This document shows positions 1-64,000 of a DNA stretch of 64,000 bases, in pieces. How positions within the stretch are numbered: position 1 is the first letter of the stretch; each line of letters starts with the position of its first letter. The DNA is taken from the NCBI GenBank assembly GCA_000432835.1, contig FR890371.1, positions 62,915 to 126,914 of the forward strand. Direction: 5' to 3'. Origin of the DNA: Clostridium sp. CAG:417 (GTDB lineage Bacteria > Bacillota_I > Bacilli_A > RF39 > UBA660). A model generated the notes under the pieces. That model did not search any database and was not told the DNA's origin. It saw only the letters and a list, made by a program, of their open reading frames with translations. A program made the translations under genes and the position numbers.

Positions 1-2
1 CA

Positions 3-827
3 CAGTTAGAAATAAGTAGAAAGTATTTCAATAATAGCATTGATGATGAAGTAAAAAGTACTAGTGAATTAACAAGAGTCTTAAATATAACTAATACTTT
101 TTTATCAGATTATAGATATTTAGGGAAAATAGATATTCTTAAAAATAAGTTTAGTATAAATAATCTCTCATATATATATAGATACGTAAATAATAAGGAA
201 AGTATTAAAGAAGATGGGACATATGAATTTATTCATAATAATGTCGATATTTTAAAAGATAATTTTACGATGGATGAATTCATGATGTGGGCTTTATATG
301 AGAGAAATTATTTGGATTATATAGTTTTTGGAAATAAGGAAAACAAAAAATATTTAGATGAAAAAAGTGGTTACTTTATGAGTAAACTATTAGATTGGTA
401 TAATAATTTGGATAGTGAAACAAAAAATATAGTTTTTCCAACTTTTAATAATTATATTTATAATCTTATTGATTCAAATAAAGATTTATCATTTAAGATG
501 TTTACTCAAAATATTCAAGATAGTATTAATAAAGGTATTTCTACTAATAAAAATTATTTTAGTGAACTTAATAAAGATATACATATTTTATTAAAGAAGT
601 ATTTTGATTGTGAAAGTAGTTTTAGTTTTGATTTTATTAGTTTGGATGATGTTTATGAATTGATAAGAAATATTGATTTAGATGTCAAAATAGATGAACA
701 ATTTATCTTTGATTTATTAGGAACTGTATTAGTATCTAAAAATATAAGTATGGTACAGTCAATTGTTAATAAAGAGGTAAATAGTTCTAATAAAGTATTT
801 AAAAGAAGTAATAGGGATGGTGAATAG
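3..827 (+). CDS. Hypothetical protein, 5'-truncated at window edge. The 270..827 ORF is in frame with an open reading frame running back to position 3.
   Basis: Frame 3 has no stop from nt 3 to 827, so the listed ATG at 270 is probably internal. No recognisable motifs. Confidence 0.4.
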   Translation, partial: QLEISRKYFNNSIDDEVKSTSELTRVLNITNTFLSDYRYLGKIDILKNKFSINNLSYIYRYVNNKESIKEDGTYEFIHNNVDILKDNFTMDEFMMWALYERNYLDYIVFGNKENKKYLDEKSGYFMSKLLDWYNNLDSETKNIVFPTFNNYIYNLIDSNKDLSFKMFTQNIQDSINKGISTNKNYFSELNKDIHILLKKYFDCESSFSFDFISLDDVYELIRNIDLDVKIDEQFIFDLLGTVLVSKNISMVQSIVNKEVNSSNKVFKRSNRDGE

Positions 828-1596
828 AATGAAAAAAGAAATAGATCAATTAATAGAATGTCAAGGTGACATATTATCAGATGAGGCAGTTATGATGCTT
901 TATAAAATTAGAAATATGGACTTATTTGATTTGAAAAATAAGGTTAATGATTTTAAAAATAGAAATCTTACTCATGTAGTAAATAATATTGTTTGTTATG
1001 GAAATGTATATAATTTTGCCCAAGATGAAGTTTTTGCATTAAAAGACGCCAGTAGTAAATGTGGATATATAAAATTTACTAATACATTAAATCTTTATGC
1101 TAAAATAGCACAAGATATATCTTTATATTTAGAAGATCATCCTATAACTGAAAAATGGAATCTTTTAGAAAAATTAGATAAATCTCTTCTAAAGCAAGAT
1201 GAATTAATAGATAAAATAATTAATAATAAAATGGGTCAAGATAGGGAAATAGAAAATGATGAGAAAATAAGAAAGTTATATCAGTATAGAAGAAGATTAG
1301 TAAGCTTAAAAGACTATGATAAAAATATTTATACTGAGTTATTTCCTGATATTGTTAAGTATATTGATATGGGTTATGATATTACAGCCATAAATACATT
1401 ATGTAGTTATATTAATGCGAAAGAAAGAGTTACTACAGGACTAGATACTAATATTTCAACTTTATATTCTAAAATTTATAGATTGCTAGGAAATAATTCA
1501 AATAAAGAGTATAAAGATAGCTATATTTTATGGGATAACATTAAATATAGTTATAAACATAATGATATGGTATTAACAAAATGTTTGAATAAATAA
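817..1596 (+). CDS. Hypothetical protein
   Basis: 259-aa ORF overlapping the upstream gene by 11 nt (operonic). No recognisable motif. Confidence 0.4.
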   Translation: MVNRMKKEIDQLIECQGDILSDEAVMMLYKIRNMDLFDLKNKVNDFKNRNLTHVVNNIVCYGNVYNFAQDEVFALKDASSKCGYIKFTNTLNLYAKIAQDISLYLEDHPITEKWNLLEKLDKSLLKQDELIDKIINNKMGQDREIENDEKIRKLYQYRRRLVSLKDYDKNIYTELFPDIVKYIDMGYDITAINTLCSYINAKERVTTGLDTNISTLYSKIYRLLGNNSNKEYKDSYILWDNIKYSYKHNDMVLTKCLNK

Positions 1597-1733
1597 TTAA
1601 TTATTTGACATAGTTTAAAATGTATGATAATATCTAAATGTTTGAAGCTTCATGCTTTAAACCGCATTGAAAAGGTTTTAAACATTTAGTACCTTAAGAG
1701 CGAGTCTTAAAAATATATAAAGGAGGTATAAGT

Positions 1734-2033
1734 ATGAATGCTGTTATTAAAGTTGGTGGAAAACAATATTATGTAACTGAAGGTAGCGAAATTTTCGTTG
1801 AAAAATTAGATGCTGTAAGTGGTGATGTTGTTAAGTTTGATCAAGTATTAATGCTTGATAACAAAGTAGGTAGTCCTTATCTTACTGATGCAACAGTTGA
1901 AGGTGAAGTTCTAAAAAATGGTAAACAAAGAAAAATCAAAGTTTACAAGTATAAGAATAAATCAAGATCTAACCGTAAGACTCAAGGACATAGACAACCT
2001 TATACTAAGATTAAAATTACAAAAATTGCGTAA
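1734..2033 (+). CDS. rplU: 50S ribosomal protein L21
   Basis: MNAVIKVGGKQYYV... is a typical L21 N-terminus. AGGAGG RBS. First gene of the conserved rplU-prp-rpmA order. Confidence 0.92.
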   Translation: MNAVIKVGGKQYYVTEGSEIFVEKLDAVSGDVVKFDQVLMLDNKVGSPYLTDATVEGEVLKNGKQRKIKVYKYKNKSRSNRKTQGHRQPYTKIKITKIA

Positions 2034-2035
2034 TT

Positions 2036-2338
2036 ATGATTAAAGTAGAGACAAAAAAAGAGAATGGGAAGTATGTACGCATTAAGATTCTTGGTCATGC
2101 TATGTATGATGATTATGGAAAAGATATAGTGTGTAGTGCTGCGAGTAGTATTGTTACTACTACAGTTAATGGAATACTTTCTCTAAATAAAGGTAGTCTA
2201 AGTTATATGATTAGCAAGCAAGGGATGGATATTAAAATATCTGGGATGGATTCAACTACTCAGATTTTAATCCAGAACATGATTAATCTATTGCAAGAGT
2301 TAGAAAACAATTATAGTAATAATATACAAGTAAAGTAA
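2036..2338 (+). CDS. prp: Ribosomal-processing cysteine protease Prp, which cleaves the L27 N-terminal extension
   Basis: 100-aa protein between L21 and L27, with the GH...CSAASS motif typical of Prp/YsxB. Confidence 0.85.
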
Positions 2339-2351
2339 GGAGGAAAATCAG

Positions 2352-2642
2352 GTGAAATTGTTAAAATTAAATATCCAATTATTTGCCCATCATAAAGGAC
2401 AAGGATCAACTTCAAATGGTCGTGATTCAGCTGGTCGTAGATTAGGTGCAAAGGCTGCAGATGGACAATTTGTTACTGCTGGTTCTATTCTTTATCGTCA
2501 AAGAGGAACTAAAATATTTCCAGGAACTAATGTAAGACGTGGTAAAGATGATACTTTATTTACTACAGTTGACGGAATCGTTAATTTTGAACGTTTAGGA
2601 AAAAAGAATACACAGGTTTCTGTATACGAAGTAGAAGAATAG
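2352..2642 (+). CDS. rpmA: 50S ribosomal protein L27 with the Firmicutes-type cleavable N-terminal extension
   Basis: [26 protein letters not shown]... has the pro-sequence ending ...FA|HHKG, followed by the conserved L27 core. Confidence 0.93.
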
Positions 2643-2661
2643 TTTTAACTATTCTTTTTTT
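2637..2661 (+). terminator. Terminator/attenuator between rpmA and obg
   Basis: AATAGT-ttta-ACTATT hairpin followed by CTTTTTTT, directly after the rpmA stop. Confidence 0.5.
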
Positions 2662-2682
2662 GAATAAGAAAGAGGTGAGATA

Positions 2683-3957
2683 ATGTTTGTAGATGAAGTT
2701 GTACTAAAAGTAATGGCTGGTGCCGGTGGAGATGGTTGTACTGCATTTAGACGTGAAAAATATATAGAAATGGGTGGACCATTTGGTGGTAACGGAGGAA
2801 GAGGATCAGATATTGTTTTTCAAGTTGATGAAGGACTTCATACATTATTAGATTTACGTTATCAAAAACAAATAAAAGGTACTAAGGGAGAAAATGGTAG
2901 AGGTAAAAATCAACATGGAAAAAATAGTAGTGATGTTATTGTTAAAGTACCACAAGGAACAGTAGTTACAGATTTAGATACTGGTTTAATTATTTGTGAT
3001 TTAAAACATAAAGGTGAAAGTTTTGTTGTTGCTAAAGGTGGTAGAGGTGGTAGAGGAAATACTGCTTTTAAAACTCAGACTAATACAGCACCAGACTTTT
3101 CTGAAAATGGAGAACCAGGAGAAGAAAAAACACTAAAAGTTGAAGTGAAAATGCTTGCAGATGTTGGATTGGTAGGACTTCCTAGTGTAGGTAAAAGTAC
3201 TATTATTTCATCTATTTCACGTTCTAAGCCTAAAATTGCAGCTTATCATTTTACTACTTTAGTGCCTAATTTAGGAGTTACTAGAACTCAAGATAACTAT
3301 AGCTTTGTAGTAGCCGATTTACCTGGACTTATCGAAGGCGCATCTCAAGGAGAAGGACTTGGCGATAAGTTCTTAAGACATATCGAAAGAACAAAAGTAA
3401 TAGCGCATGTTATTGATATGGGAAGTGTAGAAGGAAGAAATCCATATGATGACTATGTACTAATAAATAAAGAATTGGAAGCTTTCAATGCTAAACTTCT
3501 AAAGAAACCAATGATTATAGTAGCTAATAAAATGGATATTCCAGGAGCCAAAGAAAACTTAGAAGAATTTAAGAAAAAAGTAACAGATAAAAAAATATTT
3601 GAAGTTAGTGGCGCAACTAAAGAAGGATTACAAGATGTTGTCAATTATCTCGGTAAAATATTAAAAGAATTACCGGAAGAAGAGTTGTATGATGAAGATA
3701 GAATAGAAAGCCATGTATTATATAAATTCAAAAGAGATGATAAATATACAATTACTAAAGAAGATGATGTATGGGTAATACATGGAGCAGAAATAGAAAA
3801 ATTATTTAAAATGACTAAGTTTTCATCAGAAGAAGCTGTCCTTCGATTTGCCAAAAAGTTAGCACGTATGGGAATAGATGCTAAGTTAGATGAATTAGGA
3901 GCAAAAGAAGGAGATCAAGTTAGAATCTTAGACTTTTACTTTGATTATAGAAAATAA
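2683..3957 (+). CDS. obg: GTPase Obg
   Basis: MFVDEV...GGDGC..FRREK N-terminal glycine-rich Obg fold, G-domain motifs GLPSVGKST and DLPGLIEGA, and a C-terminal TGS-like domain. Confidence 0.93.
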   Translation: MFVDEVVLKVMAGAGGDGCTAFRREKYIEMGGPFGGNGGRGSDIVFQVDEGLHTLLDLRYQKQIKGTKGENGRGKNQHGKNSSDVIVKVPQGTVVTDLDTGLIICDLKHKGESFVVAKGGRGGRGNTAFKTQTNTAPDFSENGEPGEEKTLKVEVKMLADVGLVGLPSVGKSTIISSISRSKPKIAAYHFTTLVPNLGVTRTQDNYSFVVADLPGLIEGASQGEGLGDKFLRHIERTKVIAHVIDMGSVEGRNPYDDYVLINKELEAFNAKLLKKPMIIVANKMDIPGAKENLEEFKKKVTDKKIFEVSGATKEGLQDVVNYLGKILKELPEEELYDEDRIESHVLYKFKRDDKYTITKEDDVWVIHGAEIEKLFKMTKFSSEEAVLRFAKKLARMGIDAKLDELGAKEGDQVRILDFYFDYRK

Positions 3958-3974
3958 ATTTATTATGTTTTACG

Positions 3975-4008
3975 AGGTAGTATATCTACCTTGTTTTTCT
4001 TTTATTTT
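3975..4008 (+). terminator. Rho-independent terminator after obg
   Basis: AGGTAG-tatat-CTACCT hairpin followed by TGTTTTTCTTTTATTTT. Confidence 0.6.
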
Positions 4009-4305
4009 AGAAGAATATGTGATATCGTTATATGTAGAGATTGGAGAAAAAAAGTGGAAAATACTATAACAGATTATGATTTAGATGATTATTTCAGGGA
4101 ATTAAGCACTAAATATAAAAGCAGAGAAGTACAAATTAGTAGATATTTAAAAAATAAAAAATTAGATGGTAAATTAAGTGATATCAGTATGTATTTAAAA
4201 AAAGAAGCAATTGGGGATGCTTTTGTTGTTATTGCCCTAATTTTACTTTTCAAGATAATAATGAGGCTTATGAAAGACTGGTTAGTGACTTTTATGCTTA
4301 TTTAA
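3991..4305 (+). CDS. Doubtful small ORF. The listed start lies inside the obg terminator T-run; the real start, if any, may be the GTG near 4054.
   Basis: ORF track only. No recognisable motif. Confidence 0.15.
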   Translation: MFFFYFRRICDIVICRDWRKKVENTITDYDLDDYFRELSTKYKSREVQISRYLKNKKLDGKLSDISMYLKKEAIGDAFVVIALILLFKIIMRLMKDWLVTFMLI

Positions 4306-4307
4306 AA

Positions 4308-4517
4308 ATGAAAGATGAAATAAAAAATAATATGGCAAAAGTAGTGAGTGTTTTAGATGAAATGGTTAAATGGAGTAAACAAAAAAATCTAGAATATAAA
4401 CAAGAAAAAGAACAAGTATTAAAGTCTATGACTAATAAATATAATACGTATCTTACTAATAGTGAAATAGAAGATGTTTTTAATTACTGTAGCGATATGG
4501 CATTCAAAATACCTTAG
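4308..4517 (+). CDS. Small hypothetical protein
   Basis: 69-aa ORF with no recognisable motif. Confidence 0.25.
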   Translation: MKDEIKNNMAKVVSVLDEMVKWSKQKNLEYKQEKEQVLKSMTNKYNTYLTNSEIEDVFNYCSDMAFKIP

Positions 4518-4689
4518 AAATAAATACTGATATATATGTAGTAGAATTAAAATAAATTTATGAGGCTTATAAAGTATATTTACATTGATTAATATATAAT
4601 GATGAAATAAGTAGGATAAATAAGAATAATAATATAGAAATAGAAATATTAGATGATTATAAACTTATTAAAATTTAATATTATTAGGG

Positions 4690-5448
4690 GTGGTAGAGAT
4701 GAAGAAAGTTTTTAGACTAATAATTATTCTAATTTTATTAGTAGTTATAGGACTTAGTATTTATTTATTATATAAGTCACCAAATATTGGACTTTTGGGA
4801 AAAAAAGTAGAAATACCAGATAAAGATTATAATTACGTTTTAGGAAAGGAAGACCATAAAAGTTATAGTGTTAAAGAATATCAGAGAATGGATATTAGTA
4901 AAATAAATATTTGGGACTTAAAAAAACAAAATAGTGATACTGTTGCTTGGATACAAGTTGATGCGACAAATATAAATTATCCTGTTGTAGAAAGAAATGA
5001 TAACAATTACTATCAAAATCATGATTTTTTACATAAAAAGATAAACACGGGAGCTATATTTGGAGATAGCAGAAACAACTGGGAAAATCTAAATAATAAT
5101 ACTATAATTTATGGACATCATGTTAAAAATAATACTATGTTTGGTAGTATTGATAAAATGTTTACTAAAGATTGGCAAGAAAAAAGTAGTCATTTGATTT
5201 TAACAAAGACTACTAATAAGATATATGTTTGGGAGATATTTTCGATTTATGAAGTAAAAACAGAAACATATTATTTACAAAATACTTTTCAAACAGATGA
5301 TAGTTATTTAGAATTTTTAAATTTTTTAAGAAAAAGAAGTGCTTATGATTTTAAGATTAATTTAGATAGTGGAAGTAAAATACTTACTCTTTCTACTTGT
5401 AATGATTTAGATGATGGAAGACTGGTAGTGCATGCTAAATTAAAATAA
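4690..5448 (+). CDS. srtB: Class B sortase
   Basis: N-terminal TM anchor, IYGHH catalytic-His region and the TLSTC active-site cysteine motif. GGGGTGG RBS. Confidence 0.75.
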   Translation: MVEMKKVFRLIIILILLVVIGLSIYLLYKSPNIGLLGKKVEIPDKDYNYVLGKEDHKSYSVKEYQRMDISKINIWDLKKQNSDTVAWIQVDATNINYPVVERNDNNYYQNHDFLHKKINTGAIFGDSRNNWENLNNNTIIYGHHVKNNTMFGSIDKMFTKDWQEKSSHLILTKTTNKIYVWEIFSIYEVKTETYYLQNTFQTDDSYLEFLNFLRKRSAYDFKINLDSGSKILTLSTCNDLDDGRLVVHAKLK

Positions 5449-5790
5449 AACTTCCTTTTCTTTTTTGGTTGAAATAATATTAAGATGATCTAAAATTTTA
5501 TAGTCATTTAAAGTATTGCCTTTAAAGACATAGGTAAAATATGTTTTTTTAGGACCTTTAAAACGTTTTTCTGATGCTTCATTTAGAAATATTTTCACAA
5601 TATTATTATCTTTATCAGTCATAACAATGTCTACTTTTTGACAGTAAAAATAAGTATTTATTCTTCTTTTCTTTGGAAAACATAATCCATAGTCGATATC
5701 AGTTAATTTAAAACGAAAACTTATAATTTTTTCTTTTAAGGTTGTCTTGATTTCGATAGGAATTTTTTTGCTTTTTAGTTTTAAATACAT
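5440..5790 (-). CDS. Hypothetical protein, convergent with the sortase gene
   Basis: 116-aa ORF on the minus strand with no recognisable motif. Confidence 0.3.
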   Translation of the reverse strand: MYLKLKSKKIPIEIKTTLKEKIISFRFKLTDIDYGLCFPKKRRINTYFYCQKVDIVMTDKDNNIVKIFLNEASEKRFKGPKKTYFTYVFKGNTLNDYKILDHLNIISTKKEKEVLF

Positions 5791-5887
5791 TTATATCACC
5801 ATAAAAATAATAACATAAATTTAGTAAAATAACTAGATTATATCTATTATTCATGATAGAATAAATAGGAAAAGAAGGAGGATTTTT

Positions 5888-6613
5888 ATGAGTGGACATT
5901 CAAAATGGGCAACAATTCATCGTAAGAAAGGTGAGCTTGATGCAGCTCGTGGTAAAGTATTTCAAAAATTAGCTAAAGAAATTTATGTAGCAGCAAAACA
6001 AGGAACTCCTGATCCTTCAAGTAATGCAGCTTTAAGAATGGTTATTGAAAAAGCACGTGGCGCTAATATGCCTAAAGATAATATAGAAAAAGCTATCCAA
6101 AAGGCGAAAGGTGCAGCAGAAGGTGAGAACTATGAAGCTATTCGTTATGAAGGATATGGACCAAGTGGTGTTGCAATTATAGTTGATTGTTTAACAGATA
6201 ATAGAAATAGAACAGCAGGTGATGTTAGAAGTAGATTTACTAAACGTGGCGGTAATTTAGGAACAACAGGTAGTGTTAGTTATATGTTTTCACGTCGTGG
6301 TATAATTACAATTCCTAGTGACTATGAAGAAGATGAAGTAATGATGGCAGCATTAGATGCTGGAGCATTAGATTTCGTTACTGATGAAGATGTTTATGTT
6401 ATTACAACATTACCAGAAGACTTTATTAAAGTAAAAGAAGCTTTAGAAGAGACAGGAGTAAAGGAATTCCTTACTAGTGAAGTAACTTTTGTTCCAAATA
6501 ATACAGTAGAACTTACAGATGAAGAACAAATAGAAAAAGTACATAGCTTAATTGAACAATTAGAAGAATTAGATGATGTACAAGATGTTTATTGTAATTT
6601 AAAAGAGAATTAA
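5888..6613 (+). CDS. yebC: YebC/PmpR-family transcriptional regulatory protein
   Basis: MSGHSKWATIHRKKG...KARGANMPKDNIEKAI is highly conserved YebC sequence. Confidence 0.92.
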   Translation: MSGHSKWATIHRKKGELDAARGKVFQKLAKEIYVAAKQGTPDPSSNAALRMVIEKARGANMPKDNIEKAIQKAKGAAEGENYEAIRYEGYGPSGVAIIVDCLTDNRNRTAGDVRSRFTKRGGNLGTTGSVSYMFSRRGIITIPSDYEEDEVMMAALDAGALDFVTDEDVYVITTLPEDFIKVKEALEETGVKEFLTSEVTFVPNNTVELTDEEQIEKVHSLIEQLEELDDVQDVYCNLKEN

Positions 6614-6616
6614 TAA

Positions 6617-7045
6617 ATGAAAAAAGTATTACCTTTATTAATTGTTATTGGTTTATTTTTAATAGGTTATTTTTCTACTAGTATAATTATAAATAAGAAT
6701 CGAAAAGAATATAAGAAGAATAATAGTTCTATAGAACCTATTATTATAACTACATATTCTAAGGTAAATGGAAATAAAATAGCAGTTGTAAAGATTACAG
6801 ATGAGAAAGAAATAGAAAAATTTTTGAGTATGACTAAGGATATTGTTATACTTGATGGCCCTATGGCAGTTAGTCTTTTTGTCATTACAGAAGTGAAAGT
6901 TTCATATAAAAATTTAAGAATTTATACGCAAAAAGATTATGAATACTGTTATTATCGGGCAGAAAATAGTAATGAAAGTCCTTTAGCAATGATGAGTAGT
7001 GATTTAGTAAACTTTATCAAAAAATATACTAATGACATTGGTTAG
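6617..7045 (+). CDS. Hypothetical membrane-anchored protein
   Basis: N-terminal TM helix. Separated from yebC by 3 nt. Confidence 0.4.
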   Translation: MKKVLPLLIVIGLFLIGYFSTSIIINKNRKEYKKNNSSIEPIIITTYSKVNGNKIAVVKITDEKEIEKFLSMTKDIVILDGPMAVSLFVITEVKVSYKNLRIYTQKDYEYCYYRAENSNESPLAMMSSDLVNFIKKYTNDIG

Positions 7046-7064
7046 AATATAAACATTTGTTTGA

Positions 7065-7091
7065 AAAAAGCTTGATGTATAGCTTTTTTTT
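7065..7091 (+). terminator. Rho-independent terminator before ruvA
   Basis: AAAAAGCT-tgatgtat-AGCTTTTT hairpin followed by TTTT. Confidence 0.65.
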
Positions 7092-7118
7092 AGTTATAAT
7101 TAGGAAGAGAGTGATGTT

Positions 7119-7685
7119 ATGTATGATTATATGAATGGTTTAATAACAGATGTTAGACCAGATGGAATAGTTTTAGAGGTTAATAATATTGGATATTTTA
7201 TAAATGTATCCAATCCATATACTTTTGAAATTAATAAAATGAGTAGAGTATACTTATATCAACAAGTAAAAGAAGATGAGCTTAATTTATTTGGCTTTAA
7301 AAAGAAAGAAGAAAAAGAACTTTTTCTTAAATTAATTAATGTTAAGGGACTTGGATGTAAGATGGCTTTACCAATTTTAGCTACGGGATCTATAAATGGA
7401 ATAATGGAAGCAATAGAAAGAGAAAATATTGCTTATTTGAAAAAGTTTCCAAAGATTGGTGATAAATTAGCAAGACAGATGATACTTGATTTGAAGGGTA
7501 AAATTGGGAGTGTACATACTTTATTTGATGATAATAGTATTAATTATACTAGTAATGAATTACACGATGTTTTGATTGGATTAGGATATAAAGATAAAGA
7601 GATAAAAAATGTAGTATCTAAGGTTGATAAGAGTTTAACTATTGAGAATCAGGTAAAAGAGGCTTTAAAACTGTTATTAAAATAG
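7119..7685 (+). CDS. ruvA: Holliday junction branch-migration protein RuvA
   Basis: RuvA N-terminal OB domain, HhH motifs (LINVKGLG.K.A..IL) and a C-terminal domain. Immediately upstream of ruvB. Confidence 0.9.
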   Translation: MYDYMNGLITDVRPDGIVLEVNNIGYFINVSNPYTFEINKMSRVYLYQQVKEDELNLFGFKKKEEKELFLKLINVKGLGCKMALPILATGSINGIMEAIERENIAYLKKFPKIGDKLARQMILDLKGKIGSVHTLFDDNSINYTSNELHDVLIGLGYKDKEIKNVVSKVDKSLTIENQVKEALKLLLK

Positions 7686-7695
7686 GAGGATTTAA

Positions 7696-8709
7696 ATGGA
7701 TGATGAGAGAGTAATTACTACGAGAGAGTTATATGATGATGGGGAATTAGATAATACTATTAGACCTGAGTCGATTGTTGAATATATTGGACAAAGTGAT
7801 GTAAAGGATAATATTAAAGTATTTATAGAAGCAGCTAAAATGAGAAATGAAGTTCTTGATCATGTTTTATTATATGGTCCTCCAGGTCTTGGTAAAACTA
7901 CTCTTGCTTATATTATTGCTCATGAACTTGGGAGTAATTTAAAGACGGCTAGTGGACCTAGTATTGAAAAATCTGGAGATTTAGCAGCAATCCTATCTTC
8001 ATTAGAAAAGGGAGACGTATTATTTATAGATGAAATTCATCGTATGCCTAGATTTATAGAAGAAATCTTATACCCAGCAATGGAAGACTTCACTTTAGAT
8101 ATTATTGTAGGAACTGAGGGAAATACTAGAAATATAAAAATAGATTTACCACCCTTTACTTTAGTTGGGGCAACAACGAGAGCAGGAGATTTATCAGCGC
8201 CTCTTAGAGATAGATTTGGAATTATTTCAAAGTTACAATATTATACCGTAGAAGAATTAACACAAATAATAAAAAGAACAGCTAAAGTATTAGGTGTTGG
8301 AATAGAAGATGATGCAGCTGTAGAGTTGGCATCACGTAGTAGAGGAACTCCGCGTATCGCTAATAGATTATTTAAAAGAGTTAGAGATTTTGCTTTAGTT
8401 AAAGGAGACGGCAATATCGATAAAGATATAATTAATATAGCATTGGATAGATTAAAAGTAGATAATATGGGATTAGATGAAACAGACCATGAGCTTTTAT
8501 TAGCTATTATAAAGAAATTTAATGGAGGACCTGTTGGAGTTGAGGCAGTAGCGTCAGCTATAGGTGAAGAAGTAACTACAATAGAAGATGTATATGAACC
8601 ATATTTATTACAAACAGGCCTATTAAAAAGAACCTCAAGAGGACGTGTTGCGACTCCTAAGGCTTATGAGGTTCTACATTTAAATTATGAAGATTTTAGA
8701 AAAAAATAG
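7696..8709 (+). CDS. ruvB: Holliday junction ATP-dependent helicase RuvB
   Basis: Walker A (GPPGLGKTT), Walker B (DEIHR) and the sensor TTRAG..S.PLRDRFG. Confidence 0.95.
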
Positions 8710-8718
8710 AGGTGTATT

Positions 8719-9747
8719 ATGAAGTTAGAAGATTTTGATTATTATTTACCTGAAGAGTTAATTGCACAAACTCCTCTTAATAAACGTGATGAGTCAAGAC
8801 TAATGGTACTTGATAAGAAGACAGGAAATATTGAAGATAAGAAATTTTATGATGTGATAGATTACTTAGAAGAAGGAGATGCTTTAGTACTTAATGATAC
8901 TAAGGTTTTACCGGCAAGACTTATTGGAGTAAAAGAAGAAACTCAAGCAGTGATTGAAGTATTACTTTTAAAGCAAATTGAAGATAATGTTTGGGAGTGT
9001 TTAACTAAACCGGCAAGAAGAATTAAAGAGGGTACTATTGTAACCTTTGGTGAAGGTAAGTTAAAGATGGAGTGTGTTAAAGTCTTAGATGAAGGATTAA
9101 GACATTTCAAGATGCTATATGAAGGTATTTTTTATGAAATATTAGATGAGCTTGGAACAATGCCACTTCCACCATATATCCATGAACAATTGGAAGATCA
9201 ATCAATGTATCAAACAGTATACGCAAAAGAAGTAGGAAGTGCAGCTGCTCCAACAGCGGGACTTCACTTTACAAAAGAGTTATTACAAAAAATAGAAGAG
9301 AAAAAAGTAAATATATGTTATGTTACTTTACACGTAGGACTGGGAACGTTTAGACCTGTGAGTGTTTCAAATATAGAAGAACATCAGATGCATAGTGAAT
9401 TTTATTCTATGAGTGATACAGTGGCATCTATTTTAAATGATACTAAGGCTAGAGGAAAAAAGATTGTCGCTGTTGGGACAACCTCAACTAGAACACTAGA
9501 AACTATAGCTACTAATAATGATGGTAAATTTGTAGGATGTAGTGGTTGGACTAAAATATTTATTTATCCAGGATATAAATTTAAGGCTGTTGATAGTTTA
9601 ATAACCAATTTCCATTTACCTAAGTCTACACTTGTAATGCTAGTATCAGCACTGGCGGGAAGAAAAAATATTTTAAATGCCTATAACGAGGCTGTTAAAA
9701 GAAAATACCGTTTCTTCTCATTTGGAGACGCTATGATTATAAAATAA
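8719..9747 (+). CDS. queA: S-adenosylmethionine:tRNA ribosyltransferase-isomerase
   Basis: [19 protein letters not shown]...R.SRLMVL is the diagnostic QueA N-terminus. Confidence 0.93.
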
Positions 9748-9864
9748 AAAAGTAGGTATCTAGTAAAACTTGGATACTTGCTTTTTATTATGTTAGAGAA
9801 AGTTAGATAGTTGTTGCTATTATTTATAAATTATGATATAATCTAGGCGTTTAGGGAGGACACT

Positions 9865-11055
9865 ATGATAAATTATGATGTAGTAGATACTAGAATTCAT
9901 CATGTGTATAACGGATTAAAAGTGCAAGTTAATTGTACTTCAGAACTTAATAATCAACAGGCTTTTTTTATGAATAAACTAAAAAGTAGTGATACTTATA
10001 AAAATATGGATATTTTGGATATTTATAAAAAAGAATATGAGAGAATAGATAAAATAACAGAAGAACATGTAAAAAGAGGCGTTAGAGATATCCAAAAAGT
10101 ATTTACTAATTTAGGTTTAGGGCAAGACTATATAGAATTAGCTAAAACGGCTCATGAATTACATGATGTAGCAAGAAGAGTCCAATTTATGAAAACAGGA
10201 ACAGTAGTTGATGCTGATAGTTATGATCAACAAGTAATAGCGTCAAGAGGATTAGAAAGCGGTGTAGATCCTAAAATAACGTCACATGCAGCACATGGAG
10301 CATATCTTTTAGATAACTTTTTATTTTCAAATCTACATATAGAAGAAAAATATCGAAAAATAATTAGTACAGCAGTAAGATATCACTCTAATCATGTATT
10401 ACCATTTGAACTAGGAAAAGCCGTAAGTGAAAACTTGTTTGATGGACTTTGTTTGGATGAGGCCTTAAAAAAAGAAAAATATAATGATTTATTAAGACTT
10501 TATACTCAAACAGTAAGAAGTGTTGATAACTTTGATTTAAATAACAAAGTATTATTAGGGGCAATACCATTAGTAAGAGAAAGATTTGGACTAGATGTCT
10601 TAAAGGAAGACAGTATAAAAACATTTTCAAATCTATGGGGAGTTAGTGAAAAAAGACTAAGAGAATACAATAAAATGGAAGAAGGAAAAGAACTAGAAGC
10701 AGGACAAATAATCTTAATTCCTACAGAAGATGTTCCGCTAGAAAAATTTGTAATACCTAAAGACTATATAGAAATGCTAAAAAATAATACATTTCCAGCA
10801 AAAGTATCAGATTTACAAAAAAGAAAAGATTATACCTTCTTAACTGCACAAGTATGGAGGTTATCATTACTTAGAAACATAGAATTTAAATCCCTTTTAA
10901 AAATAGTAAAAGATGAAAATATGTTAGAAAAAATATTAGATAGTTATCCAAAAAAATATCAAGAAATAATGCAAGAAGTATTTAAATATGCTGAAGAAGA
11001 AATAGTTTGTTTTGGACTAGAAAATGGAAAAAGCAAAATATATACAAAAAAATAG
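9865..11055 (+). CDS. HD-domain phosphohydrolase-like protein with an embedded LysM-like segment
   Basis: H..HD motif (TAHELHDVARR) and later His residues (SHAAHGAY). The segment LWGVSEKRLREYN....GQIILIP resembles LysM. Confidence 0.35.
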   Translation: MINYDVVDTRIHHVYNGLKVQVNCTSELNNQQAFFMNKLKSSDTYKNMDILDIYKKEYERIDKITEEHVKRGVRDIQKVFTNLGLGQDYIELAKTAHELHDVARRVQFMKTGTVVDADSYDQQVIASRGLESGVDPKITSHAAHGAYLLDNFLFSNLHIEEKYRKIISTAVRYHSNHVLPFELGKAVSENLFDGLCLDEALKKEKYNDLLRLYTQTVRSVDNFDLNNKVLLGAIPLVRERFGLDVLKEDSIKTFSNLWGVSEKRLREYNKMEEGKELEAGQIILIPTEDVPLEKFVIPKDYIEMLKNNTFPAKVSDLQKRKDYTFLTAQVWRLSLLRNIEFKSLLKIVKDENMLEKILDSYPKKYQEIMQEVFKYAEEEIVCFGLENGKSKIYTKK

Positions 11056-11276
11056 ATAAAAACTATCTATTCTTTACTTTACTTAAAGTTTTCTCATCTA
11101 CTCTTTTAGAAAGAACGAGACTTGAAAAAATAAATAATAAAAATAACATAATTGTAAAAATTATTAAAGATAAAAATAAAATTTTAATAATATCATCTCC
11201 TAATATTAGTTTATCTAAATATGTAGAAGAATATTATTAATTTGTCAAAAAAGTAGGAAAATATGGGGCGAGGTTT

Positions 11277-12410
11277 ATGAATAAAAACTATTGGGATTAT
11301 TATTTTAAAAAAGAAAATAATAATGAGCATGATAATAAAATAAATGTTTTAGTAATAAAATCTAAAAATAAAATTAATAAGTTAAAAGTTGGAGTTTCAC
11401 TGATATCATCATTATTAATATTTTATTTGATGATTGGAAAAAATTTGTCTTTAAATAAGGAAAGTCCAGTAGAAAAAGATATATATAAAGTTCGAGATAG
11501 TGATCCAACAGATTTATATGATGCGATTAATAAAAATGATAATTTAGATGAAAAAGAAAAACGATTAATAGATAACTCATGGATTTTTATAAATGATTAT
11601 TATCAATATATTGATTTTACTAACGTAGAGAATGTTTTAGAAGATTTTGATATTTTATATTCTAGTGATTCAAGTGGAGGAACTGCGGCTACTTGGAACA
11701 ATGATAAAAAAGTAATAACTATATATGGAGATACTGATATCCTAGAGAAAAGTTCTAGTGCTAATCATGAATTTATTCATATGCTTAGTACTTCAGATAA
11801 AGATTATTCAAACTTCTTAAGTGAAGGAGTTACATCACTTATCTGCTCAGAATATGATTTAACACCAGATGCTTACTTTAGACAAGCGGTAGTAGTAAGA
11901 ATGCTTTGTGAAATAATAGGTAGTGATATAGTCATGGAGAGTTTTTTACAAAGTGATTTTAAACTAATAGAAGATGAATTACTAAAATTAGATAATGATA
12001 AAGAAAAAATAAAAGAATTAACAAATTACTTTGAAGAATTTGAAAAGGACTTTTATGAAAGAGCTGATTTACCTGCAAAATTGGTAAATAAAGAACAGGA
12101 AGAACAACATAATAAATTAGTAAAAGAAGAAGATGAGTTAGCAATAAAAATTAATAATATTTTATGTTATTATTATACTCAAAAAACAGGAAAAGATGTT
12201 TTAGCATTTAATAAAATTGGAGTTAATAGGTGTGATGCTGATATAGTAATGGGAATTTATTCTGATAGTTTAATTAATAACTCTAATCCAGAAAATTTTA
12301 ATACTAACTATTTTAATAAAAGATTAAAAGATTACAATATGAGTTTTTCATATGGTGGATATGATATAGAATGCAATAAAGATGGGAAATATTTAATGAA
12401 AAAAAAATAA
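11277..12410 (+). CDS. Membrane-anchored putative zinc metallopeptidase
   Basis: TM helix after a Lys-rich N-terminus. HExxH motif (ANHEFIHM). Otherwise unrecognised. Confidence 0.3.
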   Translation: MNKNYWDYYFKKENNNEHDNKINVLVIKSKNKINKLKVGVSLISSLLIFYLMIGKNLSLNKESPVEKDIYKVRDSDPTDLYDAINKNDNLDEKEKRLIDNSWIFINDYYQYIDFTNVENVLEDFDILYSSDSSGGTAATWNNDKKVITIYGDTDILEKSSSANHEFIHMLSTSDKDYSNFLSEGVTSLICSEYDLTPDAYFRQAVVVRMLCEIIGSDIVMESFLQSDFKLIEDELLKLDNDKEKIKELTNYFEEFEKDFYERADLPAKLVNKEQEEQHNKLVKEEDELAIKINNILCYYYTQKTGKDVLAFNKIGVNRCDADIVMGIYSDSLINNSNPENFNTNYFNKRLKDYNMSFSYGGYDIECNKDGKYLMKKK

Positions 12411-12496
12411 AAATTTTTTTTCATTTTTAGTTCTCAGCTAATTGACTTTTGTCGTTATTTAGCGTATAATGAATGCCAGTTTAGAGGAGCGTAAAA

Positions 12497-13168
12497 ATGG
12501 AGCAAATTGATTTAGCTGAGTTTTTTAGATATTATTTATCTAAAATAATAATTGTTGTGATCGGGATAGGGTTAATGGTTGTAGTAGGAAATGTTTATAG
12601 CTTAATAGCTAGAAGACCGCTATATGAAAGTAATACAACTATTGTTTTAGCAAGTGAGTCAAAGGATAGTGCGACTTATACACAGAATGATTTACAATTA
12701 AATCAAAAACTTGTTTCTACATATAGTCAAATAATTAAAAGTAGAAAAGTAATGCAAAAAGTAATAGATACTGAGAGATTAAATTATACAGTAAGTCAAC
12801 TTTCAGAAAATGTTACTGTTACTAGTGTTCAAGATACTGAACTTATAAAAATATCTGTTAATGATAGAAATAGCATTACTGCTATGAAAATAGCAAATGA
12901 TATTGTACCTGTCTTTTCAGAAGAAGTTAAACGTATTTATAAGATAGATAATGTAAGTGTTGTAGATGAGGCAGTTGAAGCTAGTAAACCATATAATATA
13001 AACTATGTAAAAGAAAATCTAATATATATATTAGTAGGTTTTGTATTAGCAAGTGCTGTTATATTTATTATTTATTATTTTGATACGACAATTAAATCTA
13101 GTGAAATAGTAGAGGATAAATTAGGTTTAACAGTAATAGGAATAGTTCCTAAGGAAGAAAAGGAGTAG
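12497..13168 (+). CDS. Capsular/exopolysaccharide chain-length determinant (Wzz/CpsC/YwqC family, tyrosine kinase modulator)
   Basis: Two TM helices flanking a periplasmic domain, plus a C-terminal IGIVP motif. First gene of the cps module. Confidence 0.8.
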   Translation: MEQIDLAEFFRYYLSKIIIVVIGIGLMVVVGNVYSLIARRPLYESNTTIVLASESKDSATYTQNDLQLNQKLVSTYSQIIKSRKVMQKVIDTERLNYTVSQLSENVTVTSVQDTELIKISVNDRNSITAMKIANDIVPVFSEEVKRIYKIDNVSVVDEAVEASKPYNINYVKENLIYILVGFVLASAVIFIIYYFDTTIKSSEIVEDKLGLTVIGIVPKEEKE

Positions 13169-13172
13169 AGGT

Positions 13173-13895
13173 ATGAAGTCAACAGATTTAATTATTAATG
13201 TAAATCCTAAATCAATATTTAGTGAATCAATAAAAACAATTCGTACAAATTTAGCTTTTTCAGCAATTGGGAATGAAATGAAAGTATTACTAGCAACATC
13301 ACCAGCAGCTGGGGATGGAAAAAGTTTTATTTCGGCTAACTTGGCAGTAGCATATGCTCAAGAGGGCAAGAAAGTACTAATGATAGATTGTGATTTACGT
13401 AGAGGTAGACAACATGAAATATTTGAAGTAATGAATTTAACTAGTGGGGGGTATTCTAACTTAATATTAAATTATAAAGAAGATGTGAATTTAGGTAAAT
13501 ATATAATGAAAACATCAAATGCAAATGTTGATTTATTACCTACTGGTCCAACTCCACCTAATCCAATAGAGTTATTAGCATCAGAAAATAATCAAAAGTT
13601 ATTAAATGAGTTAAGAAAACTGTATGATATAATTATATTAGATTGTCCACCAGTTATAGGATTAAGTGATACTATGATTATGACAAAATTTAGTGATGCT
13701 AATATAATAGTTGTTTCAAATAAAAAAACTAAGATAGAAAGTTTAGATAGGGCAAAAAAAATATTTGCTCAAGCAAATGCTAAAATTACAGGGGTTGTTA
13801 TTAATAAAGCTTCAGTAAAGGGGAGCAGTTATTATAGTTATTACTCAGATGAATATTATAGAGATACAGATAGTAAAAAGAAGAGAAAAAGATAA
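13173..13895 (+). CDS. BY-kinase (CpsD/YwqD family tyrosine-protein kinase)
   Basis: Walker A (SPAAGDGKSFISANLA), Walker A' (LMIDCDLRR), Walker B (IILDCPPV) and a C-terminal tyrosine cluster (SSYYSYYSDEYYRD). Confidence 0.88.
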   Translation: MKSTDLIINVNPKSIFSESIKTIRTNLAFSAIGNEMKVLLATSPAAGDGKSFISANLAVAYAQEGKKVLMIDCDLRRGRQHEIFEVMNLTSGGYSNLILNYKEDVNLGKYIMKTSNANVDLLPTGPTPPNPIELLASENNQKLLNELRKLYDIIILDCPPVIGLSDTMIMTKFSDANIIVVSNKKTKIESLDRAKKIFAQANAKITGVVINKASVKGSSYYSYYSDEYYRDTDSKKKRKR

Positions 13896-14623
13896 TGAAG
13901 GATTTACATTCGCATCTGTTACCAGGAATTGATGATGGAAGTAAAAGCTTTGAAGAAAGTATTAAAATACTTAAAAAAGCAAGTATAGAAGGGGTTACAG
14001 ATATAGTACTTACACCTCATTATATTGAGGATACAAAATATAATTGTAATAACAAAAATAAGAAAGAATTATTTGAAGAACTAAGAGAGAAGATAAGAAA
14101 TGAAAATATAAATATAAACTTATACTTAGGTAATGAAGCATATATTAGTGAAAATTATATAGATTTAATAAAACAACATGAAATAATGACAATTAATAAT
14201 ACAAGATATTTATTATTAGAATTTCCTTTAGGAAATATGTTTAGAAATACAAAAGAAATATTATATGAACTTATAGTGGCTGGTTGCATACCAATTTTAG
14301 CTCATCCTGAAAGATATAAAATATTTCAAAGACATCCAGATTATATAGAAGAGTATTTAAGAATGGGTGTACTATTGCAAGGAAATTATAAGAGCTTATT
14401 TGGTAAATATGGAAGTGATGCTAAAAAAACTTTAAAATATTTCTTAAAGAGAGGATGGATTACTTTTTTAGGAAGTGATACACATCATGAAGAAGACTTT
14501 GATATAAAAAAATTAGGAAAAAAATTGAAATCAATAATTAAAGACGAGGAAATAGTAGAAGATTTATTAGAAAATAATTTTGATAAAGTTATAAATGATT
14601 TAGATATCGGTATAAGAAGATAG
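13895..14623 (+). CDS. PHP-family protein-tyrosine phosphatase (CpsB/YwqE)
   Basis: N-terminal DLHSHLLPGIDDG motif, with further His motifs (TPHY, LAHPER, GSDTHH). Confidence 0.85.
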   Translation: MKDLHSHLLPGIDDGSKSFEESIKILKKASIEGVTDIVLTPHYIEDTKYNCNNKNKKELFEELREKIRNENININLYLGNEAYISENYIDLIKQHEIMTINNTRYLLLEFPLGNMFRNTKEILYELIVAGCIPILAHPERYKIFQRHPDYIEEYLRMGVLLQGNYKSLFGKYGSDAKKTLKYFLKRGWITFLGSDTHHEEDFDIKKLGKKLKSIIKDEEIVEDLLENNFDKVINDLDIGIRR

Positions 14624-14644
14624 AAAATTAGTGAGGGAAAAATT

Positions 14645-15310
14645 ATGAATGATGCAATTACTTTAGAAAAAAATAAAGTATCTGTAAAAGAAGTAGGCTA
14701 TTTGTTCATTAAGAGGTTGTTTGATATAGTTTGCGGGTTATTAGGTTGTATACTTATATTACCGATTGCTATTGTAGTGAAGATAGCTTACGTTTGTGAT
14801 AAGGATTTTGCTAGTATATTTTATTCACAAATTAGAATTGGAAAGAACGGTAAGAAATTTAAGTTGTATAAATTTAGATCAATGGTTCCTAATGCAGATG
14901 AAATATTAAGTAAGACACTAGAAATGGATAAAGTTGCTGCTGAACAATGGAGAAAATATCAGAAATTAGAAAATGATCCAAGAATTACTAAAATGGGTAA
15001 TAAATTGAGAAAAACATCTTTAGATGAAATTCCACAAATGTTTAATGTATTAAAAGGTGATATGTCTATGATTGGCCCTAGACCATTAGTGATTGGAGAG
15101 TTAGATGCACATAAAGGAAATCATGAAATATATGAAAGCGTAAGACCTGGAATAACTGGTTGGTGGGCATGCAATGGAAGAAGTGCTACTACATATAAAA
15201 AGAGATTAGAATTAGAATATTACTATTGTAATAATAGAAGTTTATGGTTAGATATAAAATGTGTTTTTCTGACAATTAAAGCTGTTTTGTTTAAAGACGG
15301 TGCAAAATAA
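14645..15310 (+). CDS. Undecaprenyl-phosphate sugar phosphotransferase, the small 'bacterial sugar transferase' priming enzyme
   Basis: KR.FD motif, IGKNGK.F..YKFRSM and PGITG motifs of the WbaP/CpsE C-terminal domain family. Confidence 0.85.
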   Translation: MNDAITLEKNKVSVKEVGYLFIKRLFDIVCGLLGCILILPIAIVVKIAYVCDKDFASIFYSQIRIGKNGKKFKLYKFRSMVPNADEILSKTLEMDKVAAEQWRKYQKLENDPRITKMGNKLRKTSLDEIPQMFNVLKGDMSMIGPRPLVIGELDAHKGNHEIYESVRPGITGWWACNGRSATTYKKRLELEYYYCNNRSLWLDIKCVFLTIKAVLFKDGAK

Positions 15311-15396
15311 GAAATGTACAATATTTAATTAATACTACTTAGGTACATACTGAAAACTTTGATATGTATCTTTTTTTATCAAGGAGGTAGCAAAAA

Positions 15397-16509
15397 ATGA
15401 AGAAAAAAGAAGAGCCAATTAGAATTGCTCAAATTGTTGGTAAATGGTTAGGTGGAGGAGTAGAAGCTGTAGTAATGAATTATTATAGACATCTTGATCA
15501 TGATAAAATTCAATTTGATTTTATATGTGATGATGACTCTACTAATATTCCTTATGATGAAATAGAAAAACTTGGGGGAAAAGTAATATTAATACCACCT
15601 TATCAGAAAGTATTTAAATATCAAAAAGAATTGCGTAGAGTATTAAGAGATGGTAAATATAAAATTGTACATTCTCACATTAATACTTTAAGTGTATTCC
15701 CTTTATATGCGGCTAAAAAGGTAGGAGTGCCAGTAAGAATAGCTCATTCTCATTCAACTACAAATAAAAAAGAATGGAAGAAAAACTTATTAAAGCAAGT
15801 CCTAAGACCCTTCAGTAAGAAATATGCAACTAACTATATGTGTTGTAGTGAACTTGCTGGTAGATGGTTATTTGGTGATAAGGCATATGATGAGGGAAAA
15901 GTTTATTTACTTAATAATGCAATTGATTTAGACAAGTTTAAATATGACAAAAAGATAAGGGATAAAAAGAGAAAAGAACTTGGTATTAAAGAAGATACAA
16001 TTGTTATTGGGCATATAGGAAGATTTGTAGCTCAGAAAAATCATACTTTTTTAATTGATATATTTAATCAATTTCATAAAAAAGAAAAAAATTCTATTTT
16101 ATTGCTTGCTGGTCAAGGACCTCTACAAGAAGAAATTAAAAATAAAGTTAGAGAATTAGGATTAGATGATAGTGTCAGATTTTTAGGACAAAGAAATGAT
16201 GCCAATGAATTATATCAGGCATTTGACGTTTTCTTACTACCAAGTTTATATGAGGGATTACCAGTAGTAGGAGTTGAAGCTCAAGCATCTGGGCTGTTAT
16301 GTTTCTTTTCAGATGATATGACTAAAGAAACTAAGGTCCTTGATTCCACTGTTTTTATGAGTTTGTCTAATACAGCTGAAGAATGGACTGGTGAAATATT
16401 AACTAATCTAAAAGATTATAAAAGAATTAATACAAAGAATGAAGTATCTGATAATGGGTTTGATATTGAAATTGAAGCACGAAAATTGGAGAAATATTAT
16501 ATAAATTAA
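15397..16509 (+). CDS. Glycosyltransferase family 4 (GT-B)
   Basis: GHIGRF....K and E...P motif (LYEGLPVVGVEAQASG) typical of GT4. Confidence 0.8.
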   Translation: MKKKEEPIRIAQIVGKWLGGGVEAVVMNYYRHLDHDKIQFDFICDDDSTNIPYDEIEKLGGKVILIPPYQKVFKYQKELRRVLRDGKYKIVHSHINTLSVFPLYAAKKVGVPVRIAHSHSTTNKKEWKKNLLKQVLRPFSKKYATNYMCCSELAGRWLFGDKAYDEGKVYLLNNAIDLDKFKYDKKIRDKKRKELGIKEDTIVIGHIGRFVAQKNHTFLIDIFNQFHKKEKNSILLLAGQGPLQEEIKNKVRELGLDDSVRFLGQRNDANELYQAFDVFLLPSLYEGLPVVGVEAQASGLLCFFSDDMTKETKVLDSTVFMSLSNTAEEWTGEILTNLKDYKRINTKNEVSDNGFDIEIEARKLEKYYIN

Positions 16510-16528
16510 AGAGATAGGAGTTTTAGGT

Positions 16529-18199
16529 ATGAATATTAGGCAAGTTTTAAAAAATATTAGATTAAAGTTTAACATGGTTGGATCTGGTCGTAGAAAAAAT
16601 AAGCTAAATTCAATCGATTTTTCGATAATCTCTAATAATTGCTTTGCTGGAATTGTTTATCAACATTTTAATTTACAATATAATACTCCAACTGTTGGCT
16701 TGTATTTTTATCCAGATGAATATATTAAATTTTGCAAAAAATTTGATTATTACATAGGTCAAAAATTAACATTTATTAAAGCATCTAATTCTAAATATTT
16801 TGATGATTTAAAGAAGAACCATTATGAAAATGTTATTGTTGGAATGTTGGACGATGTAGAAATAGTATTTTTGCATTATAAAACAGAAAGAGAAGCTAAG
16901 GATAAATGGGAAAGAAGAGTGCACAGACTTAGCAAAAATATTATTTTTAAATTTAATGATCAAAATGGTGCTACATATGAAAATTTAAGGGATTTTGATG
17001 CTTTACCTTATAAAAATAAAATAATGTTTACAGCAAGAAATTATCCTGAGTTTACTTCAAATGTTTTTTGTAAAAAGTATAAGAGTGCTTCTTTTATAAA
17101 GGAAGACTATTATAGTGTTTATAAATATATTAATTTAGTTAATTATATAAATCATAGTATTGTAGGAAAGAAGGTATTACATATTATTCCAACCTACAAT
17201 TATTCGGGTGCTGAAAATGTGGCCATAACAATAATAGATTCATTAAAGAAAAAATATAATTTTGATTATTGTTCTTTTAATGGAAATACAAAAGATATTT
17301 TGAATGAACATAAAATAAACTTTATCTGTATCAATAAATTTAATCCTAAATCAATAAAAAAAATTATTCGTGAAGGTAAATATGATATTATTCATGCACA
17401 TGACTATAAAGCAAGTTGTATGTGTGCTTTAGTCAAGGGAAAAACCAAATTGATTATGCATTTACATAATAATTCTCCATGGCTAAAAAAGGTATGTTTC
17501 AATTCTTTTGCCATTTTATTTGCTGCTTTTAGAGCTGAAAAGATTTTAACTGTTTCAGAATCTATAGAAAATGAATATATATTTTCTAAGTTTATAGATA
17601 AAAAAATTGAATGTATTGATAATCCCATTTCAAGAGGTAAAATATTGTCTATGGTTTCTAAAAACGATTATCAAAAGAAATATGATATATGTTGTGTAGC
17701 AAGATTAACGGAACAAAAAAATCCAATGAAATTTTTAGATGTGTTATATAGCATAAAAAAATCCAAATCTGATGTGAAGGCAGTATGGGTAGGAGAAGGA
17801 AGTCTTGAAGTTGAAGTTAAGAAAAGAATATACGAATTAGGACTTGCAGATAATGTAGAAATGGTAGGATTCCAAAAGAATCCGTATAAATATATGGCTT
17901 GTTCAAAGATATTTATGCTTACCTCTGATTGGGAGGGTTATGGGTTAGTAGCGTTTGAAGCATTAACTTTGGGTCTGCCATGCATTGTTTCTAACGTTGG
18001 TGGTTTACCAAAGATTGTAGATGATAGTTGTGGTATGTTGTGTAATAAAGCTGGCGATTTTGTTCATGAAGCAATTGAACTTTTAAATGATTCTAATAAG
18101 TATGTATCTAAAAGTAAAAATGCAGTAAAAAAATCAAAAAAAATAGAGAATATTGTTACATATATTAATAAAATAGATGATATTTATAGCAATTTATAG
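16529..18199 (+). CDS. Fusion protein: N-terminal DUF1919-like exopolysaccharide biosynthesis domain plus C-terminal GT4 glycosyltransferase
   Basis: N-terminal SIISNNCFAGIVYQ...PTVGLYF resembles DUF1919. C-terminal EGYGLVAFEALTLGLPCIVSNVGG is the GT4 EX7E motif. Confidence 0.6.
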   Translation: MNIRQVLKNIRLKFNMVGSGRRKNKLNSIDFSIISNNCFAGIVYQHFNLQYNTPTVGLYFYPDEYIKFCKKFDYYIGQKLTFIKASNSKYFDDLKKNHYENVIVGMLDDVEIVFLHYKTEREAKDKWERRVHRLSKNIIFKFNDQNGATYENLRDFDALPYKNKIMFTARNYPEFTSNVFCKKYKSASFIKEDYYSVYKYINLVNYINHSIVGKKVLHIIPTYNYSGAENVAITIIDSLKKKYNFDYCSFNGNTKDILNEHKINFICINKFNPKSIKKIIREGKYDIIHAHDYKASCMCALVKGKTKLIMHLHNNSPWLKKVCFNSFAILFAAFRAEKILTVSESIENEYIFSKFIDKKIECIDNPISRGKILSMVSKNDYQKKYDICCVARLTEQKNPMKFLDVLYSIKKSKSDVKAVWVGEGSLEVEVKKRIYELGLADNVEMVGFQKNPYKYMACSKIFMLTSDWEGYGLVAFEALTLGLPCIVSNVGGLPKIVDDSCGMLCNKAGDFVHEAIELLNDSNKYVSKSKNAVKKSKKIENIVTYINKIDDIYSNL

Positions 18200-18224
18200 T
18201 TATCTATCTTTTTAGAAGGGAATA

Positions 18225-19331
18225 TTGATATTTATGTTTGAAAATAATAAATTAATTAATAAATTCAATTTTGTAGAAATTATTATTATATTTTTCTCTA
18301 TATTATTAAAATATTTGATTATACATAAAGTGTCTAATTTGGTTTTATATCCTTATCTATGTGGACTTCTTTTTCTTGCTTTCTGTGTAGTATTTAGGAA
18401 AAAGGTAAAACATTCAGAATTAATGAAAATTATGTTTTTATTTTTGATATCTGTGTATTTTGTTGTTTACTATAAGGATGTTAATTTTTTGATTTCATTT
18501 TTATTGGCGATTGTATGTTTAGATAAGGAAAATAAATCTTTTATTAAAATATTTATGGTATCTTCCATTGTTCTGTATATTCTAAATATTGTTTTTAACT
18601 TTATGGGCATTTTACCTAGTAACAATTTAGTTAGGTATACTGAAAGTGGGGTCATTACAAGATATGATTTAGGATTTGGACACCCAAATGAAGTTTTTCT
18701 TTTTTGGTTACCAATTTTATTTTCTGCGTATTACCTTTATGGTGAGAATAAAGCTTTCTATTTAATTACTACATTAATATCGTTGATATTATTCTATTTA
18801 TCTAATTGTAGAACTGGAATAGTGTGTGCTTTATTGTTACTTGTTTTAGGATGGATTCAGAGTTTTACTGGTAAATTAAAAAATTTTCGTTTTATATCAA
18901 TTATATTTTTAATGTACTCGTTTATTTCTATATTGATTGCATCTAAGTTTGGCAGTAATATTAATGATCCAATTAATATAGCATTATCTTATAGACCATA
19001 TTATTGGAATTTATATTTGGATAATAATATGTTGTTTAGTATTTTTGGTCATAACTACAATACGGTTTGGTATATTGATAACTTTTATTTATATTTATTG
19101 ATTGATTTAGGTATAACTGGTTTCTTATTATATTTCATCTTATATTTTTTATCATTGAAAAGATTACATTTCGATTATAAATTGGTGTTAATAATATTTG
19201 TGTTTTTACTATATGGTTTGTTTGAATCTAATGTTATAATTGGTAGTATTCAGTTTGCCTTTGCAATTCAACTTAAAATTTTGATAGAAGACAAAAAAAC
19301 TAGGATTATATTAAAAAATATTGAGGAGTGA
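18225..19331 (+). CDS. Polysaccharide polymerase (Wzy/O-antigen ligase-like, multi-TM)
   Basis: About 10 predicted TM helices and no soluble domains. Located within the cps locus. Confidence 0.6.
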   Translation: MIFMFENNKLINKFNFVEIIIIFFSILLKYLIIHKVSNLVLYPYLCGLLFLAFCVVFRKKVKHSELMKIMFLFLISVYFVVYYKDVNFLISFLLAIVCLDKENKSFIKIFMVSSIVLYILNIVFNFMGILPSNNLVRYTESGVITRYDLGFGHPNEVFLFWLPILFSAYYLYGENKAFYLITTLISLILFYLSNCRTGIVCALLLLVLGWIQSFTGKLKNFRFISIIFLMYSFISILIASKFGSNINDPINIALSYRPYYWNLYLDNNMLFSIFGHNYNTVWYIDNFYLYLLIDLGITGFLLYFILYFLSLKRLHFDYKLVLIIFVFLLYGLFESNVIIGSIQFAFAIQLKILIEDKKTRIILKNIEE

Positions 19332-20167
19332 TTTTAGTGAAAAAAATAAATATAGTTGAACAAAAAAAAATAATGGTAGAAATTTTGGCTTATTTTGATA
19401 AAGTATGTAGGCAAAATAATATTAATTATTCTTTAATAGGTGGATCGTTGATAGGGGCTATCAGACATCAAGGAATTATACCATGGGATGATGATATCGA
19501 TGTAATTTTATCTAGGGACAATTATCTAAAAATAATAGAAATATTGGAAAAGGATGATGATGCTAGATTCAAAATTTTAACAAAAAATAATACCAAGGAT
19601 TATTTTTTTCCATTTCCTAAATTAGTAGACAAAAGAACATATGTTGTTGAACATCAAAATTTAGAACAAATTTCTGAATATGGAATATATATTGATATTT
19701 TTTCATATAATTTTATGCCAAATAGTCAAAAAGAGCGAACAAAAGTAGTAAAAAAAATTAAACTTTATAATAGTATGATGTCAAGAAAAAAATTAAATTT
19801 CAAAAAAGAAGGGATAAAACAAAATTTTCTTCGCTTTAATAAAAATATGATTTCAAAGGTTATTGGATATGATTCTATTTATAAAAAATTAGAAAAAATT
19901 TATAATAAGTATTCAAAAAATAAATCTGATTATGTTGTTTCCAATTGGCCAATTTATGATATTAGTAAGGAAATACAAAATTCTAATAATATTGCTGAAT
20001 ATATTAATGTTTCGTTTGAAAACATTCAGGTTATGATTTTTAAAAATTATGATGAAATATTAAAAACAACATTTGGAGATTATATGCAATTACCACCAGA
20101 AGGTAAAAGAAAATCTCATGGTTTAGAGGCATATTGGAGGAATGATAATGAAGAAAAGGAATGTTAA
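19328..20167 (+). CDS. licD: LicD-family phosphotransferase (phosphocholine or polyol-phosphate transferase)
   Basis: LIGGSLIGAIRHQGIIPWDDDIDV is the LicD/fukutin nucleotidyltransferase-fold DXD signature. Confidence 0.8.
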   Translation: MILVKKINIVEQKKIMVEILAYFDKVCRQNNINYSLIGGSLIGAIRHQGIIPWDDDIDVILSRDNYLKIIEILEKDDDARFKILTKNNTKDYFFPFPKLVDKRTYVVEHQNLEQISEYGIYIDIFSYNFMPNSQKERTKVVKKIKLYNSMMSRKKLNFKKEGIKQNFLRFNKNMISKVIGYDSIYKKLEKIYNKYSKNKSDYVVSNWPIYDISKEIQNSNNIAEYINVSFENIQVMIFKNYDEILKTTFGDYMQLPPEGKRKSHGLEAYWRNDNEEKEC

Positions 20168-21653
20168 AAAAATTACTCTTATAAATATAATTTCAAATAT
20201 AATATTGCAAATAGCAAACATTTTTTCATGGTTCATAATTCCAAAGATAATTTTGACTTATTTTGGTTCTGATGTTAATGGTTTAGTATCCTCTATAACG
20301 CAGTTTTTAAGTTATATTACTTTAATTGAAGGTGGTGTAACTGGTGTTGTAATGGCTAGCTTATATAAACCATTAGTAAATAATGATAATAAAAAGATAA
20401 GTGCAATAATAAAAACATCTCAAAAATTTTACAAAAAAGTTGGTATAATTTTTTCTATATATTGTCTAATCTTGGCAACTGTTTACCCATTATTATTTAA
20501 TACAGGATTTAATTATCTCTATGTGTTTTCTTTAGTGATTGTTTTATCTATTAATTTACTGATTCAATATATGTATTCATTAGCTTTTAGAAATTTGTTA
20601 AACGCTGATAAAAAAGGTTATGTTGTTTCTTTTACTCAAACTTTGATATTAGTTTTAGGAATATTATTGTCATATATTTCTGTTGCTATTTATCCTAGTA
20701 TTCATATATTAAAATTAATAACTGGTTTGTTATTTGTTTTACAGCCTATTATTTATAATAAATATGTAAAAAATCATTATAATATAATGCATGATGCAAA
20801 GGATGATAAAAATTTATTAAAAAATAGATGGAATGGTTTTGCAATTAATATTGCCGCTTTCATTCATAATTGTACTGATATAGCAATTTTAACGATTTTT
20901 ACTAATTTAGCAACAGTTTCCATATATAGTGTTTATTCTATTGTGACAAATGGGCTTCGTTCTATTTTTAATGCTGTTTCTAATGCTATAGTTCCCAATA
21001 TAGGACAGGCTTATGCTAGTGAAAATACAGAAGAAATAAATTCTAAAATGGATCTTTATGAATTTGTCACATTTAATTTGGTTTTTTACATGTTTACGAT
21101 TGCTGCATTACTTATAACTCCTTTTGTAATGATTTATACACATGGAATAAATGATGCAAATTATAATCAGTTAATATTTGGAGTATTATTGGTGGTATCT
21201 GAGGCCATATATTTGATTAAATTTCCTCATTTAAATCTTTCATATTCTGCAAATAAATTTAAAGAATTAACCATTCCTGCCTTTTTGGAGGCCGGTATTA
21301 ATATAATTGTTTCACTTGTTTTTGTTAGTAAATTAGGTCTGATTGGTGTTGCAATAGGAACGATTTGTGGAATGATTTATAGATTGATTTACCAAGTTTA
21401 TTTTAGTACTAAGTTAATTAGAAATAGACCTCAAAAGGTATTTTATAAAAAATTACTTGTATATATTATTTTCACCTTAATTGGTTTAACTTTATGTTAT
21501 TATTTTGTACCAATATCTAAATTTAATATAGGCAGTTTCATTAAGACTTCAATTGTGTATGCGTGCTTGTTCGGAGTTATGTATTTTGTTGCTAGTATAG
21601 TTGCATTTAATAATGAGTTAAAATATTTAAAGAACTATCTAATTAAAAGATAA
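20142..21653 (+). CDS. Wzx-type flippase (MOP superfamily polysaccharide biosynthesis protein)
   Basis: 503 aa with about 12-14 TM helices. Located within the cps locus. Confidence 0.7.
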   Translation: MIMKKRNVKKITLINIISNIILQIANIFSWFIIPKIILTYFGSDVNGLVSSITQFLSYITLIEGGVTGVVMASLYKPLVNNDNKKISAIIKTSQKFYKKVGIIFSIYCLILATVYPLLFNTGFNYLYVFSLVIVLSINLLIQYMYSLAFRNLLNADKKGYVVSFTQTLILVLGILLSYISVAIYPSIHILKLITGLLFVLQPIIYNKYVKNHYNIMHDAKDDKNLLKNRWNGFAINIAAFIHNCTDIAILTIFTNLATVSIYSVYSIVTNGLRSIFNAVSNAIVPNIGQAYASENTEEINSKMDLYEFVTFNLVFYMFTIAALLITPFVMIYTHGINDANYNQLIFGVLLVVSEAIYLIKFPHLNLSYSANKFKELTIPAFLEAGINIIVSLVFVSKLGLIGVAIGTICGMIYRLIYQVYFSTKLIRNRPQKVFYKKLLVYIIFTLIGLTLCYYFVPISKFNIGSFIKTSIVYACLFGVMYFVASIVAFNNELKYLKNYLIKR

Positions 21654-21699
21654 GTTTTTAGGGTAATGTGGTTTTTGTTTGTAGTGACAAGGAGAATAT

Positions 21700-22875
21700 A
21701 TGAATAAGAAAAGGGTTTTGATTGTTTTACTTAGTATTTTATTAATACTTATTATTGGTGTTAGTATTCATTTTTATAGAATTAAACATGCTAGAGTTGA
21801 TATTACTTATAATGACTTAGTAGTGGAGGTTTATGAAAAAAGACATGTTTCTTCATTTATTAAAAGTATTAATGGTAAAATTATTGATGACTATATTATT
21901 GATAGTGATAGTCTTGGTAAAAAGAATATTAGTTTTCAATATATTAATACTGATAATATCAAAGTCACTAGTTTCTTTGATATAAAAGTCGTTGATAAGA
22001 CTGCTCCTTTGATATGGATTAGTGATACTTATAGTTTAGGTGTTGGTTCTAAGAGAAGTTTAACTGATCTTATTCTATGTGGTGATAATTATGATAAAAA
22101 ACCAAAGTGTTATATAGAAGGGGATTATGACTTAAATAAAATAGGAAAATATGATTTAGTCATTCATGCCTCTGATAGTAGTAAAAATAAGACTAGTAAG
22201 TCTTTTACTTTAAATGTATATGATCCTAAAAACGTAAAAAGTAAAGAGAGAGAAACAGTTTATTTTTCTGATGTTTTGGGGAAATATAAAAATAATAAAG
22301 TTGGACTTGATTTATCTAAGTGGCAAGGTAATGTCGATTTTTCAAAATTAAGTCAGGCTGGAGTTTCCTTTGCAATTCTTAGAGTAGGGAGTACTAGGGG
22401 AAATGGTGGAGAATATGTTTTAGATGAAATGTTTAAGAAAAATATAAGCGAGGCTTTAAAATATAAAATTCCTGTGGGAGTATATTTTTATTCATATGCA
22501 TCTAATATAAAAGAGGCAAGAAATGATGCTAGATGGGTAATAAAACAAATAAAAGATTACAAAGTAAAATTAGGCGTTTCTTTTGATTGGGAGGACTGGT
22601 CCTACTTTAATTCTTATAATATTAGTTTTCATGATTTAAATGAAATTTCAAATGCATTTATGGATGAAATTAGTAAAGCTAAGTACAAAACAATGTTATA
22701 TAGTAGTAAAAATTACTTAGAGTTAATTTGGAACAATAAAAAATATGATACTTGGCTTGCCCATTATACAGATAAAACAAATTATTTGGGAAAATATAAA
22801 TACTGGCAAATATGTGATACAGGAAGAGTAGATGGTATTAACGGAAATGTTGATATTGATATAATGTATGAATAA
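21700..22875 (+). CDS. Membrane-anchored GH25 muramidase (lysozyme) domain protein
   Basis: N-terminal TM helix. C-terminal region carries GLDLSKWQGNVDF...FAILRVG....D and GVYFYSY motifs of glycoside hydrolase family 25. Confidence 0.7.
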   Translation: MNKKRVLIVLLSILLILIIGVSIHFYRIKHARVDITYNDLVVEVYEKRHVSSFIKSINGKIIDDYIIDSDSLGKKNISFQYINTDNIKVTSFFDIKVVDKTAPLIWISDTYSLGVGSKRSLTDLILCGDNYDKKPKCYIEGDYDLNKIGKYDLVIHASDSSKNKTSKSFTLNVYDPKNVKSKERETVYFSDVLGKYKNNKVGLDLSKWQGNVDFSKLSQAGVSFAILRVGSTRGNGGEYVLDEMFKKNISEALKYKIPVGVYFYSYASNIKEARNDARWVIKQIKDYKVKLGVSFDWEDWSYFNSYNISFHDLNEISNAFMDEISKAKYKTMLYSSKNYLELIWNNKKYDTWLAHYTDKTNYLGKYKYWQICDTGRVDGINGNVDIDIMYE

Positions 22876-22895
22876 TACTTTGAATGGAGGATTAA

Positions 22896-23372
22896 ATGAG
22901 CAAGAAAATAATTTTTATAATATTGGGATGTTGGATGTGCATGATGTTTTTATTTTCTAATCAGAATGCTACTAAATCCAACCATACTAGTGATAAAGTA
23001 ACTATTTCACTAATTCATTTAGTTGATAAATTTATGGGAAAGACTACTGGGAAGGCTCAAGAGAAAAAAATAATTAAAAATGTTCGCTTGCTAGTTAGAA
23101 AAACTGCTCATATGAGTGAATATTTTGTATTAGCTGTTTTAATCTTTTGCTTAGTCAGTAATTATGTTTCTAGTAATAAAAAAGTATTTTTGATTACTTT
23201 TATATGTTGTGTTTTATTTTCAATAGGAGATGAGATTCATCAACTTTTTATTCCAGGAAGGACGGGTAGAATATTTGATGTAGGAGTAGATAGTTGTGGT
23301 ATATTACTTGGATGTATTTTACTGACATTTATTAAGTATAAAACAGATAAAAAGAGGCTGCAAAATATCTGA
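22896..23372 (+). CDS. VanZ-family membrane protein
   Basis: RKTAHMSEYFVLAVL motif and a 4-TM topology typical of VanZ-like proteins. Confidence 0.65.
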   Translation: MSKKIIFIILGCWMCMMFLFSNQNATKSNHTSDKVTISLIHLVDKFMGKTTGKAQEKKIIKNVRLLVRKTAHMSEYFVLAVLIFCLVSNYVSSNKKVFLITFICCVLFSIGDEIHQLFIPGRTGRIFDVGVDSCGILLGCILLTFIKYKTDKKRLQNI

Positions 23373-23490
23373 AAAATTAAAATTATATACTTCAATTTTG
23401 TAATAATTGGTCTATTTTTAGGATCAATTTTTATTTTTTTATATTTGTCATTTCTATTTAATATCTGTATATTGATGACGAGGTGGAGAA

Positions 23491-23589
23491 ATGTATATTA
23501 TTTTAGTAATTATAATTAGTTTAATATTTATTATTTGGACTATGTTAAGAATAGTTAGTATTAGTGAAAATAGACATTATAAGGCTTGA
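23491..23589 (+). CDS. Candidate 32-aa hydrophobic small peptide (MYIILVIIISLIFIIWTMLRIVSISENRHYKA)
   Basis: Strong SD (GGTGGAG) 6 nt upstream of the ATG, a single TM-like helix, located in an intergenic gap. Confidence 0.25.
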   Translation: MYIILVIIISLIFIIWTMLRIVSISENRHYKA

Positions 23590-23633
23590 CTATCCTTATT
23601 ATTTATACTATACTTAAATAGTAATCATTACTA
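23586..23633 (+). promoter_or_regulatory. sigma-A type promoter (TTGACT, 17 nt spacer, TATACT) followed by a perfect 7-1-7 palindrome TAGTAATCATTACTA, a probable Fur/PerR-family operator
   Basis: -35 at 23586-23591 and -10 at 23609-23614. The palindrome at 23619-23633 lies between the -10 and the RBS of the Fur-family gene, with the same architecture as the PerR box TTATAATnATTATAA. Confidence 0.5.
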
Positions 23634-23641
23634 ATAAGGAG

Positions 23642-24019
23642 ATGATGTCTTTGCGAAACACAAAACAAAGAGATCTCATATTATCAATTGTTAATAATAG
23701 TTATTCTCATCCAGGTGCTTTAGATATTTATAATGAGGCAGTAAAATTAATTCCTAATATTAGTTTAGGGACAGTTTATAGGAATTTAAATAGGCTTGTA
23801 GATGAGGGGTTAATTAAAAGAATTAAAACTCCTGATAATATTGATAGGTTTGATCATACTAATAAGCATGCACATTTTATATGTATGAAGTGTGGTTCAA
23901 TTATTGATTTGGGAGAGGAATATCTTTTTAATCTAGAAAAAATTGATGATAATGAAGTATTGGATTGCGAAGTTAGTTTTAAAGGTATTTGCAAGAATTG
24001 CAAGAAGAAAGGATGTTAA
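23642..24019 (+). CDS. Fur-family transcriptional regulator, probably PerR-like
   Basis: DNA-binding helix region plus C-terminal CxxC...CxxC zinc motifs (CMKCGS...CKNCKKKGC). Sits upstream of rubrerythrin. Confidence 0.8.
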
Positions 24020-24021
24020 TT

Positions 24022-24561
24022 ATGGAATTAAAAGGATCTAAAACAGAACAAAATTTAATGGCAGCATTTGCTGGTGAAAGTCAAGCAAGAAATAAATATA
24101 CTTATTTTGCTTCTAAGGCTAAAAAAGATGGTTATGAGCAAATAGCAGCTATATTTGAAGAAACAGCTAATAATGAAAAAGAACACGCTAAGATGTGGTT
24201 TAAAGAACTTAATGGTGGAAGTATTCCTTCTACTGAGGAAAATCTTTTAGCAGCAGCAGAAGGTGAAAATTATGAGTGGACAGACATGTATGATAACTTT
24301 GCTAAGACTGCAAAAGAGGAAGGCTTTGATAGAATAGCTTACTTATTTACAGAGGTTGCTAAAATTGAAAAGGAACATGAAGAACGTTATCGAAAATTAC
24401 TTGCTAATGTTAAAGATGGTTTAGTATTTAGTAAAGATGGAGATAGAATTTGGCAATGTCGTAATTGTGGACATATTGTTATTGGAAAAGAAGCTCCAAA
24501 GGTTTGTCCAGTATGTAATCATCCACAATCTTATTTTGAAATCAAAAAAGAAAATTATTAA
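24022..24561 (+). CDS. rbr: Rubrerythrin
   Basis: Di-iron ferritin-like E..EH motifs ([16 protein letters not shown]) and a C-terminal rubredoxin CxxC...CxxC (CRNCG...CPVCN). The true start is the ATG at 24022 after the AGAAAGGA RBS; the listed ORF at 23989 overlaps the fur gene. Confidence 0.88.
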
Positions 24562-24621
24562 TATTAAGGGAGGTTTACTCCTTTTTTTGTTGTATGTTAT
24601 AATAACAAGTGGAGTGATAGT

Positions 24622-25488
24622 ATGGAAGATAATATTTATTTATTTTTACAAGAACCTAAAAAATATGAAATTAATATCGATTATATAGCTAAGATAGAAA
24701 AATTTTATCAACAACATGGTTTTATTCCAGAAAATTGTGTTAATACTTTTTTGGATTGGTTGGTAATGGAGGCCCGTAAGAAGTGTTTAAATTCAGAGGA
24801 GGATTTTCTTAATTTCTCTTATAAGGGCTGCTGTGGTAGGGTTCAGGGAGCTCTAAAGGATTTATTAGATAGGATGAGGTTTCCTAATAAAGCATTTAAT
24901 ATTGGGAATGTTGTAGCACATAAACCAATTCATGCTTTAAATATGTTAACGATTCCGATATTAAAGAATGATAAAGTTGTACTAGATAATTATATACTTG
25001 ATCCAACATTTAGACAATTTACGTTAAAGGAAGAAAATAGATTTGAAAGATATTTTGAAGAAGAGAGAGGGGCTATAAAGGTTGCTACTCCTCATCCAGG
25101 ATATTTCTTAAATTTAACTCCACAAGTAAGAGAATTTGCTAATGAACTTATTAAAGATGGTTATTTTTTGATGAATGATGAAAATACAAAGTTATATTGT
25201 GATGCTTTTCAACTTTATGTAACGCCTAAAGAAGATTATACAGATAAAAGTTTAGTAGGAAAGGTTAGTTTTACTGGTTATAGTGGGGCAGATTATATAA
25301 AACTTATAAATACTAATTTAACCAATTTTACCATGTCAGATATTTATATAGAAGATCCTGTAGTGAGTGCTAATAAGATAAGTAGAAAGATTAAAAAGTT
25401 ATTTAAAAAGAAGGATGATCCCATTGAAATAGAAAAAATGCTTAGTGATAGTACCTCTAATGTTCCAGATTCAAAGTTTTATAAATAA
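24622..25488 (+). CDS. Hypothetical protein with possible Cys/His/Asp thiol-hydrolase-like residues
   Basis: 288-aa ORF with a GGAGTGAT RBS. The only features are C(GCCGR)...H(KPIHALN)...D(ILDPTF). Confidence 0.35.
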   Translation: MEDNIYLFLQEPKKYEINIDYIAKIEKFYQQHGFIPENCVNTFLDWLVMEARKKCLNSEEDFLNFSYKGCCGRVQGALKDLLDRMRFPNKAFNIGNVVAHKPIHALNMLTIPILKNDKVVLDNYILDPTFRQFTLKEENRFERYFEEERGAIKVATPHPGYFLNLTPQVREFANELIKDGYFLMNDENTKLYCDAFQLYVTPKEDYTDKSLVGKVSFTGYSGADYIKLINTNLTNFTMSDIYIEDPVVSANKISRKIKKLFKKKDDPIEIEKMLSDSTSNVPDSKFYK

Positions 25489-25548
25489 CTATTGCCAAAT
25501 ACTAATATTTTTGTTAGAATGATATTGTCTTTTAAAGAGATATCATTT

Positions 25549-25625
25549 GGTCTGTTGGTGAAGTGGTTTAACACGCGCGCCTCTCAAGCTCGTATTCACG
25601 GGTTCGAACCCCGTACAGACTACCA
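25549..25625 (+). tRNA. tRNA, anticodon CUC (Glu-type by anticodon). 77 nt with encoded CCA.
   Basis: Acceptor stem GGTCTGT/ACAGACT (G1:U72), TΨC arm ACGGG-TTCGAAC-CCCGT, anticodon loop CTCTCAA with U33 and A37, and a 3' ACCA. D-stem is only 3 bp and the anticodon stem has one C:T mismatch. Confidence 0.7.
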
Positions 25626-25669
25626 TTAAGAATTTTACTTGAAATTTTATTATTTCTAGTTGATAATAA

Positions 25670-25697
25670 CTAATCCTTATCGTGGATTAGTTTTTTT
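25670..25697 (+). terminator. Rho-independent terminator after the tRNA
   Basis: CTAATCC-ttatcgt-GGATTAG hairpin followed by TTTTTTT. Confidence 0.7.
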
Positions 25698-25807
25698 GTG
25701 CTATTAATACAGGAAATTTTAAAGGCGTCGAATTAGATGCGTTTGAAAAAAGGTTTACTTCAATTAAAAGTTATGTTATAATACGTAACTAGTGATGGAG
25801 GTTTAAA

Positions 25808-26680
25808 ATGAAAATATTAAGAAAGAATGATAATTGGAACAAAATAAATACTAGAGAAGAATTACTTGAATTATTAAAAAAATATAACAGAATACTTCGT
25901 GGTTCAATGATCCATTATTTAAATGATTTAGTAGATTTAGAATTTTCGGTTATTAAAGATAATATTAATGTTAGCGAAGATGATAAAAAAATTTTATCAG
26001 AATTAGAGATATATAAAAGAATAGCAATGTATAATATTTATAATATGGCATTAAACATATTTGAAGAAGCAAATCCAGAAATTATGATATCCGGCAATAA
26101 TGATGTAATTGAGGGATTGAATGTATACGCTTCATTTGGTGAAAGAAGCTTTCAAGTATTTGATTTTTATTATCAGGAAGGACCTATTGGGTTTGAATTA
26201 GAAATACCAAGTGGTTATAAAACAATGAGAATAGGAGATATTTCTTTATTTCATACAATGGCTAGTGAGGAACTAAGAGAAGCTGAGTTGATGCGAGTAA
26301 TGGATGAATTGGATAGATTATATGATCAAAAAAATCCATATGGTTATAGTTCTTATGGCGATAGTAGACATTTTGGTGGTTGTCGACATGTTGGTGGACC
26401 TGCTGCACAATGGAGTTTTGAACACAATAAAAAAATAAAGGCAAACGAAAAGAGATTTGAATTATTAGATTCCAAAAAAGAATTAACAGATGATGATAAG
26501 AGAGAAATAGAAATTACAAATAGATTTTATGAATTATTATTAAAAGATTATGGCTTGACAGATAAAGACTTTGAAGAGGAAGATGATTTAGTCTTTCCTG
26601 AGAGACAAACAAAATTACAAAAAACTCTTGTTAAAAAAACGCCAAATATAAAAATTTATAATAATATTAAATATATTTAA
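25808..26680 (+). CDS. Hypothetical protein
   Basis: 290 aa with a GGAGG RBS. No recognisable domain. Confidence 0.4.
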   Translation: MKILRKNDNWNKINTREELLELLKKYNRILRGSMIHYLNDLVDLEFSVIKDNINVSEDDKKILSELEIYKRIAMYNIYNMALNIFEEANPEIMISGNNDVIEGLNVYASFGERSFQVFDFYYQEGPIGFELEIPSGYKTMRIGDISLFHTMASEELREAELMRVMDELDRLYDQKNPYGYSSYGDSRHFGGCRHVGGPAAQWSFEHNKKIKANEKRFELLDSKKELTDDDKREIEITNRFYELLLKDYGLTDKDFEEEDDLVFPERQTKLQKTLVKKTPNIKIYNNIKYI

Positions 26681-26877
26681 ATAATGTAAATGAGAGCTAG
26701 TGATGTGTTACTATGTTCTTTTTTATTTAAACTTCATAAGCAATTAAAGCATTGGCAAATTATCATTACTTTTAATTGATATACGTTTTTATGTAAAATT
26801 TAGTTGCACAAATTTTTAAATACGCTATACTTTTAGTAGGGGTGTTAAGTGATATAGTGGTATTTGAGGAGAAAATT

Positions 26878-27753
26878 ATGAAAAAAATACTTGGGATGGT
26901 TGATGATAATTCTGTTACTCACTTTTTATCTGTTGAGTTGAATGGGATTGATGAGGTTTGTTCTGCTATTGATGATAGTTTCAGCTATAAGATTGATAGA
27001 ACTATATCTTGTGAGGTACTTAATCGGAAGTTATATAGTTTAGGTAAATATCAAGATGATATTTTACATGGTAGAGCACAAGTCCTAAAGGCTTCAATTG
27101 TAAAAATTGATAAAAAACAGCAGAAAGATAATTTTATTGATGAAGTTGATCCTGATATTAGGATGGGATTAGTAAATGTGTCTTTAGTTTATCCATCACA
27201 GATAAGTAAAATTATTAAAAACACTTTTTATGATGATGGGACTTATGGTGAATATAAGTTAATAGATTTAACTGATTTAGCAAAGCTTGCTAATAAAATA
27301 TCAAAAACGAAAAATAATTTTTCTTATGATGGAACCATTGATGCAAAAGTAGGAGAGTTTTCGAGTGCTGGTTATTATAATTATTTAAAAGATACGACTG
27401 CTAATAAACCAATATGGCTTAATAAAAAAGAAAGACAACTTACTAGTGAGATGGTAACGGATATTTTTCAGTGTGTTAGTGAATGCCTTGATATTAAATA
27501 CTTAGGAAGTAGTTTCCTTGATGATTCTTCAAGTCTTGAAACAGAAAAGATGAATAGATTTGCGTTACGTAATAGTGATGCTTTAAAATCTCTAGAACTT
27601 TCGCCGCTTCTTTCTAGAATTCTCAATACTTTAAGTGAAGTAGAACAATATAGAGATATTTCTTATTTTAATATTAGCTTACCTAATTATTTATTAGATG
27701 GTAAACTATATGGTGAGAATGAGAAAAGTCTTGCAAAATCAAAGAAAATGTGA
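26878..27753 (+). CDS. Hypothetical protein
   Basis: Start moved to the ATG after the GAGGAG RBS (MKKILGMVDD...). No recognisable domain. Confidence 0.4.
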   Translation: MKKILGMVDDNSVTHFLSVELNGIDEVCSAIDDSFSYKIDRTISCEVLNRKLYSLGKYQDDILHGRAQVLKASIVKIDKKQQKDNFIDEVDPDIRMGLVNVSLVYPSQISKIIKNTFYDDGTYGEYKLIDLTDLAKLANKISKTKNNFSYDGTIDAKVGEFSSAGYYNYLKDTTANKPIWLNKKERQLTSEMVTDIFQCVSECLDIKYLGSSFLDDSSSLETEKMNRFALRNSDALKSLELSPLLSRILNTLSEVEQYRDISYFNISLPNYLLDGKLYGENEKSLAKSKKM

Positions 27754-27785
27754 TATAATGTGGACAATTAAGAGGAGTGATATGT

Positions 27786-28853
27786 ATGAATAATTTTCAT
27801 GGAGGACCAGGTGGTCCATTTCCAGGTCCAGGATTTGGTCCGGGATTTGGGCCAGCACCAGGTCCAGGATTTGGTCCAGCACCCGGTGGAGTACCATTAG
27901 AAGTTGAATCTCAATTTATGTATGGCGGTGTCGGTGGAGGAAGTAGTAATGAACACAGAATTCCACTTGATATATTATCTGCTAAAAAACTTCCTAGTTC
28001 TAGATTTTTTTCTAGACTTAAGGTTAGATTAAAAAGAGCTAATCTTAGAAGTAATATTAGAAGTGTAAATAAATATTTGCGTAGAGCACAAATTCAACAA
28101 ATGATTTTGGAAAATATGGGAAGTTTATCTCATAGTTATGGAGATAATGCCAGAGTGTTTGCCGATATTACAACTGATGAAATTATAGATACTTTAGACC
28201 AAAATAATAAAAAGATAAAACTAAAAGAAAAATTTTTATTTAATAATCTTCGCAATAAAATTGAGAGAAAAAAAGAAAGATTTTATGTAGGATATTATAA
28301 ATTTAAGTCTTATATAAAGTATGGAAAGTCAGAAAAGAAGAGGAGTTATCAACTAAGAAAAGCTAATCAAGATGTTGATTATAGAAAAGATAAATTACTT
28401 GATGGTTGGTTACTTCATAATTATAATATTTATTCAATATTATTAGGTGATATAAGCAAGAAAAATGGCTTTAAGGGATTACTTCCAGATAGTGCTGATT
28501 TAGAAACCGTTAAAAATGCTAATAAACAAAAAACAGCACCTCAAAATATTCAACAATCAAATACTCAAAATAAAACCGTAAGTCAAAATAACACGAATAC
28601 ACAGACTAATACAAAAACTCAAAGCAATGTAAATACTCAAAATAATGCAAAGACACAAGTAAATGCTACACCACAACCTGCTAAAATACAATCACAACCT
28701 TCACCAGTTAAAATTAGTGATATTAATGATTATCCACCAGTTTATGTAGATCCATGGATTGAAGGAATGTTTAGTAATGATTGGGAAAAAGCTGATGAAT
28801 CAGTAAGCATGGATGTAGAAATTTTAGATGATAAAACTCATCACCATAAATAA
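27786..28853 (+). CDS. Low-complexity hypothetical protein with an N-terminal Gly/Pro/Phe repeat and a C-terminal Gln/Asn/Thr-rich repeat
   Basis: Start at the ATG 8 nt after the AGAGGAG RBS, with an extended -10 TGtGATATAAT upstream. GPGFGPA repeats are encoded by a DNA tandem repeat. The C-terminal NTQ(N/T)K(T) repeats are also present. Confidence 0.45.
   Translation: MNNFHGGPGGPFPGPGFGPGFGPAPGPGFGPAPGGVPLEVESQFMYGGVGGGSSNEHRIPLDILSAKKLPSSRFFSRLKVRLKRANLRSNIRSVNKYLRRAQIQQMILENMGSLSHSYGDNARVFADITTDEIIDTLDQNNKKIKLKEKFLFNNLRNKIERKKERFYVGYYKFKSYIKYGKSEKKRSYQLRKANQDVDYRKDKLLDGWLLHNYNIYSILLGDISKKNGFKGLLPDSADLETVKNANKQKTAPQNIQQSNTQNKTVSQNNTNTQTNTKTQSNVNTQNNAKTQVNATPQPAKIQSQPSPVKISDINDYPPVYVDPWIEGMFSNDWEKADESVSMDVEILDDKTHHHK
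27803..27895 (+). repeat. Imperfect tandem repeat of about 15-18 nt units (ggtccaggatttggtcc...) encoding (G-P-G-F-G-P-A)n
   Basis: Visible in sequence as ggtccaggatttggtccgggatttgggccagcaccaggtccaggatttggtccagcaccc. Confidence 0.6.
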
Positions 28854-28854
28854 T

Positions 28855-28883
28855 AAAGTTGGTTAATTCTAACTTTATTTTTT
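28855..28883 (+). terminator. Rho-independent terminator
   Basis: AAAGTTGG-ttaatt-CTAACTTT hairpin followed by ATTTTTTG, immediately after the stop at 28853. Confidence 0.55.
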
Positions 28884-28908
28884 GTATAATGATATTAGGA
28901 GGAATAAA

Positions 28909-29646
28909 ATGATTGGCGTGTTTGATTCAGGAATTGGTGGGGTAACGGTATTAAAAGAACTTTTAAAAATTTTACCACATGAAAAGTTTATTTATTATTC
29001 TGACTCTTTAAATAATCCGTACGGTGATAAGAGCTTTGATGAATTAAAGAAAATTGTTTTTAAAGTGGTTGATACATTAATAGATAATAACTGCAAAATA
29101 ATAGTTATAGCGTGTAATACTGCTAGCACTTTGAGTACCTGTTTAAGGGAAAAATATAGTATACCGATAGTCGCTATTGAACCGGCTTATAAAATGATTT
29201 ATGATAATGATTTTTCAGAGAAAACCTTGGTAATGGCAACGAAAGCAACTATTAATAGTGATAAATTTCAACAACTTTATCATAAGTATGATAACCATAA
29301 TACAACTCTTTTATCTTGTTCTGGACTAGCTGATTTAGTTGAGACAGGGGATCAGGAGAAGATAGATAATTATTTAAAAAATACTTTGATGCCTTATAGG
29401 GGAGTAAAATGTGTCGTTTTGGGATGTACACATTATCCATTGATTAAAGAAAACATTCGGAAAGTATTAGGTGATGTTAAATTTTATGATGGAAGTGTTG
29501 GAGTTAGTAAACAGACACGCAAGATTTTACTTGAAAAAGATTTAATTAATGAAGATGGTGATACTTATGTTCAGTTTATTGATTCTTCAAATGATTTAAA
29601 AAAGAAAAAAAGATTTTTTTCTTTATTAGGTGACTTGAAATTTTAA
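28909..29646 (+). CDS. murI: Glutamate racemase
   Basis: MIGVFDSGIGGVTVL and CNTAS motifs. Start at the ATG after the AGGAGG RBS and a TATAAT -10 at 28886. Confidence 0.9.
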   Translation: MIGVFDSGIGGVTVLKELLKILPHEKFIYYSDSLNNPYGDKSFDELKKIVFKVVDTLIDNNCKIIVIACNTASTLSTCLREKYSIPIVAIEPAYKMIYDNDFSEKTLVMATKATINSDKFQQLYHKYDNHNTTLLSCSGLADLVETGDQEKIDNYLKNTLMPYRGVKCVVLGCTHYPLIKENIRKVLGDVKFYDGSVGVSKQTRKILLEKDLINEDGDTYVQFIDSSNDLKKKKRFFSLLGDLKF

Positions 29647-29663
29647 ATAAGTTTTACTATAAT
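29635..29663 (+). promoter_or_regulatory. sigma-A promoter (TTGAAA, 17 nt spacer, TATAAT) driving the glyQS T-box leader
   Basis: -35 at 29635-29640 and -10 at 29658-29663. Confidence 0.5.
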
Positions 29664-29664
29664 A

Positions 29665-29800
29665 TATGTGATGACGCGATGATGGAGGTTGGAAACTCCT
29701 AGCGCTACAAAGAAAGAGATTCTTCTGGAATAAGTAAGGTGGAACCGCGGGGTAACTCGTCCTTACATTTATTCTGGGAGTTTTATTTTTTTAGGAGGAA
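29665..29800 (+). promoter_or_regulatory. T-box riboswitch leader (tRNA-Gly-responsive) upstream of glyQS
   Basis: Conserved T-box sequence AAGGTGGAACCGCGG at 29736-29750. Terminator helix GGAATAAgTAAGG / CCTTAcaTTTATTC followed by TTTTATTTTTTT, immediately before the glyQS RBS. Confidence 0.75.
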
Positions 29801-29806
29801 AATAAT

Positions 29807-31168
29807 ATGAAAATGGAAGAATTAGTTAATTACTGTAAACAATATGGTTTTATATTTCAGGGTAGTGAAATATATGGTGGACTTGCAAATACATGGGATT
29901 ATGGTCCATTAGGAAGTAGACTAAAAAATAATATTAAAGATACTTGGAGAAAAAGATTCATTCAAGAAAGACGTAATGCTTATGAAGTTGATGCAGATAT
30001 TTTAATGCATCCGAAGGTTTGGGAAGCAAGTGGACACGTATCATCTTTTTCTGATCCATTAATTGATTGTAAGAATTGTAAAACAAGACATAGAGCAGAT
30101 AATTTAATAGATGATTTTTCAGAGGATGCAGATGCTGATGCAATGAGTCAAGATGAAATGATGGAATATATTAAAACTCATCACGTTCCATGCCCAAAAT
30201 GTGGGAAATCAGATTTTACTGATATTAGACAATTTAATTTGATGTTTGAAACCCATAGAGGAGTAGTAGAAGATGGTAAAAATAAGGTTTATTTACGTCC
30301 AGAAAACGCTCAGGGGGAATATGTTAACTTTTTAAATGTTCAAAGAACTACTAGATCAAAACTTCCTTTTAGTATAGGTCAAATAGGTAAGGCTTTTAGA
30401 AATGAAATAACACCTGGTAACTTTACTTTTAGAACAATAGAATTTGAACAAATGGAATATCAAACTTTCTGTAAGGAAGGAAATGATTCTGAATTATATA
30501 ATTATTTTAAAGAATATGCTAAAAAGTATTTTATGGATTTAGGAATTCCAGAGAGCGATTTAAGATTCCATGATCATGAAAAATTAGCTCATTATGCTAA
30601 GGAAGCATGTGATATAGAATATAAATTTCCTTTTGGTTGGGGAGAAATCAATGGAACACATAACAGAACTAATTATGACTTATCTCAACATCAGAAGGTA
30701 TCAGGAGTTAGTCAAGAATATTTAGATCCTGAAACAAACGAGAAATTTATACCTTATATTGTAGAATCTACTATAGGTTGTGATAGAGCAGTACTTGCAG
30801 TTTTATTTAATGCTTATCATAAGGAAACACTAGAAAACGGTGAAGAACGTGATGTAATGAAGTTTTTACCTTCAATAGCACCATATAAAGTAGCAGTTTT
30901 ACCTCTTGCTAAAAAATATCATAGCGAAAAAGCCTCTGAGGTATATGATATGTTATCCAAAAACTTTATGTGTAGTTATGATGAGGCTGGTTCTATAGGT
31001 AAACGTTATAGAAGACAAGATGCTATTGGAACACCTTTTTCAATTACTATTGATGATAATACTATTAATAATAATACTGTTACTATTAGAGATAGAGATA
31101 CAATGGAACAAATTACATTGGAATTAGATAAAGTAATACCTTATATTGAAGAAAAAATTAAGTTTTAA
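29807..31168 (+). CDS. glyQS: Glycine--tRNA ligase (alpha2 type, GlyQS)
   Basis: Class II aaRS motifs and the conserved GlyRS N-terminus (YGF.FQGSEIYGGLAN.WDYGPLG). Confidence 0.93.
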   Translation: MKMEELVNYCKQYGFIFQGSEIYGGLANTWDYGPLGSRLKNNIKDTWRKRFIQERRNAYEVDADILMHPKVWEASGHVSSFSDPLIDCKNCKTRHRADNLIDDFSEDADADAMSQDEMMEYIKTHHVPCPKCGKSDFTDIRQFNLMFETHRGVVEDGKNKVYLRPENAQGEYVNFLNVQRTTRSKLPFSIGQIGKAFRNEITPGNFTFRTIEFEQMEYQTFCKEGNDSELYNYFKEYAKKYFMDLGIPESDLRFHDHEKLAHYAKEACDIEYKFPFGWGEINGTHNRTNYDLSQHQKVSGVSQEYLDPETNEKFIPYIVESTIGCDRAVLAVLFNAYHKETLENGEERDVMKFLPSIAPYKVAVLPLAKKYHSEKASEVYDMLSKNFMCSYDEAGSIGKRYRRQDAIGTPFSITIDDNTINNNTVTIRDRDTMEQITLELDKVIPYIEEKIKF

Positions 31169-31183
31169 TACTATTTTATACTC

Positions 31184-31211
31184 AAGACCTAGTACTTTAG
31201 GTCTTTTTTCT
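31184..31211 (+). terminator. Rho-independent terminator after glyQS
   Basis: AAGACCTA-gtactt-TAGGTCTT hairpin followed by TTTTCTT. Confidence 0.7.
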
Positions 31212-31264
31212 TGCATATTTTTAAATTTTATGATATAATAGCAACTACTTTAAGGGGTGTAGAT

Positions 31265-32224
31265 ATGAAGAACTTAGAAGAAGATAGTTATGGATTTATC
31301 ACAGATATTGATGATGTTGTTGGAAGTGAGGAATATCAGCAATTACCTACGGAAGAGAAGAAAAAGATTTTACTTTCCATTCTAAATACTAATAATAAGA
31401 AACTAAAAAATAATGATGAACATAGAGGAGAGTTAATAAATGTTATCTGTGATAATGGAATAGTCGAAAAGAAGAGTAAACACATTTTAGAAGAAAATGA
31501 AGAAAGCTATAATGTTTTGTCTCTTGATTTTTTGATGCAATGTGATAATTATCAAGACATGATTAGATGTGGACTTTTACCACGTAAGGATAAAGCTACT
31601 TATAATAAAGAAATGAAAAATATTTTACTTGCCGTTAGAAATGAACTTGATGCATATGAGGTTGCTAAATATGAAGATGAGGATGATTTATTTAGTGAAG
31701 AAAGGCAGAATTGTGAGAGACTTTTTTCTATATTGCTTGACTATGATGAGTATGAAGAAGAAGAAATTAAAATTGATGTTCAAAGTGATTTTCATGTAGT
31801 TTATTTACCTAATAGTGTTAGAGAACTTGATAATTCACCAATAATTAAAGATGTTTGTAAAAATTGTCAAAAAGATATTTTAGTTAGAATGATTAATTCA
31901 ATTAAAGAACAAGAATTTAAAGGATTGAAGAGATTTACTTGCCATTATTCAGAATTTTATGAACTTAGAGCTAATCAACAAAGAGTAGTTTTTCATTTTT
32001 TAATGCCTAACGTCGTAGTAGTTATTTCTGCTTTTACTAAAAAAGTAGATACTAATAAGAGATATCGTATGGAACTTAGAAATAGAGTTAATAGATATCG
32101 TAGTGTAAAAGATAAATTGAAAAAAATTATAGATAGTTCATCAAGAGAACAGTTTTTTAAGTTACAAGATGATATAGAACAACAGTTTATGAACGATATT
32201 GATAAAAAGTTAATAAAGGGGTAG
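31265..32224 (+). CDS. Hypothetical protein with an acidic N-terminal region and a C-terminal RelE/ParE (HigB/Gp49-like) toxin-fold domain
   Basis: Start at the ATG after the AAGGGG RBS. A TTGCAT-17-TATAAT promoter lies at 31211-31239. The C-terminal FYELRANQQRVVFHFLMPNVVVVISAFTKKVD matches the RelE/ParE core (yELRv..yRviy.....v.il.v.hRK). Confidence 0.4.
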   Translation: MKNLEEDSYGFITDIDDVVGSEEYQQLPTEEKKKILLSILNTNNKKLKNNDEHRGELINVICDNGIVEKKSKHILEENEESYNVLSLDFLMQCDNYQDMIRCGLLPRKDKATYNKEMKNILLAVRNELDAYEVAKYEDEDDLFSEERQNCERLFSILLDYDEYEEEEIKIDVQSDFHVVYLPNSVRELDNSPIIKDVCKNCQKDILVRMINSIKEQEFKGLKRFTCHYSEFYELRANQQRVVFHFLMPNVVVVISAFTKKVDTNKRYRMELRNRVNRYRSVKDKLKKIIDSSSREQFFKLQDDIEQQFMNDIDKKLIKG

Positions 32225-32229
32225 TTTAT

Positions 32230-34131
32230 ATGAATGAGTTATTAGTACAATTACAAAGAGATATTGCAGTTAATAGCATTGAAAAAGGTTTTTATAAAGA
32301 TTATGTGAAAGTGTGGAGCCAATTACAAACTATTTGTGATAGTGCCTTAGCAGCTAATGATGAAATTTTTAATAAAACTATTAGAGAAATAGACTTAGAT
32401 GAGTTGATTAGATTTGGTGTTATATCTTGTGATTATGAACAAAATTTGGCTTCCGTTTATAATGCAAGTGATGCTTTAGAGAAACTAGTTAATTTACGTG
32501 AACTTCGTGATAGAGGAAAACTTACTTTATTGACATATTTAAATGTAAATATGGAAGATGTAGAAGAAACTGATATAGAAAGAGTTAAAAAAAATAAAGA
32601 AGTGGCAACTGTATTTTTAAAAACTTGTTTTGATAAAAATTATATTAATAGTATTAATTGTATATGTAAAAGTGATATAGCTAGTCCTATTTTAAGATTG
32701 ATTATAGAAATTAAAAAATTAAAACAGGAAAAATTTACTAGGGAGGAATTATTAACTTCAACCTTTCTTGCTAAAAAAATGGATGGCTTTGATGTTGTGG
32801 ATGTAACAGATGATTTAATGCATTCCTTAATTTATTTTGAAATGGTCGATGCAGAAGTTATTTGTATTACGAGAGATGAAATAATACCTAAATATAAAGA
32901 AAAAATTAGCAATATAAATAAAGTTCAGAAGAAAAAGGAAAAAGAAGTAAAAGCCTTTAAGCATCTCCAAAAGAAAATTGATGAAGGACAAGTAACTGGA
33001 GATGAAATAGGCAGATTTTTCGAAGATTTTGATATTAGTGAAAGAATGCAAGTTAATATATTAGAAGATGCTGTTTCTCATAATATTTCTTTTGTAAAAG
33101 TGCATGAACAAACATTAACAAAAGATAAAAAATATAAACAATTATTTTTAAAATATAGATATGATTATGATAAGATAGATGACGATTTCAAAAAGATTAT
33201 TGAAACAATAGATCTAGGTGCTTTAGAAGATAAATTTACTGTTTTGGCTAAAACGGGAATATGTCTTACTTATAGTAACTTAAGTTATATTTTACAAAAA
33301 GATATTACAGGTGATTTAGGGTTAATTGAAATGCTTTTAAATCGTAAATATATTAATACTAAATTTATAAATAATAATATAGATATATTAGTTGATAATG
33401 AGGAACTAAAGAAGGTATGTGATAACATTTTATTATTAGCAGATAATGGTGCATATGATATAGATCACATTAATTATAAAGTACTTAGATATGAAAATTC
33501 ATATTTAAAAGCTATATTAGATTTATATCATATCTATGATATTAGTATTTGTGGTAATGTAGACTTAGCAAAATTACTTGATGTTAAAAATTTTGATATA
33601 ATTGATTCGTTAATAGAAGAAAATATAGATAAAAATGTTATTGAAGAAATACTTTGTAGAGATGATGCTTTAAATATAGTTAAAAGAATTCATATTAATA
33701 ATTTAATAGAAGCAGATTCTTTAAATGATGATGGTAGTTTAGGTAATGAAGTTAAGAGCAATAAGTTTTTTGTAGCTAATAGTAATTTAGATAAACTATC
33801 TTGTAATCATGTTAGTGAATTTCAAAATAGTGATATAAGAGAGTTATTTTCTCTTTCACCAAGATTAGATATTAGTGAAGAGATTATTAATAGTAATTTT
33901 ATAAAATATATGGATGAAAATTATTTAGACCAGGGAAATTACAATATAGGAGGAAATATAATTTCTAGAGTGAAGGTACTTAGAAATTTAGAATGTCTTA
34001 AAAATACAGCTAATCTTAATGAAGAAGCTTTGTTTGATAGTATAATTTATAATTCAATGTTATCAGTTGATGAATTATATACTATTAAAGATAGTTTGCA
34101 GGGCAAAGACAAAAAGCGTCTAATTGTGTAA
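32230..34131 (+). CDS. Large hypothetical protein (633 aa)
   Basis: Starts 6 nt after the preceding gene (operonic). No recognisable motif. Confidence 0.4.
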   Translation: MNELLVQLQRDIAVNSIEKGFYKDYVKVWSQLQTICDSALAANDEIFNKTIREIDLDELIRFGVISCDYEQNLASVYNASDALEKLVNLRELRDRGKLTLLTYLNVNMEDVEETDIERVKKNKEVATVFLKTCFDKNYINSINCICKSDIASPILRLIIEIKKLKQEKFTREELLTSTFLAKKMDGFDVVDVTDDLMHSLIYFEMVDAEVICITRDEIIPKYKEKISNINKVQKKKEKEVKAFKHLQKKIDEGQVTGDEIGRFFEDFDISERMQVNILEDAVSHNISFVKVHEQTLTKDKKYKQLFLKYRYDYDKIDDDFKKIIETIDLGALEDKFTVLAKTGICLTYSNLSYILQKDITGDLGLIEMLLNRKYINTKFINNNIDILVDNEELKKVCDNILLLADNGAYDIDHINYKVLRYENSYLKAILDLYHIYDISICGNVDLAKLLDVKNFDIIDSLIEENIDKNVIEEILCRDDALNIVKRIHINNLIEADSLNDDGSLGNEVKSNKFFVANSNLDKLSCNHVSEFQNSDIRELFSLSPRLDISEEIINSNFIKYMDENYLDQGNYNIGGNIISRVKVLRNLECLKNTANLNEEALFDSIIYNSMLSVDELYTIKDSLQGKDKKRLIV

Positions 34132-34184
34132 TATTTATTTTCAAAAACTAATAGTTGTGCTATTCTAAGAATGATGGAGGCAGT

Positions 34185-35210
34185 ATGAATAAGTTAGAAT
34201 TTGATGAAAGCGTTAAAGTTTTGGAAGTTGGCGTAATTGGGAGTAGTAGATTATTTAATTCTAATGGTAATGATAAAAGTTATGTTTTAGGAAACATTAG
34301 TTTTTTATATGATCAAGATAGAGTTTTAGTAGAGGGCTCTGACATTTATGATATAAGTAATGAAGTGATGATAAGTTATCCTAATAATAATTTTGGTATC
34401 TTAAGACTTGATGATAAATTATCTATAGAAAATAAGGAAGGCTTTATAGCGTTTGTTTGTGCGGCTAGGGATAAATTTAGAAAAAGAGATATTTCTTATG
34501 ATGATTTTTATGAGGCTTTGGAAAGAGTGACTTCGGTTCTTATTAGTAAATATAATCTTAGAGTTAGTACTGATGAGTGGATGAGGAGTAATGATCAACT
34601 TTCTAAAAAATATTTTAATACAATTAAAAAGAATGCCCATTTAACTTTTAGAAAAACAGGTAAGAAGGCTTATGAACAGAATTGTAATCAAACACTTAGG
34701 AGAAACTTGATAGAATTTGATAATTGTGTTAATCCGTTTATGAGTAATAAATATAGTTCTTCACAAATGGAGGATGCTTTAAGAAAGATGGAGATTTCAT
34801 TTGATACTAATAATAGTGATGGTTCTGTTGTTACAATAAGTGATCTTGAAACTAATAATTATGTTACATATAGAAGAGCAAATGATGGCTTTAGTTATGG
34901 ACTTACTTATAAAGATTCAAGTGATATGATATTTTCTTTATTTCATACATTTAATTTAGATAATAGTAATTCAATGTATGATGGTGAATATATAAAATAT
35001 GAATTTGGAAGTAATGATTATAATATTACTCCTACAACTACTATATATAATTTAACCCATAATATAATTCAACATAATAGTGGGGCTATTGTTGATGCTA
35101 GTGTTGATGATAAGATAGAAATGTATCAACATTTAATTACAGCTAATGCTTATGCAGCGCAAGTTACTTTGGATAATGTATCTAAAGGATATAGTTATTC
35201 AAAAAAATAG
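34185..35210 (+). CDS. Hypothetical protein
   Basis: Start at the ATG after the GGAGG RBS (MNKLEFDES...). No recognisable motif. Confidence 0.4.
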   Translation: MNKLEFDESVKVLEVGVIGSSRLFNSNGNDKSYVLGNISFLYDQDRVLVEGSDIYDISNEVMISYPNNNFGILRLDDKLSIENKEGFIAFVCAARDKFRKRDISYDDFYEALERVTSVLISKYNLRVSTDEWMRSNDQLSKKYFNTIKKNAHLTFRKTGKKAYEQNCNQTLRRNLIEFDNCVNPFMSNKYSSSQMEDALRKMEISFDTNNSDGSVVTISDLETNNYVTYRRANDGFSYGLTYKDSSDMIFSLFHTFNLDNSNSMYDGEYIKYEFGSNDYNITPTTTIYNLTHNIIQHNSGAIVDASVDDKIEMYQHLITANAYAAQVTLDNVSKGYSYSKK

Positions 35211-35211
35211 T

Positions 35212-35240
35212 TGACTTTTACTAGAGTTTATCATATACTA
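35212..35240 (+). promoter_or_regulatory. sigma-A promoter (TTGACT, 17 nt spacer, TATACT) for the infC-rpmI-rplT operon
   Basis: -35 at 35212-35217 and -10 at 35235-35240. Confidence 0.5.
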
Positions 35241-35337
35241 ATAACAGTTAAGAAATGGAAAGAGATTTATATCCACCTGATTGCTGTTAGTAGCGATGGG
35301 TAAATGCCTTTAGAAAACTGGTGTTTTCAATTGTGTT

Positions 35338-35373
35338 TAAAAGCGGATATGAATTATCTGCTTTTCTTATTTT
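35338..35373 (+). promoter_or_regulatory. Leader hairpin plus U-tract (attenuator) directly upstream of infC, consistent with an L20-responsive leader
   Basis: AAAGCGGATA-tgaat-TATCTGCTTTT hairpin followed by CTTATTTT inside a roughly 135-nt leader. In Bacillus-type organisms L20 binds the infC leader and causes termination. Confidence 0.4.
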
Positions 35374-35922
35374 ATGGAGGTGTTAGTTATCGCAAACGGT
35401 AAGAACGATTTGCCTATCAACGAACAGATTAGAGCAAAAGAAGTTTTGGTGGTTGGACCTAAGGGTGAACAAGTAGGGGTTAAAAACATAAAAGATGCTT
35501 TAACACTTGCTAGTTATGCTAATTTAGATTTAGTCTTAATTAGTCCTAATGCTAATCCACCAGTATGTAAAGTAATGGATTATAATAAATTCCGTTATGA
35601 AAAACAAAAGAAACAAAAGGAAGCATTAAAGAAACAAAAAGCTAGTAGATCTGAATTGAAAGAATTTAGATTATCACCAACTATTGATGTTGGAGACTTT
35701 GAAACAAAACTTCGCAATGTCATCAAATACTTAGAAAAAGGTGACAGAATTAAGGTATCAGTTCGTTTTAGAGGACGTCAAATGGCTCATACTGAGCTTG
35801 GTGAAGAAGTATTAATGCGTTTTTCTTCTAAACTAGAAGAGTATGCTGATATACAAGAAAAACCAAAATTAGAGGGTAGACAGATGACAATGTTACTAGT
35901 ACCTAAGAAAGATAAAAAATAA
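35374..35922 (+). CDS. infC: Translation initiation factor IF-3
   Basis: Conserved IF3 N-domain (INEQIRAKEVLVVGPKGEQVGV) and C-domain (KQKKQKE...EFRLSP.ID.GDFETK). The listed ATG sits inside the SD-like ATGGAGGTG; the true start is possibly the ATC at 35389, a non-canonical start typical of infC. Confidence 0.85.
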   Translation: MEVLVIANGKNDLPINEQIRAKEVLVVGPKGEQVGVKNIKDALTLASYANLDLVLISPNANPPVCKVMDYNKFRYEKQKKQKEALKKQKASRSELKEFRLSPTIDVGDFETKLRNVIKYLEKGDRIKVSVRFRGRQMAHTELGEEVLMRFSSKLEEYADIQEKPKLEGRQMTMLLVPKKDKK

Positions 35923-35937
35923 TAGGAGGAATTAAAT

Positions 35938-36126
35938 ATGCCAAAAATTAAAACACATAAAGGAACAGCCAAAGTTCTAAAAGTTAGAAAAAGTGGAAAA
36001 GTAAAAATTTATTGCCCAGGTTCTCGTCATAACACAGGTAGTAAAAACGCTAAATTCAATAGAAAAAATAGAAAAGGAAATAGTTTAAGTAAAGCTGATC
36101 ATAACAGATTAAAAAACTTAATCTAA
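35938..36126 (+). CDS. rpmI: 50S ribosomal protein L35
   Basis: MPKIKTHKGTAKVLKVRKSGKVK is canonical L35. Confidence 0.92.
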   Translation: MPKIKTHKGTAKVLKVRKSGKVKIYCPGSRHNTGSKNAKFNRKNRKGNSLSKADHNRLKNLI

Positions 36127-36149
36127 GATAAGTAAGAGGAGGAAGAAAG

Positions 36150-36731
36150 ATGGCAAGAGTAAAAAATGGAGCTGTTACTAAGGCTCGTCATAAGAAAGTA
36201 TTAAAACAAGCAAAAGGATACTTTGGTAGTAAACATCGTTTATATAAAACTGCAAAAGAACAATTAATGCATTCAGGACAATATGCATTCCGTGATCGTA
36301 AACAAAAGAAGAGAGATTTCCGTAAATTATGGATTACAAGAATTAATGCTGCTTGTCGTGAAAATGAAATTAGTTATTCAAGATTTATTGAAGGACTTAA
36401 CAAAGCAGGTGTTGAAGTTAACCGTAAAATGTTATCTGAAATAGCTATTAATGATCCTAAGGCTTTCAGTGAATTAGTAAAAGTTGCTAAAGATGGAAAA
36501 GCTGGTAAGATTGCTGCTAACAAGAGTGAAAATACTAAAGAAGTAACTATTAACAAAACAGCAAGTAAGAAAACAAAAAAAGAAACAGTAAAGAAAGCTG
36601 TTAAAGAAGAAGTAAAGGATGTTGATTACAGTAAAATGACTGTTGCTGAATTAAAAGAAGTTGCAAAAGAAAAAAATATTAATGTAACGGGTATGAAAAA
36701 AGCAGAAATAGTTGCTGAATTAAGTAAATAA
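36150..36731 (+). CDS. rplT: 50S ribosomal protein L20 with a roughly 75-aa C-terminal extension
   Basis: L20 core ([19 protein letters not shown]...[12 protein letters not shown]). Extension ends ...[31 protein letters not shown], a Rho-N/SAP-like helix-loop-helix. Confidence 0.9.
36507..36731 (+). other. C-terminal Rho-N/SAP-like extension of L20 (domain-level annotation)
   Basis: Residues about 120-193 beyond the canonical roughly 118-aa L20. Lys/Glu-rich linker then [31 protein letters not shown]. Confidence 0.5.
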
Positions 36732-36824
36732 AAAAATAGACATATAAGTTATTTTCTTGCCTAGTGCCTATATGGTGGTAAGTTATAAGACTTGTAGATG
36801 AAAAAAACAAAAGGAGAAAAATAT

Positions 36825-37736
36825 ATGAGTACAATTGTATCAATGAATTATTTATTAGAAGCTGGTGTTCATTTCGGACATCAAAGAAGAAGATGGAATC
36901 CAAAAATGAAGGAATACATCTATACTACAAGAGATGATATTTATATTATCGATTTAACAAAAACAGTTAAGAAGTTAGAAGAAGCATATGAAGCTATGAA
37001 AAAGATTGCTGAAGAGGGTGGAAGGGTTTTATTTGTAGGTACAAAGAAACAAGCTCAAGAAGCAGCTGAAGAATGTGCTGTTCGTACTAATAACTATTTT
37101 GTTACTGAAAGATGGTTAGGTGGAACTCTTACAAACTTTAGAACTATTCGTTCAAGAGTACGTAGAATGGATGAAATCGATAAAATGGAAGAAGATGGAA
37201 CATTTAATCTTTTACCTAAAAAAGAAGTTATCCAAATTAAGAAAGAATATGAAAAATTAAATAAAAACTTACGTGGTATTCGTGAAATGAAGAAATTACC
37301 TCAAGCATTAGTTATTGTTGATCCACGTAAAGAAGAAAACGCTATTAAAGAAGCTCGTATTTTAGGAATACCTGTATTTGGTATTGTTGATACTAACTGT
37401 GATCCAGATTTAGTTGATTATGTTATTCCTGGTAATGATGATGCTGTTAGAGCTGTTAAATTAGTAATGGGTGTACTTACTAACGCTATTGCTGAAGTTA
37501 ATGGTAATGAAGTTGTTGATTATGTTACTGAAGATGACAAAAACAACAAAAAAAATGTAAAAAAAGAAGCAGTTAATGAAGTAAAAGAAGAAGTTAAAAA
37601 AGAAGAGAAGAAATTTTTTGAAGAAGATTTAAATACTTTAACTTTATCTGATTTAAAAAATAGAGCAAAAGAAGCTGGCGTTAAAGGCTATTCTGCAATG
37701 AAAAAAGCTGAATTAATTGAAGCTTTAGAGAAATAA
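36825..37736 (+). CDS. rpsB: 30S ribosomal protein S2 with a C-terminal Lys/Glu-rich extension
   Basis: Start at the ATG after the AAGGAG RBS ([20 protein letters not shown]). The C-terminal tail ...[30 protein letters not shown] resembles the L20 tail. Confidence 0.92.
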
Positions 37737-37746
37737 GGAGATAATT

Positions 37747-38622
37747 ATGTTTAAAGCTAGTGATGTTAAGGAATTAAGAGAACGTACTGGAGCAGGTATG
37801 CTTGATTGTAAAAAAGCTTTGGATGCCTGTGAAGGTGATATGGACAAGGCTATTGATTGGTTAAGAGAAAAAGGAATTAGTAAAGCTGCTAAGAAGGAAG
37901 GACGTATTGCTGCTGAAGGTGTTTGCGTTGTTAAAGCTGAAGGTAGTAATGCAGTTATTCTTGAAGTTAACTCTGAAACTGATTTCGTAGCGCAAAACAA
38001 AGAATTCTTAGATTTTACTAATTATTTGGCAGATGTATTATTAAAAAATGATGCAACAACAGTAGAAGATGCTTTAAAAATTAATGATGGCGGAGAAACT
38101 ATTGGTGATAAGCTAATTAATTTAACAGCTAAGATTGGTGAAAAATTAAGCCTACGTCGTTTTGAAAAAGTTACTAAAACTGATGATGAGGTTTTTGGAA
38201 CTTATACTCATATGGGTGGAAAGATTGGTTCTTTAGTTGTTTTAAAGGGTGCTAATAGCGATGTTGCTAAAGATGTTTGTATGCATATAGCAGCTATGGC
38301 TCCAGTTTGTTTAAATAAAGAAGATGTTCCAGCTGATATGATAGAGCATGAAAAAACAGTAATTACAGAACAAGTTATGAATGAAGGAAAACCTCAAGAA
38401 ATAGCTTTAAAAATGGTAAACGGACGTATTAATAAATTCTATAAAGAAATTTGTTTAGCTGATCAAGAATTTATTAAAGATTCAAGTGTTAATGTTTCTA
38501 CATATGTTAAAAATAATGGTGGAGAAATTGTTAAATTTGTTAGATTTGCTGTTGGCGAAGGTATTGAGAAAAAAGAAGAGGATTTCGCTCAAGAAGTAAT
38601 GAATCAAGTAAATGGAAACTAG
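37747..38622 (+). CDS. tsf: Elongation factor Ts
   Basis: UBA-like N-terminus (VKELRERTGAGMLDCKKAL) and dimerisation domains. Confidence 0.93.
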   Translation: MFKASDVKELRERTGAGMLDCKKALDACEGDMDKAIDWLREKGISKAAKKEGRIAAEGVCVVKAEGSNAVILEVNSETDFVAQNKEFLDFTNYLADVLLKNDATTVEDALKINDGGETIGDKLINLTAKIGEKLSLRRFEKVTKTDDEVFGTYTHMGGKIGSLVVLKGANSDVAKDVCMHIAAMAPVCLNKEDVPADMIEHEKTVITEQVMNEGKPQEIALKMVNGRINKFYKEICLADQEFIKDSSVNVSTYVKNNGGEIVKFVRFAVGEGIEKKEEDFAQEVMNQVNGN

Positions 38623-38645
38623 AACCTTAGGGTTCTTTTTTTCTT
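38622..38645 (+). terminator. Rho-independent terminator after tsf
   Basis: AGAACC-ttag-GGTTCT hairpin followed by TTTTTTTCTT. Confidence 0.6.
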
Positions 38646-38699
38646 GCTTGATATACTCTTACGTGTTATGCTAAGTAATATGTGAAGGGATGGTTCGTT

Positions 38700-38948
38700 A
38701 TGAAAATCAAAAATTTAAATATTAAAAATAAAGCTGCAGTTTTAACAGCAGGAGGGATAATCTTGGGCCAAGGGGCATTTTCAGCTGCTTTCTTTGCCAA
38801 TGATAGATATCCTTTTGTAAAAAATGATTATACTGCCCATTTAGTTCAAGTTCAAGAAACTACTAAAGATGGTGATTTTACTTATCAAAAATATGCTGTA
38901 TCTTCTTATGATACAGGAGATGCTATTCTTTTGAAGAGACCATATTAA
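38700..38948 (+). CDS. Small secreted hypothetical protein with a signal peptide
   Basis: Probable start MKIKNLNIK... Hydrophobic h-region AAVLTAGGIILGQGAFSAA. Confidence 0.35.
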   Translation: MKIKNLNIKNKAAVLTAGGIILGQGAFSAAFFANDRYPFVKNDYTAHLVQVQETTKDGDFTYQKYAVSSYDTGDAILLKRPY

Positions 38949-38981
38949 GATAATACGAATGGTAAATATGAAAGAGAAGTT

Positions 38982-39353
38982 TTGATTGTTCCTAAAAAGT
39001 GTTTTTCTAATGTTGAATATCAATACACTAAAGAAAATATTGATAATCAAGAATTGCTTTTAGAACAAGATTATATTTCAGAAATTATCGATTTATCAAA
39101 TGAAGCTACCGATATGAAAATATTTACTTATGATGAAGTAGAAGAATTACCTCAAGAAAATCCATATGAGATAAGTTGCGCAACATTTGATGTTTATTTA
39201 GATGATACTATTACTGTTAATGACAGAGGAAAAGACTTCATCGTTACCTCATTATATATATCTGGTTTATTAGCCATTTTAGGAGGCGGTGTAGCTCTTA
39301 ATAAGATATTTGTCAAAGAAAAAGAAGACAGTAAAGTGAAAAAACTTAAATAG
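38982..39353 (+). CDS. Hypothetical protein (C-terminal TM helix), in frame with the preceding ORF across a single TAA
   Basis: TTG start only. The same reading frame as 38682..38948 continues with one stop codon at 38946-38948. Confidence 0.3.
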   Translation: MIVPKKCFSNVEYQYTKENIDNQELLLEQDYISEIIDLSNEATDMKIFTYDEVEELPQENPYEISCATFDVYLDDTITVNDRGKDFIVTSLYISGLLAILGGGVALNKIFVKEKEDSKVKKLK

Positions 39354-39419
39354 ACATTTTAAATATCTTTTCTTATTTTAAAACTTGGTATATAATTAAA
39401 AAGAAAGATGGAGGTAAAA

Positions 39420-40256
39420 ATGGCAAAGAAAAAAGATGTGGTTACAGTAGGGGCACCTAGTTTAAAGCCCAAGAAAAAACATATTTTTGGAAAGATTTTA
39501 TTAACGTTAATTATTGGTATTTGTTTAGGTGGAGTTATAATGTATTATTATTTAGATATATACATGAAAGATGATAAGAAAAGTGTAAATACATCAGTAC
39601 CTAAAAATAATACAAATAGTAATGAAGAAAAAGAGGTAAGTCTTCCGACTGATAGCTATGTTGTTAAAAGATTAATAACGGGAATGCATTTTGTCGATGG
39701 TACTAATATTGAAAAAGCATTATATGTTAATGAAAGAACAATTGCGAAAGATTTACCAGGGGATTTTTTGGATAATCTGTTATTAAAAGAAGCTTATAGA
39801 ACAGAGTCTAACTTCAATGAAGAAGTTAAAGTTAAAGACTTAGAACAGGCAAGAATAAACTTATTTGGAAAAAACTATGAAATAATTATTCCAACTGATA
39901 AAGAAGTAGGTAGTTGTCCAGTATTTAAATATAATACAGAAAAGAGAAGTTATAAGAGAGATAGTAGTGAGTGTAATATTACAAATGATATTTCTATTTC
40001 GTATGATGTAGTAGAGGCTCGTATTATTGAAAATAAAAGTATTACTATTTATGAGGCAGTAGCGTTTATTAAAGATGATAAAATTTATAAGAAGATAGAT
40101 GGCTCTAATAATGTATCAGATGAAGTTAAAGATGTTACTACAGATGGATTTAATGTTTTGGATAATGTTAAAAAATTAAATCAGTACAAATATACATTTA
40201 CTTATGATAAGGATAGTAATAATTATGTATTTAATAGTATAGAATTGGTGAAGTAA
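39420..40256 (+). CDS. Hypothetical membrane-anchored or secreted protein
   Basis: Start at the ATG after the GGAGGT RBS (MAKKKDVV...). One N-terminal TM helix. Confidence 0.4.
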   Translation: MAKKKDVVTVGAPSLKPKKKHIFGKILLTLIIGICLGGVIMYYYLDIYMKDDKKSVNTSVPKNNTNSNEEKEVSLPTDSYVVKRLITGMHFVDGTNIEKALYVNERTIAKDLPGDFLDNLLLKEAYRTESNFNEEVKVKDLEQARINLFGKNYEIIIPTDKEVGSCPVFKYNTEKRSYKRDSSECNITNDISISYDVVEARIIENKSITIYEAVAFIKDDKIYKKIDGSNNVSDEVKDVTTDGFNVLDNVKKLNQYKYTFTYDKDSNNYVFNSIELVK

Positions 40257-40495
40257 AATTTTATAATTATTAATTTTACAAACAATATGTTTGTATAAAT
40301 AAGAAACCCTTCCATGATGAAATAAATATAATGGAAGGATTTTTATTATGGAAAGTAGTAGATTCTTATTTAAAACGACAGACTATGGTTATAGAAATTA
40401 AAAAAATCTAGATGACAATACTTATTTAATTAGTGAGTTATAAAAAAAGAAGCAAAGTAAGATTTGCTCCATATTTTACTATAATAAATAATAAC

Positions 40496-41080
40496 TTATT
40501 TTGTTATTTTTATACTTTCTATTACTGGTTGATTTTCTTTTTTGACTGTACCATTATCATCTTCTGTTTTGGTGTCTTTGCAAATCTTATCGACTATTTC
40601 CATACCAGATGTTACGTGACCAAAACCGGCGTATGAACCATCTAGAAATGTACTATCGCTTTGAACTATAAAAAATTGTGATGAAGCACTGTCATTTGCT
40701 TGGCTTCTAGCCATAGATATTGTACCTCTAGTGTGAGAAATATTATTTTCAACACCATTATTTTTAAATTCGCCCTTTATAGTTTTTTCGGAACCACCAG
40801 TACCGTTTCCTAGAGGGTCTCCACCTTGGATCATAAAACCATCTATTATACGATGAAAAGTAAGTCCATCATAGAATTTGTCATTTACCAGATTTACGAA
40901 ATTAGTAACTGTAATAGGAGCACTATCTGCATCTAGTTCTAATTTAATAACTCCATAATCCTTGATGTTTATTTCAGCATTTATTTTTCCGCTTAACATT
41001 TTATCATCACCATCACTACTACAACCAGTTATTAGAAAACAAGTTAAAACAACTATTAATAAATAACCAATCTTTTTCAT
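40496..41080 (-). CDS. Peptidyl-prolyl cis-trans isomerase, cyclophilin type, lipoprotein
   Basis: Lipobox LITGC|SS and cyclophilin motifs (FHRIIDGFMIQGGDP, GTGG). Confidence 0.88.
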   Translation of the reverse strand: MKKIGYLLIVVLTCFLITGCSSDGDDKMLSGKINAEINIKDYGVIKLELDADSAPITVTNFVNLVNDKFYDGLTFHRIIDGFMIQGGDPLGNGTGGSEKTIKGEFKNNGVENNISHTRGTISMARSQANDSASSQFFIVQSDSTFLDGSYAGFGHVTSGMEIVDKICKDTKTEDDNGTVKKENQPVIESIKITK

Positions 41081-41200
41081 TTTTCCATCCTTTCGCTTAT
41101 AAAGGTATCATATTATTAAAATTATTTCAACTGATTGTGAGGTTAAAGACTTGTATATATTTTTAAATTATAGTAAACTAAACATAGAGGAGAGAGATTC

Positions 41201-41746
41201 ATGCAAGAAGATTTGATAAAAGAGACTAAAGAAAAAATGGAAAAAAGTATGGAAAACCTTAATAAGAGGATGTCTACTGTTAGAGCAGGAAGAGCTAATC
41301 CATCAAGTTTAGATGGTGTTATGTGCGAATATTATGGTGTTATGACACCATTAAAACAACTTAGTATTATTTCAGTACCAGAAGGTAATCAATTACTTAT
41401 TAAACCATTTGATAAGAGTGCATTAGGCGCAATTGAAAAGGCTATAATAGCCGCTAATCTTGGATATAATCCATCTAATGATGGAGAAACAATAAGAATA
41501 ATCGTTCCAGCACTTACAGAAGAAAGAAGAAAAGAACTTATTAAACAAGTTAAAGGTATTTGTGAGGATGGTAAGGTAGCAGTTAGAAATATTAGACATG
41601 ACGCTATTGGAGATGCTAAAGACTTAGAACTTTCTGAGGATGAACTTAAGGGTGTTGAAAATAGAATTCAAGAATTAGTTAATACATATAATAAAAAAAT
41701 AGATGAATATTTAAAACAAAAAGAACAAGAATTATTAACTGTTTAG
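41201..41746 (+). CDS. frr: Ribosome-recycling factor
   Basis: Canonical RRF (MSTVRAGRANPSSLDGV...VRNIRHDA). Confidence 0.93.
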   Translation: MQEDLIKETKEKMEKSMENLNKRMSTVRAGRANPSSLDGVMCEYYGVMTPLKQLSIISVPEGNQLLIKPFDKSALGAIEKAIIAANLGYNPSNDGETIRIIVPALTEERRKELIKQVKGICEDGKVAVRNIRHDAIGDAKDLELSEDELKGVENRIQELVNTYNKKIDEYLKQKEQELLTV

Positions 41747-41789
41747 TAAAATGTCAAATTTAGACAAAAAAAACATATAAATTAGTGAG

Positions 41790-42491
41790 GTGATTTATAT
41801 GTTTTTTCATGTGTTTGAAATGGTTCATCATTTGTTTTTTACGGGAAGTTATTCTAATCAGGTGTTTCCAGAACCATTGTCTTTAGAAGAAGAAACAGTT
41901 ACTATTGAAAAAATGTTAAAGGGGGATAAGGAGGCTCGAAATAAATTAATTGAACATAATTTACGTTTAGTCGCACATATAGTAAAAAAGTTTGATTTTA
42001 AAGAAGGAGACCAGGATGATTTAATTAGTATAGGTACTATTGGATTAATTAAGGGAGTAGATACTTTTTCTAATCTTAAAAGCGTTAAATTAACAACATA
42101 TTGTGCTAGATGTATAGAAAATGAAATTTTGATGTTTTTTAGGTCAAATAACAAAAATAATAAGAATGTATCCTTAAATGATGCGGTTGGATATGATAAA
42201 GATGGCAATGAAATAGCTATTTTAGATGTTTTAAAGACTCCGAAGGAGGACTTTTTTGAGGGAATTGCCTTAAAGGATGATATAAATCTTTTAAATCAAT
42301 ATTTTGAAGTCCTTTCAGAAAGGGAAAAAGATATATTGATACGACGATATGGACTTTATGGAAATGATGAACATACACAAAAAGAAATAGCTAAAACACT
42401 ACATATTTCTAGAAGTTATGTTTCTCGAATAGAAAAAAGAGCACTTACCAAAATTTTACGGGAATTTATTAAGAATAATCAAATAGATTAG
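41790..42491 (+). CDS. sigK: RNA polymerase sporulation sigma factor SigK (pro-sigma-K, uninterrupted)
   Basis: Pro-sequence ...NQVFPEPLSLEEE, NLRLVAHIVKKF, TYCARCIENEILM and ISRSYVSRIEKRAL closely match Bacillus SigK rather than SigE. Confidence 0.8.
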   Translation: MIYMFFHVFEMVHHLFFTGSYSNQVFPEPLSLEEETVTIEKMLKGDKEARNKLIEHNLRLVAHIVKKFDFKEGDQDDLISIGTIGLIKGVDTFSNLKSVKLTTYCARCIENEILMFFRSNNKNNKNVSLNDAVGYDKDGNEIAILDVLKTPKEDFFEGIALKDDINLLNQYFEVLSEREKDILIRRYGLYGNDEHTQKEIAKTLHISRSYVSRIEKRALTKILREFIKNNQID

Positions 42492-42546
42492 AAAAAATGT
42501 TTTCAAAAAGTTAATTTAGGGTATAATAAGACTAGTGGTGATATTT

Positions 42547-44304
42547 GTGGCAAAGAAAAATGGCAAAAAAAAGAAGAAAAATAATAAAAAGAAAAATGGG
42601 ACAAAGTTAAAAAATATAAATCAAGTTGGTAAAAAAGTAAACTATAAACAAAGCTCAAAAAGAATTAAGGCAAGTAGTACTACTGAAAATAAGGAAAATA
42701 ATTTGGAAGAGGATTTTCTTAAGTTGCAGGAAAAAATAAACTTGAAAAATGGAACATTGAAAATGGATTTAACTACTAGTTCTTCTGATACTCATGGTAG
42801 TAAAAGTGAGAAAAAGGAAAATACTAAAGATGTTAATATTTCAGATGATGTAGATGATTTATTTGACGTTTTGGATACGACAGTAAAACTTGATGATTTA
42901 TTTTTAGAAAATGATGAAAAAGAGCATAGGAATAAGAAACTTGTGGTTGGTGTTATTTTGAGTATAATTATACTTCTTGCATATTTTATATTCTTATTTA
43001 TTGTACCGCAAGTAAGATTAAAGGGTAAAAGAGTAATGGTTATTAACTATAAAGAAAAGTATGTTGAACCCGGTTATAGAGCTTATTTTCTAAATAAAAA
43101 ATTAACTAATAAGGTTGTAGTCACAGGAGGAGTTAACTCCTCTAAACTTGGTACTTATAAAATAAAATATAGTATGGGGTATAAAGGTTTTAACAATAGG
43201 AGAGTAAGGATTGTTAAAGTTAAAGATTTATCAAAGCCTGTAATTAAGCTTAATGGTCATGAAAATACTTCTGTGTGTCCTAATAAAGAATATAAGGAAG
43301 AAGGATATAGAGCTTATGACAATTATGATGGTGATATTACTAAAAAAGTAGAAGTTATAAAGAATGAGAAATTTTACTTATATAAAGTAAGTGATAGTAA
43401 TGGTAATAAAACTTCTATTAAAAGAAATATTACTTATGAAGATAAAGTTAAACCTGTTATTTCAGTTAATAAAAATATTTATCTTTTAGAAGGGGAAGAG
43501 CTTAAAAAAGATTATAAGGCGTATGATAACTGCGATGGCGATATTACTAAAAATGTTAAGGTTGTTGGAAGTATTGATACAAGTAAGGCAGGAGAATATA
43601 GTTTAAAGTATTCTGTTAAAGATAGTTCTTTAAATCAAGATGATGTTTTGCAGAAAATACATGTAATGAAAAATGATGCTCCAGGTACTATTTATTTAAC
43701 TTTTGATGATGGGCCTCGTGAAGGAACGACTGATGTTATTTTGGATATTTTAAAAGAAGAAAATGTCAAAGCAACATTTTTTGTAACTAACGGTGGACCT
43801 GATTACTTGATAAAAAGAGAGTATGATGAAGGTCATGCTATAGGATTACATACTGCGAGTCATGATTATAAAACGGTTTATCAAAGTGTTGATGGTTACT
43901 TTAATGATTTACTTAGTGTTCAAAATAGAGTAAAAAATATAACAGGAATTAATACTATGATTATTAGGTTTCCTGGTGGTAGCAGTAATACAGTTAGTAG
44001 AAGATATCAAAACGGGATTATGAGTATTCTTACGACAGAAGTTTTAAATAGAGGATATCGTTATTATGATTGGAATTTAAGTAGTGGTGATGCTGAAGGT
44101 GGAAGACATGATGCGGATGAGATTTATAATAACGTTGTTAATGGTCTTTCCAAAGATAGAGTAAACATGGTTTTGATGCATGATATAAAACCTTATACCC
44201 GTGATGCTTTAAGAAATATAATTCAGTATGGAAAAAGCAATGGTTATACCTTTGCATCTATTACTGATAATACACAAATGATAAAGCAAAAAGTTAATAA
44301 CTAG
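42547..44304 (+). CDS. Polysaccharide deacetylase (CE4/NodB domain) with a Lys-rich N-terminus, a TM helix and three Ig-like repeats (each roughly 80 aa)
   Basis: C-terminal NodB motifs (TFDDGP, HTASH, RFPGG). Three repeats contain EEGYRAYDNYDGDITKKV-like sequence. Probable GTG start after the GGTGAT SD. Confidence 0.7.
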   Translation: MAKKNGKKKKKNNKKKNGTKLKNINQVGKKVNYKQSSKRIKASSTTENKENNLEEDFLKLQEKINLKNGTLKMDLTTSSSDTHGSKSEKKENTKDVNISDDVDDLFDVLDTTVKLDDLFLENDEKEHRNKKLVVGVILSIIILLAYFIFLFIVPQVRLKGKRVMVINYKEKYVEPGYRAYFLNKKLTNKVVVTGGVNSSKLGTYKIKYSMGYKGFNNRRVRIVKVKDLSKPVIKLNGHENTSVCPNKEYKEEGYRAYDNYDGDITKKVEVIKNEKFYLYKVSDSNGNKTSIKRNITYEDKVKPVISVNKNIYLLEGEELKKDYKAYDNCDGDITKNVKVVGSIDTSKAGEYSLKYSVKDSSLNQDDVLQKIHVMKNDAPGTIYLTFDDGPREGTTDVILDILKEENVKATFFVTNGGPDYLIKREYDEGHAIGLHTASHDYKTVYQSVDGYFNDLLSVQNRVKNITGINTMIIRFPGGSSNTVSRRYQNGIMSILTTEVLNRGYRYYDWNLSSGDAEGGRHDADEIYNNVVNGLSKDRVNMVLMHDIKPYTRDALRNIIQYGKSNGYTFASITDNTQMIKQKVNN

Positions 44305-44332
44305 AACTTTAGGTGTTCTAGTTTGCTTTTTT
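44301..44332 (+). terminator. Rho-independent terminator
   Basis: CTAGAAC-tttaggt-GTTCTAG hairpin followed by TTTGCTTTTTT. Confidence 0.7.
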
Positions 44333-44357
44333 ACAATAATATTGTATAATAAGACTG

Positions 44358-44882
44358 GTGATTTATTTGAAGTATATTCCGTATATATATAAAAGAACTA
44401 TTTTTGATATTCCATACGATAAGTTAAAGAAAGAGAATATTAAATGTTTGATATTTGATTTAGATAATACTTTGGCATTGATTGATGAAAGAGAATGTCC
44501 TCTTAAAACAATGAAATTAATTGAAAAGTTAAAAAAGGAATTTACGGTTTTAATTATTACTAATAATACAAGAAAACGTATAATTCCTTATCAAATGACT
44601 TTAGGAGTTGATGCTATATACTTAGCAATGAAACCATTTACACGAGGACTTAGAAAAGTTCAAAAGAAGTATGGATTTCAGAAAAGTGAAATGATAATGA
44701 TAGGAGATCAATTAGTTACTGATATTAAATCTGGCGTAAAATTTGGTATTAAAACTATTTTGGTTGATCCATTAGGTAAGAAAGATTTAAAAATTACTAG
44801 TTTTAATAGATTTATAGAGAATCAAAAAATTAGTAAATATAAAAAAGAAAACTTATTCGAAAGAGGTAGATATTATGAATAA
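44358..44882 (+). CDS. yqeG: YqeG-family HAD phosphatase
   Basis: Aligns by eye with B. subtilis YqeG (DLDNTL, GDQLVTDI). GTG at 44358 or TTG at 44367 as start; the exact start is uncertain. Confidence 0.8.
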   Translation: MIYLKYIPYIYKRTIFDIPYDKLKKENIKCLIFDLDNTLALIDERECPLKTMKLIEKLKKEFTVLIITNNTRKRIIPYQMTLGVDAIYLAMKPFTRGLRKVQKKYGFQKSEMIMIGDQLVTDIKSGVKFGIKTILVDPLGKKDLKITSFNRFIENQKISKYKKENLFERGRYYE

Positions 44883-45876
44883 GAAATGTCTTGGATGTGG
44901 AGTAGAATTACAAGATGAAAATATGCTCTTGGATGGGTATACAGTTAATTTAGAAAATGATTTGTGTCAAAGATGTTTTAGGTTAAAAAATTATGGAGAA
45001 TATCAAGCAACAACTAAAACAAATGAAGAATACCAACAAATACTTGAAGCAGTTGGAAAGACAAAGGATTTAGTTGTTTATGTTACAGATGTTTTAAATG
45101 TAGAACAAGATTTATATGATATTAGAAAGTTTTTACCTAATAAAATATTATTAGTATTAAATAAAAGAGATGTAATTCCTAAATCTGTAAAAGATGAAAA
45201 ATTGATTCAATACTTTAAAGACAAATATGATTTCTTTAATGATATAGTAGTAGTTAGTTGCGAGAAAAATATGAATATTGATCATTTATTAAATAGGATT
45301 AAGTTTTTTCAAGTAACTAAACAAGTCTATGTAGTAGGTCATACTAATGCAGGTAAGAGTAGTCTAATTAATAAACTTATAAAAAATTATTCAGATAGTA
45401 AACAAGAACTTACAATTTCACCACTTCCTTCTACAACACTTAATCTAATAAATATAGAGATTAATGATTATTTAACAATCATCGATACTCCTGGACTAAT
45501 TGATGAAGGATCTATTACAAATTATGTTGATAATGAACTACTAAAAATAATTACACCTAAAAAAGAAATAAAAACAAAGACTTATCAGTTAAGAAGAGGG
45601 CAATCTATTATCATAGGAGATTTAGTTAGAATTGATTATGTTGATGGGGAAAAAAATAGTTTTACCTTATATATATCTAATGATATCAAAACTAAAAGAA
45701 TTATTTCATCGAGACATGATGACCTTAAAAATTTAGCAAAAAGAACATATCAACTTCCTTTTAATCAAGATATTGTTATCAAAGGACTTGGTTTTATAAA
45801 AGTAGTAAATAGAGGAGTAGTTGATATATATTTAAATCAGAGAGTAGAGACATTTTTAAGAGATAATCTTATTTAA
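44875..45876 (+). CDS. yqeH: Ribosome biogenesis GTPase YqeH (circularly permuted)
   Basis: N-terminal CxGCG...CQRC zinc finger and a permuted G-domain (G4 LNKRD before G1 GHTNAGKSS). Confidence 0.85.
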   Translation: MNKKCLGCGVELQDENMLLDGYTVNLENDLCQRCFRLKNYGEYQATTKTNEEYQQILEAVGKTKDLVVYVTDVLNVEQDLYDIRKFLPNKILLVLNKRDVIPKSVKDEKLIQYFKDKYDFFNDIVVVSCEKNMNIDHLLNRIKFFQVTKQVYVVGHTNAGKSSLINKLIKNYSDSKQELTISPLPSTTLNLINIEINDYLTIIDTPGLIDEGSITNYVDNELLKIITPKKEIKTKTYQLRRGQSIIIGDLVRIDYVDGEKNSFTLYISNDIKTKRIISSRHDDLKNLAKRTYQLPFNQDIVIKGLGFIKVVNRGVVDIYLNQRVETFLRDNLI

Positions 45877-45961
45877 TAAGTAAAATGGCATGTAAAGTAT
45901 ATGCTGTTTTCTTTTTCTATTAGTTTATTATGTTATAATCTGTATAGGTAAGGTGATATTT

Positions 45962-47722
45962 ATGACAAAGTTAGAAGAGGCTTTAGGAAGACTTGGCAAT
46001 TTAGAATTAGATAAAAATACAGATGATATTATTAATTACTTAGAAAATAATAAAGAAAAAATAGTAATTGAAAAGCAGGAATTTTCTCTCACTGATATTA
46101 TTTCTTTTGCTAAGAATCCTTCGCTAATCTTAGAAAAAAGGCAAATAGAGGTGGCTGATAATGGTATTAAGACATATCACTTTAATAAAAAATTTATAGA
46201 TTTAGTTAGTAAACATATGTCTTCTTCTATATCTTCATTAACTATTCCAGCTTCTTATTTTAATAAAAATAGTGTTTTTAAATATCCAAATTTAGAAGAG
46301 CTTAACCTGAATATAAATAAATATGATTTATTTAAAATAGATTTGAAGACAATGAAACAATTATTAAATCAAACAAAAATAAGAAAGCTTGATGTAGATT
46401 GTTATCTTGATGATCAGGTATTATTAGAGAATTGTTGTGGAATTAAGTCCTTTATGGGAAGTAAACTTAATATGGATGGCTTAAATATAAATTCAAGAAA
46501 CTATCAATTTAATCCTAAAGTAGAAGGCTTCGTAAAAAAGGATGGTACGGGAGTTAATGAAGTTTTGGATTTAGCTTTAAAAAATAAAACCTCAGATATA
46601 GAAGGTATAAAAATTTATAATAACTATAAATGTGGGTATGGAAATGATAAAATTGATTATCAGAAATATAAAAAAGGCTCAATTATTGAATTTGGTGATA
46701 CCGAATGTCAAAAAGATGTTAAAGCTATAAAAATAAAAAATATAGAGCATATAATGGATGTTTTTGATATAGTTAACAGCTTTCAGGAAAGAGGATTTGA
46801 GGTAGAAGCAATTTATTTATTTTTAGAGAATAAAACTTATGATGATATGAATTTATTAAGACAACTAGACAAAAAATATGATTTAAAGATAAAATATGAT
46901 GGGTCTTTACAGGTAATAGATAGTAATACTTTTGTGGGAATGAGAGATAGCATAGACTATTATAAAGATGTAATAAATAATAGTAACTCATCTAATTTAG
47001 AAAAAATAATGCTTGCTTATGATATTGTTAAGTCTTTTCCTTATAAGGAAAGAAAAGATAATTTAAGGATACCTCGAGAGGTAGCGACTATTATTAAAGA
47101 TGGTAATATTGTTTGTGTAGGATATTCACAATTATTATCTCAAATTCTAAAAGAAACAGGAGTAGATAGTTATACAATAAGTACATCTGTTCCGGTAGGG
47201 GATGATGTTATAGGTCATGAAAGAAATGTGATAGTTGTTGATGATGATAAGTATGATATACATGGAAATTATGTCTTTGATGTAACATGGGACTCTGCTA
47301 AAAACATAACTAAATGTATTGATAGTGAAGAAAAAAATGTTTTAAGAAGTAAAAGTAGTCCTATATTAGATACTGATCAAGTAGTAAAACATTATGATAA
47401 TTTAGTTCTTTATAGATACTTTTTAATTTCTGATAACAGATATAATAGTTGTTTTCCAGGGGAGCCTTATCCAGATTTTAAATATGCGGAAAAGATTTCT
47501 TCATCAGGAGAGACATTTGATGATGATACCTTAGGTAGTAAGGAGTTAGAACAATCTAAGTTTATAGAATTACTTTATAATGTAAAACTTAGGGAGGGTT
47601 ATTCTGACGCTAATGTAGAAGAGGAAATAGAAGATATATTTGATTTTTTAGGAAATTACTCTAAAGATGATATTAAAAAAGAGATAGAAAAGATTATTAA
47701 CAATAATTCTAAACAAGTATAA
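45962..47722 (+). CDS. Hypothetical protein with a transglutaminase-like (Cys-His-Asp) core
   Basis: C(VGYSQLLSQIL)...H(ERNVIVVDDD)...DVTWD resembles the transglutaminase-like cysteine protease fold. Start at the ATG after GGTGAT; extended -10 TGTTATAAT at 45931. Confidence 0.4.
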   Translation: MTKLEEALGRLGNLELDKNTDDIINYLENNKEKIVIEKQEFSLTDIISFAKNPSLILEKRQIEVADNGIKTYHFNKKFIDLVSKHMSSSISSLTIPASYFNKNSVFKYPNLEELNLNINKYDLFKIDLKTMKQLLNQTKIRKLDVDCYLDDQVLLENCCGIKSFMGSKLNMDGLNINSRNYQFNPKVEGFVKKDGTGVNEVLDLALKNKTSDIEGIKIYNNYKCGYGNDKIDYQKYKKGSIIEFGDTECQKDVKAIKIKNIEHIMDVFDIVNSFQERGFEVEAIYLFLENKTYDDMNLLRQLDKKYDLKIKYDGSLQVIDSNTFVGMRDSIDYYKDVINNSNSSNLEKIMLAYDIVKSFPYKERKDNLRIPREVATIIKDGNIVCVGYSQLLSQILKETGVDSYTISTSVPVGDDVIGHERNVIVVDDDKYDIHGNYVFDVTWDSAKNITKCIDSEEKNVLRSKSSPILDTDQVVKHYDNLVLYRYFLISDNRYNSCFPGEPYPDFKYAEKISSSGETFDDDTLGSKELEQSKFIELLYNVKLREGYSDANVEEEIEDIFDFLGNYSKDDIKKEIEKIINNNSKQV

Positions 47723-47788
47723 GAGAGTATAATATAATTGAAATTATACTAAATTTATGACATAATATAAATGTTTGGAGACGATACT

Positions 47789-49525
47789 ATGAATGGACAG
47801 ACTGTTAGTAATTTAATTAGAAGTAAAACTGATATAGTAGATATTATAGGAGAAAGAATACCTTTAGTAAAAAAAGGAAAGAACTTTTTTGGAATTTGTC
47901 CGTTTCATGATGATACTAATCCTTCAATGTCTGTTTCTAGAGAAAAACAAATATATACTTGTTTTACTTGTCACGCTACGGGAAATGTTTTTAAGTTTTT
48001 AATGGATTATGAAAAAATGAGTTTTCCTGAGGCTTTAAAGTATTTGGGGGATAGAGTAGGAGTAGATACAAATAGTGTAAGGCTAAAAAAAGTAAATAAT
48101 AATAATGATAAATATTATGAAATGTATGACTTTGCAACTAAATATTATCAAAATAATATTTTATCTCCAGCTGGTAGTATGGCTAGAACTTATCTTTCGA
48201 AAAGAGGAATAGATAAAGATATCATTAAAAAATTTGAAATAGGTCTTTCTCTTCCTAATAATGCTGATTTAACAGAATTACTTTTGAAGAAGAAGTATGA
48301 TATAGTTGATCTTAATAAAGCAGGGCTTACTAATAGTAATTACGATGTGTATAAAGATAGAATTATGTTTCCCCTTTTTGATATAAATGGAAAAGTAGTA
48401 GGATTTTCAGGAAGAATATATAAAGATAGCCAAGATAATAAGTATTTGAATACAAAAGAGACTCCTATATTTGTTAAGGGAGAACAACTATATAATTATC
48501 ATATTGCTAAAGAGAAAGCTAGAATTTTAAAATATGTAATTATTATGGAAGGGTTTATGGATGTTATTAGAGCTAGTACTATTGGGTATGAAAATGTAAT
48601 AGCTTTAATGGGAACAGCTCTTACTCATGAACAAATGAAATTAATAAAGAGACTTTCTAATAACATTATATTGTGCTTAGATGGAGATAATCCAGGAAAA
48701 GCTGCGGCCTATAAATTAGGAGAAGAATTTTTAAAAGAAAAAATAGAAGTAAAAGTCGTTACCTTACCTAATAATGATGATCCAGATAGTTTTATTTTAA
48801 AAGAAGGAAAAGAAAAGTTTGCAAGATATATAGAAGAAGCAGAAAATTATAATGATTATAAAATTAGAGTAATGCGTGATAATGTTAATTTTCAAAGTGA
48901 TATAGAAAAAGCTAATTATATTAATAACGTTTTAAAAGAATTAACAGAAGTAAATGATGAAATAAGAATAGAAATTATTTTAAAAAAGCTTGCAAAAGAG
49001 TTCAATTTGGGGTATAATACGTTGGAAAAAAAGTTTTCTAACATTAAAAATAACAAACCTCAAGAAGAGATTAAATTTGTGCCAAAAAATACATCGAAAA
49101 GAAAAGATAAATATAGACAAGCCATAGAACAGGTAATATATTATATGCTTACTAATGAATGGGTAATTAGTGAAGTCGATAAAGAAAGACTCTTATTACC
49201 AGATGATAAAATTAGAATACTAGTACAAGAAATAATATATTATTATAAAACATATGGGGCAGTTTCAATTGCTGATTTTTATACATATTTACAAGATAAA
49301 CAAGAATTATTAGAGACTTTTAATAGTATTTTAAATAGCAATTATAATGATGAAGTTAGTAAGGAAGTTTTATATTTATATTTTGATGTTATTAGGGAAA
49401 ATGTAAAGAATAAAGAGATTAAGAGGTTGGAAGAAAAATTAGTCAAAGAAATAGATCCACTAGAACAAGCTAAGTTGGCTGATATGATTAGAAAGTTACG
49501 AATAGGAGAAAGTAATAATGGTTGA
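47789..49525 (+). CDS. dnaG: DNA primase
   Basis: Zinc-binding domain ([14 protein letters not shown]....CFTCH), TOPRIM (EGFMDV, DGDNPG). Start chosen at the ATG after GGAGA. Confidence 0.92.
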
Positions 49526-50612
49526 AGAAATAAAAACAATGGATGAGAGAAAAAATAAGTTAATCAATTTAGGTAAGAAGCAGGGATATATTACTTATGA
49601 ACAACTTGCTGATGAGTTAAAAGGATTAGATATTGATAGTGATGTTTTAGATGACCTTTATAATTCCTTGGTTGAAGTGGGTATTGAAATAGTAGCAGAA
49701 GATGGTAGCAGTGATGGTGATGATGGTAGTGATATTACTCAAGATATATCAGTTGAAGAGTTAACTTTATCAAAAGATGTTAAAATCAATGACCCTGTTA
49801 GAATGTATTTAAAAGAAATTGGTCGTATTAACTTACTTACATCAGATGAGGAGTTTGAATATGCTAGAAGGGCTATTGATGGAGATGAAGAAGCAAAGAA
49901 AATGCTTGCTGAATCAAATTTAAGATTAGTTGTTTCTATTGCTAAACGTTATGTAGGACGTGGTATGTTATTTCTTGATCTTATTCAAGAGGGAAATATT
50001 GGACTTATGAAGGCAGTAGATAAGTTTGATCCAACTAAAGGATATAAGTTTTCAACTTACGCTACTTGGTGGATAAGACAAGCTATAACTCGTGCTATTG
50101 CAGATCAAGCAAGAACTATCAGAGTTCCTGTTCATATGGTTGAAACAATCAATAAATTATCTCGTGTTCAAAGACAATTAACACAAGAGTTAAATCGTGA
50201 ACCTACAGATGAAGAAATCGCTAAAAAATTAGATATTCCAGTAGAAAAAGTAAGAGAAGTATATAAAATAAGTCAAGATCCTGTATCATTAGAAACACCA
50301 ATTGGTGAGGAAGAAGATTCACATCTTGGAGATTTCTTGCCAGATGAGAGAACAATGGGACCAGAAGAATTTACAACGCAAGAAATGTTAAAAGAAGAGT
50401 TAGATGGTGTCTTACTTACCTTGACTGATCGTGAAGAAAAAGTTCTTCGCCTTCGTTTTGGACTTGATGACGGTCAGTGTAGAACACTAGAAGAAGTAGG
50501 CCAAATCTTTGGAGTTACTAGAGAACGTATTCGTCAAATTGAAGCTAAGGCTTTAAGAAAATTAAGACATCCATCACGTTCAAGAAAATTAAAGGATTTC
50601 ATGACTGACTAA
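49518..50612 (+). CDS. rpoD: RNA polymerase sigma factor RpoD/SigA
   Basis: Regions 1.2-4 ([50 protein letters not shown]). Overlaps dnaG by 8 nt. Confidence 0.95.
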
Positions 50613-51292
50613 TGATAGTAAATAAAAGATTAAAAGAGGTTTCAAAACTTGTAGATGATGGAAGTAGTATTTTAGATGTAGGGTGTGACCATGCTTTTTT
50701 AGATATCTTTTTGGCACAAGATAAAACTAAAAAACTAAAAAAAATAGTAGCTAGTGATAATAAAGAAGGACCACTAGAGCAAGCTAAAAATAACATTTTA
50801 CAACATAAGTTAAGTGAACTTATAGAACTTAGACTCGGAAATGGATTAGATGTTTACACTAGTGATATAGATACAGTAATTATTTCTGGAATGGGTGGCA
50901 GAAATATGATTGGAATTTTTAAGGCTCATCCTGAATACCTTAAAAATATAAATACTTTTATCTTATCACCAAATAATTTTCAAGTTGACTTAAAAAAATT
51001 TTTAGTAAAGTCTAATTTTAAAATAGAAAAAGAAGTTTTAGTGAAAGATGGAAAGTATATTTATCAAGTCATTAAATTTGTGAGGGGTAAGGCCCACTAT
51101 AGTAGTCGAGAATACTTTTTTGGACCTTTATTACTTAAAAATAAAGATAAATTATTTATAGAATATTATACTAGAGAACTAAAATCTAGACAGATAATCA
51201 TAAAGTTATTGCCTGCTGGTTTTAGTTTCAGAAAAATAAAACTAAAAAAAGAGATAAAGATTATTAGTTTAGAACTTGCTAATACTAGATAG
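50612..51292 (+). CDS. trmK: tRNA (adenine22-N1)-methyltransferase TrmK (YqfN)
   Basis: SAM-binding DVGCDHA motif. Conserved position after sigA, as in Bacillus. Confidence 0.75.
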   Translation: MIVNKRLKEVSKLVDDGSSILDVGCDHAFLDIFLAQDKTKKLKKIVASDNKEGPLEQAKNNILQHKLSELIELRLGNGLDVYTSDIDTVIISGMGGRNMIGIFKAHPEYLKNINTFILSPNNFQVDLKKFLVKSNFKIEKEVLVKDGKYIYQVIKFVRGKAHYSSREYFFGPLLLKNKDKLFIEYYTRELKSRQIIIKLLPAGFSFRKIKLKKEIKIISLELANTR

Positions 51293-51316
51293 AGGACTTA
51301 GTCTTCTTTTTTTTGC
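51291..51316 (+). terminator. Rho-independent terminator of the dnaG-rpoD-trmK operon
   Basis: AGAGGA-cttag-TCTTCT hairpin followed by TTTTTTTTT. Confidence 0.65.
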
Positions 51317-51400
51317 CACTTTTATTAGAATTGTTTAATCTTTTATATAGAATATTTTATTATTGTCTGATATAATTAATTAGAATAGAAAGGTGATTTG

Positions 51401-54034
51401 ATGAAATACGTTTATTTATTTAGTGAAGGTAATAAAAATATGAGGGAAATTCTAGGTGGTAAGGGTGCAAACCTTGCCGAAATGACTTCTCTAGGATTGC
51501 CAGTGCCACAAGGTTTTACGGTATCAACTGATGCTTGCCTTAGCTACTATAATAATGGAGAAAAGATAATACCAGAAATTGAGACAGAAATTTTTTCTAA
51601 ATTAGAAGAATTAGAAAAAATTACAGGTAAAAAGTTTGGAGATCTTTCTAATCCACTTTTAGTATCTGTTAGAAGCGGAGCAAGAGTTTCAATGCCTGGA
51701 ATGATGGACACTGTTTTGAATTTAGGAATGAATGATGCTATATGTGATAATTTAGAAAAAACTTTGGATAATCCAAGATTTGCTTTAGATAGTTATCGCA
51801 GATTAATTCAAATGTATAGTGATGTTGTTATGGGCTTTCCTAAGAGTAGTTTTGAAGGAGTTTTTGATAAATTTAAGGAAGATAAGGGCATAACCCTTGA
51901 TACTGAACTTTCAAATGATGATTTAAAAGAAATTATTAGACTTTATAAGAATGAATATTTAAAATTAGCAGGAGATAATTTTCCTAGTGATCCAAGGGTT
52001 CAATTGTTAGAGGCAGTTAAGGCTGTTTTTAGAAGTTGGAATACAGAAAGGGCAATTACTTATCGTAGATTAAATGATATTCCTTCTGATTGGGGAACAG
52101 CAGTTAATGTTCAACAAATGGTTTATGGAAATAGAGACAAAAATTCTGGTACTGGTGTTTGTTTTACAAGGAATCCGGCAACAGGGGACAAAAAGTTGTT
52201 TGGCGAATATCTAATGAATGCTCAAGGAGAAGATGTAGTTGCTGGTATTAGAACACCACAGGATATAAGTACATTAAAAGATGTAATGCCAGAGTGTTAT
52301 GAACAATTTCAAAATATTTGTAATGTGCTTGAAAATCACTATCATGATATGCAAGATATGGAATTTACTATTGAAGATGGTAAACTTTATATGTTACAAA
52401 CTAGAAATGGTAAAAGAACTGCAAAAGCAGCAATTAAGATTGCAGTTGATTTAGTTCATGAAGGACAAATTAGTATAAATGAAGCTTTGATGATGGTTGA
52501 TGCTAAAGACCTTGATCAGTTGTTACATCCTGTTTTTAATGAAGATGATTTAAAAAATAAAGAGGTTATTGCGACTGGTCTTGCGGCATCTCCTGGAGCA
52601 GCTACTGGTAAATTGTATTTTAGTGCGGAAGATGTGTTAAATGCTCATAAGGCAGGGGAAAAAGATATTATTTTAGCGCGTGAAGAAACTTCTCCTGAAG
52701 ATATAGAAGGTATGAATGTAGCACATGGTATTTTAACTGTTAGAGGTGGTATGACATCTCATGCAGCTGTTGTTGCTCGTGGTATGGGAACTACTTGTGT
52801 AAGTGGATGTAGTAGTTTAATTGTTGATAGTAGTAATAAAACTTTACAAACGAGTGATGGTAGAGTTTATCATGAAGGAGACTATTTAAGTCTTGATGGT
52901 ACTAGTGGTAGGGTTTATAGCGGAAAAGTAGAGTTACTTGATGCTAAAATTAGTGGTGAATTTGAAGAGTTTATGAACTGGGCTGATAGCGTTAGAAAGC
53001 TTGAAGTAAGAGCTAATGCAGATAATCCTAGAGATGCGAGAGTAGCTCATAATTTTGGAGCTCAAGGTATAGGACTTTGTCGTACTGAGCATATGTTCTT
53101 TAGTGAAGAGAGAATCTTTAACTTTAGACGTATGATAATTGCGACGACTGAAGAGCAAAGAAAAGAAGCTCTTAGTAAAATTTTACCTTATCAAAGAGAG
53201 GACTTTGAAGGGTTATTTTCTGAGATGAATAATTTACCTGTTATCATTCGTTTCCTTGATCCACCACTTCATGAATTTTTACCACATACGGATAGTGAAA
53301 TGGAAGAATTAGCTAATAGTATGGGAGTAGCGTTTGATGTAATTAAAAATAAAGTTGAGAGTTTAAAGGAATTTAATCCAATGATGGGACACAGAGGATG
53401 TAGACTTGATGTTACTTATCCTGAGATTGCTAGAATGCAAACAAGAGCTGTTATTGAGGCCGCTATTAATGTTACTTTACGAGGATTCAAAGTTATTCCT
53501 GAAATTATGATTCCGCTTATTGGAGATATGAATGAGCTTAAATATGTCAAAAAATTAATTACTGATGAAGCTTCTAAGGTATTTGAAGAAAACAGGATGA
53601 GGATTGATTATAAAGTAGGAACAATGATAGAAATTCCTAGAGCAACACTTATTGCTGATGAGATTGCCAGTGAAGCTGAGTTCTTTAGTTTTGGTACTAA
53701 TGACTTAACTCAACTTACTTATGGTTTCTCTAGAGATGATGCTTCTAAATTCTTGAAGGATTATTATGATAAAAAGATATTCCTACATGATCCTTTCCAA
53801 TCTATAGATGAAGAGGGAGTTGGAAAGTTGGTTGATATTTCTGTTAGAAAATCAAGGACAGTTCGTAGAGACATTGAACTTGGTATTTGTGGAGAACATG
53901 GTGGAGATCCTAAATCTATCGATTTCTGTCATAGGGTAGGACTTAATTATGTTTCTTGTTCTCCTTATAGAGTTCCAGTTGCACGTTTAGCTGCTGCGCA
54001 AGCTGCGATTAGAAATAGTATTGATGTAATATAG
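51401..54034 (+). CDS. ppdK: Pyruvate, phosphate dikinase
   Basis: ATP-grasp N-domain (GGKGANLAEM), central phospho-His domain (GGMTSHAAVVARG) and PEP-utilising C-domain (RTEHMF, GTNDLTQ). The last 12 codons lie in a direct repeat; see the repeat features. Confidence 0.95.
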   Translation: MKYVYLFSEGNKNMREILGGKGANLAEMTSLGLPVPQGFTVSTDACLSYYNNGEKIIPEIETEIFSKLEELEKITGKKFGDLSNPLLVSVRSGARVSMPGMMDTVLNLGMNDAICDNLEKTLDNPRFALDSYRRLIQMYSDVVMGFPKSSFEGVFDKFKEDKGITLDTELSNDDLKEIIRLYKNEYLKLAGDNFPSDPRVQLLEAVKAVFRSWNTERAITYRRLNDIPSDWGTAVNVQQMVYGNRDKNSGTGVCFTRNPATGDKKLFGEYLMNAQGEDVVAGIRTPQDISTLKDVMPECYEQFQNICNVLENHYHDMQDMEFTIEDGKLYMLQTRNGKRTAKAAIKIAVDLVHEGQISINEALMMVDAKDLDQLLHPVFNEDDLKNKEVIATGLAASPGAATGKLYFSAEDVLNAHKAGEKDIILAREETSPEDIEGMNVAHGILTVRGGMTSHAAVVARGMGTTCVSGCSSLIVDSSNKTLQTSDGRVYHEGDYLSLDGTSGRVYSGKVELLDAKISGEFEEFMNWADSVRKLEVRANADNPRDARVAHNFGAQGIGLCRTEHMFFSEERIFNFRRMIIATTEEQRKEALSKILPYQREDFEGLFSEMNNLPVIIRFLDPPLHEFLPHTDSEMEELANSMGVAFDVIKNKVESLKEFNPMMGHRGCRLDVTYPEIARMQTRAVIEAAINVTLRGFKVIPEIMIPLIGDMNELKYVKKLITDEASKVFEENRMRIDYKVGTMIEIPRATLIADEIASEAEFFSFGTNDLTQLTYGFSRDDASKFLKDYYDKKIFLHDPFQSIDEEGVGKLVDISVRKSRTVRRDIELGICGEHGGDPKSIDFCHRVGLNYVSCSPYRVPVARLAAAQAAIRNSIDVI

Positions 54035-54046
54035 AGTAAAAGTAGA
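53999..54046 (+). repeat. Direct repeat copy 1 (48 bp, 47/48 identical to 63326..63373), spanning the last 12 codons and stop of ppdK
   Basis: caaGctgcgattagaaatagtattgatgtaatatagagtaaaagtaga occurs twice. Candidate attL-like junction. Confidence 0.85.
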
Positions 54047-54353
54047 AAAAATAACAAAAATGTTTTTAGGTGGCATAATCATTATGAATGACGATATTAT
54101 AAGGTATAGAATGATATACCTGAATGTAAAAATATAGTCATTAAAAATCACTTATTCCTGATGTTTATATATAATTTTAAGACTGAGATGACTTTTATGT
54201 CGCAAAGCTCAGTCTTTTTATGTGAAAAATATATATGTGCGATAAGTTGTTGGAAAATTAAAAAATGGAATTAATATATACAAAATGTAAGTTAATGAAT
54301 TTATCATAATAATCAAGAATTGATTTGTAAGACGTTTTAGATTTTTAATATAG

Positions 54354-54489
54354 GATGATGTATCAGATAAACTTGGTTTGTTTGGTTATTGTAAAAGAAG
54401 AATAATAGCAAGATATGAAAAAGAAGATAGAATCCCAAAAGATGAAAGATTAATATAAATAGCAAATATTTTAAATGTAAGTTTTAATT
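54354..54489 (+). pseudogene. Fragment of an XRE-family HTH regulator, missing helix 1 and the start codon and carrying an internal stop
   Basis: In-frame translation ...ISDKLGLFGYCKRRIIARYEKEDRIPKDERLI*IANILNVSFN matches the C-terminal half of Cro/C1-type HTH domains (IskwE.G...P....L..iA.il.VS.d). Confidence 0.4.
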
Positions 54490-54909
54490 AAATTAAAAAA
54501 TATGATTATAACAATCTAATAGGCTTAATTTATACTTTAATGTGGTTAAAAGAATTAATTCTCAATTATTATATTAAAGATTTTGATGATGATGAAGCAA
54601 TTATATGTATGGTAGATTCAAATAAGATATCTCCATTTTAAAAAGAATTGAGTCAGTAATTTCTTGTCAAATACTTGGAAGAGATAAAAGATATATTAAA
54701 AAATATATAATTGGAACAATTAAATTATACAATAAAAATAATAGACAAAGTAAACTTTTTACAAAAAATGTGGTATAACATTGTTGATAAAATTTTCGGG
54801 TGAATGATACAATGAAGAAGGAAAATATTCTAAATTTATTTATAGGTAATATTATAAATATTATTATTACTGTCATACCTCCTATTGCAATATTTAGTTT
54901 TTATAATGA

Positions 54910-55038
54910 ATTGGTCGTATTAACTTACTTACATTAGATGAGGAGTTTGAATACTCTAGAAGAACTATCAATAGAGATGAAGAAGCAAAGGGAATGCTTG
55001 CTGAATCAAATTTAAGATTAGTTGTTTCTATTGCTAAA
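54910..55038 (+). pseudogene. 129-bp partial duplicate of rpoD (nt 49818..49946, sigma region 1.2/2.1), about 92% identical, with no start codon
   Basis: 119/129 identical positions by manual alignment. The encoded peptide [43 protein letters not shown] matches the host [43 protein letters not shown]. The two sequences diverge immediately after. Confidence 0.8.
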
Positions 55039-55464
55039 CATAATACGAGAATAGATTATATTGGACATATTGCTGATACTCTTGGAGTATCTTTAGAACA
55101 ATTATTTGCAGAAATATTAAGAAGTTTCGTTTAGAAAAATATAATAAGTTTAATAAGAAAAACTTAAATACATCTATTAATCCATATTCTACTGAGAATA
55201 TTTCTGCATTTTTAGATTATAATCACAATTTTTATAGGAAATTTGAAAGTGATAATGAGATGATACTTTTAGAAAAACTAGTTAAATTATCTATTATTTT
55301 AGATAAAAAATTGAATGATTTTATTAGATAACTAATTGTTAAAAAAGCTTTGACTTTCCAGGAAAAAAATGGTAAGATATGCCTCAAAAAGAGGAGTATC
55401 ATTAATAAATTTAAAATTACAAAAATATTCTTTTTTACATTTTAAATGAAAAGGAGGAAATAAT

Positions 55465-56109
55465 GTGTTTGAAACGGAGGTTAGATTTTATTTTAATAAA
55501 AATGAATCTACAAAAATTATATCTTATTTAAAAAATATAGATTTGCTTTCTTTTGATGGTAGATTTTATGAGGTAACTCAACAATTTGATCATCCAGAAA
55601 TTTCTAAGTCTTTTTATTCATTGCAAGTTGATGGCAGATTTAGAGTTAGATTGTCAAAAGGTGAATTGTTTAGTAAGTTAAAAGTATCATGGAAACAGCG
55701 TTTAAAAAAAGATAGAATTGATAATAAAATTCATAGGGAAAGGGAAGTTGAAATTAATTTAAATCCAAATGAGTATGATAATTTAATGTATATATTGAAT
55801 GAAGTTATTGATATGAAACTTGTAGAGAGTTATGAAAGATATAGGAGTGCTTTTTCTAATAAAGAAGTAGAAATAGTTGTGGATGAGTATCCATTTGCTA
55901 CAGCTATTGAGATTGAAAGCAAAACTGATGACTCTATATCATTAAATTTGTGGATAGACAGATTGGGTTTAAAATTAGAGGATGCTTATAGTTTATCTTG
56001 GGATGATAAATATAATGAATTATGTAAAGAACAAGGGAAAACAGCAACTAAGTTTGTTACATTTGAATCTGATATGCCAGAGTTAAAAAATTGTATTTTT
56101 GGAGAATAA
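55465..56109 (+). CDS. CYTH-like triphosphate tunnel metalloenzyme (class IV adenylyl cyclase/triphosphatase fold)
   Basis: N-terminal ExExR (FETEVRF), an R-rich strand (GRFRVRLSKGE), REREVEINL, and a C-terminal ATAIEIESK acidic strand, matching the CYTH motif pattern. GGAGG RBS. Confidence 0.5.
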   Translation: MFETEVRFYFNKNESTKIISYLKNIDLLSFDGRFYEVTQQFDHPEISKSFYSLQVDGRFRVRLSKGELFSKLKVSWKQRLKKDRIDNKIHREREVEINLNPNEYDNLMYILNEVIDMKLVESYERYRSAFSNKEVEIVVDEYPFATAIEIESKTDDSISLNLWIDRLGLKLEDAYSLSWDDKYNELCKEQGKTATKFVTFESDMPELKNCIFGE

Positions 56110-56110
56110 A

Positions 56111-56980
56111 ATGGAAAGTATAAAGAAAATTGAAAATGGTAATCTTAATGATGTATATAAATTAGTTCTAAATAATAAAAAGTATATTTTAAGAGTGACA
56201 AAATTTAATAATGATTGTGAGATAAATACATTGCTAATTTTAAAAAAATATAATTTAAATGTGCCAAATCTGTTAGCTCATTTTAGTGTTTATAATAAAA
56301 ATGTAATGTTATTAGATTATATTGAAGGGAGTAATCCTCTGAAAATTGATACTAAATTTATTACTGAACTTTTAAAACAGTTAAAAAAACTTCATAATAT
56401 TCCATATGAACATTTGGAAGAAAAATCAATAAATACAATAGAAAATTTTGAAAGATTGAGTGAATATTATGTTGTAAGCAAAGAATCAAATTTTTTAAAG
56501 CAAAAAATTCATTTAATTAATTCTATTTTGGAAGATGTTAGAGATATACCTTTTGATAAAATACCAAAATGCATAGTACATTCTGACATAAAAAAAGAGA
56601 ATGTGCTAGTAAATAATAATATTGTTTACATAATTGATTTTGGAAATAGTTATATAGGAAATAGGCTAATAGATTTAGTTAGAATAATTATGTGGTTTTT
56701 TTTGAAAGAAAATGATTTTAATATTGACGAAATAGAAAACAGTTTTAAAGTATATTTTGAAAATAATCATCTTATTGATTTAGAATATAATAATCTTAGT
56801 AAAATAATAAAATTTTGTGTTATTTATAATTTAATTAAAGATGTTTATTTATTTGAAAAAGGATTCTTATCTGAAAATTATGTTGTTAAAAATGATACAA
56901 AATGGTTAAATGCATTGGAAAATGAACAATTATTAGAGAAAGTAAAGGAGGCTTTAAATAATGCTAGTAGATATTCATAA
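56111..56980 (+). CDS. APH/choline-kinase-like small-molecule phosphotransferase (protein-kinase-like fold)
   Basis: Gly-rich loop region (GNLNDVYKL), catalytic VHSDIKKENVL (HxDxxxxN) and IIDFGNS (DFG-like). Confidence 0.6.
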   Translation: MESIKKIENGNLNDVYKLVLNNKKYILRVTKFNNDCEINTLLILKKYNLNVPNLLAHFSVYNKNVMLLDYIEGSNPLKIDTKFITELLKQLKKLHNIPYEHLEEKSINTIENFERLSEYYVVSKESNFLKQKIHLINSILEDVRDIPFDKIPKCIVHSDIKKENVLVNNNIVYIIDFGNSYIGNRLIDLVRIIMWFFLKENDFNIDEIENSFKVYFENNHLIDLEYNNLSKIIKFCVIYNLIKDVYLFEKGFLSENYVVKNDTKWLNALENEQLLEKVKEALNNASRYS

Positions 56981-57752
56981 AAATAAAGATTTAAGGAATA
57001 TAGAGGTTAATAATATAGGAATTTGTGATTATAAATTGCCAATAATATTTAAAAATAAGAGCAATATTTTTCCTACTATTGCAACTATTACTTCTACAGT
57101 AGTTTTAGATAGGAACCTAAAAGGCGCTCACTTAAGTAGAATTTCTGAGGTTATTAATGATTCATTAATAAACAAAAACATTTCATTGGGTGATATTAAT
57201 GATATAACTAAAGAAGTTGCAGAAAGATCAGAAACTAAAGGTGCTAATTTAATATTATCATTCGATTTAATTAACAAAAGATTAACACCTGTATCTAAAA
57301 AGGATTCTTATTTATCTTCTAAAATTACAATAATTAGTGATATTTTTGATAAAAGTGTTAGCAATAAATTGATTGTAGAGACTGTTGGTACAATGCTTTG
57401 TCCATGTTCAAAAGCAATTTCTAAGTATGGTGCACATAATCAAATATGTAATTTAAAAGTTTCGTTAACAGGTAATATTGAAAGTATAGATGTTGAAAAA
57501 ATTATTGATATTATGGAACAACAATTTAGTTCACCTGTTTATAGTACTGTTAAAAGAGAAGATGAAAAATACATTACTGAAAAGGCTTATGAAAATCCTA
57601 AGTTTTCAGAAGACTTGATTAGAGATACTATAATAGCTATTCATAATTATTATTCTGCTTGCGATATAAGGGTAGAATTAGTCAACAATGAATCAATTCA
57701 TCAACATAATGTTTATGCAATGGGAGAACAAAATGCTGATTTTAACTCATAA
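56961..57752 (+). CDS. folE2: GTP cyclohydrolase FolE2/MptA family (GCYH-IB)
   Basis: KGAHLSRISE (the ..H.SRF motif), CPCSKAIS...GAHNQ and C-terminal NESIHQHNVYA (ESIHNHSAYA-like), diagnostic of FolE2/MptA. AAGGAGG RBS. Confidence 0.7.
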   Translation: MLVDIHKNKDLRNIEVNNIGICDYKLPIIFKNKSNIFPTIATITSTVVLDRNLKGAHLSRISEVINDSLINKNISLGDINDITKEVAERSETKGANLILSFDLINKRLTPVSKKDSYLSSKITIISDIFDKSVSNKLIVETVGTMLCPCSKAISKYGAHNQICNLKVSLTGNIESIDVEKIIDIMEQQFSSPVYSTVKREDEKYITEKAYENPKFSEDLIRDTIIAIHNYYSACDIRVELVNNESIHQHNVYAMGEQNADFNS

Positions 57753-58581
57753 AGAATTGTATGATAGATATTTAATCAATGTTGGTGATGACTCTAAAAA
57801 GGAAATTAAATCTATATTAACGGCTATGGAAAAACATGGCTATTCTAGTTTGATAAAACAAAAAATTAACATGAATGAAGAAACATTTTATTATTTATAT
57901 TCTTTGTTAATAAAATTAAAAGAAATATTTGATACAAGATATAACAATAGAAATGATTTAGAAATCTTTTTTGATTATGTATTACAAGGTATCGATAGTA
58001 TTCCAATTAACTTTTATGCTATTTTTTGTCCTGGTTATAATGATGATGGATACAAAGATAGGCTAGGTAAAACTACTACTACTAAAATACAAAAACTTTT
58101 TCAAATGAAACAATTATTAGATAAGGAGAATGTTTTACATAATATTCATTGTTTATATGCAGATATTTTTTTAGAGAATTGTGATGAACTTAAAAATCCA
58201 AATTGGGAAAAGGAATTAGAGGTTAATAAAAATCTATTTAAGGAATATGCCATTAAATATTTAGAATGTGCAGATATTGGTTTTTTATCAAGTTATTTTT
58301 CTGATAGTAAATATCAGAGAGGCTTTGTTGATTCTAGTATTATTAATGGTAATAATTATGAGTCATTTAGAAAATATAATAATAATTTTTATATGAAAAT
58401 GGGCTGGGATGATGCTAAAACAAAAGAACGTAATGATAAGTTATATACAATTTATAATATAATTGCTGAATATATTATCAATACAAAATCAAATGGTGTT
58501 TATTTACCGATGGAGAATATGTATGCACGAACTAAAGTGTTTACTAAGAAAAAAGTGAGTTCAATGTATTTTAAATTGTAG
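57733..58581 (+). CDS. Hypothetical protein (283 aa), unique to this operon
   Basis: Start at the ATG after GGGAGAA, overlapping folE2 by 20 nt (translationally coupled). No recognisable motif. Confidence 0.4.
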   Translation: MLILTHKELYDRYLINVGDDSKKEIKSILTAMEKHGYSSLIKQKINMNEETFYYLYSLLIKLKEIFDTRYNNRNDLEIFFDYVLQGIDSIPINFYAIFCPGYNDDGYKDRLGKTTTTKIQKLFQMKQLLDKENVLHNIHCLYADIFLENCDELKNPNWEKELEVNKNLFKEYAIKYLECADIGFLSSYFSDSKYQRGFVDSSIINGNNYESFRKYNNNFYMKMGWDDAKTKERNDKLYTIYNIIAEYIINTKSNGVYLPMENMYARTKVFTKKKVSSMYFKL

Positions 58582-58591
58582 AGGAGTAAAT

Positions 58592-60604
58592 ATGAATTAT
58601 AAAGAAAAAGGTAATCTGTTTTGTAAAGAAATAAATCAATTATTGGCAAATAAAAATGAATACTATGCTTTGGTTACTGGAGGTGGATTTGCTTATGATT
58701 CTGTAAAGTATTCGGATACTATACAGGGTGATTATGATTTTATGATAGTATATAAGGATGTTGAGCAATTAAATTCTTTAATAGAAGAATTAGAAAAAAT
58801 TCCATTTGATTTTGAAAAGAAATATTTAGTTTCTGATTTACATTTATTAAAAAGTAAAGTAATAGATATCATAAGATTAAGTGGTAAATATCGTGGTACC
58901 AAGAGTACTATTAACTTAGTAAACATAGAGTTAATTAAAAGAATAGCAAATTTGGAAACAAGAATGTCTTTAAAGAAAATTGCTCATAATAGAAATACTG
59001 GTCTGTTTTTTGCATATGGTTCTGATAATAGCAGAATAATTGTAAACTTTTTATCACCATCATTTGTTAGTAATGATGGTGAAGATCACTATATTCATTT
59101 AGATTTTTCTAATATTATTGTAGATAATAATATTTATTTTGGTATATTAGCAGATGCTATTTTAAAGGGTTTTAATAGTAATTATGATAATGTAGGCTTT
59201 AAGAAAGTACGTCAAAAGATGATAAAAAATATTAATAACTTTTTTAAAAATAATAAAATCGATAATAGTAATTATCTAAACTTGTATGCTAACAATATAT
59301 ATTTTCCAGAAAGTTTAAAAAGACAATTACTTGAAGAATTCAATAAATATGGTAAAAATGTTTTTGCAGAAAAAAATACTATATCTAATACAAAATATCC
59401 AATTATTTTTGCTGTTGATAATCCAATTAATAGAAAAATGAATCCATTTAATTTTATAAATAATAAAAGTTACAGATGTTCTTTTGATGATTATATTAAT
59501 GAAATGCAAAAAAATGAATATGATAGACAATATTTGCTAGACGCATTAGCTAAATTGTTTGGATATGTTGCTTTTTCGAATAGTAAATTAGAGGGTGATA
59601 ATTATATAGAAAATATCATATCTAAATTCAGTGTATATGGTAATAATGATTTGTATTTTGAAGGAATTGAAAAATATTCTGTTAATACTATTTTTGGTTC
59701 ATTTATTAATGATTTAAAAGTAAATAGATTTAAATATAACCCTATTTTATATAAAAATTATTTGCTAATGTTGTTAAGTTTTTTGTCATTTTATAATAAT
59801 AAGAATATTTTTGATATGTCCTTAAAATATGAAGTTAATGTTCAAAAATTGGTTAAACCTGAATTAGATAATACTAAAATGAATAGTAAAGTAATATTGA
59901 AGTTGTTTAATTTTGATGATATAGGTATGTATCATAATTATACATCAAAGGTTATGCCTGGATATACACAAACTGAATGTGATTTTTTAGAAAAAGTATT
60001 TATAGATAAAAAAGAGCCTGTTTTAGATATTATGTGTGGATATGGAAGAATAGCTAATGAATTAGTTAAAAGAAATTATAAAAATGTGTATGGCGTTGAT
60101 TTTTCTGGTTATTCTTTTTTGAATGTAGATAAGAATTTTATTTTTTCTAAAGATGATTTCTTTCATTATCGACCAGGTATATTATTTAAATATTTATATA
60201 GCTTATATAATTGTTATGAAAATAAGGAATATTTGAGAAAAGTAATCAATAAAATGGCAGAATTGTCTGCTGATAATGCTCTTGCTATTTTAGATGTTTT
60301 TAACAAAGAATGGCGAGATAAAATAGATCCTGAATTTTATAAATTGCTTTTTGATAGTTCTCCTGTAAAATTAGAAATTAGTAGGCATTATGATGATACA
60401 ACAGGCGTTGAAACAACTAAATATTTAAAAACAATGTCTGATAATGAACAAGAAGAATATAGTTTTTCTCAAAAGTTTTTTACACAGACTGAGATAGAGG
60501 AGTCTATAGATTATAAAAAATGGAATATAGATTTTTTTACATCTGCTGAGGTTGGATCAAGAAATAATAATCAGAAAAGAATTTTGGTTTTAAGGAGGCG
60601 ATAA
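58592..60604 (+). CDS. Two-domain protein: N-terminal nucleotidyltransferase (pol-beta-like) fold plus C-terminal class I SAM-dependent methyltransferase
   Basis: N-terminal LVTGGGFAYDSVKYSDTIQGDYDFMIV fits hG[GS]x(9-14)DhDh. C-terminal VLDIMCGYGRIANEL...VYGVDFS is SAM-MTase motif I plus the post-I acidic residue. Confidence 0.5.
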   Translation: MNYKEKGNLFCKEINQLLANKNEYYALVTGGGFAYDSVKYSDTIQGDYDFMIVYKDVEQLNSLIEELEKIPFDFEKKYLVSDLHLLKSKVIDIIRLSGKYRGTKSTINLVNIELIKRIANLETRMSLKKIAHNRNTGLFFAYGSDNSRIIVNFLSPSFVSNDGEDHYIHLDFSNIIVDNNIYFGILADAILKGFNSNYDNVGFKKVRQKMIKNINNFFKNNKIDNSNYLNLYANNIYFPESLKRQLLEEFNKYGKNVFAEKNTISNTKYPIIFAVDNPINRKMNPFNFINNKSYRCSFDDYINEMQKNEYDRQYLLDALAKLFGYVAFSNSKLEGDNYIENIISKFSVYGNNDLYFEGIEKYSVNTIFGSFINDLKVNRFKYNPILYKNYLLMLLSFLSFYNNKNIFDMSLKYEVNVQKLVKPELDNTKMNSKVILKLFNFDDIGMYHNYTSKVMPGYTQTECDFLEKVFIDKKEPVLDIMCGYGRIANELVKRNYKNVYGVDFSGYSFLNVDKNFIFSKDDFFHYRPGILFKYLYSLYNCYENKEYLRKVINKMAELSADNALAILDVFNKEWRDKIDPEFYKLLFDSSPVKLEISRHYDDTTGVETTKYLKTMSDNEQEEYSFSQKFFTQTEIEESIDYKKWNIDFFTSAEVGSRNNNQKRILVLRRR

Positions 60605-60606
60605 AT

Positions 60607-61143
60607 ATGTCAATTATAGCAATTGAAGGAAGTAACTGTAGTGGAAAGTCAACATTGATAGATTATTTAGTTAAATATTATAATTTTAAATCTTCAAAAT
60701 CAGTACCTGAGTGGTTTAGACCATATATACCTTTTGCAAGAGAATTACAACCTCAAATACAACGAAAAATATATGAGATAGGACATATTGCAGCGTACTA
60801 TGATGCACTAAAAGAAAAAAAATGTACTATTTTTGACCGTTGTTACTTTTCAACATATATTCGATTATCATATCAAGAAAGTAAAACTGTAAATGAGTGT
60901 GTAGATCAAATTGCTTCTTTTCACTATAAGCCTGATTTAATAATTGTTCTAACTGTTCCTAAAGAAATTATGGAGCAGAGGTTGGTAGAAAGGAATAAAC
61001 AGTTTAATCAGGATTTTTTTGAATATGAAAATTCTGTTTATTTACAATTATCACTCAAATATGATAACATTATATTAGTTGATAATAGTAAAAATATAAA
61101 ATTTTGTACGAATGAAATATTGAGAAAAATAAAAGGGAGATAA
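60607..61143 (+). CDS. Deoxynucleoside-kinase/thymidylate-kinase-like P-loop nucleoside (nucleotide) kinase
   Basis: IAIEGSNCSGKST P-loop in the dNK context (I.IEG..G.GKST), FDRCYFS (DR/ERS motif), and a lid/base-binding region. Confidence 0.6.
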   Translation: MSIIAIEGSNCSGKSTLIDYLVKYYNFKSSKSVPEWFRPYIPFARELQPQIQRKIYEIGHIAAYYDALKEKKCTIFDRCYFSTYIRLSYQESKTVNECVDQIASFHYKPDLIIVLTVPKEIMEQRLVERNKQFNQDFFEYENSVYLQLSLKYDNIILVDNSKNIKFCTNEILRKIKGR

Positions 61144-61146
61144 GTT

Positions 61147-62085
61147 ATGAATGATGTAAGAGAGCAATTGAAATATGTAGTGGAAAATAGTGTTTATGTA
61201 AAAATTAATTATACTCAATTAGATAATTTTATAAATAGTTTAGGAAAGCCAAATTATCGACATTGGTATAATTTTACTTCTTTAAATTTAAACGAAAAGG
61301 AAAAAATTATTTTAGCCTTTATAATAGAAAGTTTAAATTTTTGTTTTTGGCAAAAGCCAAAATTTAAAATTGAATATAAAGGTAATATTATAAAAGGGTC
61401 TGAGGCTTTATTTTATTCAATTATAAGAGAAGTAGAATCTAATAAAGATTTTTTAGATATAGAATTTTTAAATAAATTAACAAAAGATGATTTTGAAAAA
61501 ATATTTTATTCGCCTGATAGTATAATACCTTTATTCGATTTGAGATATGATCTTTTTAAAGATACTGTTAAAACAATGTATAATAAAGGACAGAGTTTTT
61601 TTGATGAATTGTTTAATAAGAAATCAGATGTTGATTTATTAAAGTATATTGTGTCAGAATTTAAGTATTTTGATGATAGTAGTATATATAAAGGTAAAAG
61701 AATAAAGTTTAACAAACGTGCTACTTTACTTGTTAATGACTTATATTATATGTCATCTACAATACATAATAATTTAAAAAATGTTGATAATTTAACAGGT
61801 TGTGCTGATTATGGTATACCAAGGACTTTAAGAACGTATGGGATTTTAGAATATAATGAGGAATTATCTAACATAATTGATAGTGAGATAGAGTTAAAGC
61901 ATGATAGTAATATGGAAATTGAAATTAGAGCTAATATGCTTTATGTATTAGAATTAATTAGAGAAAAATTAGAAAGTAAAGGTATTAAAATTAATTCTGT
62001 AGAATTAGATAATATTATTTGGCAGATGGGAACGAAGAAGAAAAATGTAAATCCATATCATCATACAATTACAATATTTTATTAG
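61147..62085 (+). CDS. qng1: Qng1/DUF2419-family protein (queuosine 5'-phosphate N-glycosylase/hydrolase homologue)
   Basis: Block-by-block similarity to human QNG1 (C9orf64): SLNFCFW vs TLNFSFW, KGKRIKFNKRATLLVNDL vs EGKRVSFYKRAQILVADT, GCADYGIPRTL vs FADYRLPQVL, EIEIRANMLYVLELIRE vs EVEIRGCSLWCVELIRD, C-terminal HHTITIFY vs HRIRCIYY. Confidence 0.65.
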   Translation: MNDVREQLKYVVENSVYVKINYTQLDNFINSLGKPNYRHWYNFTSLNLNEKEKIILAFIIESLNFCFWQKPKFKIEYKGNIIKGSEALFYSIIREVESNKDFLDIEFLNKLTKDDFEKIFYSPDSIIPLFDLRYDLFKDTVKTMYNKGQSFFDELFNKKSDVDLLKYIVSEFKYFDDSSIYKGKRIKFNKRATLLVNDLYYMSSTIHNNLKNVDNLTGCADYGIPRTLRTYGILEYNEELSNIIDSEIELKHDSNMEIEIRANMLYVLELIREKLESKGIKINSVELDNIIWQMGTKKKNVNPYHHTITIFY

Positions 62086-62423
62086 ATTCTATTATAAACT
62101 AAATTTTAGACAAGTTAGTAACCCACTATGATATTGACGGAGCCAATAATGAATTTGGGTAAAGGGAGTTTCCCTTTGAGGACCCACTTAGAGTAACAAA
62201 TTACAAAGTGTTATAACACAATAATGTTGTATAAAAATAACCATGTTGCTAAAAAGTGAAATGTGCCTCATACAGTAGACATCAATAAAAACCTATTTAA
62301 TAAAAATGTGGTAGAATACACTTCTGAAGGTGGTGTATTCTTATGATTTAAAAAGGAAAAAAGCATATTAAACATATTGATGAATTTAAAAAAATTAGAA
62401 ATGAACTTAAATATATTAACAAA

Positions 62424-62987
62424 ATGTGTGAAAAGTATAATGATAATATAAATTCAATAAATCACTATACTAAACCTGCAAATCTAGGAGATGGGTATGA
62501 TATTATAAGACCTATTCTATGGGATTATATAATTCAAATGGCGGTTGCAAATTCAGAAACACACAATATAATCCAGTTCTTAAGAGGTAAGGCTGAACTA
62601 TATGAGTCACAATTTTCTCAAAATGCATATTTTCACAGTATAGAAAGTTTTATTAACACTTTAAAAAATAGTAATAATTGTATTGTCGTTAATTTAGTTT
62701 CTAATTTAGAAACAAGAAAAAATAGAAATAGAATAAGATTTGAAAATGGTGGACATTATGTTTCTGATGATACTATGGACAAAATATATTCAAAAGACAT
62801 ATTTGAATATACAAAAACTGGCGAAAATTTTGGATATTTATTAGTTGCTGGTCAAACTATTCCAGTATATACTATTGTTAATGATAAAACACTTAACGAG
62901 ATTGCATTAAATAATTTTTTAGAATATAATGTCAATAGGGTAATAAAATATTACAATGATTTTAAGGAAGGAAAAACATGGAATTAA
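62424..62987 (+). CDS. Hypothetical protein, possibly the C-terminal part of a P-loop kinase-like fold. No ATG-initiated upstream extension.
   Basis: KNRNRIRF..GGHYVSDD is reminiscent of the lid region of adenylate/zeta-type kinases. Preceded by a TGgTAGAAT extended -10 and an AGAATACAC...GTGTATTCT hairpin in the 5' leader. Confidence 0.3.
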   Translation: MCEKYNDNINSINHYTKPANLGDGYDIIRPILWDYIIQMAVANSETHNIIQFLRGKAELYESQFSQNAYFHSIESFINTLKNSNNCIVVNLVSNLETRKNRNRIRFENGGHYVSDDTMDKIYSKDIFEYTKTGENFGYLLVAGQTIPVYTIVNDKTLNEIALNNFLEYNVNRVIKYYNDFKEGKTWN

Positions 62988-63277
62988 AAAAGATTCAAAA
63001 AGATGTTTGGCAGAATAAGTTAAACAAAGGATTTAATACAACAGATGTAAATAAAGAGTTTTGTTTATTATATGGAGAAGTTTCTGAAGCGTATGATGCT
63101 TGGAAAAAGAAAAAAGATGATTTGAATGAAGAATTAGCAGACATTGCTATTTACTTAATGGGTCTATCTGAAATGTTGGGTTTTGATTTAGCAGATGAAA
63201 TAGAGAAGAAAGTTTCTAAAAATGAAAAACGAGTATATAAAAATATAGATGGGGTTAATGTAAGAATAAGTGATTAA
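62978..63277 (+). CDS. MazG-like nucleoside triphosphate pyrophosphohydrolase (small all-alpha NTP-PPase)
   Basis: LYGEVSEAYDAWKK....EELADIAIYLMGLSEMLGFDLADEIEKK..KNEKRVY is the EExxE...ELADxxxY MazG/HisE-type signature. Confidence 0.6.
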   Translation: MELKKIQKDVWQNKLNKGFNTTDVNKEFCLLYGEVSEAYDAWKKKKDDLNEELADIAIYLMGLSEMLGFDLADEIEKKVSKNEKRVYKNIDGVNVRISD

Positions 63278-63325
63278 TATTTAGATTTAAATTTGTATTA
63301 AGATATTCCGAACTAAATCTTGGTA

Positions 63326-63373
63326 CAAACTGCGATTAGAAATAGTATTGATGTAATATAGAGTAAAAGTAGA
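63326..63373 (+). repeat. Direct repeat copy 2 (displaced native ppdK 3' end), followed by a terminator-like hairpin TTGTTTCTT-gaaaaa-AAGAAACAA
   Basis: 47/48 identity with 53999..54046. Still encodes ...TAIRNSIDVI* in frame. Candidate attR-like junction. Confidence 0.85.
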
Positions 63374-63455
63374 TAGCAAAAATATGCAAATTTGTTTCTT
63401 GAAAAAAGAAACAAAAAATAGTATAATTTTATGTGTTAAACGAGTAGCTTTTAAG

Positions 63456-63498
63456 AAAGAGGCGTAAATCCAGTTTATGGATTTTGCCTCTTTTTTCT
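63456..63498 (+). terminator. Rho-independent terminator (or attenuator) upstream of the MATE gene
   Basis: AAAGAGGC...GCCTCTTT stem, with an internal sub-hairpin, followed by a T-run. Confidence 0.5.
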
Positions 63499-63519
63499 CG
63501 TTAAATAAGGAGGAAAATT

Positions 63520-64000
63520 ATGAAGGATGAAAGTCAAAATAAAATGGCAATAGAGCCAATTAATAAACTTATTTTAAAAATGGGTTTACCTATGATTGTA
63601 TCTATGGTTTTACAAGCATTATATAATGTAATCGATAGCATCTTTGTTGCTAATATGGGTTCTACTGGTGCTATTGCAAATCAAGCATTAACTTATGCTT
63701 TTCCAATTCAGATAATGATTATTGCGATTGGAGTTGGAACAGGTGTTGGTTTAAATGCTTTACTATCTAAGAGTTTAGGAGAAAATGATAAAAATAAAGT
63801 AAATAAGATAGCGGGGAATGGAATATTTTTAAGTATATGTATTTATATTTTCTTTTTGATATTTGGATTATTCTTCTCTAAGTGGTTTATTTCTTTATTT
63901 ACTAATGATAAAGAAATTATCAAGATGGGAACTACTTACTTAAAGATTTGTACTTGTTTGTCATTAGGTTCTATTGGATATACTGTTTATGAGAGATTTT
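63520..64000 (+). CDS. MATE-family efflux transporter, 3'-truncated at window end
   Basis: AAGGAGG RBS. MATE N-terminal helix pattern (MAIEPINKLILKMGLPMIVSMVLQALYNVIDSIFVAN.G). Confidence 0.7.
   Translation, partial: MKDESQNKMAIEPINKLILKMGLPMIVSMVLQALYNVIDSIFVANMGSTGAIANQALTYAFPIQIMIIAIGVGTGVGLNALLSKSLGENDKNKVNKIAGNGIFLSICIYIFFLIFGLFFSKWFISLFTNDKEIIKMGTTYLKICTCLSLGSIGYTVYERF

Follow-up and report, generated by a model that had tools for sequence, protein, structure and literature searches.

A gene pair that has not been described before, here called A and B, is conserved throughout a clade of gut Bacilli that have small genomes, and the C-terminal domain of protein A is a Gp49/HigB-type RelE-fold RNase domain. 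In Clostridium sp. CAG:417 the pair opens a three-gene operon. The conserved unit is the A+B pair, and gene C is a species-specific passenger outside it; the view of the earlier note, in which all three genes formed the functional unit, was therefore given up, since only A and B are conserved in relatives and C has no homologue beyond the species. The role of the pair is most readily read as that of an atypical, lineage-specific, toxin-first higBA-like module, in which a basic mRNase domain would be restrained by the acidic N-domain of A and/or by B, and we give this reading about an even chance. The three proteins all fall outside described families, as had been supposed from the letters alone: no match at or above the cut-offs was obtained in Pfam or NCBIfam, and none in PADLOC (PADLOC-DB v2). 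Only phrog_2523, a family of unknown function, matched the C-terminal domain of A (E 5e-4).

In the window, a stretch of 64,000 nucleotides, genes A, B and C are real open reading frames on the forward strand between glyQS and infC (31265-32224, 32230-34131 and 34185-35210), encoding proteins of 319, 633 and 341 aa. The intrinsic terminator hairpin of glyQS (31184-31205, forward strand; a 9-bp stem with three GC pairs, followed by a T-run) divides the upstream gene from the operon. The operon promoter follows on the same strand at 31211-31239, with a -35 box TTGCAT at 31211-31216, a 17-nt spacer and a -10 box TATAAT at 31234-31239. The arrangement first proposed, an operon with its own promoter behind a terminator, was thus found in place. 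Because a TG is present at 31231-31232, the -10 element is of the extended type (TGaTATAAT, 31231-31239). The promoter was not listed in a consensus scan because its -35 box matches at only three of six positions, and promoter-like matches in this AT-rich region were not commoner than chance (38 found vs. 44 expected from shuffles). It is supported by the same layout upstream of A in relatives: TTGxxx-17-TGnTATAAT was read by eye directly 5' of the A gene in at least eight divergent relatives, and in several relatives the A promoter, also read by eye, lies just 3' of a terminator-like hairpin. The extended -10 promoter of the pair is probably a strong one. No operator-like palindrome was noticed on inspection of the upstream regions of A genes.

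The start codon of gene A, ATG 31265, agrees with public gene calls and stands 5 nt downstream of the ribosome-binding site AAGGGGTG (31252-31259, forward strand). A TTG at 31211 was considered as an alternative start and rejected, as it forms the -35 box, while the ATG with its ribosome-binding site gives the 319-aa protein. The ribosome-binding site of gene B, AAAGGGGT, lies inside the 3' end of gene A, within its last segment (32141-32224, forward strand), and B starts 5 nt past the A stop codon in the window; in L001 and L004 the two genes overlap by 8 nt. Gene C has the ribosome-binding site GATGGAGG (34173-34180, forward strand) before ATG 34185; the product of the third gene is 341 aa long and not 351 aa as in the earlier annotation. 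A promoter-like site for infC-rpmI-rplT (TTGACT-17-TATACT, 35211-35239, forward strand) begins right after the C stop codon. As gene C and this site are not separated by a terminator, transcription from the A promoter could read through.

Protein A consists of two domains of opposite charge and a last helix. The N-terminal domain (residues 1-175, 31265-31789) is all-helical in the AlphaFold2 model and acidic (pI 4.4, net charge -21). Its GLLPxK motif is conserved, and its residues 52-84 are disordered. It corresponds to the acidic domain that had been placed in front of the RelE-like fold. It probably binds B, inhibits its own RNase domain, or does both. The RNase domain (residues 176-292, 31790-32140) has a pI of 9.8 and a net charge of +11, and the last modelled helix, residues 293-319, occupies the final segment of the gene together with the stop codon (32141-32224). 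All of these segments are on the forward strand. In the C-terminal domain of the AlphaFold2 model (pLDDT 74), beta1 and two helices are followed by a sheet of four strands and then by a long C-terminal helix, with strands at residues 177-180, 221-224, 231-236, 239-247 and 250-258 and helices at residues 192-198 and 203-214; the long helix after the sheet spans residues 264-290. A strand and helices are thus packed on a four-stranded antiparallel sheet, as in the RelE/ParE (BECR) fold.

The best 19 Foldseek matches to this model were all RelE/ParE-superfamily toxins, so the suggested structure check came out in favor of the RelE-like fold. Profile searches pointed the same way below family thresholds. 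Pfam PF05973 (Gp49) scored 16.5-16.7 bits against A of the window (E ~0.008) and did not reach the gathering threshold of 23.9; it was the top Pfam family in nine of 12 diverse relatives (E 0.003-0.1), in every case under the gathering score. An hhalign alignment of A with HigB1 of Mycobacterium tuberculosis was in the correct register. The A family profile recovered only 488 clusters, nearly all of 305-350 aa, indicating that the family does not merge with stand-alone Gp49 toxins.

The RNase domain of A, as judged from its residues, has retained every part of the catalytic pocket seen in two mRNA endonucleases that depend on the ribosome, HigB of Streptococcus pneumoniae and HigB1 of the M. 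tuberculosis TAC system. The segment YELRANQQRVVFHFLMPNVVVVISAFTKK of A aligns gap-free with a segment of 29 residues of S. pneumoniae HigB, and five positions coincide with identical spacing: E233 (codon 31961-31963) with E66, R235 (31967-31969) with R68, R240 (31982-31984) with R73, F257 (32033-32035) with F90 and K259 (32039-32041) with K92, the codons all on the forward strand. K222 of A is the equivalent of K58 in HigB1. Residues R68, R73, F90 and K92 of S. pneumoniae HigB are required for RNase activity and toxicity (PMC7984235), and K95, R68, R77 and K58 are required in HigB1 (PMC9098466). Among 12 diverse members of the A family, E233, R240, F257, K259, K222 and R223 were invariant, and the R235 position held R in eight, K in three and I in one. 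Sequences that are otherwise only 20-30% identical have kept these positions, a pattern that selection on catalysis would give. The description of the three proteins as lacking recognizable catalytic motifs therefore fails for A, in which the HigB active-site residues are all present, identically spaced and conserved in the family, and "degenerate" is the wrong word for a domain in which an experimentally defined active-site set is almost invariant.

Protein B, which co-evolves with A and is its obligate partner, is encoded where higBA operons have their antitoxin gene. It is all-alpha and acidic (pI 4.9, net charge -28). Each of the 20 A genes recovered from relatives was followed by a homologous all-helical B of ~600-640 aa. 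The B homologues (596-643 aa, all-helical) were all linked by iterated HMM searches, although only five residues were invariant among 17 aligned sequences. Searches with the 17 B proteins against Pfam at E<=0.1 yielded no HTH, no antitoxin family and no significant match; no relative was found in a profile search of PDB sequences, and the B proteins contained no Walker A or CxxC motif. The structure model of B was poor (pLDDT 48.6). B is about six times larger than typical antitoxins, and when a HigA-like gene was sought after A, none was found, consistent with the initial observation that no small HTH antitoxin follows. Gene C was present in all strains examined of Clostridium sp. CAG:417 (within-species piN/piS 0.34). 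No homologue was detected outside this species, none stood beside any other A-B pair, and its product matched neither SecB nor another family.

The A family comprises at least 358 clusters at 50% identity with uniform architecture. Pairs were found in slots between yqeH and dnaG, between glyQS and infC, upstream of rplU and upstream of gyrB, always with housekeeping neighbors, and genomes that are related and have the yqeG-yqeH...dnaG-rpoD-trmK block in common carry it in different slots; one clade has inherited it vertically at the same locus, upstream of rplU. The pair often occurred as tandem duplicates, and the tandem paralogue pairs were deeply diverged. The identities of A and B track each other across species, and both genes evolve three to six times faster than neighboring genes (dN/dS 0.17-0.41 for A, 0.33-0.57 for B and 0.02-0.13 for the neighbors, below 1 throughout). 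Within the species, the piN/piS of A was 0.06, a value based on few substitutions and similar to those of rplT and rpsB, vs. 0.56 for B. The pair was fixed in all strains examined of Clostridium sp. CAG:417, a species with a ~1.2 Mb genome. Precisely the RNase core is missing from one A paralogue in L010 and in L013; the copy reduced to the N-domain directly abuts B, and N-domain and B are under purifying selection. Decay usually takes this course where the part that is lost is toxic. Searches of viral contigs and plasmids found no copy of the pair, and neither a mobile-element gene nor, in Pfam annotations, another defense gene was noticed among its neighbors.

As a higBA-like module, the pair would work as follows. 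The HigB-type domain of A would enter the ribosomal A site and cleave mRNA, and this basic domain would be held inactive by the acidic N-domain, by acidic B, or by both. B would replace the small HTH antitoxin HigA of ordinary higBA operons, with the N-domain as a possible tether to B, and release or activation by some signal would shut down translation. Today the pair may act either as an addiction or conflict module or as a regulated brake on growth or translation. The complementary charges and co-varying divergence of A and B hint, indirectly, at neutralization by direct binding. As in type II higBA operons, the toxin gene is upstream of and translationally coupled to its partner gene; a small antitoxin with an XRE/HigA-type HTH is lacking. 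The points noted in favor of such a module were the toxin-domain gene in first position, the charges, the constant adjacency of B, the co-tracking identities, fast evolution, changing slots, diverged tandem pairs, loss of the RNase core in two loci and the own promoter in at least eight loci. Those noted against it were the size of B and its lack of an HTH or known antitoxin domain, the palindrome that was not noticed, the sub-threshold Gp49 score, fixation, the low piN/piS of A, vertical inheritance upstream of rplU, absence from viral contigs and plasmids, and the lack of mobile neighbors.

Among known systems, the Gp49-like HigB toxins (S. pneumoniae HigB, PDB 6AF3/6AF4; Vibrio cholerae HigB2) have the same residues and spacing as A (E-x-R-x4-R-x16-F-x-K). 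Their operons share with A-B a toxin gene in first position, a basic toxin domain with an acidic partner, and the long C-terminal helix, which has been described for HigB-TAC, S. pneumoniae HigB and V. cholerae HigB2 (PMC9098466). In contrast to these operons, A carries an extra acidic helical N-domain of 175 aa and falls below the Pfam Gp49 cut-off, the partner is an all-helical protein of 600-640 aa without an HTH where HigA has ~100 aa, and A-B is passed on vertically in small genomes, where it is fixed. TAC (HigB1-HigA1-SecB-like, PDB 7NBU/7AWK) resembles the operon in its three-gene, toxin-first layout, and the HigB1 pocket K58/E66/R68/R77/K95 has equivalents in A. HigB1 is a ribosome-dependent mRNase whose C-terminal helix contacts the P-site tRNA, which by analogy may hold for A. 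However, B is not HigA-like, no SecB-like third gene is conserved with the pair, C being neither SecB-like nor conserved beyond the species, and a chaperone-addiction logic cannot be inferred. Multidomain BECR-fold toxins (Gerdes 2025: gp49-HTH fusions, RelE-YiaG, ToxM/ToxR, PtuXYZ) and Cami1 (CARF-RelE) likewise hold a RelE-superfamily RNase inside a larger protein and are regulated by a fused or adjacent component, whereas HTH, TM, CARF and ATPase domains are all missing from A, and none of the described architectures combines an acidic helical N-terminal domain with a ~620-aa partner.

A second reading, which we regard as possible but unlikely, is that A-B is no longer a toxin-antitoxin system and now belongs to the core machinery of translation or RNA metabolism that is specific to this lineage of gut Bacilli with reduced genomes. 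It could, for example, be a ribosome-associated mRNase under regulation that works in mRNA turnover, in the rescue of ribosomes or in quality control, with B as scaffold or adaptor and the N-domain as dock. The operon layout was identical in eight of eight strain contigs listed (25 contigs read) of a genome of ~1.0-1.3 Mb, the protein clusters held 316, 766 and 309 member sequences, and the ribosomal-protein-like piN/piS of A, the uniform architecture, the constant housekeeping neighbors, the conserved, constitutive-looking strong promoter and the lack of phage or plasmid copies all agree with it. Fixation, strong selection on A, vertical inheritance and non-mobility are no less expected of a domesticated function than of a selfish module. 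That N-domain and B are kept under purifying selection without the RNase domain implies some RNase-independent value of the complex. However, it is rare for a core factor to evolve several times faster than its neighbors, to occupy different slots in close relatives or to be maintained as tandem paralogues of deep divergence, and B, with its few invariant residues and high within-species piN/piS, is an odd core protein. The earlier note had set its proposal against a conserved core function in relatives, and on this question the findings divide: conservation, vertical descent, a place amid housekeeping genes and fixation in a genome of 1.2 Mb speak for a core function, and on the side of conflict stand fast evolution, slot moves, tandem duplication and a paralogue without its RNase core. 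There is a tentative, rather small chance that A-B represents an unrecognized class of ribosome-targeting RNase complex, a domesticated, vertically inherited core regulator of translation or mRNA turnover in these bacteria. If so, the N-domain would permanently link a HigB-type domain of intact catalytic ability to a 600-aa helical adaptor, which stands in for the antitoxin and provides regulation or selects substrates, and a housekeeping machine would have been made from a toxin, rather than a selfish toxin-antitoxin or defense-island gene.

An abortive infection system, in which B, as a large sensor, would respond to phage infection by setting free or switching on the RNase effector A, appears improbable. 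Analogues would be NsnC of Menshen (NsnABC), TAC-HigB defense modules and CapRel-type fused systems, and Gp49-type HigB toxins are known Abi effectors (PMC11980606). Like A, NsnC is a two-domain effector with a variable, non-catalytic N-terminal domain and a C-terminal BECR RNase, of which Gp49-type variants are known (PMC12065111), and the PADLOC NsnC model matched the RNase core of the 316-aa A subfamily (E ~4e-4), the only match in the A family. The fast evolution of A and especially B and the tandem paralogues would also suit defense. However, proteins A, B and C of the window matched no PADLOC family, and the 17 B proteins gave one chance-level match. B and adjacent genes had no ParB/DUF262 or ATPase match, so that equivalents of NsnA (ParB-DUF262) and NsnB (ABC ATPase-DUF3696) are lacking, and the N-domain of A is predicted to be all-helical, unlike the inactive PIN (alpha/beta) fold of NsnC. 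The surroundings are housekeeping genes and not defense islands, and strains do not vary in having the module, which is fixed; dN/dS is below 1 throughout. A non-catalytic relic, in which the HigB-like domain would have lost RNA cleavage and would do no more than bind the ribosome or RNA or play a structural part, is very unlikely; it corresponds to the degenerate, co-opted domain suggested in the earlier note. The divergence of A beyond the Pfam Gp49 threshold, the K or I at the R235 position of a few members, and the non-toxic HigB2 and HigB3 of M. tuberculosis, which have the fold (PMC9098466), would fit such a relic, but the five HigB active-site positions and the equivalent of the A-site-codon lysine were kept with exact spacing and, except for R235, without variation.

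In the ORF list, the interval between glyQS and infC contains three ORFs, all on the + strand, and database annotation of their products in the window reads 'unknown' or 'hypothetical'. Gene A (31265-32224, 319 aa) begins at ATG 31265 behind the RBS AAGGGGTG, in agreement with the public gene calls; gene B (32230-34131, 633 aa) has its RBS AAAGGGGT within the 3' end of A; and gene C (34185-35210, 341 aa) has the RBS GATGGAGG upstream. The upstream neighbour glyQS (29807-31168) is followed by a terminator hairpin (31184-31205) and then by an extended -10 promoter for A, comprising TTGCAT (31211-31216), a 17-nt spacer and TGaTATAAT (31231-39). The TTG at 31211, which opens the mechanical ORF, was read as the -35 box because the spacer, TGaTATAAT, RBS and ATG 31265 lie downstream. 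Promoter-like hexamers were no more frequent in the region than in shuffled sequence, so the promoter assignment rests on position and comparison. When upstream sequences were compared by eye, TTGxxx-17-TGnTATAAT preceded A in at least eight divergent relatives, with a terminator-like hairpin just before this layout in several of them, and the comparison shows a putative conserved promoter belonging to the A-B pair itself. The promoter-like site of infC starts at the base next after the stop codon of C, and no terminator was found between C and this site.

Residues ~211-273 of A had Gp49 (PF05973) as their best Pfam match (16.5 bits, E 0.008; cut-off 23.9 bits), and Gp49 was the top Pfam family in 9 of 12 highly diverse A relatives, each scanned separately; phrog_2523 matched A with an E of 5e-4. 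The AlphaFold2 model of A, built on a 22-sequence alignment, had a mean pLDDT of 74 (80-92 in the C-terminal domain) and resolved that domain into one strand and a pair of helices, then a sheet of four strands and a long helix. The best 19 matches of the model in a Foldseek search of the PDB were all RelE/ParE-superfamily toxins, with S. pneumoniae HigB at the top (E 3.6e-3, probability 1.0); HigB was not found by phmmer and hmmsearch of A against PDB sequences. The RelE-like domain of A is real and specifically of the HigB/Gp49 type. Since it scored under the curated Gp49 threshold of Pfam, it was filed as a diverged new subfamily rather than as a member, and it is predicted to be structural kin of Gp49-like HigB toxins with the same mode of working. 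A single, weak CARF match (E 0.009, in one of 22 A members) was taken as chance, as were Pfam matches to ASXH, PCP and SBDS.

The active site of S. pneumoniae HigB consists of D61, E66, R68, R73, F90 and K92, among which R68, R73 and F90 are needed for RNase activity and toxicity and K92 more weakly (PMC7984235). The PDB sequence fragment of this toxin aligned gap-free with YELRANQQRVVFHFLMPNVVVVISAFTKK of the window, with E233, R235, R240, F257 and K259 of A at the positions of E66, R68, R73, F90 and K92, respectively. K259 also aligned with K95 of M. tuberculosis HigB1, a toxin that occupies the ribosomal A site, is non-toxic as the K95A mutant and also needs R68, R77, K58 and K99 (PMC9098466). 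A single hhalign comparison of the A family profile with HigB1 gave the same register (E 0.014); the HigB1 sequence used was that of PDB 7AWK/7NBU, whose sole difference is the K95A mutation. Across 12 A members that are otherwise 20-55% identical, E233, R240, F257, K259, K222 and R223 were invariant, and the R235 position was R or K in 11. The long helix after the sheet in the AlphaFold2 model (residues 264-290) is a hallmark of Gp49-like HigB toxins (PMC9098466). These alignments show a putative HigB-type catalytic domain in A with its pocket intact. The earlier note had proposed a RelE/ParE fold fused into a larger first protein, and this was right, as indicated by the Gp49 matches (9/12), phrog_2523 and the 19 toxins from Foldseek; AlphaFold2 and Foldseek together predicted a RelE-like C-terminal region. 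Its suggestion that the domain is 'degenerate' was wrong, the HigB pocket being kept gap-free and near-invariant in 12 members.

The homologues of A form a uniform family of 305-350 aa, with 488 clusters at 50% identity for E<=1e-3 and 358 for E<=1e-10; nearly all clusters gave a full-length match and no alternative domain fusions were seen among them. This family of at least 358 clusters, large, unannotated and prevalent in the human gut, lies under the detection thresholds of Pfam, NCBIfam and PADLOC. In species-representative genomes and metagenomes, 20 of 20 A genes had an adjoining B, and in every recovered locus the partner was all-helical, 596-643 aa long and immediately 3' of A. A four-sequence B HMM retrieved the B proteins of two relatives, L014 and L005, at 4e-13 and 1e-11, and the next round retrieved all the others at 1e-18 to 1e-45 before their inclusion in the model; judged by these profiles, the B partners are mutually homologous. 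B is shown to be an obligate, co-varying, translationally coupled partner 3' of A. No homologue of C was found outside its own cluster in a search of 5.8 billion proteins or in the A-B loci of relatives, and the third gene in L005 is an unrelated ORF of 1163 aa. The earlier observation of a three-gene locus with a RelE/ParE-like domain was confirmed, but the three genes are not a unit, only A and B being kept in relatives, where C has no homologue; overall, the fold and architecture of that reading stand, and its degeneracy and three-gene unit do not.

Two tandem A-B pairs were present in four loci of species-representative genomes, and the metagenome locus L041 carries a first A-B pair and then a second A. 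The tandem paralogues shared 33-35% identity in A and 22-32% in B, a divergence like that of distant orthologues, and copy 2 was orthologous across the relatives L010, L013 and L017, which points to an old duplication with retention of the two copies. In L010 (7307-7825) and L013 (6971-7492), the copy-1 A is truncated to 172-173 aa, stops just past the RNase domain's first strand and abuts B1. The two truncated genes were 78% identical with a dN/dS of 0.41, so a unit of A N-terminal domain and B persists without the RNase; the truncated A and B1 pair is under purifying selection (dN/dS 0.41 and 0.27).

No family was assigned to the window B and 17 of its relatives by Pfam, or to B by NCBIfam, PHROGs and PADLOC, and the B profile had no meaningful match among PDB sequences. 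A structure model from three B sequences had a pLDDT of 48.6, and its Foldseek matches carry no meaning (best E 0.75). Walker A and CxxC motifs were absent from B, and no significant internal repeat was detected by segment-versus-segment hhalign (best P 0.017). An assignment as an mTERF-like or other helical-repeat protein was unsupported, with no Pfam mTERF match, and kinship with the A N-terminal domain was rejected (hhalign E 0.22). At the sequence level, B appears unlike any known antitoxin, sensor or enzyme. The charges are shown to be complementary, with a pI of 4.4 (net -21) in the acidic helical residues 1-175 of A, 9.8 (net +11) in the RNase domain from residue 176 and 4.9 (net -28) in B.

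The same 319/633/341 operon was found in the same place on 1.0-1.3 Mb contigs from at least eight independent samples of 'Clostridium sp. CAG:417', the metagenomic species to which the window is assigned by annotation and one that is very prevalent in the human gut. Within the species, piN/piS, based on few substitutions, was 0.06 for A, 0.56 for B and 0.34 for C, with 0.05 for rplT and 0.06 for rpsB. Between related species, A was 57% and B 49% identical, compared to 86-98% for neighbouring housekeeping proteins; against the relative L008, the window proteins A and B were 41% and 33% identical and their neighbours 72-89%. The dN/dS was 0.17-0.41 for A and 0.33-0.57 for B, compared to 0.02-0.13 for the neighbours. 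The 92%-identical contig L039 was rejected as a sister lineage for these rates because of frameshifts throughout every gene of its assembly. Among relatives having the yqeG-yqeH...dnaG-rpoD-trmK block of the window, the slot of the pair varied: between yqeH and dnaG in L001, L004, L007 and L008, upstream of rplU near addA in L009-L013, L017 and L041, and upstream of gyrB in L005, with glyQS and infC flanking A-B-C in the window. The yqeH-dnaG slot of the window is filled by a 589-aa ORF (45953-47722) that is unrelated to A or B by HMM, so neither another A-B pair nor a degenerate B occupies it; by eye, a Cys…His…Asp stretch of this ORF is transglutaminase-like (…VCVGYSQLL…GHERNVIVV…YVFDVTWDS). 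No mobile-element genes were noticed among the A-B neighbours, no plasmid matched in tblastn with the A domain, and a search of 2.9 million viral contigs, as far as its pattern pre-filter allowed, gave no relative of A. Two A-B contigs were binned outside Bacilli (L012, 2.8 kb, Gastranaerophilales; L016, 227 kb, Muribaculaceae), and these labels probably reflect mis-binned low-GC Bacilli contigs, not horizontal transfer.

RelE/HigB-type mRNases are normally stand-alone toxins of ~100 aa with small DNA-binding antitoxins, whereas A has the same catalytic core fused to an acidic helical domain. The A-B pair is not a canonical higBA module, since it has no HigA/HTH antitoxin and its partner is six times larger, and A-B-C is not a toxin-antitoxin-chaperone (TAC) module like that with M. 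tuberculosis HigB1, since C is neither SecB-like nor conserved. Nor is A-B the anti-phage system Menshen (NsnABC): the model of its effector NsnC matched only the BECR core of one A subfamily (E ~4e-4), NsnA and NsnB are absent, and the A N-terminal domain is helical, not PIN-like (PMC12065111). RelE/ParE toxins with one or several domains were surveyed in 2025, the list taking in gp49-HTH fusions, RelE-YiaG, ToxM/ToxR and PtuXYZ; the A-B architecture is absent from that survey, which left aside multidomain BECR proteins for which no antitoxin could be identified (PMC11980606). The kind of RNase is known, and its place within a two-protein architecture is new.

The RNase domain of A would cut ribosome-bound mRNA in the manner of HigB1 and S. 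pneumoniae HigB, and would be held inactive by B, by the N-terminal domain or by both. The N-terminal domain would dock onto B, which is supported by the N-domain-only copies that keep B, and if the RNase core is the dangerous part, its exact loss from one paralogue is to be expected. Such a higBA-like restrained RNase, whether its role is addiction or regulation, is the reading in which we place about even confidence. That the domain is a catalytically dead relic is very improbable in view of its conservation pattern. A domesticated housekeeping RNase complex would fit the fixation of A-B in a 1.2 Mb genome, the strong constraint on A and the vertical inheritance amid core genes, and seems possible if rather doubtful. 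Fast evolution of the pair and an NsnC-like architecture would be in keeping with a defence or Abi system having B as its sensor; the pair is, however, fixed, its genomic context speaks against such a role, and neither ATPase or ParB partners nor PADLOC matches accompany it, making this explanation unlikely.

If A-B is a toxin-antitoxin module, the range of proteins that can serve as antitoxins becomes wider; if A-B has been domesticated, it would clearly exemplify the recruitment of a toxin fold to the core control of translation. In both cases, two proteins that are abundant in the human gut microbiome and annotated as 'hypothetical' gain a testable biochemical activity, in a pair kept, sometimes as two ancient tandem copies, by gut bacteria with ~1.2 Mb genomes.

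Several other features of the window were recorded. The opening ATG of the infC ORF (35374) falls inside ATGGAGGTG (35374-35391), and GGAGGTG (35376-35382) is a good RBS 6 nt ahead of the in-frame ATC at 35389, so infC may start at a non-canonical AUC; unusual start codons are known in IF3 autoregulation. At the Rfam gathering score, neither a T-box 5' of glyQS (29660-29800) nor an L20 leader 5' of infC (35240-35370) was found, the sole match across 64 kb being one tRNA (25549-25622); a terminator-like hairpin (35339-35365) directly 5' of infC may represent an attenuator or leader that has diverged. Both rplT (L20; 36150-36731, 193 aa) and rpsB (S2; 36798-37736, 312 aa in the ORF list and 303 aa in public calls) encode lysine-rich C-terminal extensions ending in a SAP/Rho_N-like helix-extended-helix motif, with precomputed Pfam matches to PF02037 SAP (weak) and PF07498 Rho_N; L20 and S2 do not usually carry nucleic-acid-binding tails of this kind. 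Upstream of murI, two adjacent ORFs without a family match (26842-27753, 303 aa; 27777-28853, 358 aa) were present, the latter with an N-terminal Gly/Pro/Phe-rich repeat (GGPGGPFPGPGFGPGFGPAPGPGFGPAPGG) and a Q/N/T-rich low-complexity stretch. A sigma factor (41790-42491) with an N-terminal extension, the motif …FPEPLSLEEE… and Pfam Sigma70_r2/r4 matches resembles, by eye and Pfam, sporulation SigE/SigK with a putative pro-sequence, which is notable for a genome of ~1.2 Mb.

Follow-up and report, generated by a model that had tools for sequence, protein, structure and literature searches.

The defining examples of cis-mobilisable elements (CIMEs) adjoin ICESt1 and ICESt3 at the 3' end of fda in Streptococcus thermophilus. 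Such remnants, flanked by att sites and lacking an integrase, are a named class defined in section 2.3 of PMC5704250. The PvCTn-like conjugative transposons of Bacteroidota integrate at the 3' end of ppdK, in an attB that spans the codons for A-A-Q-A-A-I/V-D/E (Front Microbiol 2024, PMC11005914).

The locus described here was analysed in a 64-kb stretch of Clostridium sp. CAG:417 (the window). Its island (54047-63325) resembles CIMEs in lying between direct repeats that take in the 3' end of a protein-coding housekeeping gene, in lacking integrase and transfer genes, in combining pseudogenes of a parent element with retained cargo, and in having empty sites in conspecific strains. It differs from streptococcal CIMEs in its target, ppdK, and in its cargo, a nucleotide-enzyme operon instead of the typical restriction or defence genes; its mobilisation by accretion with an incoming element was not seen in this species. 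With PvCTn elements it shares the target gene and codon stretch (the repeat starts CAA GCT GCG ATT, encoding Q-A-A-I), imperfect direct repeats, and a regenerated ppdK frame and stop. In contrast to them, it belongs to the phylum Bacillota with an unrelated ICE backbone, its identity segment is much longer (41-48 nt) and runs 3' past the stop, and it retains no integrase for comparison; the 20-nt PvCTn motif GYSGCNCARGCKGCHRTHGA had no match here within 3 mismatches.

Direct repeats at the 3' end of ppdK

The longest repeat of the region is a 48-nt direct pair around the island, whose copies are 47/48 (98%) identical and 9327 nt apart; the repeat search thus agreed with the earlier note, which had placed 48-bp repeats at these positions.

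51401-54034, + strand: ppdK, pyruvate phosphate dikinase, 877 aa, the target gene, with its last 11 codons and stop inside attL (ORF list; Pfam PPDK_N, PEP-utilizers and PEP-utilizers_C on the identical protein)
53999-54046, + strand: attL, proximal 48-nt copy, with bacterial left arm, shared core and element arm (repeat search, empty-site comparison)
63326-63373, + strand: attR, distal copy, with element arm, core and bacterial right arm (repeat search, empty-site comparison)
54179-54222, + strand: element-supplied terminator-like hairpin and U-run, the replacement ppdK terminator (-13.9 kcal/mol, z -2.9)
63391-63496, + strand: native ppdK-MATE intergenic features, identical in empty sites (folding, promoter scan, empty-site comparison)

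Since the ppdK ORF stops at 54034, the proximal copy consists of 11 codons, the stop and 12 nt of 3' UTR, and not of the last 12 codons and stop as first described; the distal copy does encode a detached, in-frame ppdK end (QTAIRNSIDVI*), as had been read. Two exact occurrences of the 41-nt core (CTGCGATT...AAAAGT) lie in the window, against a count of 0 in 100 dinucleotide-preserving shuffles. Core matches were restricted to ppdK loci in the other genomes and metagenomes searched, and every occupied site carried both copies. The 30 classified junctions at ppdK were of attB, attL and attR type only. A single SNP in attR of L091 and L100 shows drift.

The PpdK protein is unaltered by the integration, since an identical product of 877 aa can be encoded by the empty, the short and the long allele alike. 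The element gave ppdK a new terminator hairpin (54179-54216, followed by UUUUU), 145 nt downstream of the stop, which aligns with the post-ppdK hairpin of L014, L056 and L086 and shows compensatory changes in 4 of its 12 pairs among related elements; this contradicts the former statement that the proximal copy has no terminator. The hairpin with T-tract announced after the distal copy was recovered as to the hairpin (63391-63415, 10-bp A/U stem, -11.3 kcal/mol, z -4.3), but an A-run follows the stem in place of the T-tract. A promoter-like, near-consensus TTGAAA-17-TATAAT (63399-63427) overlaps this A/U hairpin, a strong hairpin with U-tract (-24.3 kcal/mol) lies at 63453-63496, and the MATE gene starts at 63520.

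Pseudogenes beside attL and related elements in Bacillota

The attL-proximal 1.4 kb had been described as non-coding debris; it is indeed decayed, but as a recognisable mosaic of pseudogenes, including HTH and ParB genes, and not as anonymous sequence.

54235-54575, + strand: XRE-type HTH regulator pseudogene, first gene of the parent element (tblastx/tblastn; 3 in-frame stops, frameshift, decayed RBS)
54570-54742, + strand: ParB_N-domain pseudogene in two fragments, second gene of the parent element (tblastx/tblastn; Pfam ParB_N on the L014 homologue)
54928-55134, + strand: chimeric fragment, sigma-70 region 2-like 37 aa plus HTH-like tail (tblastn, six-frame translation)
55207-55257, + strand: fragment similar to the C-terminal portion of operon gene 4 at 58364-58414 (repeat match 73%; weak tblastn match, E 0.2, to the L117 orthologue)

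The HTH pseudogene is 55-60% identical in amino acids to the intact ppdK-adjoining genes of L014 (Pfam HTH_19/HTH_3), L056 and L086 using tblastx/tblastn, and its closest intact proteins are 77-81% identical. The ParB fragments correspond to residues 75-92 and 245-275 in the ParB-like protein of L014, so that the stretch lying between these is missing. The first 37 aa of the chimeric fragment share 70% identity with the rpoD of the host itself (49836-49961). No integrase was found in the island: Pfam gave none among the ORFs, and tblastn with the recombinases of a related element gave no remnant, in agreement with the earlier note.

Loci of relatives were read up to 10 kb from ppdK, which covers the left end of the intact elements. 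Intact HTH and ParB genes, collinear with the pseudogenes and terminator hairpin of the window, lie directly 3' of ppdK in L014, L056, L086 and L187, and a ParB-like gene is located 1.4-1.5 kb past the ppdK C-terminus in L145 and L150. These XRE-HTH/ParB_N elements (probably including the latter two) have left-arm DNA, hairpin and first two genes homologous to the debris, and the same insertion point relative to ppdK. They differ from the window in that their genes are still intact and in carrying conjugation genes (L187) or recombinases (L014). The L187 element continues with SpaA adhesin, sortase, SSB and T4SS pilin, a gene content by which it is conjugative; the L014 element encodes a PemK toxin, a rep-like HTH_36 protein and three tyrosine recombinases within 10 kb. 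In L086, two tandem ppdK 3' copies (91 nt, 92%) flank a one-gene insert upstream of the HTH-ParB element, which shows that the site was used repeatedly. Among the ppdK loci of 80 related species, the debris matched only L014, L056 and L086, so that the element does not represent ancestral synteny.

Cargo operon

55465-56109, + strand: gene 1, 214 aa, weakly CYTH-like (Pfam CYTH E 0.0036, below the family cutoff)
56099-56980, + strand: gene 2, APH-family small-molecule kinase (Pfam APH 1.6e-19)
56961-57752, + strand: gene 3, FolE2-type GTP cyclohydrolase IB (Pfam GCHY-1 5e-64; NCBIfam FolE2 189 bits, under the 215-bit cutoff)
57733-58581, + strand: gene 4, 282 aa, no sequence family (AF2 pLDDT 90; Foldseek)
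58592-60604, + strand: gene 5, 670 aa, N-terminal ~440 aa without known family and C-terminal class-I SAM methyltransferase of small-molecule N-/C-MTase type
60607-61143, + strand: gene 6, thymidylate/deoxynucleoside-kinase-like P-loop kinase (Pfam Thymidylate_kin 1.4e-14; PHROG 761)
61147-62085, + strand: gene 7, homologue of Qng1/DUF2419, queuosine-salvage glycosylase (Pfam Q_salvage 1.4e-54; PDB 7uk3 3.5e-38)
62424-62987, + strand: gene 8, 187 aa (no match in family searches)
62978-63277, + strand: gene 9, MazG-like NTP pyrophosphohydrolase (Pfam MazG-like 2.6e-8; PHROG 3301)

The nine genes are intact in the long allele. The predicted structure of the gene 4 product resembles the catalytic domain of class-I aminoacyl-tRNA synthetases (Foldseek matches to TyrRS, PvcA/IsnA and CDPS; E 1e-5, TM 0.46-0.57). 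Qng1/DUF2419 (PMC9881137) and FolE2 are the nearest characterised enzymes, with clear homology; unlike in those systems, their homologues belong here to a conserved operon with an APH kinase, a protein of aaRS-like fold, a 670-aa methyltransferase fusion, a TMPK-like kinase and a MazG or NUDIX enzyme. Neither QueC, QueD and QueE nor folate genes were present in the operon loci examined, and no described pathway matching the gene set was found in the literature. Gene 1 is found in L111 and missing in L113 and L115. The operon was not seen in the elements of L187, L014, L056, L086, L145 and L150 within 10 kb of ppdK.

Alleles of the ppdK locus in the species

Three alleles of the ppdK locus occur: an empty one, a long one of 9.3 kb and a short one of 3.6 kb. 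The empty site predicted by the earlier note is present in seven conspecific contigs with identical PpdK protein, in the order ppdK, single repeat copy, hairpin and MATE, and three more were obtained from metagenomes. The short allele, which keeps only the last 3.5 operon genes, is the long allele from which 5718 bp have been deleted between two imperfect repeats of 24 nt (breakpoints from BLAST alignment of L001, L005 and L010 to the window), the right one at 60768-60791 within cargo gene 6 and the left one as follows.

55050-55073, + strand: left 24-nt imperfect deletion repeat (repeat search; L001, L005 and L010 breakpoints)

The first base after the core is T in 9 of 10 unambiguous empty sites (the exception, with A, being L106) and A in both copies of 15/15 occupied sites; deletion between the repeats therefore cannot have produced most of the empty sites. 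This bears on the view that the ancestral chromosome had the long arrangement (ppdK, HTH, ParB, further genes, operon, MATE) and that the empty allele arose by RecA-mediated deletion between pre-existing 48-nt repeats. Such a deletion would leave exactly one copy, L106 has the allele it would give, and several related species have HTH-ParB genes after ppdK. These neighbours are however patchy (the 3/80 loci above) and occur together with genes for conjugation, toxins and recombinases, the island shows less diversity than its flanks, and the detached ppdK 3' end upstream of MATE would still require an integration event, which makes this history very improbable.

SNP density is 0-1.6 per kb in the island (non-coding debris included), 5.8 in ppdK and 9.8 in the right flank, a contrast biased by the choice of L091-L100 for an identical 670-aa protein. 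An island diversity 4- to 30-fold below that of the flanks, with an abrupt change at the att sites, would suit an island that is still mobile: with an integrase supplied in trans by a related conjugative element that targets ppdK, it would continue to be excised, transferred and re-integrated, with several independent entries into strains; the low diversity is nevertheless partly a selection artefact. Flank SNPs on both sides (one lying 5 bp to the left of repeat base 4, the others 11 and 14 bp to the right of the first post-core base) show all four combinations with island presence, and almost every carrier retains both att copies intact. In another species (L113) the same operon lies between 41-nt exact repeats at the 3' end of a different gene, again without integrase, and the tandem accretion at ppdK in L086 points the same way. 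L106 could be an excision scar, but it carries the empty-type allele at right-flank site +247. Sites +7 and +247 are fixed in 15/15 carriers and polymorphic in empty sites, which fits one integration followed by recombination. Moreover, an attP (element arm, core, element arm) was seen in 0/30 classified junctions (with low power, the metagenome scan having yielded only 10 stretches), viral contigs had no match to the core, and no contig of the species had an intact element or tandem array at ppdK. Continued mobility is thus regarded as unlikely.

Origin of the island

The island is very probably an integrase-less remnant of an integrative, probably conjugative, element inserted site-specifically at the 3' end of ppdK. 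HTH and ParB pseudogenes whose intact homologues adjoin ppdK together with conjugation and recombinase genes point to a decayed integrative (conjugative) element, equivalent to a CIME. The earlier reading, a decayed att-flanked element with retained cargo at the 3' end of a gene, is supported by the empty sites, the restriction of the repeat to ppdK and the lack of an integrase.

Integration would have been a site-specific event, most likely catalysed by a tyrosine recombinase, at an attB made of the last ~10 ppdK codons, the stop and ~10 nt of 3' UTR, with a crossover across the 41-48-bp identity segment that duplicated it as attL and attR. Since neither an integrase nor an attP junction nor a circular form turned up, this mechanism is deduced from anatomy and relatives. 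After a simple crossover within the core, attR would be expected to have T, whereas both copies carry A; an A-type attB as the target (L106 is an empty site of this kind), gene conversion or heteroduplex repair must be assumed.

A circular DNA with ~44 bp of the ppdK 3' end could also have entered by a single homologous (Campbell-type) crossover, no dedicated recombinase being involved; the direct repeat would then be the shared homology, and the island indeed has no integrase. Efficient RecA recombination usually needs more than, or about, 44-48 bp of homology, so that the repeat is near or under the usual minimum, and a circle bearing exactly the terminal codons of a gene is itself the signature of an attP. 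Related elements use the same site in other species, as do integrase-bearing transposons in another phylum (PMC11005914), and this route is considered hardly credible.

After site-specific integration, the element would have lost its recombinase, replication and transfer modules (we infer the identity of these parts). Its first two genes, the XRE-HTH regulator and the ParB-like gene, decayed to pseudogenes, and the 1.4-kb fragment mosaic built up beside attL; the nine-gene operon, which may have come with the element or entered it later, was kept intact. A further 5.7-kb deletion at the 24-nt imperfect repeats produced the short allele in many strains.

The 3' end of ppdK was already known as an attB in Bacteroidota (PMC11005914), and so was the class of remnant (PMC5704250). 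In the recombining human-gut population of this species, all three alleles (empty, long, short) are segregating, and the island, having no recombinase of its own, would now most likely spread vertically and by homologous recombination in its flanks.

Repeat copies and states of the ppdK locus

The island is bracketed by two copies of a 48-nt direct repeat, attL (53999-54046) and attR (63326-63373), which are 47/48 identical and spaced by 9327 nt, and this repeat was the longest of the region in the repeat search. The duplication placed by the earlier note around about 9.3 kb at the end of ppdK is thus confirmed. The exact 41-nt core of the repeat is present in two copies in the 64 kb and was found in 0 of 100 dinucleotide-preserving shuffles (0 chance matches expected). 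Since ppdK ends at 54034, the proximal copy covers its last 11 codons with the stop, plus 12 nt of 3' UTR; the stop codon had been rightly included and the count of 12 codons had to be corrected. The distal copy is still coding in frame, as had been read, and translates as QTAIRNSIDVI*. The hairpin reported after it exists, as an A/U hairpin that is also found in empty sites, and the T-tract reported with it is absent.

Public assemblies were queried with the exact 877-aa PpdK protein, and the conspecific human-gut contigs recovered showed the ppdK locus in three states: empty, short island and long island. The empty site expected in relatives was recovered in seven conspecific loci (L002-L004, L006-L009), where ppdK is followed by one repeat copy, the same A/U hairpin and the MATE gene; L103, L106 and L107 are further conspecific empty sites. 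A 3.6-kb island with two repeat copies occupies the locus in L001, L005 and L010. Records of the exact 670-aa cargo protein come from 136 sample blocks, and in 10/10 loci shown it lay within the ppdK 9.3-kb island. Long-island loci have two exact repeat copies in nine cases and one attR SNP in two; the same 9.3-kb content without the repeat, named beforehand as an observation against integration, was thus not encountered among the long-island loci shown. The same applies to a generic repeat at unrelated loci, as each of the ten stretches returned by the metagenome scan with the core lies at ppdK. The junction classes seen were attB-type, attL-type and attR-type only, with no attP-type junction among the core-bearing junctions classified in these ten stretches (the circular junction of an excised island would read GGTACAAACTGCGATT...AAAAGTAGAAAAAA). 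The core had 0 matches in viral contigs, and the exact 33-nt core had 0 matches in a one-genome-per-species collection, from which the window's species seems to be missing, as the best PpdK match in it is 75% identical.

Allele polarity and population analysis

The short island corresponds to the long island minus 5718 bp, between 24-nt imperfect repeats (55050-55073 and 60768-60791). As this deletion truncates the TMPK-like gene, the short form is derived from the long form. The first base after the 41-nt core is T in 9/10 unambiguous empty sites and A in both copies of 15/15 occupied sites. Recombination between two repeat copies could only give A, so that most empty sites are naive and not deletion products. 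The one empty site with A after the core is L106, whose right flank carries an allele elsewhere confined to empty sites; it is most simply explained as the A-type attB used by the element, in which case attB and attP would be identical over 44 nt, or over 48 nt but for one mismatch. Another A-type empty ppdK site, where an rpmE-like gene in place of MATE comes directly behind the A/U hairpin (L109:6179-6468), was set aside as a probable assembly chimera (contig coverage 1.7x); this junction could instead be a rearrangement.

Flanking SNPs are arranged as mosaic haplotypes, which points to a recombining species. Diversity was computed over the window and ten long-island loci, using MAFFT-based counts. 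For the debris (the attL-proximal 1.4 kb of the island), these gave 4-5 differences vs 18-20 by BLAST-based count, and the BLAST figures were discarded as unreliable.

SNP diversity over the window and ten long-island loci (island values biased downward, the loci having been chosen for an identical 670-aa protein)
ppdK: 5.8 SNPs per kb
242 nt right of attR: 9.8 SNPs per kb
debris: 1.4 SNPs per kb
cargo genes: 0-1.6 SNPs per kb

The low diversity of the island suggests that its acquisition is younger than the standing variation. At right-flank sites +7 and +247, every carrier has the same allele whereas empty sites vary, for which reason independent multiple integrations were not adopted. At sites -5, +11 and +14, all four combinations of allele and island state occur. 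These patterns are read as a single integration followed by recombination; the four combinations would also fit repeated re-integration of the island in trans, an explanation that we consider improbable.

Downstream of the island, the MATE gene is split or truncated in L091, L095 and L100 (371 + 93 aa, or 206 + 257 aa). In L005, whose island is 35 bp shorter than those of the remaining short-allele loci, the MazG-like gene is broken into pieces of 49 and 51 aa (L005:15823-16124). Decay is ongoing inside and around the island.

Content of the attL-proximal region and ppdK terminators

The view of an island with decayed sequence on its attL side was retained. This sequence had been described as non-coding, and is better read, from its protein and repeat matches, as a mosaic of recognisable pseudogene fragments.

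Fragments predicted in the attL-proximal 1.4 kb
54235-54575: XRE-type HTH pseudogene (protein homology to L014, L056, L086 genes)
54570-54742: two ParB_N-domain gene fragments (protein homology to L014, L056, L086 genes)
54928-55041: sigma-factor region 2 fragment, 37 aa (70% identical to host rpoD, 49836-49961)
55207-55257: fragment like the C-terminal part of operon gene 4 (repeat match)

The HTH and ParB pseudogenes share 55-60% protein identity with intact genes located directly after ppdK in three related species of gut Bacillota (L014, L056, L086). Matches to the debris were found in only 3 of the 80 ppdK loci fetched from related species, which indicates a mobile neighbour and not conserved synteny. 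Host rpoD lies 4 kb upstream of ppdK, and the 37-aa sigma fragment of the island is 68% identical to an rpoD-like sequence of L011, another related species. This primary-sigma fragment resembles a piece of chromosome picked up from a related donor.

The DNA from the ppdK stop to the HTH start codon can be aligned with the L014, L056 and L086 loci. Within it, folding gives a hairpin (54179-54216, -13.9 kcal/mol) with a U-run behind it, and 4/12 of the hairpin pairs are preserved by compensatory changes across four sequences. With its pairing kept in relatives, this structure indicates that the element brings a terminator to ppdK, and the claim that the proximal copy lacks one was abandoned. Hairpins were assessed by folding in place of a consensus terminator scanner, which called no hairpin owing to its loop-length and GC criteria. 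No Rfam match was obtained over 53900-64000 at E <= 1.

Between attR and the MATE start (63391-63519), a near-consensus promoter (TTGAAA-17-TATAAT, 63399-63427) is followed by a highly stable hairpin and its U-tract (63453-63496, -24.3 kcal/mol, z -5.4) and, directly after these, the MATE RBS. This layout looks like a leader or attenuator of the MATE efflux gene; the 63391-63519 region had no Rfam match.

Related elements at ppdK

In L014 (JAFQQQ010000002.1, a goat-colon MAG), ppdK is followed by genes for HTH_19, ParB_N, HTH_36 rep-like, another HTH_3, PemK toxin and CAP-domain proteins, and by three tandem tyrosine recombinase genes (L014:19854-22602, minus strand, 7-10 kb downstream of ppdK), an arrangement like that of "recombinase in trio" elements. 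These recombinases may act for the ppdK-linked element or may belong to a separate insertion. The L187 locus (ERZ919301 scaffold_899) is a conjugative element: HTH and ParB genes come directly after ppdK, and then genes for a 1371-aa adhesin with SpaA domains, a sortase, SSB and a T4SS pilin. When L014 and L187 proteins (rep-like, PemK, sigma-like, recombinase, conjugation) were used as tblastn queries on the island, nothing was recovered beyond the HTH and ParB fragments. A ParB-like gene also lies 1.4-1.5 kb beyond the ppdK C-terminus in L145 and L150, two probable further elements that IMG/VR had predicted to be "viral".

Among the 80 related species, only L086 has a duplication of the ppdK 3' end within 10 kb downstream (12484-12574 and 13384-13474; 91 nt, 92% identical, 900 nt apart). 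The two copies enclose a single 231-aa ORF, with an HTH-ParB element downstream, a tandem arrangement of the kind made by successive integrations at one att site; no tandem array was seen at ppdK in the window's species. In L086, the CAA (Q) codon of the A-A-Q-A-A-I motif marks the exact point beyond which the two copies differ. In the 80 related species (L011-L090), PpdK is conserved to ...RLAAAQA and then ends in very different C-terminal tails of 3-12 residues, to which repeated replacement of the gene end by integrating elements may contribute.

At the ppdK 3' end, an attB has been documented before: in Bacteroidota, nineteen conjugative transposons of the PvCTn-like class, which is also marked by related integrases and the BVU3433/BVU3432 regulatory module, insert at GYSGCNCARGCKGCHRTHGA, a motif spanning codons A-A-Q-A-A-I/V-D/E, and their insertion regenerates the stop codon (PMC11005914). 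The island shares with them integration at the ppdK 3' end and regeneration of the stop codon, and its repeat starts at the same codons, CAA GCT GCG ATT (Q-A-A-I), whereas the element backbone is unrelated. The motif GYSGCNCARGCKGCHRTHGA itself was unmatched in the window at <=3 mismatches. With the same target in Bacteroidota and gut Bacillota, the A-A-Q-A-A-I codons look like a recurrent cross-phylum landing pad.

Cargo operon

All nine cargo ORFs are intact.

Genes of the cargo operon
1, 55465-56109: weak CYTH-like
2, 56099-56980: APH-family kinase
3, 56961-57752: FolE2 GTP cyclohydrolase
4, 57733-58581: 282 aa, class-I aaRS-like fold (TyrRS, PvcA/IsnA, CDPS) predicted by a confident model
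5, 58592-60604: 670 aa, C-terminal small-molecule methyltransferase domain (CcbJ, TylM1, DesVI, CypM), no assignment for the N-terminal ~440 aa
6, 60607-61143: TMPK/dNK-like kinase
7, 61147-62085: Qng1/DUF2419 homologue
8, 62424-62987: orphan, 187 aa
9, 62978-63277: MazG-like pyrophosphatase

PDB sequence searches with the 297-aa, 187-aa and 214-aa proteins gave nothing significant. A 338-nt gap (62086-62423) separates the Qng1-like gene from the 187-aa ORF, for which L096 and L098 have a longer call (218 aa); the start of gene 8, or a small upstream element, thus differs between strains. PADLOC found no complete defence system in the cargo, with weak partial matches of a kinase loop to PD-T4-6 and of a P-loop to PDC-M51B and VakA.

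The operon is patchily distributed. The core order APH, FolE2, aaRS-like, 670-aa protein recurs at 36-57% identity in other gut Bacillota, usually followed by a TMPK-like kinase, a NUDIX or MazG enzyme and a Qng1-like protein, at unrelated chromosomal sites and with integrases absent nearby. In L119, the most distant of these loci, the 670-aa homologue is followed by a different gene, of 276 aa, and a Qng1-like gene is absent. In another (L113), the operon from APH through the Qng1-like gene (6.5 kb) lies between direct repeats (7195-7244 and 13745-13794; 41 nt exact, 50 nt at 96%) that start at the stop codon of a CotD-like gene. The interior of the L113 cassette contains no integrase and no HTH-ParB remnant, and a MazEF pair follows it.

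With low confidence, the operon may act in the synthesis or processing of a nucleotide or nucleoside metabolite derived from GTP. In a fuller reading, which is speculative and rather unlikely, it would encode an undescribed pathway for such a metabolite of pterin-like or 7-deazapurine-like type in gut Bacillota, and would travel as the payload of integrase-less att-flanked cassettes moved in trans by resident conjugative-element integrases. Its position at the 3' end of ppdK here and of a CotD-like gene in L113 points in this direction.

Classification of the island

As in site-specifically integrated islands, att direct repeats hold the target sequence at both ends, and a conspecific empty site is present (left flank, one repeat copy, right flank). 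The absence of an integrase was borne out: no island ORF had a Phage_integrase or serine-recombinase match in Pfam, and tblastn with the three L014 recombinases found no remnant in the island. No prophage structural, packaging or lysis genes were found, the PHROGs matches being to nucleotide enzymes only (thymidylate kinase, pyrophosphatase, FolE2-like family). A 48-nt duplication far exceeds the length of transposition target duplications. A transposon or IS origin found no support, given this length together with the absence of a transposase domain in the island and of inverted repeats joining its ends among the 25 longest of 285 pairs listed.

CIMEs are integrase-less remnants retaining attL and attR, described as a normal decay product of ICEs and IMEs that is typically found at the 3' end of housekeeping genes (PMC5704250). 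A CIME can be mobilised in cis once it has undergone accretion with an incoming element of the same att site; in the window's species neither a tandem array nor an attP junction was seen, and the tandem ppdK-end array is in L086. The island likewise has attL and attR intact, integration and transfer genes absent, and an ICE/IME derivation based on its HTH and ParB pseudogenes, whose homologues form the left end of ppdK-linked elements, in one case together with genes for a T4SS pilin, a sortase and an adhesin. The island is CIME-equivalent in state and PvCTn-analogous in target. The interpretation as a site-specifically integrated, decayed island is therefore supported, with three corrections (proximal terminator, debris and distal hairpin), and annotation of the region should show an island derived from an ICE, with its att sites and pseudogenes marked.

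The island adds another case to already-known att-flanked remnants at an already-published attB gene end, and extends the ppdK 3' end as attB from Bacteroidota to gut Bacillota. The empty site, the 9.3-kb remnant and the 3.6-kb remnant constitute a natural example of conjugative-element decay within one species, in which the island remnant keeps its cargo and the host gene ppdK is left intact.

What the first reader, a model, noticed from the sequence alone, without database searches (positions are those of the whole stretch)
54910..55038. A 129-bp, about 92%-identical copy of an internal rpoD segment lies in non-coding DNA 5 kb downstream of rpoD
By manual alignment, nt 54910-55038 match rpoD nt 49818-49946 at 119/129 positions. 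Similarity also extends a few nt upstream across a 1-nt indel. The copy keeps an open frame encoding [16 protein letters not shown]....[20 protein letters not shown] but has no start codon, and diverges completely afterwards. It lies inside the inserted element, next to a short 41-aa ORF (54812-54937) that reads into it out of frame. Two explanations fit:
- a relic of an element-borne sigma-70 paralogue that recombined with host rpoD
- a gene-conversion or illegitimate-recombination scar

Either way it is a substrate for homologous recombination between rpoD and the island.
Basis: seen in the sequence. Interest (0 to 1): 0.6.

Follow-up and report, generated by a model that had tools for sequence, protein, structure and literature searches.

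The report
Decaying rpoD fragment: a recombination scar
A 135-145 bp piece of the host's own main sigma-factor gene was copied into the broken regulatory end of an inserted genomic island 5 kb away, joined at a 10-base stretch shared with a small regulator gene; it is a decaying rearrangement scar, not a second sigma gene, and is ordinary.

Summary
Window 54910-55038 matches rpoD 49818-49946 at 119/129. BLAST extends this without gaps to 54897-55039 (E=5e-52).

The organism is the uncultured gut bacterium 'Clostridium sp. CAG:417'. The copy lies 850 nt inside a 9.3-kb island. The island sits at the 3' end of ppdK between 44-bp direct repeats and is absent from most strains.

The sequence after the copy is the 3' half of an 89-aa XRE regulator gene. 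Relatives of the island (L112, L113, L118) are 96% identical across the cargo genes. At this position they carry the intact XRE gene, a divergent 177-aa gene and a Mob_Pre relaxase. They carry no sigma gene.

The rpoD/XRE junction lies in a perfect 10-nt microhomology, TGCTAAACGT. Other species' rpoD genes match the copy at only 68-86% over the aligned stretches, and mostly worse than they match the host gene. The template was therefore the host lineage's own rpoD.

The copy has since decayed: 11/132 mismatches, including changes at conserved residues. It is one of at least five gene fragments in a 1.4-kb stretch built by repeated microhomology-mediated deletions.

Verdict: a non-functional illegitimate-recombination or templated-insertion scar. 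Interest is low.

The parts
49518..50612 (+). rpoD, the primary sigma-70 factor (364 aa), intact. It is the donor gene.
   Evidence: Pfam regions 1.1, 1.2, 2, 3 and 4 all match. The exact protein is CDC61231.1 of Clostridium sp. CAG:417.
49805..49949 (+). Template segment inside rpoD. It encodes the end of region 1.2 and the start of region 2 (residues about 97-144).
   Evidence: blastn against the copy; three-way alignment.
54003..54046 (+). Left direct repeat of the island: the last 32 nt of ppdK including its stop codon, plus 12 nt downstream.
   Evidence: Exact 44-nt repeat of 63330-63373. Empty-site strains have a single copy.
54265..54590 (+). Pseudogene of a 164-aa XRE-type HTH regulator (psi-XRE#1) with in-frame stops. 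It is the remnant of a second element, 'A'.
   Evidence: HTH_3 E=1.6e-5. Intact 164-aa homologues are 76-80% identical. tblastn supports it.
54534..54624 (+). Fragment of a ParB_N gene (residues 65-94). A deletion of about 390 nt fused it to psi-XRE#1.
   Evidence: DNA and tblastn matches to L119 and L120.
54625..54896 (+). Orphan segment holding the start of the 41-aa hydrophobic ORF (54812-54937). Its origin is unknown. It forms the left side of the 5' junction.
   Evidence: No protein homologue. No DNA match in any fetched locus, phage or plasmid record.
54897..55041 (+). The rpoD-derived fragment, the subject of the finding. The first 13 nt are a weak match; the last 10 nt are shared with XRE.
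   Evidence: There are 11 mismatches in 132 nt over 54910-55041.
55032..55041 (+). The 3' junction. The microhomology is TGCTAAACGT in both parents and reads TGCTAAACAT here, after a later G>A change at 55040.
   Evidence: Three-way alignment of rpoD, the window and the XRE genes of L113 and L118.
55032..55114 (+). The 3' half (residues about 49-75) of an 89-aa XRE HTH gene belonging to the cargo-carrying element 'B'.
   Evidence: 97.6% nt identity to L112, L113 and L118. Protein hits P0009-P0041 are 81-96% identical over this stretch.
55103..55330 (+). Residues about 25-102 of the 102/103-aa second HTH gene. A deletion of about 245 nt at the microhomology ATTTGTAGAAA fused it to the XRE remnant.
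   Evidence: tblastn; alignment to L113.
54994..55134 (+). Chimeric 46-aa ORF: 15 residues of sigma followed by 31 residues of the XRE tail. It is annotated in public records but is probably not a gene.
   Evidence: P0001 = CDC61234.1. The only Shine-Dalgarno-like sequence, AAGGG, ends 1 nt before the ATG (read directly from the sequence).
55465..63277 (+). Cargo operon of the island (nine genes): 214 aa, APH-like kinase, FolE2, 297 aa, 670 aa, dTMP-kinase-like, Q_salvage, 187 aa and MazG-like.
   Evidence: Pfam and NCBIfam matches. About 96% identical to the Mob_Pre-linked copies L112, L113 and L118 over 55103-62114, where those loci end.
63330..63373 (+). Right direct repeat of the island.

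Best explanation
The fragment is a non-functional scar of a microhomology-mediated rearrangement.

A mobilisable element carried, in order, a Mob_Pre relaxase, a 177-aa gene, an XRE gene, a 102-aa HTH gene and a nine-gene nucleotide-metabolism-like cargo. It came to lie downstream of ppdK in this lineage, next to the remnant of an older XRE#1-ParB_N element. One rearrangement then removed the relaxase side and the 5' half of XRE. In its place it left about 135 nt copied from the host's own rpoD, 5.09 kb upstream on the same strand.

The right-hand join used the 10 nt TGCTAAACGT. These bases encode Ala-Lys-Arg in both rpoD (SIAKRY) and XRE (ENAKRN).

Two mechanisms give this same structure:
- a replication or repair template switch (a deletion with a templated insertion, MMBIR/FoSTeS-like);
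- a tandem duplication with the junction 54896|49805, followed by a deletion from rpoD' into XRE.

Since then the copy has drifted neutrally.

Shown: the homology, the island boundaries, both parents of the 3' junction and its microhomology, the absence of the fragment from relatives, and the decay. Inferred: the order of events and the enzymatic pathway.
For: - Homology is 119/129 and 129/143, E=5e-52.
- The island is absent from most strains and is bounded by a 44-bp repeat of the ppdK 3' end.
- The tail after the copy is the C-terminal half of a widespread XRE family of about 86-90 aa.
- L112, L113 and L118 carry the same cargo at 96% identity with an intact XRE, and their homology to the window begins exactly at 55032.
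- The three-way alignment shows the crossover inside TGCTAAACGT.
- Over the aligned stretches, rpoD of other species is 68-86% identical to the copy, and in all but four loci scores lower against the copy than against host rpoD.
- Polarising the differences with outgroups shows that about 7 of 10 arose in the copy. They hit conserved residues (S>L, A>S, A>T, D>N, and G>R in GDEEAK).
- The G>A at 55040 differs from both parents, so it arose after the event.
- Nine of the ten differences are transitions, and their spacing fits uniform decay (P=0.07 for the 47-nt clean run).
- The same 1.4 kb holds at least four other microhomology joins or deletions: XRE#1/ParB_N, XRE/102-aa, the L030 deletion and the L005 deletion.
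- In eight and ten strain loci compared, the copy shows two singleton polymorphisms and the same segment of rpoD shows none.
Against: - The parent of the 5' junction is unknown. Window 54625-54896 has no homologue, so microhomology there cannot be shown; only a 9/13 match is seen.
- Two of the ten differences match outgroup states (AGA). The template may therefore have been an earlier or sister allele of rpoD rather than today's. This means the event is old, or happened in a very close relative, and that capture in place is not proven.
- Nothing here tests expression. A role for the 46-aa ORF or for an antisense transcript is not excluded.
Confidence: 0.85

Rival explanations
1. The fragment is a relic of a sigma-70 paralogue once carried by the island, most of which has been deleted.
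For: The copy keeps an open frame. It differs from host rpoD at six amino-acid positions. Pfam gives a partial Sigma70_r1_2 hit (E=5.6e-5).
Against: - The closest intact relatives of the element have XRE at this position, not a sigma gene.
- No other sigma-like sequence occurs in the island.
- No protein or contig with the copy's sequence exists outside the island.
- The copy is about 92% identical to host rpoD, against 68-86% over the aligned stretches for the other species sampled.
- The amino-acid changes hit residues conserved in all outgroups.
Confidence: 0.03
2. The fragment is kept because it does something. It could be the 46-aa chimeric peptide (the start of sigma region 2 fused to the last XRE helices). 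It could instead be a minus-strand transcript antisense to rpoD mRNA, with 47-nt and 25-nt perfect pairing, through which the island modulates host transcription.
For: - The ORF 54994-55134 starts exactly at the 47-nt perfectly conserved block and is annotated in public records.
- The copy-specific AAA>GGA change creates an AAGGG motif just upstream of the ATG (read from the sequence).
- A weak minus-strand promoter-like site lies at 55342-55315.
Against: - The Shine-Dalgarno-like motif ends 1 nt from the ATG, which is too close.
- Promoter-like sites are not enriched over shuffles (21 found vs 15.4±4.0), and there is no terminator and no Rfam hit.
- Natural variants delete the fragment's first 92 nt (L030) or the ORF's 3' end (L005, L125).
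- L005 carries a non-synonymous change in codon 3.
- The clean 47-nt run is not statistically unusual.
Confidence: 0.04
3. The fragment is the remnant of an attachment site: an element once integrated into rpoD and carried away a piece of its target.
For: Integrative elements do duplicate target-gene ends. This island itself duplicates the ppdK 3' end.
Against: - The fragment is internal to rpoD (residues about 97-144 of 364), and rpoD is essential. Integration there would be lethal unless the rest of the gene were supplied.
- The fragment lies 850 nt inside the island, not at a boundary, and has no partner repeat at the other end.
- The junction lies inside the XRE coding sequence.
Confidence: 0.02
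4. The copy is an assembly or sequencing artefact.
For: Several short-read contigs break exactly at the repeat: L023-L025 and L029 start at window 54993.
Against: The same structure is found in at least 10 independent assemblies, including contigs of 0.58-1.3 Mb that span rpoD, ppdK and the island.
Confidence: 0.01

Closest known systems
Microhomology-mediated illegitimate recombination, or template switching with a templated insertion (MMBIR/FoSTeS-type events; short-homology deletions in bacteria)
   Same: The join lies inside a short perfect identity (10 nt) shared by two otherwise unrelated genes. The inserted DNA is copied from a nearby template 5 kb away on the same strand. The event also removed DNA. 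Neighbouring joins likewise use about 5-24-nt microhomologies. PMC8421209 defines MMBIR as polymerase template switching at microhomology that produces templated insertions.
   Different: The pathway cannot be identified from sequence alone. The 5' junction's parent is missing. A two-step route (duplication, then deletion) gives the same product.
Gene remnants and pseudogene fragments in decaying genomic islands and prophages
   Same: The 1.4-kb left end of the island holds fragments of at least five genes (XRE#1, ParB_N, rpoD, XRE#2 and a 102-aa HTH gene) with stops and fusions. The element's relaxase is missing, and no integrase is seen.
   Different: One of the fragments comes from an essential host housekeeping gene rather than from the element itself. 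That is less common, but it needs no new mechanism.
Target-site (att) duplications of integrative elements
   Same: A short copy of a host gene segment lies inside island DNA. The island's own ends are such a duplication, of the ppdK 3' end.
   Different: The rpoD piece is internal to its gene, is not at an island boundary, is unpaired, and is joined to the inside of another coding sequence.
Intervening elements that split sigma-factor genes (for example the skin element in sigK of Bacillus subtilis; from general knowledge, not tested here)
   Same: A mobile element is associated with sigma-factor gene sequence in a spore-forming Bacillota lineage.
   Different: rpoD is intact here and is not split. 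The fragment is an extra, decayed copy. No recombinase is present.

Membership tests
Sigma-70 family gene or pseudogene carried by the element | Sigma-70 regions 2, 3 and 4 are present, or traces of them flank the fragment. | tested here: not met
   Only a partial Sigma70_r1_2 hit (18 of 34 profile positions, E=5.6e-5). tblastn of RpoD finds only residues 101-148 in the island.
Sigma-70 family gene or pseudogene carried by the element | Relatives of the element carry an intact sigma gene at the same position. | tested here: not met
   L112, L113 and L118 carry XRE (89 aa), a 102-aa gene, a 177-aa gene and Mob_Pre. None has a sigma domain.
Sigma-70 family gene or pseudogene carried by the element | The sequence is distinct from the host's own rpoD lineage, meaning closer to some other sigma gene. 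| tested here: not met
   The copy is about 92% identical to host rpoD and 68-86%, over the aligned stretches, to the rpoD genes of the 80 related loci fetched that gave a hit. The peptide-level scan found only the island.
Microhomology-mediated illegitimate recombination or templated insertion | The junction falls within a short identity shared by both parental sequences. | tested here: met
   At the 3' junction, TGCTAAACGT is present in rpoD and in the XRE genes of L113 and L118.
Microhomology-mediated illegitimate recombination or templated insertion | The second (5') junction also shows microhomology. | tested here: inconclusive
   The recipient parent was not found. Only a 9/13 match over 54897-54909 is seen.
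Microhomology-mediated illegitimate recombination or templated insertion | The inserted segment is absent from the ancestral or related arrangement, and its template can be identified nearby. | tested here: met
   The segment is absent from L112, L113 and L118. The template lies in rpoD, 5,092 nt upstream on the same strand.
Microhomology-mediated illegitimate recombination or templated insertion | The enzymatic pathway (replication template switch, end joining, or duplication followed by deletion). | not testable with these tools
   Sequence alone cannot tell these apart.
att-site duplication of an integrative element | The repeat lies at both element boundaries and matches the end of the target gene. 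| tested here: not met
   The rpoD fragment is single, lies 850 nt inside the island and comes from the interior of its gene. The ppdK repeat does meet this test.
Diversity-generating retroelement (template/variable repeat pair) | Mismatches are confined to adenines of the template, and a reverse transcriptase is nearby. | tested here: not met
   The ten differences are C>T, T>C twice, G>T, G>A four times and A>G twice. No RT domain occurs among the island proteins.
XRE-family HTH regulator (PF01381) | A complete HTH_3 domain with a start codon. | tested here: not met
   Only the last 27 or so residues of the 89-aa protein remain. Pfam finds no HTH_3 hit in the 74-aa frame.

The most novel reading that the evidence does not exclude
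The fragment could be a product of a recurrent, site-biased capture of foreign gene pieces at the 5' half of this XRE gene. Three other public contigs (L126, L127, L128) show the same XRE 3' half fused to unrelated N-terminal fragments, two of them at the same codon. The resulting chimeric 46-aa peptide, or an antisense RNA, might let the island tune host rpoD. The evidence does not exclude this. However, the three contigs are single, 554-685-nt metagenomic contigs, and one has a GC-rich partner typical of chimeric assembly. Natural deletion variants also remove parts of the fragment.
Probability: 0.04. Interest if true: 0.55.

Novelty: new member of a known kind. Interest (0 to 1): 0.15.

Why it matters
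It matters little biologically. It is a clean natural example in which both parents of a bacterial illegitimate-recombination junction can be identified to the base. It also shows that a mobile island can pick up a piece of an essential host gene 5 kb away.

There are two practical consequences:
- The 47-nt exact repeat breaks short-read assemblies at this locus.
- The chimeric 46-aa ORF is annotated in public databases (once as an 'RNA polymerase sigma subunit') and should be treated as a pseudogene fragment.

The island's cargo operon and the ppdK 3' end as an insertion hotspot are more interesting than the fragment itself.

Tried and rejected
- Initial guess of Clostridium perfringens: rejected. 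An exact 39-mer from rpoD found nothing among the species representatives. The best RpoD match there is 89%. Exact proteins belong to Clostridium sp. CAG:417.
- Phage or plasmid origin of 54044-55470: no blastn match. Viral contig scans were empty.
- RNA family or terminator in 53900-55600: none found, and promoter-like sites are not enriched.
- Foreign sigma as the source: rejected.
- Gene conversion to explain the mismatch-free flanks: not needed. Once the post-event mutation at 55040 is counted, the 47-nt clean run has P=0.07 under uniform decay.
- DGR-like mutagenesis: the mismatches are not adenine-specific.
- The 41-aa hydrophobic ORF as a real gene or a type I toxin: no homologue at all, and the L030 variant truncates it.
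- L021 (P0003) as the pre-capture ancestor: treated with caution. It is a 575-nt contig at 2x coverage. Its 5' half is only about 84% identical to the XRE gene and upstream region of L113, while its 3' part from about window 55070 is nearly identical to the window, so it may be a chimeric assembly.
- An exact scan of metagenome contigs for the XRE/102-aa fusion sequence found nothing.
- PADLOC gave no convincing defence-system assignment for the cargo.

Full report
**1. The observation**

Window 54910-55038 matches 49818-49946 at 119 of 129 positions. A blastn of 54601-55500 against the whole window gives a single significant hit: 54897-55039 against 49805-49947, 129/143, ungapped, E=5e-52. 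Every other hit is background, with E at or above 3e-4.

The donor is an intact rpoD gene (49518-50612, 364 aa) with all sigma-70 regions. The copied part encodes the end of region 1.2 and the first residues of region 2.

- The copy's frame is open from 54910 to 55134. It is closed upstream by TGA at 54907-54909.
- It contains an internal ATG at 54994, which gives a 46-aa ORF.

**2. Organism and island**

The exact RpoD, the 46-aa ORF and the next gene are CDC61231, CDC61234 and CDC61235 of the uncultured human-gut bacterium 'Clostridium sp. CAG:417'. Its nearest RpoD among species representatives is only 89% identical, in 'uncultured Bacilli' MAGs.

Looking up the exact TrmK protein returned ten neighbourhoods from Mb-scale contigs:
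- seven have ppdK followed directly by a MatE gene;
- two carry the same island as the window, at 99.8% identity;
- one (L005) carries the island with an internal deletion.

The island (window 54047-63373) is bounded by an exact 44-nt direct repeat, 54003-54046 = 63330-63373. The repeat comprises the last 32 nt of ppdK, including its stop codon, plus 12 nt. Empty sites hold one copy of it. The copy begins 850 nt inside the island's left end.

**3. What flanks the copy**

A protein search with the 74-aa frame showed that the tail (…[22 protein letters not shown]…) is the C-terminal half of a widespread XRE HTH family of about 86-90 aa.

Variants of the island's 214-aa protein led to three contigs, L112, L113 and L118. 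They carry the same cargo genes at about 96% nucleotide identity. Upstream of the cargo they have an intact 89-aa XRE gene, a 102-aa second HTH gene, a divergent 177-aa gene, a Mob_Pre relaxase and a KAP NTPase.

Their homology to the window starts exactly at 55032. None of them contains any rpoD-like DNA or any sigma domain.

**4. The junction**

The three-way alignment reads:
- rpoD: …TCTATTGCTAAACGTTATGTAGG…
- XRE (L113, L118): …GAGAATGCTAAACGTAATACGAG…
- window: …TCTATTGCTAAACATAATACGAG…

The crossover lies within TGCTAAACGT, a perfect 10-nt microhomology that encodes A-K-R in both proteins. The window's CAT differs from both parents, so it is a later G>A mutation.

About 60 nt further on, the XRE remnant is fused to codon 25 or so of the 102-aa gene. 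That fusion is a deletion of about 245 nt at the 11-nt microhomology ATTTGTAGAAA.

**5. The left side**

Window 54047-54624 is the decayed left end of a different element. It contains:
- a pseudogene of a 164-aa XRE family (HTH_3 E=1.6e-5, with in-frame stops);
- a 30-residue ParB_N fragment, fused to that pseudogene by a deletion of about 390 nt.

The same XRE#1-ParB_N module lies directly downstream of ppdK in another species (L120-L124). It also occurs next to a primase in L119.

Window 54625-54896, which holds the start of the 41-aa ORF, has no homologue anywhere I could search. The parent of the 5' junction is therefore unknown.

**6. Source and age of the copy**

Where they gave a hit, the rpoD genes of the 80 related loci fetched are 68-86% identical to the copy over the aligned stretches. 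In all but four loci they score lower against the copy than against the host gene.

A degenerate, peptide-level scan of the metagenome collection for the copy's own middle section found one locus, L125. It is another island of the same species.

Polarising the ten differences with seven outgroup rpoD genes gives two classes:
- About seven arose in the copy. They strike residues invariant in the outgroups, including G>R in GDEEAK.
- At two sites the copy keeps the outgroup state (AGA) and the host gene has changed.

The template was therefore the host lineage's rpoD, or that of a very close relative, some time ago.

Nine of the ten changes are transitions. Counting the change at 55040, there are 11 mismatches in 132 nt. 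The 47-nt clean run is not unusual (P=0.07), so no gene conversion need be invoked.

In eight and ten strain loci compared, the copy shows two singleton polymorphisms and the corresponding rpoD segment shows none.

**7. Continuing decay**

- L030 lacks window 54851-54988, a deletion between GGTAAT and GGGAAT.
- L005, L125 and proteins P0006 and P0008 lack 55074-60767. The breakpoints share a 24-nt, 83% match. This deletion fuses the first 27 codons of the 46-aa ORF to the C-terminal part of the kinase-like gene.

The whole 1.4-kb stretch is a graveyard of fragments made by short-homology joins.

**8. Mechanism**

The net event replaced the relaxase side of the element and the 5' half of XRE with about 135 nt templated from rpoD, 5,092 nt upstream on the same strand. 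The right join lies in a 10-nt microhomology.

Two routes give this product:
- a single template-switch event, that is, a deletion with a templated insertion. PMC8421209 defines this class of event.
- a tandem duplication with junction 54896|49805, followed by a deletion from the duplicated rpoD into XRE.

The junction, the parents and the decay are shown. The pathway and the order of events are inferred.

**9. Function**

Nothing supports a function:
- no Rfam hit, no terminator and no excess of promoter-like sites;
- a poorly placed Shine-Dalgarno-like motif;
- natural deletions of parts of the fragment.

As a recombination substrate it offers at most 47 nt of identity. A crossover between these direct repeats would delete the 3' two-thirds of rpoD together with trmK and ppdK, which should be lethal.

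**10. Verdict**

This is an ordinary kind of feature, though an unusually well-resolved instance. Interest is low.

Noticed in passing
window 55465-63277; L112, L113, L118: The island's cargo is a conserved nine-gene operon of uncharacterised, nucleotide-metabolism-like proteins. They are a 214-aa protein (named 'adenylate cyclase' by NCBI, no Pfam hit), an APH-like kinase, the GTP cyclohydrolase FolE2, a 297-aa unknown, a 670-aa protein with a weak SAM-methyltransferase-like stretch, a dTMP-kinase-like protein, a Q_salvage (DUF2419) protein, a 187-aa unknown and a MazG-like protein. In relatives the operon travels with a Mob_Pre relaxase. PADLOC gave no convincing hit. It could be a modified-nucleotide pathway or a defence pathway.
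   Followed up: partly
window 54003-54046 and 63330-63373; L120-L124: The 3' end of ppdK looks like a recurrent insertion site. An XRE#1-ParB_N element sits directly downstream of ppdK in a different species (ppdK about 70% nt identical). Here a 44-bp repeat of the ppdK end brackets a composite island that carries no integrase.
   Followed up: partly
L005 14383-14814; L125; proteins P0006, P0008: A strain variant deletes window 55074-60767 between 24-nt imperfect repeats. This creates a called 143-aa ORF that begins with 15 sigma-derived residues, continues with 12 XRE residues and ends as the C-terminal part of the dTMP-kinase-like protein.
   Followed up: yes
L030 694-700 (window 54851-54988 missing): Another variant lacks the fragment's first 92 nt (54897-54988) and most of the 41-aa ORF. 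The contig is a scaffolded metagenome with Ns, so this could be a real deletion or an assembly collapse.
   Followed up: partly
L126, L127, L128 (proteins P0012, P0036, P0014): Three single, 554-685-nt metagenomic contigs show the same XRE 3' half fused to unrelated N-terminal fragments: one FabG-like, one secreted and cohesin-like, one LanC-like. Two of them break at the same codon (YVSN). One partner is GC-rich, which suggests a chimeric assembly. Whether any of them is real is unresolved.
   Followed up: partly
L023, L024, L025, L029 (contigs start at window 54993): Several short-read assemblies break exactly at the 47-nt block that is identical between rpoD and the copy. This shows that the repeat fragments assemblies of this species.
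   Followed up: no
L021 (protein P0003): A 575-nt contig at 2x coverage has an intact XRE 5' half from a different allele (the XRE gene and upstream are about 84% identical to L113). It is joined to a 3' part that from about window 55070 is nearly identical to the window, including the XRE/102-aa deletion. It is either a recombinant or a chimeric assembly.
   Followed up: partly
protein P0002 (related species' rpoD): A called 102-aa protein is an rpoD from a related species, apparently frameshifted just after SIAK, the same place as the junction studied here. The frameshift was inferred from the protein sequence and the DNA was not fetched. It looks like a coincidence, probably a sequencing error in a run of A.
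   Followed up: partly
window 41790-42491: A second, shorter sigma factor gene (233 aa by the ORF listing; called as 230 aa with Sigma70_r2 and r4 in the related loci) lies 7 kb upstream of rpoD. It is only 27% identical to RpoD and is not the source of the fragment.
   Followed up: yes
window 62098-62256 vs L113 116-272: A 159-nt stretch just downstream of the Q_salvage gene is 82% identical to sequence upstream of the KAP NTPase gene in L113. This may be a repeated element or a trace of the circular form of the mobilisable element.
   Followed up: no
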